A DNA stretch of 63,763 nt, counting the filler, from Collodictyon triciliatum (lineage: Eukaryota), in NCBI GenBank assembly GCA_043381765.1. It is 7 parts of 7 records of this genome, joined end to end, with 100 filler letters (N's around TTAATTAATTAA, not from the genome) between each part and the next. Parts side by side here need not be neighbours in the genome. Positions count along the whole stretch, not along the records: positions 23,377 to 34,960 come from JBHJMP010002362.1; 6 more parts are not named here. One strand, 5' to 3'. The notes beneath the pieces are model-generated. The model was not told the DNA's origin. It saw only the letters and a list, made by a program, of their open reading frames with translations, and did no database searches. The position numbers were made by a program, and so were the translations under genes. Of this stretch, positions 1 to 63,763 are shown one piece after another. Numbering within the stretch: position 1 is the first letter of the stretch; every line of letters begins with the position of its first letter.

Positions 1-332
1 CTTTTTTTCTTTTTTTCTTTTTTTCTTTTTTTCTTTTGAGAATATATGTATGCTTCTTTGCACTCCCTCAGCCCCTTAAGGCGACAGGCAAATGCCGAGA
101 AACAAGCCCTCGTTCTCGAGTGCGAGAAGCAGGCAGCCTCCGCCAAGCTGCGGGCAAATCTCTGCAAGTCGCCTGTGCAGCACAGTCTTTGTTGCTGCTG
201 TTCAAACTCTTACGTAATGGCTTTACACAACCACAGGTGACTGAAAACAAAGGAAAATAAGCGAGCCATTTAATTCGGGAGCCACGCCGAAAGAAAAAAT
301 AAGAACAACCAAATATATTGCAAAGCAATAAG

Positions 333-368
<36 letters not shown>

Positions 369-625
369 GGGGAAAAAAGGGAGAGAGAGAGAAAAAAAGA
401 AAAAGAAAAAGAAAAAGAAAAAGAAAAAGAAAGGCTGTGCAATCAACTAAAAACGAAAAAAAAAAATTGGATAGAAGCTACACATGAGGTCTGTCTTAAG
501 CAGACACTTCCCAGACTAAAGCAGCCAGACTGCCGGATAACACGCTGCTTGGTGGGTACAGAAATTGGCGCCTTATCCGATAGCCAAACACACAGACACA
601 CGAACACACAAACACGCACCCGGAC

Positions 626-700
626 GCATCCCACCGGCTTCGAACCAGAGTGACTCGCATATATTCTTCCAGCGCGCTGCGCCACATCCGGCTACGCAGA
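626..700 (-). other. Possible degenerate tRNA-like / Pol III (SINE-like) element
   Basis: Minus strand has an A-box-like TAGCCGGATGTGG starting at 694 and a B-box GGTTCGAAGCC at 646-636 inside a T-arm-like stem (CTGG-TTCGAAG-CCGG), at roughly tRNA spacing. The acceptor stem does not pair. Confidence 0.2.
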
Positions 701-1292
701 GATAAAGGCGACGTTCTAATAATAGCCCGCGCCTCGCGGTGGGGCTGATTGGGTACCGTACTTGCACGCCCATCCGGGCCCAGACCCCAATGCGTTCATT
801 CCGAGCCTAATCTGGGATTGCGACTAATTTGCAAAAGGCGGCCATGTTCGTGTCATCAGACGCTGGACAAGTTGGGCGATGAACGTTTGTTTTTTTGGCA
901 GGTGCGCAGGTATATGTTTTCGCTGCCTGAGCGAGATGGCGCTTCGGTCTGGATGTCAAGATGAAGGCTAACGCTCGCGTAGTAGGTGGGAGTAGGGTCT
1001 GTCCCTTGCATTGCTCGGCTTCTACTTTTGCCACTTGTTCTGTTCAGAAACCATAATATGTTTTGTATCGCAATACTTGTTTTTTTTTGTTTTGTTTTTT
1101 TTTCGTTTTTTGTTTTTTTGTTTTTTGTTTTTATTATCTGTGCTCTCTGTAATTTCCTATCTTTCTTTTCTCGTTTTGTCTTGCTGTCTGTCGTTTGGTT
1201 TTGGTTGGTCTGGAGAGGGGCTCTGAATCGGCGCGTCATGCTGCCCATTGAGGCAGACCATTGATTAATCGTGTCTCTCCCAGAGAGCAACC

Positions 1293-4200
1293 ATGGACAA
1301 CTCCCTTCGATGGGTTTTCTCCCTGTCTGACATGCATTCCTTTCCAACACCCACACACACACCCGGATCATCTCCAAAAACTGTCGCACCGAGAAGGCTG
1401 GGCGAGGCTTCTCATCATGACGAGGTTTGTAAAAATCCCCTGGTTCTTTTACTTTTACTTCTACTTTTTCTTTTTCTTTTTCTTTTACTTTTACTTTTAC
1501 TTTTAATTTTACTTTTACTTTTACTTTTACTTTTAATTTTACTTTTAATTTTACTTTTAATTTTACTTTTAATTTTACTTTTAATTTTACTTTTAATTTT
1601 ACTTTTAATTTTTCTTTGACTTTCTGGTGTTAGCGCGTGTAATTTAGTGTTTATAATTTGATAGGGAGGTGAGTGTGTGCGTTGTGTCGAATACCAGAAG
1701 GAAATTCAACAGCTTCAAAAGCAGGTGGCTTATACTTGCCTTGGTCTATTTTTTTGTCTTCATATTTTGTTTCCGGGTTGCCTTTTTATTTCACTTCTCT
1801 TTCCTTTCTTTCATGTACACTTATATTTTACGTAGAAAATTGATTATGTCGTATCCATTTGTTGGTGATTGAATAGCATCGTGAATATAATTGATACTCG
1901 TCGGGTTAATTCTTTTCATTAATCTTGAATCGTAAGATGAGAAAGTTATTGATGAAACTCAAGTCCGGGGCAGTGACTGATTCTTCTATTTCAACTGGTC
2001 AAACATTAACTGATTCTTTTCCAGCACATGAGCTGTACGGAAATTCCTATCACATAAACCAAAGTATGAAACAGATTAATCAATATGTTTTTCATCGATC
2101 AATATCTAAAGAATAAAGAATATTATTTTATACTGTTTTTTAACTTTCCGATTACCATGTTTAATTGTTTTTGTGGAAATTAATTCCACTATTAGGTCTT
2201 GCCTCTATTTTGCACCAAGTAGGATTGCGCGCAAAAGCTATCGCAGCATCTCAGAAATGTCACATCTACATACTGGACCCGAGTTACCCCCAAACGATGT
2301 TCTTTGTAAAATCAGAGAGACTTGAACTACCTCCAAGGTATACTCGTGCTGAGTGACACTGCGCTCAAATATTACCCCAACCACTTACACGTATATACTG
2401 TTATACTTGTATCCGTTTGATATTATGGCCATCGTTTCCTTTTAGTTTTGTTATTTTTCTAATTTTTGATTTTATTTTAATTTGTGACTTATTTTATTTT
2501 TATCATCTCCTGAAAACAGCGACTACGAAGTGACTGGTTCTCCTGTTTCTGGACTTGCAGGATCAGTCGTTTATTCTGGGAAGACAATATTTGAAGCAAG
2601 TCCCAACGGGAATCCGCTCTTCAACACCCGATTCGACTTATACGAGAGCGGTTTTTTTAATTCTTTCTCTTTTTTCTTTTTATTATCCCCTAAATTATTC
2701 TTGGTGTATTAGTTATCGCCCAACTTCTTATTCATGTAAGGAAATTGCATCTACGATTTCTTTTTTCCCTTCATTCGATCCGAGGCCTTGGCCCCATGAA
2801 GTTTTTTTTAAAGAAAAAAACTAATATATGGATGTTTGTCTAGAACCTACCATATATGTGCCTGTTATTCTGTCTTCAGCATATGACATCCTCCCGGATG
2901 ATATCATTGACCATTCCAACTCTATGAATGTGCAAGCTGTACTCGTCTTATCTGGTTCGGTATCATACATAAATATCAAACAGAAATATTTTTATCATAA
3001 AAGCATATCTGCATTAACGACAGTAATAATACAATACCAGGTAAGGTAAGAAAGAGCACTTTTGAGAATGACTCTCGTGCAAAACTCGATAGTTTCAGTC
3101 AGCATGTATCCATTTTGCTGCGTAGTTATTTTGAAGAAAACGTGCCGAGACAACAAGGAACGCCACAAAAGGTATTTGTTGAGTTACGCCGCTACCTATT
3201 GACTCATTAAAATATTTTATCTTTTTCTTTCTGTTTCTTCTTTTGCAACACGTGTTTGTTGTTTGATGAGCTCTGTACGCAAGTCAACAGAAATTTTTAC
3301 GTAATACTCATAGTTGGATTTTCTTACTTTCATATAAAAAAAAGGCACCTAAATCAAGAGACATAAGCCTGGTGCTGAAAGCCTCTGAAAGCGTTTTGGA
3401 CGCAGATATTTGCAATTTGTTTGTCGTAGATGAAAAAAAACAAGAACTTTGTCTAATAAAACAGATGAAGCAAACAGCGTGGTCAAAAGTATATGAATAA
3501 CTATTTTTAAGAAAAATGATTCGTTGCATATTGTCAGTTTTTCCCTTCATTTTCAAGTTTGTATTTCTTTTTTATTTCACCCACCCCCTAATCAGTTTCA
3601 GGTGTTTGTATCTGTATTCTGCTTTATCTCCTCACACTCGGTATTTTGCACACTTGCTAGATTTTCAACGATGATGGAGATGCCTCCACTGATATTATTC
3701 GCATCCCCATCACTACGGGTATTGCAGGATCTACGGCACGAACGTAATTATCTAATTGAAGTTGTCCCTTCTCCTCTGTGGATACAAAGAAAAATTGCAG
3801 AAGATAATCTTTATATTCAGCGATATTATATCACAAGAATGCCATGAAAGCCCTTTTTTCTTTTTTCTTTTTTTCTTTTTTAATATATCTACTGTCCACT
3901 TATGTGTAGGGGTCAAGTATCAAATGTTCCCGATGCTTACATGGATAAACGTTTCAACAAGGAGGTTCTGTATAATCACTTCTTTTTTTTCTTAACAATA
4001 GATACATATCCTAATTGAATATAAGAAAATTCCAGTAAAGACTGATTAGAATATCGTTAATTCATTTTTTATGTTTCTTTGCACACAGATTGATAAGAAA
4101 ACTGGCTATCGCACGAAGACTGTGTTAGCTGTTCCTGCCAAAAAAGGTTTGCTATGGCCCAAGAATAATATATGTTCTGAAGAAGAATCAAAAATTGTAG

Positions 4201-7200
4201 CTAATAATATATGTTGTAATTTGTTCTGATTAGTACCACCCCTTTTTTTTCTCCTTTTTTTCAGGAAGTAAAGTAGTTGGTGTATTGCAGGTATCGAATA
4301 CTGTAATACGAATTCAATGCCTTAAGTAGTCCTTTTTTTTTATCTGAACTCATGTATGTATGCAAGGCAATCAATAAAAAGTCTGGGGATAAATTCACGT
4401 CTGTGGATGAGTCTCTTCTGCTTCTGGTAGGACAGTTCATTTCAAATTCAATTGACGGCTCAGCCCAAGGTCCGTATCACACTTCGTTCTGGTTCTCTTT
4501 ATGTCGCACAGCGCTGTTGTATCTCTTTTCACTCTATTTTTGAGACTCTTGAACAAAATTATGAATCAGGGTCGGCGATTTTGTAAAATATTAATTGTAG
4601 TGGACAAGATGCAAATCATCTTTGATGCCGCGAATGAAATGAACACAGCTTCTCATTCAGTAATGGCTATTCTTGATTCGCTTAGAAATTCATATATTCA
4701 TACCTTACTAACTCTTGATTGTCAGAATATTTCGAATTTAATTCGCACGGCGCTACAAAGAGCGAAGTAAGACGAAATGAATAATATAATAGTGATAATA
4801 TTCCCAGTATCACTCTGAACGATATGACTAAATAGACATGGATACAATTGTGTATCTAAAAGAAAAATAGCAAAAGTAGACAACAAACAAGCATATGCGC
4901 CCTAATGCTATTTTATTACATCATTCTAATTTATTTTTTTGTTTTATCTTTATTATGAATTCATTTTTTATTTTTTACAAAATTACTAGGCAACTCCTGT
5001 CCTCTGATAAATGCACCCTGTTTTTGCTAGACCATGACGCAGATGAGCTCTAGTTACTTTTTAGAACAATGCCTGCAACGTGTGTGCCTGTATCTAATGT
5101 TTCAAAATAGCTTTCAACACACCCCGGACACTCCAGAGCTGCGAATTCCCAAGTCAACTGGTATTGCTGGATATGTAGCTTCCACTGGAGAAGCATTGAA
5201 TATTAGAAATGCCTATGAAGTAATCTATAAGCATAGTCTTTTGAAAATAAAACAGCATAAAAATTAACATGTTCCTTTCAACCTATCATGTAATACTCAT
5301 TTTCAGTAAATGTACAGGACATAAGATTCAACCGCGATATTGATGAAAAAACTGGCTATAAGACCAGAGGGATTTTATGTGTTCCGTTGATATCAGAGGT
5401 TACCTTCTTTTTTTTCTTTTTTTTCTTTTTTTCTTTTTTTTCTTTTTTTCTTTTTTTCTTTTTTTCTTTTTTTCTTTTTTTCTTTTTTTCTTTTTTTCTT
5501 TTTTTCTTTTTTTCTTTTGAATATATTTCAATTCATGTATATATATGTTTCTGTCAAGCTGTTATCAAAGTTGTCCTATAGTGAAAAGACACCTATATAT
5601 TTATATTTGTAATTTATGTTGGTAAAAAGAAAAATACATGTTAAAATAAAAAAAGGAGGGGGAAATTGTTGGAGTTCTGCAGGCTGTGAACAAACTCGGG
5701 GTTGATGCAGAAGCATCCTTCACTGCTGAAGACATGAGGCTTCTACGTGTCTTTGCCCGCCAAGTAAAAATTTTCAATCTTCGTGTGTGTCGAAATATGT
5801 GATTATTATAAAGTTAATGTAAGTGTGTAAGACCAACGATATATGTTTTCAATTTTTACAGACAGCAACGGCTATACAAAGCTTCAAGTCGGTTCAAAAT
5901 ATGAGAGAAGTATATGAAGCTTGTCAAGCAGTCAGGTGAGTTCGAAGACGGAACAAACATAAAGAAATATAATATTCCTGCATTAAGTTGTGTTCTCTTT
6001 TATGGTAGTTCAAATCTCGAACTTCGACCAATGATGGTAGCGATGATGGAATATGCCAAAAAACTTCTTCATTCTGACATTTGTAATGTTTTTTTGGTGG
6101 ATGAAAAAAATCAAGAGGTAAAGATTCGTTAAAAGAAAACTGCATAATTTTTATGACATATTTTTTCTATTACGCTCTTTCGGTCGTATAGGACATTTGT
6201 TCTTTAGAGAAATAATCATCAATTGATATTATCTTTATTGAACAGCTTCGCTCAATTATCCCCCACGGAGACATCAATGAAATACGTATTCCAATGACAG
6301 AAGGCCTTGCAGCTCATACCGCAATTCATAATGAAGTTGTTAATGTGCCTGACGCATATATGGTGTGTATTATTCTATAATATTATATTATCTTTTATTA
6401 TCTGTTATTATCTTTTATTATCTTTTATTATCTTTTATTATCTTTTATTATCTTTTATTATCTTTTATTATCTTTTATTATCTTTTATTATCTTTTATTA
6501 TCTTTTATTTTGTGCTGACTGACTCGCAATTCTCAACTCTTTTACTCAAGGATACCCGATTCAATAAATCTATCGATGAGAAGACTGGCTATAGAACAAA
6601 AACCGTTCTTTGTGTGCCTATAAGTAATAAGGTTTGCATATCCGAAGTTACTTGTTTTCAATTCCAGTGGAGTAATTTATTTTATTATTTCTTTTGCATG
6701 AATCGCCCGATTTACATTTGATCATCTATTTGTTGGCTGGTGTGAATATTATATATATATTATATACATTTATTAATTATGTTTAGGATGGAAACGTTGT
6801 GGGAGTAATACAAGCCATCAATAAGAAAGGAAGTAGACCTTTCTTGGAATCTGATATAAATACCCTTTCTGTCTTCTCTTCGCAGGTGTTTTTCTATTAC
6901 TCTTAAACACATTTCCAAACGTTTCTTGCAAATCTATTAATGGCACTGTATAAAATGATTCGATTATAAATTATGGTTTATTCTCTCCTCATTAGTGTGC
7001 CGTTGCAATTGAAAATAATATTCTATTTGACAATGTTAACAACATGAAAGTCTTCCTTGATTCACTCTTCGAATCACTTCCGCTACTCGTGATGACTTTT
7101 GATGAAGATGGAACTTTGAAGACTTGCAATAATACCAACATCTCAGAAAATCTTTTGCAAATTACCAAGGCATGTTCATAGCTTTATTTTCATCAAATAA

Positions 7201-9267
7201 TTATATAAAAAAAAATAAGAGGAGGGGATTCTTAAGATATCAATTAATTGATTTTCTGTCATCCTTTGCGTCTTGGTGTACTAAAAAAAAAAAAAAAGAT
7301 TCACAATGTTTATATCCTGTGGATGCACACGTTAATGTCTAGGATGACCTCGAAACAAAGTTCCAAGATTGGACCTTGCAAGCTGAAATATGTCCACAGC
7401 TTATTGAGGCTTTGAATGATATTCACAACGGCGATAGGAATAGTGTTTGTCAAAGAGACATTTCGCTGCCCCATATCGAAGGGCATGTCAACTTTGAGGC
7501 AATCCCATTCCATTTGGTCAACAGAGCGTCTCTAGCTGAGTCCATCCATACCCTTTTGATTATGGAAGATATCACCCCGGAAAAGGTACCAGCTTGCATT
7601 TAAATATAGTATATACTGTTTTTGTGGCAGACCAAAGAATGTGTGAGTTCAACAGAATAATGCAGTATTATGGTATGTCAACCTGTTGTAATTCATTTTC
7701 TAAATATCGGGGGAAATCAGAGACTGGCAACCACCCTTGGACGCTACCTTAGTCCAGCTGTTGCTCAAAAAGTCATAAGCGATAGTCAGTCATATACCAT
7801 AGTAGTCAATATATAATTTATAGATTAACATGTGTTTATGATTTTAATTTTCGAACTGATTTAGCTTATGACCAAAACATCTTGGAGGGAGTTCGTCAAA
7901 AAATGACGTACATGTTTTCTGATATTAGAGGTATGACACCTGCTCTTAAATATAATGGCATATTTTGCTTAGCATTTCGCCTTTTCTTTTTAGGCTTTAC
8001 CTCGTTTAGCGAGAAGATGGATGCACATGGTGTTGTAGACCTTTTGAATGCTTACTTTACGCATCAAGTGGAATCTATTCTCAGTAACTCTGGAATTGTA
8101 GACAAAGTAAGTAGCCTGTAAATAATGAGTCTGGTTTATTAAATTGTATTATACTTTCTTCTTTTCTTTTTTTTTTTTTTCGTTTATTTGATTGCAGGCA
8201 TGGATTGTTTAATAAGGTCTCGCGGTGTCTAATAACAATATTCAATTAAAACATGTTCTAGTTTATAGGAGATGCCATTATGGCTGTCTTTGGGTCTCCA
8301 TATCCTGGCGTGAAGGACGCTCGAAACTGTTGCCTCGCAGCTTTGGCTATGGTTGCTAACCTAGAAATGTTTAATCAAGAACGTAGTAGACAAGGCGTGG
8401 AACCAAAGTCGATTGGAATTGGAATAGGGATAAATACTGGAGATGTATTGTTTTATCATATTATTCCCAATACTATGCGATGGGATTAGGTGTTCTGGGG
8501 AATGTATTAAATGGGCATTTCGAATATTTCACTACTCCCGTTATTGTTGTTTATTATTTATTATTAAAAAAAAATAAAGGCTATCTGCGGTAACATTGGA
8601 TCAATGGACCGCTACGATTTCACAGTTATTGGTGATTCGGTGAATCTCGCCAGTCGTCTAGAGGGACTGTGCAAGATATACAAAACGAATATTTTGATTA
8701 CAGAATCTACATACCGAGAAATATCTTCAGGTACTCAGTCATTATGTACATTTATTTTAAAACAATAATAATATATTTCATTGTATTATGTTGAATCCAT
8801 TATATCTAAACACTACTCCATGGCGTTGTAGAATTTGTTGTGCGAGACTTGGACGTTGTTCGGGTTGCTGGAAAGAATAAGCCTGTTCGAATTTATGAAC
8901 TTTTGGGTCAAACACCTGGTCCAAATTGCAGATTCCCTGTCCCTGAGAAGATTCAGTCTGTTTTGAGTACCTTTGAGAAAGGTCGCGACTTATACAGAGA
9001 TGCACGATTCGCCAACGCTAAGGTTGCTGTCATTGAGTATTTGCAAAATTTTGCTGTCTTTAGAAAAGAAGCCTCCAAATTATTTTAAGGTGTCGCCACA
9101 CTACTCAAAATGTATTATTATGTAATTAAATAATAAAGGATGTGCTTCAGCCCATTGCTGCCTTTGACACTGTGGCCCGCGTCTATCTCAGTCGCATTGA
9201 TGAATTAATTGCCCAAAATCTGGACAAGAAATCGTGGGACGGAGTGACAGACTATGGTTTCAAGTAA
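1293..9267 (+). CDS. Multi-exon adenylyl cyclase with one degenerate GAF, three GAFs, PAS-like region, class IIIb catalytic domain and TPR-like tail (cyanobacterial CyaB-like architecture)
   Basis: Spliced exons give repeated GAF motifs (RIPxxTGIAG, DAYxDxRFNxxIDxKTGYxTxxxLxVP, VGVLQAINK..F..DE). Catalytic motifs: [77 protein letters not shown]-terminus [11 protein letters not shown] with stop TAA at 9265-9267. Start ATG at 1293 is inferred. Confidence 0.92.
6385..6505. repeat. 10-nt repeat (TCTTTTATTA)n in a cyclase intron
   Basis: Direct tandem array. Confidence 0.9.
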
Positions 9268-10193
9268 TCTCCACTCTCAATGACCTCCTTCTCTGTGCTC
9301 TTTCACAATAAGAGCTTTTCAATTTGCTATCGAGCAACAAAGGTGACAACCTATGTCACCTTTTTGCTTTCATGGTGGGCAGTCAGGAGAAAATATATAA
9401 AAAAAAATGACAAGAGAAGGAGCATTTAGCGAATAAAAATTTTAAATCTGCCCATTATCGAAATATTGGAATCCGAAGAACACTTATTTTAGATCTTTGC
9501 ATATTTTTATTTATGCACTACTTCCTTTGTATTTCACGTTGTTATGTAAGTAAAATGTTCATAAAAAGAAAGGAAAGATTTAAAAAGACAGAGTCATCCA
9601 TACATCCATCCATCCATCCATCCATACATCCATCCCCATAGGCTCGGAACTTTGGGCAAAGGGCAGAGAAAGACACAGCCCTGTGGGATTGCCATCTAGA
9701 TACATATTAGGTTATAGATTGCACATGACCCAAACTCACACCACAAACCTCCTGGCCCAAAGCAATGTGGGTGTCGCATCAACACGGTGGTTTCGTGATC
9801 GGCTAGAGCAAGCAAGAAACGAAAGGGCTTTGACTCCATTCCTTGCCGAGCGACAGAGTTATGCCTGAAACTATATGTGTTTATCGACATTGCGACACAT
9901 CGCTTCTTTTTGTGCCTCAATTCTCTGCACAGTGATTGAAAGGGTATGGCTGCTACGTTCGGTGACCCCTGTAGCAAACACAACGGAAATAACAATAATA
10001 ATCCCAACAACAACNNNNNNNNNNNNNNNNNNNNNNNNNNNNNNNNNNNNNNNNNNNNNNNNNNNNNNNNNNNNNNNNNNNNNNNNNNNNNNNNNNNNNN
10101 NNNNNNNNNNNNNNNNNNNNNNNNNNNNNNNNNNNNNNNNNNNNNNNNNNNNNNNNNNNNNNNNNNNNNNNNNTATGTATGTATGTATGTATG

Positions 10194-10224
<31 letters not shown>

Positions 10225-10364
10225 CAGCACCATTAACCAATTCACGGTGCATGTTGTGCCATGCTATATCCTTTTTTATTGTATAATCGACCGTTATGCG
10301 TGGCTCGAGTGTAACATAATTCACAGCTTAGGAAGAAAATCGGACCAGACTCTAAACCGAGGTC

Positions 10365-11171
10365 ATGTCAAGCAGAATTTCGCGATGTAGAATCCCGGGC
10401 AGCTGCAAAGGACGCGACTCATCTTTGCAACAGTTTGAGAGCCAAGAGGATGATGAAGGTGTACAATATGGTACTGAAGAATTGGATGAATCGACGGGCT
10501 GGAAGCATGGAAAAGGAGGAGACCTGAAGGATAACAGTTTTGAAGCTATCAAAGTTGGTGATGAAGGCGATGATGAAGGCGACGATGAAAGTGGTGATGA
10601 AGGTGGTGATGACGGTGGTGATGAAGGTGATGATGAAGGTGATGATGAAGGTGATGATGAAGGTGATGAGGAAGGTGATGAGGAAGGTGATGAGGAAGGT
10701 GATGAGGAAGACAATGAGGAAGACAATGAGGAAGGCAATGAGGAAGGCAATGAGGAAGGCAATGAGGAAGGCAATGAGGAAGGCAATGAGGAAGGCAATG
10801 ATGAAAGCGATGGCTACAGTAAACAAGAACATAATGCAACAGAGAAGAAAAACATCAAGGATGAGCAGTTTGATAACAGAGTCAACAAGAACTCCTCAAA
10901 CAAAGGACCTTCTACATCAGAATATAGTACAAATAGTGTTGGCGACCACAGGACTCAGAGCGGCATGCCGTCGACAAATCCTACAGCGAACCCTACAACA
11001 AATCGAACCCCTCGTGAGGAACGCGCGTCCTTCGTATCCTTTGTGGTTAACGTCGTGTTCGTGATGACTGCTGTCCTGATAGTTAATGAGTACTGGACTG
11101 ATGGTCCGTTTAAATTTTCATCATGTAAGTATCACCTCAAAACTTTTTTATGGAACCAGACCCCTCCATAA
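10365..11171 (+). CDS. Uncharacterised acidic low-complexity protein exon (DEGD/EEGN repeats) with a C-terminal hydrophobic segment
   Basis: 268-codon ORF with non-repetitive flanks, a 12-nt GATGAAGGTGAT-type codon repeat, a TM-like stretch FVSFVVNVVFVMTAVLIV, and a GTAAGT donor near 11125. No family recognised. Confidence 0.35.
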   Translation: MSSRISRCRIPGSCKGRDSSLQQFESQEDDEGVQYGTEELDESTGWKHGKGGDLKDNSFEAIKVGDEGDDEGDDESGDEGGDDGGDEGDDEGDDEGDDEGDEEGDEEGDEEGDEEDNEEDNEEGNEEGNEEGNEEGNEEGNEEGNDESDGYSKQEHNATEKKNIKDEQFDNRVNKNSSNKGPSTSEYSTNSVGDHRTQSGMPSTNPTANPTTNRTPREERASFVSFVVNVVFVMTAVLIVNEYWTDGPFKFSSCKYHLKTFLWNQTPP

Positions 11172-11538
11172 TCTAGAGGGGGAAAAGGAGTCGATTTTTA
11201 TTTAATTTTAAATGACTGTTTCTTATTTATGCTTGAACAGTCACCTTTTTTTTCCTTTATTCGATTCAAAGTGAACAGTCCCCTTTTTAAAATAATAATG
11301 ATCATGTATTTTTTTCTATGTATTTTAGAACATTTCTTTACTCAACTAAAAAGCACCTTTTTATTGATATTCATACTAAAGTTAAGACATTTATGGAATA
11401 CTGAAGATAAAAAATCTGTTTTTTTAAAATACGTCAAAATATTTTGCTCTGTGATATATTTATTTTGATATTCAATCATCGAATTTACATTACATCGCTT
11501 TCCAATCATTCACAGGATTTATACCCTATTTCTTTCAA

Positions 11539-11591
<53 letters not shown>

Positions 11592-11691
11592 NNNNNNNNN
11601 NNNNNNNNNNNNNNNNNNNNNNNNNNNNNNNNNNNTTAATTAATTAANNNNNNNNNNNNNNNNNNNNNNNNNNNNNNNNNNNNNNNNNNNN
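11592..11691. other. Artificial contig linker N44-TTAATTAATTAA-N44 (core also at 23321, 35005, 46241, 57909 and 62610)
   Basis: Identical six-frame-stop 12-mer flanked by N runs occurs six times; genes are truncated at several of them. Confidence 0.97.
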
Positions 11692-11985
11692 AAAAAAAAC
11701 AAAAAAAAAAACAAAAAAACAAAAAACAAAAAAAACAAAAAACAAAAAACAAAAAACAAAAAAGAAAAAGAAAAAAGAAAAAACAAAAAGCAAAAAACAA
11801 TAAAGAAAAAACGGAAACGAAAAAGGAAAAGAGCATTCGCTGCGTCTAGCTTAACTTATGCCGACTTCCAGCATCACGACTTTCCCTTCTCCACACAACA
11901 CACACTCCTGCCCACCACCATCTTTTCCTCTCGTCTGATCCCGACTAAAAGTCAGTCTCCAAACAGGGCACAGACGCACTTGAAG

Positions 11986-23072
<11,087 letters not shown>

Positions 23073-23829
23073 AATTAATCCATTTTGCTCCACTGTCTGT
23101 TATTCACACAAAAAAAAAAAGGAAATGAAAAGGAAAAAGAGAAAGGAAAAAGGAAAAAGGAAAAAGGAAAAAAAGAAAAAAGAAAAAGGAAAAAGGAAAA
23201 AGGAAAAAGGAAAAAGGAAAAAGGAAAAAGGAAAAAGGAAAAAGGAAAAAGGAAAAAGGAAAAAGGAAAAAGGAAANNNNNNNNNNNNNNNNNNNNNNNN
23301 NNNNNNNNNNNNNNNNNNNNTTAATTAATTAANNNNNNNNNNNNNNNNNNNNNNNNNNNNNNNNNNNNNNNNNNNNTTTTTGTTTTTGTTTTTGTTTTTG
23401 TTTTTGTTTTTGTTTTTGTTTTTGTTTTTGTTTTTGTTTTTGTTTTTGTTTTTTTGTTGGGAATCTACAACCGCATGCTTTTCAATGAAGAAACCAAAAG
23501 GAATAAATTGAAATGTTCCATAAATTTCGGGTTTTGCGAATCACATTTTGATGGGACGAAGTAAAATGTTCATTGAATTTCAACTTTAAAATATATTCCT
23601 TCGCAGTTGCTTTCAATTTCAATCTAACGTTCATCAGAAAAATTACGTTCGATTTGGGATGTCAGTGAATCCCGCCACACGGAAAAATAAACACCCAAGT
23701 TTTGTTTCTTTGTGTGTGCAAGACAAAATTTCCAAATGTTGATATTTTCTATACCTCACAATATGAATAAATGTGGTCATCACACTTGGGAGACAGAGTT
23801 GGGATGAGCAATTAAAAAATCACAATGAA

Positions 23830-24950
23830 TAAGAAAATTTTTATGTTTTGCAGAGAAACTTCTATAAGAACAAACAATACACCATGTCATATTACTCCAG
23901 ATACTGCGTGTTTGATATATCTATTAGTACCAACTGGGAAAACATTATTACTGAAGAATATATCAGGATGCAAAGAGACCTATGGGATAGCTTCTTTGAA
24001 ATGAAGAGAGTCTTTCATCAAAGAGACTACAATTTTTAATGCATGATACATACGGCTTGGCTATGACATTACTGTTTGAAAAGAAAGGTATTTCAATTTC
24101 AAAATTCAAATAAAATGAAAAAAAACTAAAATATGTTTATATAGATGAACCTTCCGAAGAGTAGCTATCTTTATTAGCGTCAAAAAAAATAGTTGGAGTG
24201 GACGCAGGCAAGTTTAATTTGGTTTACGTGGTGGATGAGACAGTTAAGAAATTACATTACACGACACACCAAAGAAGACATGATAGGAAATCTCTTGAAA
24301 ATCACAAAATACACTTGCGCGAGAAAGAAAAGTACAATTTTTCAGGGATATGCATAGCAACGGGTTTACAAAGTGTTATTTCTTTTGGTCTCAGGACTTT
24401 TGAAGAGAATCAGCAGTTTGAGACATCAAGAGCATCCTTAATCGATTTAGAGATAGAACTGAGTAAACATAATTCATGCACGGTCGATTATGATAAAAAT
24501 TCTAAAATATGTATCTATGAAATTAAGATACCAGATAGAATTATCCAGATTTTATGAACAAGTAACTTTTCGAAAGATGAGATGGAGATAGTATGTAAAT
24601 ACAAAAAGAAGCAAAGAATTGTTTATGGACCGAATCGAAAAGACATATGGCAAGGATGTTGTGTTGGCGTATGGAGACTGGAACAGAAAATCTCCGATGA
24701 AACTCCTTATGCCATTAATCGGGAGAGGATTACGAAAAAAAAAAAATACTATCCAAACGTTTTGAAACAGTTAGTGTGAATGGATTAAAAACCTCCAAGA
24801 TGTGCTGCAACTGCGAAAAAGAACTGGAATATATGCGACTGAAAGGGAATTCAATAAAGGTGTATAGATGTCTCATGTGTAAAGAGTGCAATCGCTCAGA
24901 AAGCAAACAAAGTGCACTCTTGACAAGGGACTCTAACAGCGCTTAAAAAA
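23830..24950 (+). mobile_element. Degenerate Fanzor1 (eukaryotic TnpB-like RuvC nuclease) pseudogene, N-terminally truncated
   Basis: Intronless. Joining frames gives RTNNTPCHITPDTACLI..LLKNI..LWDSFF..KRVF..DYNF; RuvC-I KIVGVDAGKFNLVYVVD..LHYTTHQRR; LSKHNSCTVDYDK; FRKMRWR; KTYGKDVVLAYGDW; GRGLRK..LSKRFETVSVNGLKTSKMCCNCEKEL; VYRCLMCKEC; RuvC-III TRDSNSA. Several stops and frameshifts. Confidence 0.88.
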
Positions 24951-25618
24951 TATAACCAACAAAGTTCTTTTAATTTCTTGGGTTTAGTCATTTGTGTCAT
25001 TTTTCCGTTACGTATGACGGTCATTCTAATTCTGGATTTACCAAAGAGGTAAAGGCTCAACGGAAACTACACCGCTCGCTATCTAATGCACAAAGCGCAC
25101 CGCTAACAGGCCTCCACGATCTGTAACCATATATATTTGAAATAGTGTCGTCTATTTATGAAGATCGTTGAAATTTAGCCGAATTGAAAAGATATTGTAT
25201 TTGATTCTGATTATTTTCCGCATATAGGCAGTTTCTATCCCAGGCATGTCTACCAGGGACAGTTCCTAGGAACGGGAGAATGGGCAAGATTTGGGTGGTC
25301 GTGGGGACGTAAGGATGCGAAGATGTGTAAAGTTTTGCTGCGTGGGAATGAAATCATCAGCCATACGGGGGACAGCATGTCAGGGGGTTGTGATATTTAT
25401 TCCATTCAGTCTTGACCGGGTGTATTCACGGTGGAAACGGGGGTTACTTTGGCTCTTGAGACCGCTTCTGTCAGACTGAGGAGGCAGTCTGTTGTGTGGA
25501 AAACGGCGACCGTGAGGCAAGTAAAATTGTAAATATCATTACATATAATAATGACTTTTCTATACGATCACCTCACAGACCCAGAAATGTGGAAGCCGAA
25601 AGCGACAGCGCACGTAGT

Positions 25619-29347
<3,729 letters not shown>

Positions 29348-29512
29348 GACAAGATTATATACTAGTGAAAGGATCATATTAGTGACTAGCAGAGCTACGC
29401 AAATAAAAGATTAAGTCTCCTTGTAACTGGTTTAGTAGGCATGGAATGAAATACAGAAGGAAAAGTAAAAACCTAACTGGATTGCAATAGAAAAAAGAAA
29501 AGAAATTAAATG

Positions 29513-29614
29513 AAAAGAAAGCAAAAGAAAGCAAAAGAAAGCAAAAGAAAGCAAAAGAAAGCAAAAGAAAGCAAAAGAAAGCAAAAGAAAGCAAAAGAAA
29601 GCAAAAGAAAGCAA
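29513..29614. repeat. 10-nt repeat (AAAAGAAAGC)n in the divergent NDH-2/UBR-like intergenic region
   Basis: About ten tandem copies. Confidence 0.9.
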
Positions 29615-29809
29615 AACACAAAAAAAATCCATATTAACTAACTGCATGAGCATATGTTATTAATTTTAATAATATTTATTTCTTCCACATCATATTACTA
29701 CACCTCCGAGTTGTGGTTAAGGTGAAGGGGTTATTAAACTGGATGATAAATTAATTAGGAATCTATATTGGCGTCTTTTGCCGCGAAGCAAAATTCTTTC
29801 GCTCAATCC

Positions 29810-30978
29810 ATGGATGACCTTGAGGTATACTAATTGATCCAATACAAGAAATAATCACATGCAACATACCTATCGACCAATATTCAAGATTCAGGGTATA
29901 ATGGTACAAAATCTTTCATCTTTCTATTCTCAAAGGATATTGAAGAGGAAAAACTCCATGAACCGGCGAAGGTCCCTGCAAAGAGAATAAGAGTATGATA
30001 TCTCCATCCTCATCAATTTCCCAAGACGTCTTATGGCTCCATATGGTTCCTATTTTCGATTAGCTGTTGTCATTTCTTCATATGTTATTATGCTTTCACT
30101 AGCCGGATCATGTATGCGTCATGTGTCACGAATCATATAAATCTGGAGGAGAAAAACCGATGGGACTGATAGTTTTTATCCAGAAAACCAATATTCCTTC
30201 AAGTAATTCCCCAATACAATTCTTGCCATATGTTTTCAGCTTCTGCACACTTCCACACCTCCTCTAAAAGGAGAAAAAAAAGAAGGAAAATTCCTTTGAT
30301 TCAGAAGGTATTACTCAGATACTGAAACTGTGATTTTTCTTACAGTCGCTCTGGCGCAAAGTTCACGCGCAAAGTTGGATGGTATGCAATACACAATATA
30401 AAATACCTTTCTTTTTTTTCTTTTTCATTCTTTCCCTCAGATACTAAGTTAATACAAAATAGGAGAAGGGGACTCACACAGGGCAACTTTTGGTAAATTC
30501 TTTACGTTGAGATAATATTTTCTTCCTTTTTTTTTTTTTTTTTTTGAATATCACATGACTCAAATCTACCGAAAAGGCAACCCCTTCTCCTTCCTTCTCT
30601 GTGGTTTACATTAACGAAGATATTTAAGAAAAGAAAAATTACTCAGACCACATTTGGAATTAATCATACCTACATAACCCAGATTATAGTACCGAGAGCC
30701 AAATGATAGGTTTGTTTTTTGAAGATAGAAAATATGAATTTTCTAATAGCTTTTTTTGTTTTTTAAAAAATAACGCAATCACTCCAGTAAAAATGTCACC
30801 ATTTTTGATTTTTCTCCTTATTCAGGAGAAGCCAATGAAGACAGTTCCATTCCTAAGCCAGTTGCATTCATGTATAATCTCATGTATGGGGAGGACGACA
30901 ATGCGCCAGTCCCACCTAACTTCGTTGATGTAAGGCACATATATATGTTCCAAAGTCGAATTTCCGCACTATTTACTA

Positions 30979-31053
<75 letters not shown>

Positions 31054-34000
31054 TTATTATTATTCATGTAGTCAGCGACTTCGATAGTCATGTACATACC
31101 ATTTGCTGATGAACAAATAATAGGATTCCGACGAAGAGGACACACAAGACACCTCTGGCACGTCTGAAGGTTCAGGCACTGTAAACACAGCAACCAGGCG
31201 CATCAACCCACTAGTGCCGATTGACGTAGAATTTTTGAATACATCAGTTGATGGAAGCGAACTAGAAGATAGTCAAACACAACATACTGACTTAAACGAG
31301 ACACAAAGACAAAATGTAACTCCCTCCTCCTTTTCTTCTACTTTTCTTTCTATCTGTTTTCTTGAAAATTACGACTTTCATAATGTTACCACGGCCTTGA
31401 GCATGAAAATCTCTAGTTGTCTACGATTCCTTTTCCCAAAAGTAAGTTAAGAGATATAAATAGATTAGGGCACATGCAACCAATTTGGCCACACAAATTG
31501 CTGAGTTCATTACTGGAACCATCCATCGAATTAATACTGATCAAGGTTCTAATTCGCATACCGTGGATCAGGATGTTAATCCTCCGACAAACCACTTTGA
31601 TAGCACACAGAGAACATATGGTCAAGATGAATTTTTCCAATTTAACACAAATGAAGACATTGGCGATGAAGATCCGGAAGAATTCGATGAAGAAAATGAT
31701 GATGATATTGAAAGTGAGAATGGCAGCGATAATGAAGATGAAAATAGTGATGTTACCGTAGATGACTATGACGATGACGACGAAGATGATGACCGCAGAG
31801 ATATTCCACTTCAATCGAATATCCAAGAAGAGATTCGACGTACGATTCGTTTTCGGCAATATAAGTAACATTTCAAATATCATCCCTACGTGTCACTCCA
31901 TTGCCACTTCAACCATATGGAGTTATATATCGTATCATAACACTAAAAAATAAAATAAAAATCAAGACTAAGAAGCAAACTATTTGCCCCTTCCTTTTTT
32001 CCTATTTTTTTTTTAATACGAAACCAACAATCAAAGACCTAAGAAACAACCAGTGCGAAATACTGGCGAGGAGCTTCTCAGGAACTTAAATAATTCTGTT
32101 GGTATCAACATAAGGTTATATAATTTTCTCGGTTTATTATTCCTTCAATTAAAAATTATCTAATTATTATATCACTAATTTTCATAAATTGAAATTGTTT
32201 CAATACCTCTTCGTTTACTACAAATATAATTGCAACATTTCATGAATTCAATATCCTGAATAAATTCAAAATGAAAACAGCACATGCGGACATCAAATCC
32301 ATGAAGAATGTTACATCAGCTACTTCGATTCATTGATTAAAACACATTTATCTGGGGAAGAATATGAAGGTGCCTATCAAAATTATTATTAATCTTATTA
32401 TTAAAAAGGCTACAATAATATCTTCGCATAATCTATAGTTCAAATCAAAACATTTCATTCTTGAATCGTCTAGGAATTAATGTTGCGTCTATTCCAAAAT
32501 TGGAGTTTGTTTGTCCAGCTTGCCGCAGACTATCAAATGCACTCGTATTTATTTGATTATCAAATTAACCCATAAAATTATACCTTCGATAACGTTTCTA
32601 TTTTCTTGCACATTTTATTGAGAGATTTAAGTCCAGTATGTGTTTTGAAATATAATATTCATATGTTTGTCATAAATGCATACTTTCTTTTTCATGTATG
32701 CGCCGTAGGTGCCGATTATTCCGGAAAGTGTAGAATCTATGGTTGTCGAAACTGAACAATATGAGGGAATGACTCTTGATATTAATGACGCACTGTTGAC
32801 CTTTAATCAAGAAATGAAGAAAAATGACGAGTATTATTTAATTTATATGTAAAATGATTCGCTTTCTTTATAAATATCAATAATTTTATGTAGAATGAAA
32901 AGAGAAAATCTATTATACAGGCCTAATTTTTTTCCTTCTGCAGGATTGTACAGGACTCTCTGACCTCGCCCTCGCCCATGGAGTCTGGTAATTGACCACT
33001 GACCACTTACCACTAATTTTTCTGATCTAAAACATCAAATTGTTTCTCATCCAATAATTCCTTGAAGTAACGACTGTTCTGAAGAACTCCATGGAAAATA
33101 TTGCCACAAGAATTTACTGCGTCCATGAACATGTTGGCCATGAAAGAGTATTATTTTGAACAATATTCAATTCATGTTTTGAAATTTTTGAAAATTTTTT
33201 TAATGAATTAGAACTTGATTAATCTTGTTTGCCATTTTAATACATTCCCATTTACTATGAAGGTGTGGGATGTTGCATCTGTCATCCAGTATGAATGGTC
33301 TGCTGTGGGGACATCAATATTGAGTGGAGAAATATCTGCAAGAGACTTGGAATATATGTTCGTTATGATACCTCTGACTTGAAATTCCTACAGCGTCTAA
33401 GAGGGTTTAAAATGCTTAAGTTTATATAATCCACTAATGTTTATCTTGTATAAGGGAATCATCCTTGGTGTCACAAAAAACGGTGAGATTTTAAAGTGAC
33501 TATTTATTAATAATAGCAAATAAATTTAACATACAAAAAAATAATGCTCAAATGACTCTAACGTATCTAGATACAAACAAACAAACAAACAAACAAACAA
33601 ACAAACAAACAAACAAACAAACAAACAAACAAACAAACAAACAAACAAACAAACAAACAAACAAACAGACCAACAAAAGAAATCATATCAAACTTTTTCC
33701 TCAGTTTAAAGTTATCTAAAATTATGAGAATATTAGACAATAGATTTATGGAGGAACATGTTCTTTTGTGGCGCTGTTAATACTCGAATTATCCAAAATC
33801 CAGACTTCAAGGTACATCATAAAATCCCATTATTCTATCATATTAGAATCCATACGATTACGCGATGTCTACAGTAAACAATCATATATGAATATCTTAC
33901 CAGAGTAGATTAAATCGAATTCTTGAAAAAGAGTTTTCCCCTTTTCCCCTTNNNNNNNNNNNNNNNNNNNNNNNNNNNNNNNNNNNNNNNNNNNNNNNNN

Positions 34001-34660
34001 NNNNNNNNNNNNNNNNNNNNNNNNNNNNNNNNNNNNNTTTATGCCTTTATGCCTTTATGCCTTTATGCCTTTATGCCTTTATGCCTTTATGTCTCTTCTT
34101 TTTTGCTCTTCCATTCTTTATTTTGAAAAATTGTCAGAAAGCCGATTATTTATACTATGTTACTCGTAAAGTTGTCCCTCTTGAAGGTCTCTCGGTGGAT
34201 ACAGTCAAACATAGACGCCGAATCTTCCATGTCAAAGTAAATGCCGCCCAATTATACTTTACTTTTGCGCTGAAACAATTCTCTTTACATTCCAAATTTT
34301 ATTTGACCAACCCCAACATCAATCTGAAAATTTCATTTTATCTTGCAGTCCTCCCAGCTGGCCATCTATTTTACAACACGACCAATGGAGTTTATTGGTA
34401 AGTCAGTTCACGCCAGCTTATCGCGCCAATTCATTATGTCGCTCTACAATAAATGAATATATTTTGCCTCAGTTTGAGCTGATCTCTCATGAAAATTGGT
34501 GGCTTAAAACTTATTTATTACTTTCCACGACCCAGTGCCTATCTCCTCCGCTCCAGACATATATATTGTATATTCACATTTAAGACCCATATATACAGAT
34601 TCGGACTACAATGATATGGCCCCGTGCCTTATCACGAAATCAGTATCTCTGCATACTCCA
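29810..34660 (+). CDS. UBR1/UBR3/PRT6-type RING E3 ligase-like protein, apparently without N-terminal UBR box; 3' end runs off the contig
   Basis: Spliced exons give CVMCHE..KPMGLIVFIQKT, a long acidic insert, then STCGHQIHEECYISYFDSL..EFVCPACRRLSNALVP, the split RING signature of UBR-family ligases. First exon MDDLE starts at 29810. Confidence 0.75.
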
Positions 34661-35113
34661 AGTTTACTATGCAGCATCATTTGTTCAAGTATGCAAGAAT
34701 GGATTTTTTTTTTAATATTCTTTTTACTCTGCCAGCTTTCAATTTTTTTAGTCCAGCAAATTGTCACTTTTATTTGATGCAAATATTATAATTTGTGGCG
34801 TTATAAGTCAATATCCATGTCTGTCCTTTTGTTTTGTTTTGTTTTGTTTTGTTTTATTTTATTTTGTTTTGTTTTGTATGTATGTATGTATGTATGTATG
34901 TATGTATGTATGTATGTATGTATGTATGTATGTATGTATGTATGTATGTATGTATGTATGNNNNNNNNNNNNNNNNNNNNNNNNNNNNNNNNNNNNNNNN
35001 NNNNTTAATTAATTAANNNNNNNNNNNNNNNNNNNNNNNNNNNNNNNNNNNNNNNNNNNNAAAAATTTTTTAAAATTTTTTTATTTTAATTTTTTTATTT
35101 ACATATATATTTT

Positions 35114-35147
<34 letters not shown>

Positions 35148-35184
35148 TCATGCAATTAACGTCATGAAAACATTTAAACATCAG

Positions 35185-38100
35185 AGAATATCTTTCTTTG
35201 CCGTGGGTTCATTGTCATCTCTTTTCGCTGCCATCACTGTCGGAATAAACGATAAGGACAGCTACGCCACTTTGATCGCTTTATCGATACTTATACTCCC
35301 CGTGGGTGTAGGGGCATACCGACTCTCAGGTTCTTGATATGTACCATATAAATCCGGAAAAAAAACTACATAAATTTGAAACTGCTTTACATTTTTAAAA
35401 ATCATATGATAACCAATCTCTTTCTAAATAAAAAATTGATATATTTACCACATAGGGAGATATTTTAGGTCGCTTTTCAAAAAAGTGACGACGCTGAAAG
35501 ATCCAAATAATCCCAAATCTTTTCATTTTTCCAACGAGTTTATGGTCGAGTTTGCGACTAGAGCCTACTTGAGAAAACCAGACGAATCCGAGGTCATGCC
35601 ACATGAGTACGATCTATTCGATGTCTAAACGAATACGATATTCGACCATCTCAAAAATACGACTATCTAAATTAAATATATAATACATCACCATGAACAA
35701 CAGAAAGCTAATTAGGTCATTCAAAATAGGGTGGAAGTTGTCAAAAATATGTACAAAAAAGGAATGGAGCGATTTCCACGGTCTGCTGCAGTTCGAGTTC
35801 AATATTCTCTCTTTCTTATCGCATTTTCACCTTCGTCTATCACTACAGATGTTAGACTTCTAGTTGTTGAAGTAAACCCTATTTATATTAAACAACAATT
35901 GCCAATCTAAAACTATATTTCTAGCCTTTTAATTATTTTTTGGAATGAATTTTTTAATTCTGGAAAATCTCAGATGATGAAGATGAAGAATATCATTTTC
36001 GACGTCCGTTTTTTGGTCTTCAATCTCCGTTCTGTCTGGCAGCAAGATATGGAAACAAGGGGACTGGGTCATAGAGGAGGACTTGATCTCATAAGTTATA
36101 TTTACTTCAAAAAGAACTTTGCTGTTGCCAAGCACTACCATAGAGAGGCAAGGAAATCCCTATTTTCATTTTGGAAGTCATTACTGAGACCGCACGTGTC
36201 CCAAGCGCAGTTGGAATCTCAGGTATCTGACTATCGACTTTCTTTACAAAATTAAACAGTTATTTTCGCTTCATTTTCTCACACTGCAACACCTACCGTT
36301 TTTTTTTTTTTTAAAAAAAAAAATCGTGTTTAAAGGCTGAAGAATTCGACAGAGTGGAACAAATTTCGCTCAATGCGTACGAAGACCTGCTTTCAAAATA
36401 CTTCAATAGCCCAGTATTTTATTACTTTTTTTTTATAAAAAAAAACAATACCAGTTTATTGTGGTCCGCAAATGAAACTTTTTTTTTTAATAATGCCTAC
36501 AATTAGATTTTTTTCCTTTTGTTTCAATGATTCATTATTTTACTGTCGACTTTTTTTTTCTCAGGAGACCAGTGAAGTAGTCATCTTTTTGTTATGCATA
36601 TATAGAATGCATACTATATTGAATATAATTTTCAAACAGGACTTACTTCGAAGCTATGGCGGATTTTGGCTTGATGTTTATCGAGATACTAACCTTTCAA
36701 ACGTTTGCTTCGCCATAGCTGATGAAATTGAAGAATACGAAAACAAGGTCACTCTAACCATTTTACATGCTCAATTAATTATGCAATATTCGATTGAATA
36801 TATCTCATGACATCACAACAGAAAGGCTTGCAGAGACACCGCCGGTCATTGCAACATCCTTCTGGTAATGAGAACCCTGGTGGTTATAAATCTGATGCCG
36901 ACAACGGAGCATCTGGAGATGATGATGATGAACACAAGTCTAAAGTAAAGTGAGTAAAGTTTTTTTTTTGAAGACCGAATTTGTGACTTAAAAAATCAAT
37001 TGAATATAGACTAAAAAAATGACTTTGAATTTTTTTTTTTGTATTTCTAATCCTTTGTTTTAAAAGATTTTCCATTCATTTTTAATACATTTCTTTTTAA
37101 TTGATAGATCCGACTACACGACATCCTCATCTGGGAAGAGCCGAGAGAGAATAAGAAAGATGAAATTCCACTTGGATAGAATACGCAAACAAAATGATTC
37201 ATTTGAAAGCAAAGCAGTTAGAAATTTTTCCTATCTGCTTTATTTTCTGCAAATGCTATTATTTGGTATTCCTCTTGCAGGTATGAATAATTAATAAATG
37301 ACACATGTGCATACCTTTTTGAAAACAACATGATTTGAGTTTAAATAAGACTATCCTTAACAATAATATATCCAGCAATCATATTATTCATGTCCCTTCA
37401 CCTGAAGCTTCTTCATAACCAAAAGCAAATAAACATGAACCACGAACAAATTTTTATCGGAAATGTACTTTTTTATTTATTTATTATAATGAATTAAGTA
37501 ATATCGAATACCTTCTTGCTTATGATTTCAGCCCTTGGTAGATAAACAATCTCCCTTCATTATCCAATCAAAAAAAAAAAAAACATTTAGGAGGTCATGT
37601 ACACAGCCCAATCTTTTGGTGTCCTCTCTGAGTCAAATCTAGTTACACATTCAAAGTATTTTTCCTGTGTTAATTCCACAAATTGCATGGACGAGTTGGC
37701 AGATTTGCAACAGTACTCTGTCGATCTTATGGAAAATTTCCACCAATCACACGTAATACTTTATTTCTGATTTGACATTACCTTTGATTTCCCAGCATTC
37801 CTATTATACTAAGTTGCACTCCACATTTTCTTCATGTGTCAGACAAATACGTTCGAATTGTTACTCAAGTATCAAAAGTCCATCATTGATGCGTGGGTTG
37901 AACCCCACCTCACTCTCAATGTCTTCTACGGGGCAAGTCAGTGGATATCTAGAAGATTCAGTTTGTTAGATATGAACGACTTTCTTGCTGGTGATGCAGA
38001 GAGCATATACATCGACCCAAGTACAGAAATCCTATACGAGACTTATAATTTTGATTTCAATGGTTATTCTATTTTGCAGACATATGATTTCCCTATTTTT

Positions 38101-40871
38101 TAAATATTCTAATCAATTTGAATGCTTCATACAATTGTTTAAATTGCTCTTCCAGACCCATTGTTGGATTGGAAAGACGACAGTCGATATGTATTTTGCA
38201 CGGAAAATTCCATCGATATTGTATACCATGGATATTTCTTTGTCTGCCAATCCCAAATTGACCACGCCAATGACCTTATTGGCGAGTAAGAACTAGTTTC
38301 TTGTATAACGTCCATGACACTTCATCCAGCCATCCTGTTATAACCACTCAATATTTTGCCTGTTAGATTCTTGAATAGTTTCATATATATGATGGGAATC
38401 GGCTTTGGATTTTTCTTCATCGCGTTGATGTTGTGGAAACCAGTTTACAAAATAGTTATCAACGAAGTTTCTTCATTAAGATTCCTGAAGCTCATAAAGA
38501 AAGAAGGTATATATAGTTGAAAAAGTAACTGCTTCACCTTCTTCAATCCATACGAATATGTGCTAATACCTCGATGAATGGCTTTATTGAAAGACTATAA
38601 TTAAAATTTCGTTACATATTTTTAGATGTTCAAAAAATATGCACTCTCTATCGATATGTGGAGAAATCTGATGATGAAGAGGAAGACAGTTCTTTCAAAG
38701 AGGAGAAGGCGCGCGACGTCAACCAACGAACAAAATTCAGACGAACAGTTTTAATTCTTGTTATCACATTGGCCATGTGCGGAGTATATGTTCTAGCGTT
38801 CACCTCAATATATTCTTCCATCGGGTTTGATTTAAGTTCAGAAATTTGATGATTGTCATTTTATTTTATTTCAACCACACGATTATTTTTCTTCAGGTCA
38901 GAGTGTTTGTTTTTTTTTTTTAAAAAAAAAATAATCATTTAATTGTTTTTGATGTAGTGTTTCATATATATAAATATAAAATTATTTACATAAATTTATT
39001 TATAATTTTATGGACTAGCTTTCCCTTTCAGTTGATGTGAGATGATAGTAAGGCTTAAATTGTATAAAAATCGTTCTATAGACCAGATAAAGTTTTAAAC
39101 GATGCCGGCATTCGAGTGTCCCTGACATACCTTAGTAGCCAGGCAACTCGTTCACTGTTACTTAGACCTCACGAAGTTACTGAGACTGAGCAAAACCGTG
39201 CCCTCGAGATACTGGATGTAATTTATGATTTCATTTGTGAAGCGAATTATACATGTATCAATTCGTTTACATCAAAACTCATAAAAGTCGGTGCCATATG
39301 GTGTCATTTTGCAGTTTACGGCAAATCTGTTTCTGAAGATTAATAAATAAATAATCAGCGCCTGCAGAAGGTTCATGACAAGCTCGTCGATGCAGAGAGC
39401 TCTAATCAACAAGCAACTTTACTTTTTGATTTATGCCCTGGTCTACCACCCCCTGGAATGTATCAGAGAATGGCCAACCATATAGAACACCTCCGCGCTG
39501 TATGAGCATAAAATTGAGCATAACCATTTATTTAAAATTTAGTATTAAAGCCCAACAAATTCAAGATGTATTATTATATTCCCCCTCTTCCCTCCAAGTG
39601 AATCTATTATTTAATAGAAAATAAAAGAAGCGTAACCTATCCTCAAATAGGTGATAATTTCTTCGAGAAACACCCCCTTCGACGAGCGTATCGCTATCGC
39701 TGCAAACTTTTCCTTGACACATGAGAACGATAATTTTATTCAGTGTCTGAAACGAAGCAGGGATATTCAGTATAACGACGCAAAAACAGAGCTCATATCA
39801 TCGTTCATCGCCTTGAACGCCTATTATTGGATCATATGGCCAATATTCTTCGTTTTGACAGGTAAAACACTGTACATGTTGTCTTTATTCTTTTCCTTTT
39901 CTTTTCTTTATTTTTATTTTTATTTTTATTTTTTTACTTGTGCGATAAAAGTATTAGTTATGAACTTAAGTTGTTACTCAGCAGGAGTGATGCTAATCGA
40001 AATCTAACGTTAAGGATGGAGCCTTCCTATCGGGTTCCGAAAGAAGGTAATAGGAGCAAGCTCTCGCTCTAGACGAATATTGAAGATGCTTCCCCAGGAG
40101 ATCATCCAGAAGTACCGAGCGATTGGTGAATTCATGACCGAAAAAGGATTTATCGATGGCATTAATCTCGATGACAACGGCCAACAACACAGCGAAGGTA
40201 AGTACTTTTTTTTTTGATTCACCCAAGAGCCACAAATTTTTGCGTGAAGCAATCAATGATTTTAATCCGTCAAAAAACGGTATACAAAACTTAAGCGCAA
40301 CTTTATCATGACACCCACCTTAACACAAATCAAACCGATAACAGAACACAATTCATCTGGGAGCGATTATGAGTCTGATTCCGACTCGAGCACGAGCTCT
40401 GATTCTCGTTCAACCACAAGCATGTCCAGGTCTACGTCCGAAACAAAATCCACACGGTCGTCGAAGAGAAAATCGAAATCGAAATCGAAATCGAAGTCAA
40501 AGTCCAAATCAAACGGGAGAGCAACCAAAGCGAAGCACGCAAAGGCCACCAAAGATGCTGTCCCAATCGAAAACGATGATGACGGTGCTGACGAAAAAGA
40601 TAAGCTTTTGCGGCAAGATTCAGACTTGCTTGGTGCCCAGCCTCAGGCCAAAGGCTCTTCGTTCAGAGACGTCATCATGAAGACGCTGATGAAGCAGTCA
40701 TCATTGATTGAAGAAACGCCCATCCAGCGGCCTTGCGTGGTATGCAAGAAGCGCCCAAGGGAGATTCTGTTGAGTCCATGCGGTCATTTCTTGCACTGCT
40801 CCACATGCGCAAAGCCTCTGACGTCTTGTTCCGACTGTAACAAAAGAATCATTCGAAAGGAAATCATGTGA
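35185..40871 (+). CDS. TmcB/TmcC-like multi-pass membrane protein with C-terminal RING-HC finger; 5' end missing
   Basis: VEFATR, YKKGMERFPRSAAV, LDLISYIYFKKNFAVAKHYHREA..FWKSLL, YEDLLSKYFNSPDLLRSYGGFWLDVYRD..ADEIEE, several TM exons, RRILKMLPQEII. An in-frame splice 40197->40345 leads into an exon ending CVVCKKRPREILLSPCGHFLHCSTCAKPLTSCSDC. Confidence 0.78.
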
Positions 40872-41348
40872 ATTGGGCCATCGCCTATCTGCCCTAAAGC
40901 CAGGCACTTAGATGTGTCCTTCTAGTTTTTTTTTTCTTCATTTCTTTAGCTTCTCTTTATTCCCCTCTTCAACTGAAAATCCGTTCAACAAATTAACACG
41001 AATAATAATAGTGACAAACCAAAGATTATAAAACATTTTTTTTCCCTTTATTCGAACCGAAATAGAGATTAAAAAAGATAGCTGTTTTTTTTTTTGAAAA
41101 AAAAAACAACGTAATTTAAATATGTTGGTAGTTGATAAAGTCACGCAGGTTTGTCATCGCTATGGGTAAAGTGATTAATATGCCTCGAAGCGAATTTGAG
41201 GATACCGGACATATGTTTGTGATCGACTAATGATTGCTTTTTGTTTATGGTCGGTCTACTTTGCATATCTGCGCCCCCTCCTCACAAAAGAAAAGAAACT
41301 GGGCAAATAGAAGGAAAAGGAGAAGGAAAAGGACAGACTCCTTCGAGG

Positions 41349-44300
41349 TTATGGTTCGGGAAGAGCCCTGCGGCAAGTGGGACATTCATACTTGATGGCC
41401 ATCCACCGCTCTAAGCACAACGGATGGAAGACATGTTCGCAAGGGGTCACCTGGTATCATTTACACCCTTCTGTTTAGTGCACAGGTCGCTCACCAGATG
41501 TACAGCAGTTTTGTAAGTATGTAAGTATGTATGTATGTATGTATGTATGTATGTATGTATGTATGTATGTATGTATGTATGTATGTATGTATGTATGTAT
41601 GTATGTATGTATGTATGAATGTATGAATGTATGAATGTATCGAAAGAGCTATATCCTATTGGAACTGCTGGGCAGCAGAAAATACAGTACCATATACTCG
41701 TTTCGGTCGGGGGACACTGGGGCCATGCAAATAACGCACTCTGACTGCTCGTTCTCTACAAATTCGATTCGTCGATGATAGTCATACTTTTCGGGCAAAA
41801 ACTGCAGAGATAAGCACGAGTGTAAGAATTAAGTAATGCGTGCAGTCTCAGCGAACTATAAAACATGAATATTTGGTATATTGGCAAATGAACTTCAGTT
41901 GAAAAAGAAAGGGTCATATACATGAGAAAATCTAGCATGCGGATGTTTGAAATAAATAAATAAATAAATAATGAAATGGGCTTGGTTAGAATATGAAATT
42001 TTTTTTTACTATTTTCGGGATGCATGCGCGTGGACCAAGGTAGTCTTGAATAAGAAGTATGAATGCTTGGCCAAAGACGTATCTTGTATATATAATATGA
42101 ATGAAAAGAAATAACAAAAAGGGTGTTATCGAATGTAAATAACAGTAACTACAAAAGATAATTTAGTAACGGACTTCTTTTTTTTTTTTACACGAAAAAA
42201 ATTGTCAAGTCGTATCATCGAAACAAATTGACAGAAGAATTATACATTGTTAAAAGCGCAAGGAATGATTGGTCTGGCTCAATTTCCAATATGTTATGAG
42301 GGCATCCAAGGAAATCTAATTCATAAGTTATTTTGAATAGGCAGATGTTATTTGTAAATTTGGGTTTGACGGTTAGCTTCCAACAAAGCTTAAAAGCGGC
42401 AGAAAAATAAAGAAAATCGATCATAAAATAATAAATGGAAGTTGTAGAAATGAATGAAAAATATTTTTAATTACAAAAAGGAATAAAGAGACGTGTGGCT
42501 GAAATTCCGATTATGTAAGACCTATCGATACAAATGTTAAACCATGTGGAAATCCCATGTGCCCGATAAGTTTTGTATCATTCACACAGGTATTCATAAA
42601 TTATATTTCATTAGAAAGTATATATTGAATGATTGTTCATAAATGTAATAGCTCTGTATCAAAAAAAATCTTACGGAAGCAGTGCCCTTCGACTATCTCG
42701 GTGGATATTTGATATGATTTGTGGAATCCAAAATGAATACATGATAAGAATAAACAGGTAAAACATCCCTTGCAACTTGTAGAAGAGAAATATTCCAAGC
42801 ATGAGAAATCCGTCTGTAAGGTTAGTTAGAATAGTGCTACAAGAACTGCAAATACTCAGAAAATAAATGCCGATATAGAAACTTACAAAATCTTATGTAC
42901 AAAAAGCTCAACTCTTGTCTCCAAGATTCAATCCCTTGACTAAATATTTGTGGTCTTCTTGCTTTCCAGATAAACAACAAATAACGCATCTCATATATCG
43001 AAAAGATCACAAACATGAAGAAAGCCACAGTCGAAAATGCATTAAAGAGCGGATCTAGATTGCGCGATCAAATTATATCACTTATCATATATGCAGGTAA
43101 TAAGTGGCAGTATTCTTTGCATAATTAATAAATTCATGATGACTACAGTGAACATATGTAAATGAGATGACCATATATATATGTAAAAAAAAAGAGAGAG
43201 AAACAAACATAGCAACAAAAAACAGATAAAAATTATAGATACAGATACAGATACAGATACAGATACAGATACAGATACAGATACAGATACAGATACAGAT
43301 ACAGATACAGATACAGATACAGATACAGATACAGAGAATCAGACATATAACCAACCAAAGACTATCCCAACTGTGAGATGAATCAAGCACAAGTATGAGT
43401 CGACAATCGCCTGTTGTCCAACGGTGAGCATGGACACCTTGGATGCCCCCTAAAAACTCAGTAAATTAAATAGTTGATACAGCAGTCGACTATATACAAG
43501 TGAAATACTAAGAGAGGACGTTGATTTCATGTTGAAATTATGATGCAAATTTTCGGCTAACTGATGGAGTTGATGAATATTCGAGTTGCTGTAGCAGTAT
43601 CAGAGCTTGAAAGATTGATGTCTACATAATAAATGATATATCGACCATATTTTAGTGATGTATCTGTTAAAATGATTGGAGGTTGAAGTTGATGATGATC
43701 CTTACACCAGTTGCAGCGATAGCATAGTTTATTGCCTTCGTGTAAAAAGTGTCTAATACAATCTGGTCCAGCTTCACAGCAAATTTATACTTGCAAACGT
43801 TGCTGTTCATAACACCACTCAACTTAACTGTATTAAGTACAGAAATACAAAAAACAATTAATAAAACAATAACGATTAGGTATTTTCTAAATCAAATTTG
43901 TTGGTGATATCGTTATACACTCAATATTAAGCATATCGATATTGGTCAGAGGTTTTTTTTTTAAAAAAAATAAAAATAAGAGATTTTTTTTCTGCCATTA
44001 GTTAGAGGACAGGGAGGAAGAAAAAATACCAGAAACAGATTACGCTGAGACATTACTAACTTGCTATTGTATTTGATACACTGGAGGAAAATATTATTTC
44101 GATAGGAAACATACCACGCTCAGACTCATTTAGCTTGTACGCAGAAAGAGTTATGTTATAATAACATCCCGTTTCTGGTTGGGAGTCGAATTGGTTGCGC
44201 ACTATCTCCTCTAATTTTTTTTATAAAAATTAGTATGACAATTTAAGCAGAGAAAGTCCTACTGTAATTTGAATATTTACATGTAATAACGTATCCAATA

Positions 44301-45598
44301 TTCAAATTAGTAATATAACAACATCAACATAAATAATAATATCTTAATTATAATGACATTAATCATTATAATGATAGTAATAGCAGTCTTTGATATTAAT
44401 ATAATGTCAATGGAGGTGAACACACCATAATGCTTCGATATCTTTGGAAATGATTCTTTTAAAGCCCCAGTCGCGTTTGAACTTAAGTCATCATATTCAC
44501 TACTTCCTCCAATTATTGGTCTTGACCAAAATTTACGGTAATAAAGTGGCAAGCAAGTGGTTACAAAAGGATGAATAGAGGAGGAATTAATATTCATACA
44601 CTATTATATCATTTTCCGTTTCAACTTACAAGCCGAGCGGAACAGCATAAATCTGAAGCTTTCCTGATTGGTTCATGTATATGCCATAAATGTAATAGTG
44701 ATACGTATGGTCTGTACTATAAAGTCCATCTCTGATGTTTAGACTTCCCTATGATCGTAAGTATCATTTGATATTACAAGCGATGATAAAATCATGGTAA
44801 TTAGCTTAATCTTACTGCAATAATATTAATAATATCTTATTTCAATAGGGGTATTTTGATTATAGTTAGAAATTTATTTACTAATCAAACAAACGGCTAA
44901 CCTCCACTATATCGACATCATCATAGGATGTTGGTGTATTCAGCAGTTGAAGAACCATAATCCCTGCATTTTGTGTAAACCCATATGCACTATCCCCTTC
45001 AGTGAGAAACCATGGTCCTGTATGAGTTTGACTCGTATGATTAGATTGATATTTTATTCATTCATCCTTTCAGGTTATGCAAGGTTAGATTCACAATTAA
45101 ATATGCTAATAAATCAGTCCTCCTTGCAGTTGTAGTAATATGTGTTGAATCTAAGTTTACGATCTATCATGATATATTATTCATAACTACAATAATAGTG
45201 TTAACCTTCGTATAAATGGGTGATATTCGTTGGAATATGGCCTTTATTGGGGTTGATATCCATTCTCTGTGACAAAGACAAGTATATTGAATCATAAAAA
45301 CGAAGAAAAAGATTAATCATGCAGGATTACTTTTTTTTTTTTTTTTAATGTTTGGATCTATTTATGTACGCTATTCTTAAACAACTTTTAGCTTTATCAT
45401 AAAACCGAGTCTTGGGTAGAGAGAGAGGCAAAGATAATCCATGAAACTAAAGGCACTGTGACTAGAGAAGAAAGGAAGAAATAATAATATCCTCACCGCG
45501 CATGAGGACTTCAGCACTAATTCGAGAAAACACAGGACAAAGAACACCTTCAGGTAGATGGCTATACTCCTTACTGGACTTTTGGACGAAGCGAACAT
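41349..45598 (-). CDS. Transmembrane RING-H2 E3 ubiquitin ligase, Tul1/Dsc1/FLY1-like
   Basis: Signal-peptide-like first exon, IPTNITHLYEG, FMFVIFSIYEMRYLLFIWKARRP, SFWIPQII, FLGCPHNILEIEP, ILQDYLGP, and RING-H2 CVICM..TPCEHVFHPLCLERWMAIKYECPTCRRALPEP stop. Confidence 0.9.
43237..43334. repeat. (CAGATA)n hexamer microsatellite in an intron of the Tul1-like gene
   Basis: Direct tandem array. Confidence 0.95.
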
Positions 45599-46384
45599 TG
45601 CTATACATCATTTACGATTATTTTCAGACGCTGACTTGTGTTGAAAATAAAAATGAATGTGAAAAGCTTTGGTTCTGGTTTAGCGATGCGATGATCTGGC
45701 ATAGAAAACGATGAGTTTTTTTTTTATTTTTTGCTTTCTTGTCTATTTTATCCCCCCTTTTTTTTTTTAGTTTTATTCTTTAATCTCAATTCCTTATTTT
45801 TTTATTCTTTTTCCTTTTCCTTTTTCTGTGTTCTTTTTCTTTTTCTTTTTCTTTTTCTATTATTTTTTCTGATTTGGTTTTTCCTGCCTCTGCTAATCCA
45901 AACAATGTCCTTTTACATAATTCATGCTTCAAGAAAAATTAATAATCAAATTACAAAGCCGAAGGAATATGTATATATACAGTCCGCTCGTGTTATGAAC
46001 GACATCAAAGGGTTCCTGTTGCCTCGTCGTTGTTTATTAAAACGCTGATATCGAGTCCGGAATACTCACACACAGATAAAAATAATAAAGCACAAAGCGA
46101 GGTCACAATCAAAGTTCTTCAATGAGCTTTATTTCGGCACGTACGAAGGCAGTGGAGTTCCCTCCTCAGAGAACTCGTTTTCTACAACCACATATGNNNN
46201 NNNNNNNNNNNNNNNNNNNNNNNNNNNNNNNNNNNNNNNNTTAATTAATTAANNNNNNNNNNNNNNNNNNNNNNNNNNNNNNNNNNNNNNNNNNNNGGAA
46301 GATGAGTTTGATAGTGAGATAAATGAAGTTGATGAAGGAAGAAGAGGTTTGGAGTTTGTTGATATTTCGTTTATGTATGAACAG

Positions 46385-46614
46385 CTTCACAAGACCGACT
46401 TTGATGCACTTATAGAACAGTACCCAAATGTTGGGATTAAAATTCGAGAGGTTATCTATCATTCCTTTTCTAAAATATTTACATCGTACATTATTTTATA
46501 ATTTAGATGATAATGACATAAATTATTCACGCATCCAAGGTTGCTCGAGAGAGAAATATGGAGAGAAGTAGGTCATTGATATTCCAAGCTCAACTTTCCA
46601 GTATTTCCGAGTGA
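46385..46614 (+). CDS. Last two exons of a cyclic-nucleotide-binding-domain protein (channel-type CNBD C-terminal helices)
   Basis: LHKTDFDALIEQYPNVGIKIRE|VARER matches the LxKxDFxxLxxxYP..I...A..R pattern. Canonical intron 46451-46539; stop TGA at 46612-46614. Confidence 0.6.
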
Positions 46615-47775
46615 GTCTATAATTGAAAAACCTCTATGATTTTGAAGTGTTTCTAATTTTTCTCATTTCGATAATCACTGTATTGCAACCATTTTTTAAA
46701 TCAGGGGTGAAGTCTCATTCTCATCGAAGCCCAATCTCAATCCCAAGCTCAACGATAAAACACGAAATATATCCATTTCCAATTTTCAGCACGTTATTTC
46801 AAATTCGAAATAAAACCAATTGGCCTTGTAGAAAATGAATCTTGTGCAAGTGAGCGTTCTCAATCGATGTGAATCACACTAGCAATATTATTACATGAGG
46901 TTATGACATCTTCCCACTCGAAAGAATGATAAGCCCAACGTTAGACGGTCGATTTACATTTTTTACATCGTTTTTATTGGCTATTGTGCTTATTAAATTG
47001 ATTAGGATTCGTGAATAATGTCCCATGAAATCTTGCTCCATTTGTCTATCTCTGCGCATCACTTTATTTCCTTTTCCCTTGCCCATATGTTCTGTTCAAT
47101 TTTTTTATTTTGTGTATTTTTTACCGGAAAATTTGAAGTACCTGCCTGAACTATTAATCGTGTTTGAAAATCGAAAACCATCAATCTCTTTGACAATTGC
47201 AACGTATAAGACTATGCTGTGTTATGTCATTACTTCCTTCATTTGTGAACAAGTCAGAAACTGACCATTCTACACACAAGCAGTTTTTTTAATAGCAGTA
47301 CGCTTCGGATTACCCATGGCAGAGATGATACACTCAACCGCCTGAGGCGAACGAAAAATCGCCACGTCTTGAAGATATCCTACATTCTCAAAGCCATGAT
47401 TTATTTGTGTTATGTTATTTTGATGGATAACGGTTGTCATTTTTACTACCCCTTCCGCTGTTTTATTGCCGCTTGATGTGGCTGCATGGGCGCTCCCAGA
47501 AAGGCCTGTTCAAGTCCGCGTTCGCATGCCTCATTAGAAAGTACCGTACTACCGTTGATGACAACTCTGGAAAATTTGATTTATTTGCCACTCAAGGGCA
47601 ATGACGCGATCCTGTGATCGTCACGCTTCCAGCTGCTCCGGCGTGTGCAATAGAAGCAGGCAAAAGCGATGTACCTGTCTGACTGATCCATCGGAAGCTT
47701 TCCATATTATCTGTCCTCTTTTTTCATTCATTCATTTAAATGTGCTTGTAGCCTTGCGCAAAGGTGCTGAAAACC

Positions 47776-47829
47776 ATGTCGCTGGCACAGGATGAGTCTC
47801 TGGAGTTGCGTACGCCTTTGTCTTTACAT

Positions 47830-47913
<84 letters not shown>

Positions 47914-50900
47914 TATGCGCATATTCCTCTGTTCACAAACTTCTTTTTTCCCTCTTCATTATGTTTTTGAATGAGATATACAAACAGTTTGCACAATATT
48001 TCATAATTTATTTTTTTATGAACACTTGATGTGTGACCACGACCACTTCACCAATACCAGTCTATTGAATGCCTTGGCGGGCAAACTGATGGAAAAAAAA
48101 TAGCGTGCCCTTATTTCTTCTTTTTCTTTTTGTTTTGTGCTGGCATCTCCGACAGTGGATGCGGAGCTAAACGAGCTGCAAAAGAGATTTCGTGCGTTAG
48201 AGGGAGACCGGAAAAACTACATTGAGGAGTCTCGCAACGTTCTTCGGAAACAGCGAATCGCACTTGAAAAGCTCAAGAAAGAGAATGAATACCTCAACGG
48301 AGAGCTTACTAGGGTAATTAACGGAGAAGGCGTTTGATTAGTTTCTTTCTGCTTATCAACACTGACGCCATGTTATTCTCTTTCTTTCATTTCCCCCCTC
48401 CATTCAACAAATTTATTTTGAAGGTTCAAAGTGCAGATTCAGAAACAGCCTCCTCCCAAAATCTAAGCCTTGCTATGACTCAAGTCCAAGAACAAAATCA
48501 TGGTCAGTTCTTACTTCACCCACTATTCCCTTCAAAACTTTTCACATATAACTTTTTAAGCCCAAAACGACCGAATGCAATTACAACTGATTGAGAAAGA
48601 TCAATCGTGACGTTTTTAACCTCACATACATTCCTAAGCTTTGGAAAGACAAATGGAAATTGAAAGAAGGAAAATAGACGACCTCATTAAGATGGAGAAC
48701 ATGATCAAAGAAAATATCATAACCCACAAGCAAGATACTGGTGGAGTCCATGCAGCTAGAGACACAAACTTATTAATTTTGAGACAAGTTAAAAGCATTG
48801 AGAATAAGCTAGATTTTGTAAGATTTGTACTGTTTTTGGGACAAATTGAATCCATGACATTTTGGTGAAAGGAAAAAAGGAACACAATAGATATATTCAT
48901 TTCAATGTTTTTATCTTATGAACCAAACAGGCTCTTCTGCGATTTAATGAAGCGTTGACTTACAATCGCCAGCTTCGAGAGAAAATAGACATGTTACGAA
49001 AGGAGAGAGTATCATTTGAAGGAATATACAAGAAACTTGAGAGGCAACTACTTGAAAAGAAAAAGGAGATGACAGAGCTTCTAGAAACGTCCAATACAGC
49101 ATATGAGCAGAGGTCAATTTCATTATCTCTGTTCTTTCTTTTTCTAGTCTTCCCACACTCCCATATTTCTTTTTAACCGATTATGAACTTGTGATATTTC
49201 AACGAAATATTGCAGAGATGAAGCCCAGGGCAGGATGATTCAGTTGAAAGAAAAGGCTGAAAAAGATATCATTCTTTACGAAGAGGAAATAAAGGAACTG
49301 AATCGTGTAATTGAGCAGGACCGAAAAATGAAAGGTTTCTTCCTTACCTTTTCTCAAACACCACGAGCTGGGGTTTGGTTAAAATTTAACTTCATCAATG
49401 CCAAAGCACTCATTTTTTTCATTTTGTTACAAACAAAAGAATTTATGAAGCAGAAAGAACCATCCGGTAGACTTTCTGTTGAGGAAAGGAAAAAAAGGCG
49501 TCAAAAGGGTATGTCGATAATTTTTTTTTATTAAATCCAACGAAAATTGATTAATTGGTGCTGAACTAGAACCCACTCTTTAGTAGTAAAGGTACTATTT
49601 TTAAAACACTATACGAATACTCAAACATGTTATCTTGAAGGATAAAAAAAAAAAGCTTATTCAAGCTCTACAAACAAATAGATGTATGGGAGTTTGTTAA
49701 TCCAGTGGCCCTGGCTCAATTGGAAAACGAAAGAACAAACAATATCGAAGTCGGAGTTGCCCGAGTTCTTGTATTTTTCAAACACTAAACAAAAATTTTT
49801 GTAACTCATCAGTGGGCCTGACTCTTGATGTTGTCGCAAACATAATTCAATATATTTTTAAAGGCGGCGACGGGGATGGGCGTGGATGAATTCGCTTCGA
49901 AATTCATCAAAACGGAACAATTAAACTTTGACATGTTCAATCAAGTCAGTGAAATCACGGGTGAAATAGAGAGACTTGAGGCTCAGGTATATTAATTATG
50001 TCCTTTACAGTTTCCTAGTTGCAAAATTATTCTTGACCCAAAAAAAAAAAAACAACAACAACAACAAGAATTAAAATACTCTAGTGTATACCAGCTAGTC
50101 TAATATGTCAAGAACTCATAATTGGACAGATTGCCGACACCAGGGCTGAGATTGAAAAGTTCAAGACGCAAGGGAGTGGCTCCGATAACCAGCATAAAAA
50201 GATCATTCAAGACCTCGGTCTGCTCTCATTTTTATATGTCCTCTTATTCTTTGATATCTCTTATCGAGGATCATTCCCGTGCGGCAGTCACTTTCTGAAT
50301 TGCAGCATGCATCCATGTATTTTTAGCTCGTTTCCCCTTTTTTTTCTGAGATTCACTAGACTTATAATTCATGAATAATTACGTATGAATCAGAGGATCG
50401 GTTGCAACGCATGAACTCCCGTGTGGAAAACTATGAGTCTAAGCATCAAGAAGCGTTGGGACTTTCTCCATCATACATGACATGGAAACATTCCATTATG
50501 CTTATTTCTAAAATTGCTATAAACCATTAGGATGGGTGTGATATCCACCATAAAGGCAGAAATCGAGGTCTGCAATCTCCTCAAATAACACATCATTTGA
50601 ATCAAAACTCCTCCGCTCACTATCATTTCCACAAACCAATCTGTTCCAATGCTTAACGTTACTACCATCCCAACAAGAATGCATTCAATCGGCTGGAGTG
50701 CGAACGAATCGCCCCAAGAAGTTTGGTAGAAGCTGGCCTTACCGAAGACAACATCGTTCAATATCTAGGTCAAATATTACTTCTTGACGAAAGCATTTGC
50801 ATGCTTACAAAACCAACGAAAATACCTTGTTTACGGCTCCTTTTAATTTACTTTATTTGTTTATATAGACTTACTTGACACCAAACATTCTAAATATAGG

Positions 50901-51437
50901 TATTGTGGAGCAGAGAGTCAACGAGATTATCCAAACTCACAGCGCGCTTCAGATTCGACCGATGGGCTCGGCGATGATTCCGGCCTCTAACGCGTCTGTC
51001 TCACAGACTCCAATGCCTCTCGCCTCCTCTCGTGTGATTGCACCCACACCGATGCCAGGAAATACTACAACGTGCAACAGCCCTGCATTCTTGAATGTTT
51101 CGGCCAACCTTCCCACAACACACAGCAAATCAGACTCGGAAGAAGACGATGATAGCGAAGATGAAATGCCCATGACAGTGGAGGCCATCAAAGCTAAAAC
51201 GCTTCAGAAGGTTGTCCACCATCCTGTTGCAATCAAAGAAAAATTGCCTTTCATTCTCTGTGCTTATATTGCAATAAAAAATAATTCCAGCTTTAAGGTT
51301 GCTTGCATCCATTCATTTAAAATACCTATGCGACCCAGATTAATAAGCAGGAATCCATCGTTCAAAAGAAACCGAAGTCGAGAAAAGAACCTGGAAATCT
51401 AAACATAAGTGCCAAGAATCGGACAGGAACGTATTGA
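47776..51437 (+). CDS. Outer dynein arm docking complex subunit ODA-DC2 (ODA1/CCDC114/CCDC63 family)
   Basis: ELNELQKRFRALEGDRKNY, GGVHAARD..IENKLD..FNEALTYNRQLREKIDMLRKER..F, SNTAYEQRDEAQ, FIKTEQLNFDMFNQV, NIVQYLGIVEQRVNEII; coiled-coil composition. Confidence 0.88.
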
Positions 51438-53083
51438 AACAATTCCCGTTTTCACACACTATGAACCATCAGCACCCCATTCCTGCTGTTGTACCCTTCA
51501 TTGTACAGCCCGCTCGCTGCATCACCCTCCTGGGCTGCTTTCATTCTCTTCTTCAATTGCCCTTTAACTACTCTCCTAATGTATGTGACATTTGCAACAT
51601 AATGGCAGTTGTGAATTATTCTTTGTCTCAATCTGGCCATGAATCTTCCATAAGCTGTTCGACGAGCCAATCAAACCCATTGCGAGCAGAACTGTTCCTT
51701 CGGTGCGTTGCGCTGATAAAAATATCATTTCAGGCAACAGTTTTTCTTGCCCTCAACACTACTCCACTGTATTTCCCAATCAAAAGTACAGGCAGCCTCA
51801 CTTTTTTGAGAGCTTGCGAATTTGTTGGTGATGGGGATAGCCACATGGATACCACAAATTAATAGGCTCTGAGGCATGGGCCCAGTTAATTGATTTGTAT
51901 GATTCGTGGGTTTATGGATAAACGTTGATTGATTGGTGTCATGATAACAGATTCTCAAACAAAATGAACTCGGCCTGAACTGAAAATCAGCGAGAACCCC
52001 ATCGTTTTTGAGATTTATTTTTTGTTCATGTTGTTCTGGTTGCTAGTCGTCAGAGATTGTGAGATTAAAACAAATGCTTTTATTTTTACCTGATTTTCGC
52101 GAACTCTATCTCCCGCTCTGAATCCTGTGGAAGTCATGGTAAAAGGACACAAGACAAAGCAGCAGTGGAAAGGGAACTGTTCGATCTGCTGCTATTACCG
52201 AGGAGAGAGGTGGTTGGATGGACGGCTCCTAGTTTTTCCGATGATATGAAGAGATGGTCTAAGGAACGATTTGTGGGGGTTGGGATGTGTTATTGTGTGA
52301 GAAACAGTAAGTCTCAATGTTGTCCATAAACTTCAAAACAACAAAAACAAAAAAGAAATCATTTCAATAATTCGATGTGTTAAAATTGAATGCAACAGAG
52401 CAGGTATGTAATGGCATAAACCATATTCAAAAGATGTGTATGAATTACTATTTTCATTTAGTATTTTTCGATTTTTATTTTATTCAAAGAAATCAGTATG
52501 CCGATGAAGCCATAAAATACAACTGTGTTTCTTCAGTGCAATTTTCTTTTGCTATTCATAACCAACCAACTTGATACATCACAGCGATATTCATTACCGC
52601 AAACTTCAGAACTTGTCTTTTCTATTTTATCAAAAAAAAAAAAACTCTGCAAAAGATGAGAAATTTTAATTCAATTACTCTATTTTGCTAGCTATGTCTA
52701 TTTACTATGAAACCGATAGGAGTCCCTGCCGAGCTGGTGACCACGTCTTCCATGGATGGAGTATCTTAATTAATACATATTCCCATACTATAATATCCTC
52801 TTTACTCAAGAGCAACTTTCCGCTCAAACCCGCTTCATGCCTCACAGTTTGTCACCTGCGGTGCCATCACCCCTACCCCCGACTCGGCCGGTAATGCACA
52901 CTCGGCAACAGCTCATCCTCTCCCACATCAATCGTTGCCTCGCTTCGGCTGCCCTTTTGTTGGTGCACGGCAAGGAGCATGAAGTGTTTTATTGAGATGA
53001 ATACCAACGCATGAATGAGATATTTATTGAGGCTTCTGCAACTGATTTTCTTTCTATTTATTTAATTCTTTCTTTCTTTCTTA

Positions 53084-53178
<95 letters not shown>

Positions 53179-53288
53179 TTTAGATATGCACTTATTCATC
53201 ATGAAATTGGTCTGGAAGGCTTTTCAAAATCGTCTTTTCTTCCTTGAAGTTAATATTTGAAGCTGAACCCAGCAATTTGAGTTCTACC

Positions 53289-55800
53289 ATGTCGCGCATG
53301 GGTTCGATCAGCATGTATACACGAGATGCTATGTCTACCACTATAGTTCCCAGTGAGTTTGGCACTCATTTTGACTGGTAGGGTGCCTATCAAGTGGACG
53401 CACTTATGTTTTCATCGATCTTTATTCCTTTTTTATTCTCTTTTCTGAATCTCTTTTTGATTCTGGTACTATCTCATGTGCCTCCTTCAAATGCATACGT
53501 GAATAGAAAAAATTTAATCATCATTCCATTTTCGCTAATTGATATTTTTCAGTAAAAGCAGAAACCAGACAGATAATTGCAGATCAAATGAGCATGACAG
53601 ATTTGGGCAATTATTCTATCAGTTATGGCTAACGAATCCCCAAACGTTACTGCCCTTTCTGGTGATACTGCCATAAATAATACGAAATCTGTGACAACAG
53701 AGACGAGTGCACCAAATCCTTATCGCATTTTCCGAGCTGCTTCCTTTTTGATTTTGTTGACTGTACCCCCCTTGACAGTTATGGTTTCCGGTATAAATAT
53801 GATTTCATCCATTAAAATATTGAATATATACATATTTCACTAAATAAATGTGGTTGTGTTAGCTTGTATCATGATTAATGAACTCCTTTTTTTCATGCTT
53901 TTCCATAGAGTAAGCTATTGCCTAGTTCCGCTCATATGTTTCCAATTATTTTTAAAATTTGATTCAGGCGAATGTTTGTTTACATTTAATCATAAGTATA
54001 TCATGAATTTTCTTGATTATTCCTGCATTTAAAAATGAATAGATTCTATCCGTAGATGCTGATGTGAGTTCATGATTTTACTACACCTACGGGTGTATCT
54101 TATCCAATTTAATCAGCTTTATGATTTTTTGGGAGTACAAACAGATGAAAAAAGAGAGCGGAAATTCCATTTACATCCAGTCTCTTTAAGTGATGCTGAT
54201 GATATCTGCCGTTTTCTTTGATATTCTGTTCAGCATCTCTGTCTTGATTGATATTCAATGATTTGGTATTTATATCATGATATCTCCTCACAATTATGAC
54301 TTTGATTCGGATCGCTTATGAAGAAGATTCATCATAGTTTGCCGTAGTTGTTACATCCCGTGATCTCATTTTAATTTATTTAATTTAATTCACATTGAAA
54401 TTTCAATGTAAGATTGTAGCAGGGATGTGTTACATTCGCCCAGATAACTCAATTCCCAATTTTTGCATCCATATCATATATCTCTCTAATGTCTCTGGAT
54501 TTGGAACTATTTATGTCACCTTACATATAAAATGATTTTATATGTGGTTCCTGCCATGTCAGTGTCAACAAAAATATGTTATTTGAAATTTACATAATGG
54601 TTCATACTATACATGCTCCTTCGGATGGAGCTGTAGTTGACTCATCTCGATTCGTATATACGACATTATTATGCTTCTATTTTTCTAATGGCAATAACAT
54701 CCTTCGTTTATGTTCCAAAACACAACGGCGATGAGCAATTTTATGCGTGTTGGTTTGAAAAAAGTATATTTTGATTTTTCCAGGTTATCTCATATATATA
54801 TATATACTAAATTATTTTTCATTTTTTCGATTCAAAGATTTGTATATTAATATGACATGCACTTGTATAATAGTTTGTTTCCTGCTCACTTATTTTTTGA
54901 CAGATGAACTTACATATATCAATTTTTAGGGGACGGCAGTACCGAGCGATTTAACGAGGAACCTAAAGATGAGGTCATGCGGTTGTTGTTTTTGTCTGTT
55001 CCTTTGATGTTTTACTACTACATCTCTCTGGAAGTTACAGGCTTGGGCCACCATAGGCTTGAGAACTCGAAAACTGACTCACAGTATGTAACTTCGTATG
55101 CAGCTTCCAAAGAACATTATAAATTCCATAATTTCAAAACATGGTACTTCTATATTGAAATTACACCTCTTGGAAAATACCTAGGTTTTGGGCAAGTGTT
55201 AGCCTCTCTATTATTGTATTTTGGTAGAAGAAAATGGTCTGTTTGTTTTTTAGAGTTCGAGGAAAAGAAAATTACATATTCGCAGTTTGTTTGAAAAGTC
55301 TATAAGGCTCCACACAAACCTCAAGGATGTTCTAGGAAATCTTACGAGGCAAACTGTGGTCTTTGGCTAAAATTAACTATTTCAGTTAACAAAATACTAC
55401 AAAAGTTCATAGAAGACCCACCCGTTGATTTCTTGTGTTTCAACAATATGATTATATGAAATCTTAAAAAATCTATTACATGACTATACTTTATTGGATT
55501 GGGCGCAATATACCTCATCTATGATAAGACTGATGATGAAAATATGACAACAGCCAATTACTATGTTGTCCGTTTGTTTGCGCTGAGGGTATCCATCAAA
55601 GGTGATTTTAACTAAGCCAATATGACGGCTCCACATGGACAACTAAAGAACTACACATGTAATACAAGATAGAAAATTCACTTTTGTTGATAAATGTAGC
55701 GTTTCCGAGTTTGATTACGTGGTGGATTAAAATGTCCAAACCCAGTCCAAATAATCCAATCACACTTGAAGAGCTCGCTTTATTGTGTAGGTTTATTTAT
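53289..55800 (+). pseudogene. cAMP-receptor-like (Dictyostelium CAR-type) 7TM GPCR, probably degenerate
   Basis: TM-like exons in GPCR order: FRAASFLILLTVP (TM1), LMISAVFFDILFSISVL (TM2), GCVTFAQITQFPIFASISYISLMSL (TM3), YIRHYYASIFLMAI..YACWFEK (TM4/ECL2), LLFLSVPLMFYYYISL..RL (TM5), FWASV (TM6), AFPSLITWW (TM7). In-frame TAA at 54187 and TGA at 54259. Confidence 0.5.
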
Positions 55801-55999
55801 GTTGTGATTCATTTATTTCCAGAAAAACGTTTCTCTGCTGAAATACTAAGATTATTCTCCATATTGGGTCAATAATTCATATTTAGCTCTCGCAAAGACT
55901 GTGCGGATTGATATTATTAATTCGTGTTGTAGTGCATCCGCGAAACCGCTGAAGTTAGTTTTGCATATTTTTTCTTCTGATTTTTAAATTAATTTTTTT

Positions 56000-57740
56000 G
56001 CTATTCACTAACGATGCAGTACCGAATAAATTCCCCTTTTATTGACAGATGACTGTAATGCTGGATGATTATACACTATTTGTGTTTCCAAATTGCAGAC
56101 CGACCTGTATTATTCCAGAATTTGAAGAAGCATTGTATCCCGACTACTCAAATTCGTCGCTGTAGTCACTTCGAGTCGTTTACTAACGAATAGCAAAAAG
56201 AGTCGGTGTTTTCCAATATGTTTCCTCACAATCCAATGGATTAACAGCATTTAATGTATTGGATGCCGTGCATTGTTGTTGATACACCGCTTTGTTTGAT
56301 GCACAAAACATACCCTTTCCTGAGTAAGAAGTTATAACGTTTGTTGATGCAGGAACTAATGCAGCAGCGCCAGTAGTAATATTATCTGTTGCGACTCTAT
56401 TAAAGTTGACTTGGCCAATCATTTCAGCTGAGGTATTGTATCCTAGCGCTTTCATGAGATATGTAAGCGACTCTGGACTGTAATTATTGCAAACGCCAAC
56501 AACTCCGCTAGTTAACAGTCCATTCTTTGCTGAAATAGCAACAGAAGGTTGGTTAGCTTATCCCGCATTTGTGAATTGTATTGGCACAGACGGCTGAATT
56601 TTACCATTAATGGTAAGCCGAGACTGAGACAAGCCCTCCGGAAAGTGAAGACGGTCCGTACCAAGATATGTTGCATGACCAGTCTCAACCTCCTGAGTAA
56701 AAATAGAATAGACAGCATTGATATTTAAGCACTGCACTTATATATTTTGATTGGAATGGCCTGAAAAATTTCAAGCAATAGGAAGCTGTGTTACGAAATA
56801 AGTCTCAATAGGAATCTGCAAATTGTTGGATACAAGATATTGAATTAGAGCATTATTATACGATGGTTCTGTTTGGATGTAATTAATATTCATTCTAATG
56901 TCTGAGAATCGATACTGCAAATTATTTAATGAAGAACCTACTCAGGTATTATAATCAAAAGGTGTTGCAGTAGCAGCTATAGGAGATGTTAATAACCTTG
57001 CGTGAATAAATCAGATGAAGGTGTCATCCAATTACAAATTTTAAGCGTATTTGGGCCTAGAAGATAAGCCAGCAAAAGTGTTTTAATATTCATCAACCCA
57101 AGGTATCGCAGTGGAAAAGCAATCTGTAATTTAGCAGATTTTGCATTAGTTGCATTTAATCCAGTCGGATGCGTTTCAGCCCCCAACAATAATGCTTTAC
57201 TTCGGTCCAAAATAGATTGTGAAAGTCCCATACTACCCGACATTAAATTACACCAGTTAGCATTGTTACAATAATTGTGCTTGAAGCTCTCAAGGTAGTT
57301 ATAGTTGTCTATGCGTTCGAATTCACTTCCATCGGGATATACAACAATACGATATATCATACTTTCCCAACTTTCAGCTTGAGCTAAAATGGGATATCTA
57401 ATTAGCTGTCCTGCAGTTACAGGTAAAACTGCTTCACTTGCTCTTAAATATTTTACAAATGATGTTGATTGATTTCCTATGGCATTGCCTGCATCAGTTA
57501 CAAAAAGCAAGGGATCCACTTGTTCGCATTGTATGTTTCCAGTTATCCAAGCACTGTCCATTTGAATGCTCCACTCATTGTCAATGGGAACCCTAAAAAC
57601 AATTTGAGGGCCAGATGAAAAATTTACAACTTGCTCGGTTCCGTTTGACGAAGAACATGTCTTTGCTGTTTTTCAAGGATAGTTTTTTTCTTGGATGAAA
57701 TATTTCTAAACTGCAGTTCTTCGGGTAGTGAGTCCATCAT
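56000..57740 (-). mobile_element. Endogenous Polinton-like-virus major capsid protein gene (pseudogenised)
   Basis: Intronless, roughly 570-codon frame with stops and frameshifts: MDSLPEELQF..SNGTEQ..PQIVFRVPID..SMIYRIVVYPDGSEFERIDNYNYL..IAFPLRYLGLM..YRFSDIRMNINYI..LQIPIETY..RLTINGKIQPSVPI..ESLTYLMKALG..FAI..SGYNAS..IQVGLQF. This motif order is typical of PLV double-jelly-roll capsids. Confidence 0.72.
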
Positions 57741-57766
57741 ATTTTTAAAAAGAAAATAATTTTCGC

Positions 57767-57864
57767 TTAGTAACCTATTTTATTTCGAATGTTGTCGTCG
57801 TATGATTTTATGACTTTTCCCAGGGATTCATTTTTTTGTCCAGCTCCACGAATTACAGGCTCAT
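57767..57864 (-). CDS. 3' end of an intronless ORF immediately upstream of the capsid gene (probable viral gene)
   Basis: EPVIRGAGQKNESLGKVIKSYDDNIRNKIGY stop, co-directional, ending 26 nt before the capsid ATG; cut by the contig end. Confidence 0.35.
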
Positions 57865-58639
57865 NNNNNNNNNNNNNNNNNNNNNNNNNNNNNNNNNNNN
57901 NNNNNNNNTTAATTAATTAANNNNNNNNNNNNNNNNNNNNNNNNNNNNNNNNNNNNNNNNNNNNAGGCAAAATGAAAATCCAAAAAAAAAAAAAAAAAAA
58001 AAGGAAAATGCAATTTCTTTCTGGATGTCTATTCCTTTAACAGGCAATTAGATGGCCTCTGCAGAACATTTCCCAAGGGAAACATATCCACAATGCGGCT
58101 GATTACCGGCAACCTTCATCAGGAAAAAGGTGTTTGATCATCAGTCTGCGGCCGAGAAGCAAAAACGGCTCTTGTGGAACTCGGTACTAGGAGCAAGGCT
58201 CACAGAGTATTGCGCACCATCTATCTAGAAGGCATAGGCGTTTGATTGTTGTGACAGAAAAGAAAGAAAAGAGGAGAAGAAAACAAAACAAAGCAATATC
58301 GGCTCTGATCGGAGTAACGTGAGCAGGAAAGAGAAGAGATGGGAGAGTTTGGAGTGTGATATTAAAAAAAATAATAAAAAAAAAAAAAAAAGAAGAAAAA
58401 AAGGTGGATAGGCTGTGATGATCCCTTCCCACCTTTATATTCCCTCTCTTTTCTTTGCCTGCATATTGCACACCTGTCAAAATATAGCACAGTAGCTTGA
58501 TGGGGATTATGAGAAAAAAAAAGATTTTCTTCTCTTGCTGATTGAAGGGTGCACTTAGTTCAGCACGACTAAAAGCTTTTATTCACTTTTGTGTACTGCT
58601 TGCAATCTGACTGGCTTGTGTTAGGAACGAAGCTCCTTG

Positions 58640-62362
<3,723 letters not shown>

Positions 62363-62723
62363 GTAGCTTTATTTTCAGGCATTACAAGGTTAAAGCTCCT
62401 AATTGCAATCAATTAAGAGAATAAAAGACATAATTTGATTCATCGATGACATCTTTGTTGTTTTCGTTTTTTGATTTTTGATTTTTGATTTTTGATTTTT
62501 GATTTTTGATTTTTGATTTTTGATTTTTGATTTTTGATTTTTGATTTTTGATTTTTGATTTTTGANNNNNNNNNNNNNNNNNNNNNNNNNNNNNNNNNNN
62601 NNNNNNNNNTTAATTAATTAANNNNNNNNNNNNNNNNNNNNNNNNNNNNNNNNNNNNNNNNNNNNAGAACCCGTACAAGAAAGTGCAAATCAAAGTCAGG
62701 GCGAGGCTCTTTCGTTCGGGTCT

Positions 62724-63763
62724 GTGCAGGAGTCGCTGGATGTGCGGGAGGATTATTCGGGCGGCACAGTCAATTATCTCAAGATACTCAACAATGTGCA
62801 GCTCGTATTGCCGGGTTTGTTTATCAGCAACTATCGCGCATCGTGTGATTTGGAGACTCTGCAGAAGGTTCATGGAATCACGCATGTCCTGAGCGTCTTG
62901 AAGACAGAGCCACCACATCCGCAATCGGTACCCTCCAGCCGGCTCGCCGCCCACAGAGACCCGATCGCTCCACACTACCCACCCCACACCCACACCCGAG
63001 CGAGATACAGACCAGAGATCTAATGACTATCTTCTTACTTTCCTGTGAATAGTACCACAGAAGAAAAGACTGTGTATTGTTGTCAATCATGTTCAGTGAT
63101 ACTTTATTTGCCAACCTCGGTTTGCTTTGCTTTTGTTCTGTTTTGGTTTCCTTTTTTTTTTTTTTTTTTTTTACTTTTACTTTCGGGAGTATGATTCAAG
63201 CCGGCATCACATATGCAATCGTGCCAGAGGAAGATGTGGAATGCACCAATCTGCTGCAATACTTTGAAGCAGCCAGAATGTTTATTTCTGCTGGAAGACA
63301 AGCAGGCGGATGCCTTTGTGCAGCTAGGTATACACCGACTCGATCGATTTCGGCTTTAACCTTTTAACTTTTTATTTTTTGTTTTTTGTTCTTGATGATA
63401 TCATTTCTCATTATTCCCACCCAATCTCTACGATATTTTTCAACGTATTTTCCTCTCTTTTTTTCTCTCTTCTCATATATCTTATTCGATTCTGTCACTC
63501 AACTCTTGCTTCGCCGTAATCCTCACTTCCATTTTTTTTTTTATCCTTCCTGTCAAAACAAAACAAACGTACAAACACACATCCATCGTCCAATGAATAT
63601 GAACGCGGAATACAGAGAAACAGTCAATATCTACCTATGATTCCTCACCCTTTTTTTTTTTTTTTTGTTTTGTTTTATCATCGCATGGTGGCTATTAGCA
63701 TGGCAGGCATTTCGCGCTCGGCCACGCTTCTGCTGAGCTACCTGATGAGCGAAGCCTTCATCG
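62724..63763 (+). CDS. Dual-specificity protein phosphatase-family gene (partial), possibly catalytically inactive
   Basis: VLPGLFISNYRASCDLETLQKVHGITHVLSV, EDVECTNLLQYFEAARMFI, MAGISRSATLLLSYLM; truncated at both ends. Confidence 0.82.

Follow-up and report, generated by a model that had tools for sequence, protein, structure and literature searches.

An apparently nonfunctional Fanzor1 gene fragment in Collodictyon triciliatum, its decaying sister copies and its likely transposon origin

Fanzor1 proteins are eukaryotic and viral relatives of TnpB, and act as transposon-carried, RNA-guided DNA endonucleases. In the genome assembly of Collodictyon triciliatum (GCA_043381765.1), motifs of such a protein lie scattered over three reading frames of a short stretch of record JBHJMP010002362.1, which raises the question of whether this stretch descends from a Fanzor1 gene, what state it is in and how it came to lie where it does. 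The stretch is part of what we call the window, the whole of the DNA analysed here (63,763 nucleotides, seven parts of the genome joined with filler letters), and all positions refer to it. The first-pass annotation, made from the sequence alone, had taken 23830–24950 for a dead Fanzor1 copy that signals a Fanzor-carrying transposon or virus family in this lineage. As set out below, 23861–24946 on the plus strand is almost certainly a nonfunctional Fanzor1 gene fragment that belongs to a multi-copy, decaying family and whose ancestor was likely borne by a Tc1/mariner element.

Homology to Fanzor1

The closest full-length relative, P0004 (634 aa, of metagenome origin), aligns collinearly with the window across reading frames at E 7e-52 in tblastn (E 3.5e-46 with default settings), and the match spans its residues 245–585. 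Homology extends over 23861–24946 on the plus strand in five collinear segments and three reading frames (Table 1), essentially the extent that had been annotated, and every motif listed there, from GVDAGK to TRDSNSA, was recovered on that strand, spread across three frames as claimed. The short second segment is recognised by residues 310–332 of P0032, which align with 23971–24036, paired with 23864–23974, at E 0.001 (tblastn). When the whole window was searched with relatives of at least 550 aa, all 117 of the 117 tblastn pieces fell inside 23000–25500.

The frame-1 piece (100 aa, with TAG entered as X) was compared with 1.84 billion representative proteins by phmmer; 679 of them matched at E ≤ 0.001, of which 46 reached E ≤ 1e-10, and many of the matched proteins are 580–720 aa long and align near residues 430–530. 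Thirty full-length relatives make up profile A1, to which three parts of the window align by hhalign: 24165–24557 (E 1.4e-15), 24719–24946 (E 7e-19) and 23816–24004 (E 2.8e-7). The profile itself matches the solved Fanzor1 proteins of Parasitella (E 5.2e-103), Spizellomyces (E 2.8e-97) and Guillardia (E 9.1e-80). The sole further chain at E ≤ 0.001 is LaTranC (E 7.6e-4); matches of A1 to Fanzor2 or TnpB chains in the Protein Data Bank were absent at that threshold. P0004 alone matches the same three solved proteins (Spizellomyces punctatus, E 9.2e-37, residues 14–607; Parasitella, E 7.2e-34; Guillardia, E 7e-16). Because P0004, profile A1 and the window pieces match solved Fanzor1 or A1, the stretch derives from Fanzor1 by descent. 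The annotated Fanzor1 identity is thereby borne out by profile comparison, with window pieces matching A1 at E ≤ 2.8e-7 and A1 matching three solved Fanzor1 proteins.

Searches with single pieces of the window were less sensitive. Against all solved chains, the frame-1 piece P0001 retrieved the three Fanzor1 proteins alone, and weakly (E 0.049, 0.089 and 0.78). One of six window pieces matched the Pfam family Cas12f1-like_TNB (E 0.017, 15.7 bits versus a cut-off of 26.3); the other five of the six gave no TnpB-type match in Pfam, and the Pfam family OrfB_IS605 did not match. Using phmmer with two of three window pieces (A and C), we obtained chance matches only and did not find Fanzor among solved structures. 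Two word-based protein searches returned no longer relatives of pieces A and B, and no match was obtained in viral-contig scans with pieces B and C as queries or in a metagenome scan with the single piece A. In a protein atlas, recognition of piece A stayed below threshold, with an OrfB_IS605 cluster at rank 30 (score 0.88) among the weak leads.

Table 1. Features of the Fanzor1 fragment, in coordinates of the window
Feature	Position	Strand	Frame	Remarks
P0004 residues 245–291	23840–23977	+	2	tblastn
P0004 residues 318–437	24048–24497	+	0	tblastn
P0004 residues 436–517	24493–24738	+	1	tblastn, 48% identity
P0004 residues 516–585	24740–24943	+	2	tblastn, 50% identity
Segment 1	23861–23977	+	2	first retained part, ~P0004 residues 252–291
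Segment 2	23978–24039	+	1	short; follows a 1-base loss near 23978
Segment 3	24048–24497	+	0	RuvC-I region: GVDAGK, YTTHQRR, ELSKHNS
In-frame stop	24111–24113	+		TAA
In-frame stop	24162–24164	+		TAG
RuvC-I Asp	24201–24203	+	0	GAC; frame coordinates 0 mod 3; aligned to invariant D372
Ala of DAG	24204–24206	+		GCA
Segment 4	24493–24738	+	1	FYEQVTFRKMRWR, in-frame stop, then LAYGDW
In-frame stop	24589–24591	+	1	TAG
Canonical RuvC-II position	24673–24675	+		Gly, GGA, in LAYGDW; aligned to invariant G496
12-A run	24735–24749	+		shift from frame 1 to frame 2
Segment 5	24740–24946	+	2	VNGLKTSK, CCNC...CLMCKEC, TRDSNSA; ends at the last stop
Alternative Glu position	24782–24784	+		Gly, GGA
Zinc-ribbon Cys	24803, 24812, 24869, 24878, 24887	+		CCNC, 18 residues, CLMCKEC
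RuvC-III Asp	24929–24931	+		GAC, in TRDSNSA; aligned to invariant D581
In-frame stop	24944–24946	+		TAA

Retained segments, active-site changes and lesions

The fragment covers approximately residues 252–585 of about 634, that is, the whole split RuvC region and the zinc ribbon, and the window copy keeps about 53% of the protein length. The RuvC-I Asp codon lies where it had been placed, near 24201, and the zinc-ribbon cysteines align with those of the relatives. After RuvC-I, segment 3 bears an insertion of about 33 residues, which among the relatives in alignment A2 is common to P0003 only.

Six positions are invariant in all 30 relatives of profile A1 (D372, P373, E530, T533, D581 and N587), where the window has D, A, G, T, D and K. 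The DPG motif at RuvC-I, which PMC10711439 describes as near-exclusive to Fanzors, has become DAG, with Ala in place of the Pro found in 30 of 30 relatives. At RuvC-II two positions need to be kept apart. The canonical Glu is replaced by Gly or Pro in Fanzors (PMC10530073), which rely on an alternative Glu placed six residues ahead of the zinc finger (PMC10530073, PMC10711439). Gly at the canonical place is therefore normal for Fanzors, and the Gly at the alternative place is abnormal: Glu stands there in 30 of 30 relatives, as it does in P0003, in P0005 and in P0156, a sister fragment. This second Gly codon precedes the opening Cys of the first CxxC by exactly seven residues, and it is here, at the alternative position as described in PMC10711439, that the earlier remark of a RuvC-II Glu reading as Gly holds. 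The invariant Asn six residues after the RuvC-III Asp is Lys in the window, with a stop codon in between.

Four frameshifts interrupt the coding sequence, one near 23978, another near 24045, a third in an A-run near 24494 (one extra A) and the last in the 12-A run, which is 7 bases longer than that of sister copies. Four stops lie in frame, the last of them aligned with a Gln of P0004. At its 5' end the fragment is truncated at 23861, so that about 251 N-terminal residues are missing, and the C-terminal tail is missing as well. We aligned four public runs (X1, X2, X3 and X6) to 23400–25400 at 80% likeness. Immediately before 23861/23862 sister contigs cease to follow the window, and further upstream they carry coding sequence that is absent here. 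Since a 151-nt contig of run X2 covers 23733–23883 without a single difference, the truncation is not an assembly artefact. The stops and the two A-run frameshifts are known from the assembly alone, in which homopolymer lengths are error-prone, and none of the four runs contained an exact independent contig over the window's own version of them.

We looked for the missing parts in the surrounding sequence. Searches of the whole window with the N-termini of 49 queries revealed no remnant of that part, and 88 query tails gave nothing credible downstream of 24946. Homology past 24946, on the 3' side where the guide RNA region would lie, was not found either. A trace of a DDE_3 transposase was not found in the window (best E 0.66), nor was a terminal-repeat match at up to 8 substitutions in 29, a threshold at which 2 of 20 shuffles gave one match each. 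Rfam gave no match at E ≤ 1 within 22000–27000, and no tRNA was found near the fragment. An AG-like acceptor (ttttgcag) just before 23861 was considered as the end of an intron with upstream exons; we rejected this because an upstream coding remnant is absent from the window.

From the lost parts, the frameshifts, the stops and the two changed active-site positions, we infer that the window copy does nothing today. The annotation had called the copy dead on account of stops, frameshifts and the change of Glu to Gly. The damage goes further than that, in that the N-terminus, the C-terminal tail and the Pro of DPG are lost too.

Sister copies and genomic setting

The four runs contributed 5 (X1), 16 (X2), 109 (X3) and 193 (X6) contigs, with likeness to the window from below 90% to above 99%. 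Their depth is confined to approximately 23861–24950; coverage by run X6 ends at about 25008, and run X3 has none before 23802. Of 330 differences from the window, 40 are listed, a set to which position 24783 does not belong. Among those listed, all contigs have C at 24162 and 24589, turning TAG into CAG, and several have T at 24113, which abolishes the TAA. One base fewer is present at 24494 in 7 X3 and 6 X6 contigs, and at 24493 in one more X6 contig; at 24735, 7 bases fewer occur in one X2, one X3 and six X6 contigs. Sister contigs also carry one extra base behind 23978 or 23979. Since two stops and both A-run frameshifts are missing from sister contigs, comparison of the sequences indicates that several lesions are private to the window copy or to a small subset of copies. 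The sister fragment P0156 (82 aa), which is 79% and 74% identical to two window pieces, crosses the junction from frame 1 to frame 2 in a single frame.

The annotated claim of a family in this lineage holds in so far as many contigs are 80–99% similar to the fragment, in one organism's run and in freshwater metagenomes; an intact full-length sister, however, was not seen in the four public runs. Several X6 contigs bear indels of their own, so the family is decaying as a whole. The fragment is one member of this multi-copy family, whose decay is under way in the present organism or in a freshwater organism closely related to it. Three joints that skip 80–129 bases were also seen, each in a single X6 contig.

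To describe the setting of the fragment, we collected stop-to-stop ORFs of at least 75 aa from the window (161, or 134 after 27 low-complexity ORFs were dropped). Pfam matches were found in 12 of the 134, all to cellular families, which include guanylate cyclase, Iml1, EF-hand, Pyr_redox_2, RING, DUF2921 and ODAD1, and none of the 134 matched a viral hallmark or a transposase in Pfam. The ODAD1 exon at 48922–49112 encodes Gln by CAG and CAA, and the intron that separates the ODAD1 exons is an ordinary one, of GT-AG type and about 100 bases long. From these cellular families and from the ODAD1 intron and Gln codons it follows that the window is chromosomal DNA of a cellular eukaryote, with the standard code probably in use. 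The Fanzor1 fragment is isolated in it, outside any integrated viral region. A variant code in which TAA and TAG specify Gln was judged unlikely, given that the ODAD1 exon encodes Gln by CAG and CAA.

Origin of the fragment and relation to known systems

A metagenome scan with a 5-member alignment gave at least 596 pattern matches, at least 417 of them encoding relatives, and 80 loci were kept, all of which (80 of 80) match window pieces at E ≤ 1e-3. The best identities to the window among the 80 are 47–54% (L001–L008), so these loci are not sister copies. Six loci picked for contig size lie on contigs of 147–267 kb with 26–37% G+C, of which 79–94% is covered by ORFs of at least 110 aa. The 90 ORFs of these six loci include genes for a giant-virus major capsid protein, minor capsid P8, topoisomerase II, two mRNA capping enzymes, the ribonucleotide reductase small chain, Hsp70, TFIIB and DUF5755. 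The six large contigs with Fanzor1 relatives are giant-virus-like. A DDE_3 transposase (with HTH) is encoded upstream, on the other strand, in 17 of the 80 kept loci. When loci that differ in their flanks are compared in pairs, an element of about 3.3 kb is delimited, and inspection of nine loci revealed inverted repeats of about 29–30 bp that start with CACC and are flanked by TA, the right repeat lying about 20–50 bases past the Fanzor stop codon.

What the first-pass annotation had asked to have identified of the carrier is present in the relatives and not in the window. A partner transposase exists as DDE_3 (IS630/Tc1/mariner) in the 17 loci, but not in the window; element ends can be defined by the repeats and flanking TA of the relatives, but no terminal repeat is present in the window; and the link to a transposon or virus is visible in the six large contigs with giant-virus genes, but no viral gene is present in the window. 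Such carriage has precedents. Bao and Jurka describe Mariner transposase together with Fanzor1 and TA duplications, with PGv-1 of Phaeocystis globosa virus as one case (PMC3627910); the Fanzor-associated transposons of Jiang et al. include Mariner/Tc1 (PMC10530073); and a 2024 preprint reports IS630-Tc1-Mariner Fanzor1 families A–C in an endogenous giant virus of Chlamydomonas, together with a fragment of a Fanzor on host chromosome 17 (PMC11398304). The arrangement of the relatives, a transposon on a giant virus, has thus been published before.

Because the closest full-length relatives are carried by Tc1/mariner elements on giant-virus-like contigs, the ancestor of the fragment most likely rode a Tc1/mariner-type element as well, a proposal drawn from relatives that share 47–54% of residues with the window. 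To judge from homology, this ancestor most likely worked like characterised Fanzor1 enzymes: the protein would have combined with a guide RNA from the element's 3' end and cut double-stranded DNA beside a short motif, and the guide RNA would have ended at the right end of the Tc1/mariner-type element. Since then, the copy would have lost the N-terminal part, the C-terminal tail, the element's 3' end, the terminal inverted repeats and the partner transposase.

Three other readings of the locus have to be weighed. We find it very improbable that the gene is intact or nearly so, with homopolymer assembly errors or short introns passing for lesions and TAG and TAA read as Gln. Two of the four frameshifts do lie in A-runs (24494 and 24735–24749), P0004 has Gln opposite three of the four in-frame stops, and the window's own version of the lesions is without cover from independent contigs, all of which would suit an intact gene. 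The frameshifts near 23978 and 24045, however, lie outside long homopolymers, the truncation at 23861 is confirmed by the exact X2 contig, and neither the 251 N-terminal residues nor the C-terminal tail can be found anywhere in the window. The changes of the catalytic Glu to Gly and of the invariant Pro to Ala speak against it too, as does the nature of the stops, since C-to-T changes yield such stops at Gln codons and sister copies have CAG there; in addition, Gln is specified by CAG and CAA in the host's ODAD1 exon, and the introns are of the GT-AG type and about 100 bases long. We give next to no credence to the view that the motifs resemble Fanzor1 by chance or are those of a zinc-finger protein without relation to it: a few weak zinc-finger matches can be cited for it (zf-Tnp_2, E 0.018; C1_1, E 0.064; PRDM9 fingers, E 0.0028), but they stand against a five-segment collinear match to full-length relatives at E 7e-52, profile matches down to E 7e-19 and an absence of matches elsewhere in the window.

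The remaining question is whether the fragment could be the remnant of an integrated giant-virus segment and not a transposon copy multiplied in the cellular genome, which we consider unlikely. The repeated part stops exactly at the Fanzor homology (~23861–24950) in four runs, none of the 134 window ORFs matches a viral hallmark or transposase, and the 193 X6 contigs, at 80–99% and several with indels of their own, look like an old dispersed repeat. What gives the viral segment some standing is that the closest full-length relatives lie on the 147–267 kb contigs with giant-virus genes, and that endogenous giant viruses with Fanzor1 elements, and a host chromosome with a fragment, are on record (PMC11398304); the viral relatives, however, are only 47–54% identical. 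This same level of identity is why the viral copies do not identify a direct viral donor. We therefore prefer to see the fragment as a decayed Fanzor1 copy from a multi-copy family whose ancestor was likely carried by a Tc1/mariner element.

Compared with the solved Fanzor1 proteins (8gkh, Spizellomyces punctatus; 9cf0, Parasitella parasitica; 9cer, Guillardia theta), the window copy shows the same block order from RuvC-I to RuvC-III, the same Gly at the canonical RuvC-II position and a zinc ribbon seven residues past the alternative-Glu position. It differs from them in having about 53% of the length, four frameshifts, four stops, DAG for DPG and Gly for Glu, and in the insertion of about 33 residues after RuvC-I. 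The split RuvC fold and the zinc ribbon (Pfam Cas12f1-like_TNB) are common to TnpB (IS200/IS605, IS607) and Fanzor2, and the Glu six residues before the zinc finger also occurs in a rearranged TnpB subset and in Fanzors, according to PMC10711439 and PMC10530073. Unlike TnpB and Fanzor2, the relatives of the fragment are about 620 aa long, with the long N-terminal half of Fanzor1. With the viral Tc1/mariner Fanzor1 elements the fragment shares its nearest relatives, L001–L005, which lie in elements of about 3.3 kb with a divergent DDE_3 on giant-virus-like contigs, whereas the window is without transposase, repeat end or viral gene. As a lone degraded fragment in a cellular chromosome, it resembles the chromosome-17 fragment of Chlamydomonas (PMC11398304).

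Fanzor1 genes have been described by the thousands, among them genes carried by Tc1/mariner elements of giant viruses, and fragments are known from host chromosomes (PMC10530073, PMC3627910 and PMC11398304). The present locus is one more Fanzor1 relic in a cellular chromosome, with its nearest intact kin on giant-virus Tc1/mariner elements, a pattern on record since 2013 and again in 2024, and because it is unable to make a nuclease it is in itself of little import. It nevertheless marks a multi-copy Fanzor1 family, carried by an organism also present in freshwater samples. It is possible, though we hold this only tentatively, that the host lineage harbours intact, active members of this Fanzor1 subfamily, characterised by the ~33-residue insertion and with viral Tc1/mariner elements as kin; if so, such copies would represent a further programmable nuclease and a case of virus–host exchange. 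For mining new Fanzor1 orthologues, intact viral copies such as L001–L005 are preferable to the window copy.

Fanzor1 elements and a shared insertion

Nine metagenome loci on giant-virus-like contigs carry a Fanzor1 gene within an element of ~3.3 kb; the table below gives coordinates for four of these, and further examples are L030, L017, L010, L051 and L063. In these elements a DDE_3 transposase gene lies on the minus strand and Fanzor1 on the plus strand, bounded by TA-flanked inverted repeats of ~29-30 bp with CACC at their start. The Fanzor stop codon precedes the right inverted repeat by ~20-50 bases. This DDE_3 plus Fanzor1 architecture is already in print for other viruses.

Between its RuvC-I and ELSKHNS blocks (window 24330-24430), the window copy carries an insertion of ~33 residues that, among the 11 aligned rows, is common only to this copy and the relative protein P0003. 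This insertion marks a subfamily.

Coordinates of features in the window and on metagenome contigs
Feature	Location	Strand	Remark
Microsatellite array	window 13700-14750	minus (translation)	repeated HTYI
Microsatellite array	window 34800-34950	minus (translation)	repeated HTYI
Microsatellite array	window 41490-41610	minus (translation)	repeated HTYI
EF-hand and Pyr_redox_2 exons	window 26715-28059	minus	
~3.3-kb Fanzor1 element	L001:174-3503		giant-virus-like contig
~3.3-kb Fanzor1 element	L003:6631-9952		giant-virus-like contig
~3.3-kb Fanzor1 element	L004:6588-9910		giant-virus-like contig
~3.3-kb Fanzor1 element	L005:6625-9951		giant-virus-like contig

Upstream flank of the Fanzor1 fragment

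Sequence on the upstream side of the Fanzor1 truncation point (window 23463-23860) was also found in the public sequencing run X6, where a contig of 412 bases spans window 23463-23830 at ~92% identity. Near position 23763 this flank is covered by five contigs, and binned depth there is ~22 over window 23735-23868. The flank may correspond either to an orthologous locus or to a further repeat of low copy number.

A short way upstream of the fragment, at window 23099-23455 (an interval that takes in the filler between two record parts), a long (GGAAAAA)n array stands opposite a (GTTTTT)n array, giving an imperfect palindrome of 133 bases that encloses two 44-base N runs.

Host genes and simple repeats

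The outer-dynein-arm docking gene at window 48922-49531 shows ODAD1_CC in two exons (E 1.7e-19 and 1.7e-12) separated by a GT-AG intron of ~100 bases. A docking gene of this kind means that the host is a eukaryote with flagella or cilia. Taken together, the EF-hand and Pyr_redox_2 exons appear to make up a gene for a calcium-binding alternative NAD(P)H dehydrogenase; this putative gene ends ~1.8 kb downstream of the Fanzor1 fragment.

Low-score tblastn matches at the three microsatellite arrays, whose minus strand translates as HTYI repeats, are spurious. The window holds 15 N runs (1305 bases in total), which are probably masked or withheld stretches; 10 of them are 44 bases each, paired 12 bases apart, and lie within or adjoin simple repeats.

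Follow-up and report, generated by a model that had tools for sequence, protein, structure and literature searches.

A decayed capsid gene, probably from an endogenous Polinton-like virus, on the same assembled piece as host genes

Introduction

The window analysed here is a stretch of DNA of 63,763 nucleotides and includes, at the very end of one of its gap-free pieces, a damaged reading frame that resembles a viral major capsid protein (MCP) gene. The question raised by this locus is whether it is what remains of a virus that integrated into the genome of its host, or whether the damage to the frame, or its position beside host genes, was produced by the assembly. Capsid genes of Polinton-like viruses (PLVs) and virophages are described in passages of Bellas et al. 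2023 (PMC10120064) as very numerous in a survey of all protist assemblies, where they are often found on short or broken contigs, and endogenous PLV capsid genes were catalogued by the thousand in the work reported there (PMC10120064). The same passages state that the stops in such capsid genes are often assembly artefacts, and that they can disappear on polishing, having arisen where many near-identical copies collapsed to a false consensus (PMC10120064).

Results

The capsid frame was located on the minus strand between 57737 and 56054; it is intronless, is about 1.68 kb long and is colinear with MCP residues 1–562. A tblastn search using the intact 605 amino acid MCP of a related metagenomic locus (L001) as the query revealed three colinear pieces on the window, with 77–93% identity and an E value of 0. 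All three are on the minus strand: the first (57737–57651) aligned with L001 residues 1–29 at 93% identity, the second (57672–56995) with residues 23–248 at 78% identity and the third (56995–56054) with residues 249–562 at 77% identity. The relatives of the capsid frame are metagenomic proteins of 580–630 amino acids that share 77–82% identity with it. Two frame breaks on the minus strand, each a one-base length difference relative to intact relatives, were found at about 57649 (within 57645–57655) and at about 56994 (within 56990–57000). The longest open stretch (56992–57672, minus strand) encodes the N-terminal jelly roll, MCP residues about 23–248, and extends for 227 codons from stop to stop or 190 counted from the first ATG. 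The putative PLV MCP fragment as a whole (56054–57737, minus strand) therefore consists of three frame pieces with nine in-frame stops, and the last ~43 C-terminal residues are gone. This agrees with the original prediction of an intronless, decayed frame of about 1.7 kb, and the frameshifts that it had placed near 57655 and 56990 lie close to the two breaks identified here.

A co-directional open reading frame (ORF) upstream of the capsid frame ends with a TAA stop codon at 57768–57766 and continues in the other direction into the N run at 57865. This tail of an upstream gene (57767–57864, minus strand) comprises 31 codons plus the stop and is ended by the N run. Its codons between 57862 and 57770 aligned by tblastn with residues 114–144 of a 144 amino acid protein encoded by the related locus L006 (84% identity, E 2e-13), and a gene of this 144 amino acid type is found directly before the MCP gene in L001, L002 and L006, in the same order. 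The gap from the upstream TAA is 25 nt to the first ATG of the capsid frame (57740) or 28 nt to the ATG that matches that of the relatives (57737); depending on the choice between these adjacent ATGs, this agrees with the 26 nt of the original prediction. The short AT-rich spacer that separates the upstream gene from the MCP start (57738–57766, minus strand) contains the 13-base motif AAAATTATTTTCT at 57763–57751, followed by TTTTAAAAATATG at 57750–57738, directly before the capsid ATG at 57737; the latter is the AT-rich start that had been predicted. The motif AAAATTATTTTCT is identical between the window and eight aligned loci, in which it is located just 5′ of the capsid start. Exactly one copy is present in each of nine related loci, and one mismatch-free copy in the window.

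The nine in-frame stops of the capsid copy (two TGA, five TAA and two TAG) are all in the third piece. Eight of them face W, R, S, Y, W, S, L and E in the relatives and the ninth is beyond the end of the homology. A variant genetic code was ruled out: TGA, TAA and TAG face six different residues in the relatives, and for this reason the stops are read as decay and not as recoding. In an 18-sequence alignment the window changes 25 of the 239 invariant columns, two of the 25 to stops; as a control, three intact relatives from outside the alignment changed 2/259, 1/258 and 1/235 invariant columns. At 469 sites where the three nearest relatives agree, the window carries 61 private changes, and the like counts for those three relatives are 22, 9 and 11. 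A codon-position test against L001, using three outgroups, gave 19/21/25 on the window branch versus 12/10/20 and was not significant (p 0.56), because L001 is too distant (72% nucleotide identity).

The capsid homology ends at 56054, and the copy lacks the final 43 residues, a part of the protein that hardly varies within the family. From 56054 onward the DNA is unrelated to the capsid gene and belongs to the same gap-free piece. When the six frames of the window were searched with a profile of the 43 C-terminal residues, no score exceeded 0.9 bits. A weak resemblance to the C-terminus, seen by eye at about 55870–55960, was dropped because the best profile score was just 0.9 bits. This loss of the 3′-end of the capsid gene had not been part of the original prediction. 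Taken with the nine stops, the two frame breaks and the 25 changed invariant columns, the copy is decayed, as had been proposed. The stops, frame breaks, invariant-site changes and private changes are signs that selection on it has been lost, and with its frame breaks, stops, invariant-site changes and missing C-terminus it cannot make a capsid protein.

The stops are unevenly distributed: the C-terminal 314 codons contain all nine, and the N-terminal stretch of 227 codons is free of them. The frequency of private changes is alike in the two parts (12.8% in the N-terminal stretch and 13.8% in the C-terminal part); stops account for 0/23 of the private changes in the N-terminal piece and for 7/36 in the C-terminal piece. 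Chance or a mosaic assembly may explain this pattern; that the first jelly roll was retained is the least likely of the three explanations.

When the N-terminal open piece was used to query a collection of 5.8 billion proteins, 19 of 1472 candidates were homologues at E ≤ 1e-3. Their E values range from 1e-30 to 1e-114, and the top one is 82% identical across 99% of the query; 18 of the 19 are 579–632 amino acids long. All are unnamed, and none contains a Pfam domain. Together with the tblastn E value of 0, these 19 homologues place the homology of the capsid frame far beyond chance. An exhaustive HMMER search through 1.84 billion representatives of clusters revealed eight proteins at E ≤ 1e-3, these eight family members being representatives at 50% identity, and the family is therefore rare in current data.

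Curated resources returned little. Pfam assigned zero families to the capsid pieces of the window at E ≤ 10, and among the eight relatives there was a single sub-threshold match, to Capsid_N in protein P0023 (E 0.0088; 16.1 bits against a cutoff of 24 bits). The Pfam models Sputnik_MCP and MCP_V20 were matched neither by the capsid pieces of the window nor by the relatives. A PHROG search with the window capsid pieces gave zero matches, and a sequence search of the PDB with these pieces gave chance matches alone (E 0.38 and 1.2). IMG/VR, scanned twice (with protein P0003 and with alignment A1), contained zero relatives, and zero matches were obtained by tblastn to INPHARED phage records. On the basis of these sequence searches the capsid family is, apart from the copy in the window, known only from unnamed freshwater metagenome proteins.

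The fold was modelled on P0003, the nearest intact relative, which is 82% identical to the N-terminal piece of the window. The AlphaFold (AF2) model of P0003, built from the 18-sequence alignment, has a mean pLDDT of 57 and a pTM of 0.60. Foldseek comparison of this model with the PDB gave 227 matches at E ≤ 1e-3, and the top matches listed are all double jelly-roll (DJR) major capsid proteins, with E values of about 1e-11 and a probability of 1.00. These include the capsid proteins of Singapore grouper iridovirus (SGIV; 3.4e-11) and mavirus (4.5e-11), and further down the top matches those of EhV-201, PBCV-1, Sputnik, ASFV (p72) and faustovirus. Against BFVD the model matched capsids of virophage, adintovirus, adomavirus and giant viruses, and in the ESM Atlas P0003 was nearest to an NCLDV capsid cluster (score 0.96). 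The TM-scores are modest (0.3–0.5), as is to be expected from a low-confidence model (pLDDT 57). Judged on the model of this intact relative, the capsid family is predicted to be a major capsid protein of the double jelly-roll type (Bamfordvirae). The fold which the original prediction had assumed for the gene is thus present in the P0003 model, in the comparisons with both the PDB and BFVD; the likeness to MCPs proposed there stands as far as this fold is concerned.

The loci of the intact relatives are nine partial contigs of 1.0–5.2 kb from one metagenome scan. In L006 the gene order is a 240 amino acid ATPase gene, then the 144 amino acid gene and then the capsid gene; the product of the ATPase gene matched the packaging ATPase family PF04665 (Pox_A32; E 3e-13, 50.2 bits, cutoff 22.8). 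The opposite strand of L006 encodes a protein of 736+ amino acids with a DUF5906 match of the superfamily-3 helicase (S3H) type (E 6e-16); the N-terminal 336 residues of this protein gave no usable Pfam match, even at E ≤ 1. After its capsid gene, L002 carries a lysine-rich gene, which lies on the opposite strand, then a 291 amino acid gene and a fibre-like gene. The 291 amino acid protein (2797–3672 on L002) was modelled with AF2 from seven sequences (pLDDT 70), and the model resembled the PBCV-1 penton (Z 13.1), the adenovirus penton base (Z 10.2) and the mavirus (Z 9.6) and Sputnik (Z 8.5) pentons; against BFVD it matched the mavirus minor capsid protein (3.5e-10). By its model, the L002 protein matches a penton (minor capsid) protein. 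The related loci, which are partial contigs of 1.0–5.2 kb, showed neither an integrase or protease nor terminal repeats.

A capsid protein, a penton, an A32-type ATPase and a replication protein other than pPolB make up the PLV pattern as set out in part of PMC11161782. The genes identified support the conclusion that the intact relatives carry a Polinton-like virus module, composed of the MCP, the penton, the A32-type ATPase and the putative S3H helicase protein. The PLV label is taken from these relatives, which are 55–87% identical, because the window holds no other viral gene. A tblastn search of the window with ten proteins of L001, L002 and L006 found the MCP and the tail of the upstream gene and nothing else viral; genes for the ATPase, penton and S3H helicase were absent from the window when searched for with the proteins of the relatives. 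Pfam analysis of 111 of the 113 window ORFs of at least 75 amino acids revealed host-type families alone, with no integrase or polymerase family; the other two lie inside the capsid frame and were scanned separately. On the ORFs of the flank, Pfam at E ≤ 1 gave nothing usable. Beyond the break at 57865–57964, nothing viral was found in the rest of the window by tblastn or Pfam.

The exons of a host gene, ODAD1 (ODA-DC2), are present on the plus strand at 48922–49531 (Pfam PF21773, E 1.7e-19 and 1.7e-12); the intron in this gene, about 105 nt long, has GT-AG borders. The section between 46297 and 57864 is one gap-free piece with zero N and holds both ODAD1 and the capsid fragment (56054–57864), which bears out the spliced ODA-DC2 gene that had been predicted on the same contig. 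In the assembly, the virus-derived DNA is thus contiguous with host genes. The GC content is steady at the junction (0.34–0.38 on either side) and no repeat marks it; one unrelated 96-base repeat aligned 53105–53200 with 47834–47929. The window looks eukaryotic by its GC content (about 0.26–0.47 per kilobase), its long microsatellites and its spliced genes. Pfam families identified on it include guanylate cyclase, IML1, EF-hand, TmcB-type TPR, DUF2921, RING and dual-specificity phosphatase fragments. Two of these, TmcB and DUF2921, are families of protists and plants, and their presence agrees with a protist host; the host is likely a protist. An ODAD1 exon searched against the ESM Atlas matched clusters labelled Ciliophora, Chordata and Rotifera, which does not point to one group.

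The viral part is bordered by a linker of 100 bases (57865–57964, without strand), made up of 44 N, TTAATTAATTAA and 44 N, which hides the sequence upstream of it. The same linker is also found at 11592, 23277, 34961, 46197 and 62566, with four spacings of about 11.2–11.7 kb. As it recurs along the window, the window may be a chain of separate scaffolds whose neighbours are not assured.

Among public sequencing runs none contained >0.10 of the sampled words of 54800–57864. The 12 runs listed as sharing words with it are mostly freshwater or lake metagenomes and come from 11 studies; there is no RNA run among them. Four of the metagenomes were compared with 54800–57864 at a likeness of at least 85%, and short contigs from these four cover 56457–57864 at 90–100% nucleotide identity. 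Metagenome records 4 and 21 match the window throughout 151 bases, record 6 departs from it at 1 of 151 bases and record 17 at 42 of 629. Relative to the window, the metagenome contigs have a one-base length difference at 57649 and at 56994, which are both of the frame breaks, and a different base at 56773 and at 56739, positions that belong to two of the stop codons. As the contigs differ from the window at these four sites, sequences of the lineage with an unbroken frame there exist in lakes now. The host flank (54800–56054) was without real cover in the four metagenomes, which carried the viral part only, and this is uninformative either way.

Discussion

The locus is probably what remains of an endogenous Polinton-like virus: a dead fragment, truncated at both ends. 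The original prediction of an endogenous PLV capsid relic is supported by the DJR fold, by the PLV module of the relatives, by the decay of the copy and by the gap-free piece that it shares with a host gene. A small dsDNA virus of a freshwater lineage would have entered the nuclear DNA of a eukaryote that has introns and cilia, and the assembled piece would retain the last 31 codons of the upstream gene, the conserved spacer and capsid codons 1–562 of it. After integration the copy would have drifted without selection, acquiring two frame breaks, nine stops and changes at positions that otherwise never vary; with the loss of its last ~43 residues it would have no present function as a virus gene. 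We infer that the virus–host join is an integration and not a misassembly. The damage would likewise be biological and not an assembly error, and the virus lineage presumably infects this host or infected its ancestors.

A different origin of the damage would be the collapse of many near-identical endogenous PLV copies, of which this locus is one and which may be intact, into a sequence with false stops, false frame breaks and the break at 57864; the real element may then be complete and even inducible. There is precedent for this in chrysophyte EVE stops that vanished on polishing and in the tendency of capsid genes to lie on short or broken contigs, both described in passages of PMC10120064. 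The piece between 46297 and 57864 does end within the viral part, metagenome contigs identical or nearly identical over 151 bases exist for the N-terminal half, and the stops are spread unevenly along the capsid frame. However, the mixing of variants rarely gives stops, and here there are nine, of three kinds and facing six residues; there are only two indels, few relative to the substitutions, which is unlike raw long-read error; several of the changes at the 25 of 239 invariant positions are radical; and the last 43 codons are gone and replaced by unrelated DNA in the same piece. On account of the nine stops, the few indels, the radical changes and the lost 3′-end, we consider collapsed copies an unlikely source of the damage.

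That the assembler joined a free or contaminating virus sequence to host DNA is less likely again, and we rate it as very improbable. The viral part is at the extreme end of the piece 46297–57864 and the metagenome contigs covered this part alone, both of which would suit such a join, but a virus that replicates would not have a capsid gene that is truncated and carries nine stops and two frame breaks, and the GC content is unchanged across the join (0.34–0.38). Slightly more improbable still is that the host retained the open N-terminal stretch (190–227 codons, the first jelly roll) as an independent gene and that the remainder decayed. Retention would account for the absence of stops from these 227 codons versus nine in the next 314, and for the contribution of stops to private changes (0/23 N-terminal versus 7/36 C-terminal). 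Private changes are, however, equally frequent in the stretch (12.8% versus 13.8%), nine of the 25 changed invariant positions fall within it, and the first frame break separates it from the region of the start codon. A dead PLV fragment is the reading that we prefer to all three.

As such, the fragment probably links a host to a capsid family that is otherwise represented by unnamed proteins from freshwater metagenomes, and contributes one further case of an earlier PLV infection of a ciliated eukaryote. It is without function and is a real but ordinary kind of viral fossil. The overall picture is unchanged by it, as endogenous PLV capsid genes, many of which contain stops and lie on broken contigs, have already been recorded on a large scale in protist genomes (PMC10120064). 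If the host had further intact copies and the damage were in part artefact, a capsid family found in lake metagenomes only would here be linked to a host for the first time. It is conceivable, although we doubt it, that the host has further intact copies of an unnamed freshwater PLV, that part of the damage is artefact, that the element is an inducible anti-giant-virus provirus as in Cafeteria and Tetraselmis, and that the 13-base motif is a late promoter.

Polinton-like viruses were reportedly described by Yutin et al. in 2015. The relatives of the fragment have in common with the PLVs described in parts of PMC7805220 and PMC10120064 the DJR MCP, the penton, the A32/FtsK-type ATPase and a putative S3H helicase protein instead of pPolB, as well as the occurrence in freshwater metagenomes. 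The locus is also like endogenous PLVs in having a capsid gene with stops and frameshifts at a contig end of a eukaryotic assembly. The capsid family differs from known PLVs in being without a Pfam model or an IMG/VR match and in having just eight representatives at 50% identity among 1.84 billion proteins; in addition, neither an integrase nor terminal repeats nor a full genome was seen. The virophages, placed in the class Maveriviricetes in part of PMC11161782, include mavirus and Sputnik; the MCP and penton folds of the relatives match theirs, as does the type of morphogenetic module. However, no Ulp1-type protease was seen among the genes of L001, L002 and L006, which are partial contigs, and the structural scores of the relatives against virophages are no better than those against giant-virus capsids.

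Polintons/Mavericks and the adintoviruses of animals share with the fragment and its relatives the DJR MCP, the penton, the ATPase and a life integrated in host genomes, but their pPolB and RVE integrase were not found in the window or in the related loci, and the replication gene of L006 differs in encoding an S3H helicase protein. The MCPs of Nucleocytoviricota (PBCV-1 Vp54 and iridovirus) were the best Foldseek and ESM Atlas neighbours, with a weak Capsid_N match in one relative; the sequence likeness to these MCPs (Capsid_N / Capsid_NCLDV) is below the Pfam threshold. The gene neighbourhood of the relatives and the sizes reported for their contigs (up to 24,938 bases) suit a small virus, not a giant one.

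Conserved motif upstream of the capsid gene

The decayed Polinton-like virus major capsid gene copy in the window (56054–57737, minus strand) was found to keep an intact AAAATTATTTTCT motif at 57751–57763, also on the minus strand. Analysis of nine short metagenome loci encoding relatives of this gene revealed exactly one AAAATTATTTTCT in each (9/9), located at 182–194 in L001, 419–431 in L002, 382–394 in L003, 558–570 in L004, 107–119 in L005, 3652–3664 in L006, 884–896 in L007, 836–848 in L008 and 330–342 in L009. The capsid proteins encoded by the motif-bearing loci shared only about 60% identity, yet the motif was kept, and in all 8 aligned loci it stood shortly ahead of the capsid start codon. 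A motif search of L002 and L006 found no AAAATTATTTTCT in front of their other genes. AAAATTATTTTCT may act as a (late) promoter element of the capsid gene.

In L001 and L002 the capsid gene was directly followed, on the opposite strand, by a lysine- and glutamate-rich gene (L001, 2050–2454; L002, 2251–2763; both minus strand) whose product had the conserved end NPYL.QLVRGR. A Pfam search with this gene from the two loci returned no match.

Decay of the capsid gene and its freshwater matches

All nine stop codons of the decayed copy were located in the 314 codons of the C-terminal piece (56054–56995, minus strand), whereas the N-terminal stretch of 227 codons (56992–57672, minus strand) was free of them. 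The density of private residue changes, at which the window differs where its nearest relatives agree, was equal in the two parts.

The window between 57062 and 57650 was matched identically or near-identically by short freshwater metagenome contigs from two studies, with 0/151, 0/151, 1/151 and 4/234 differences. In one of these contigs the matching part included a change that is specific to the window, at a residue that does not vary elsewhere. The source of the contigs could be a closely related free virus, or this same endogenous copy in hosts living in the wild.

Composition of the window

The six 100-base linkers (11592–11691, 23277–23376, 34961–35060, 46197–46296, 57865–57964 and 62566–62665) were identical, each consisting of 44 N, TTAATTAATTAA and 44 N, and were spaced 11.2–11.7 kb apart in four of five cases. 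Three further N runs (159, 532 and 86 bases) appeared to be ordinary sized gaps. The window may thus be a chain of separate scaffolds, and neighbours across linkers should therefore not be trusted.

Pfam identified fragments of host genes, namely for a guanylate/adenylate cyclase (8262–8486), IML1 (16039–16275), a TmcB-type TPR protein (35911–36252), a C3HC4 RING protein (40266–40868) and a DUF2921 transmembrane E3 ligase (42840–43067), which may be of use in placing the host. A 130-codon open frame (24165–24554, plus strand) had no Pfam match at E <= 1; it contained GVDAGKFNL, which resembles the first of the RuvC motifs in transposon nucleases of the TnpB/Fanzor type. At 13832–14740 the unit TGTA was repeated 228 times in a (TGTA)n microsatellite (99% match), and shorter (TGTA)n runs flanked the N run at 10015–10173.
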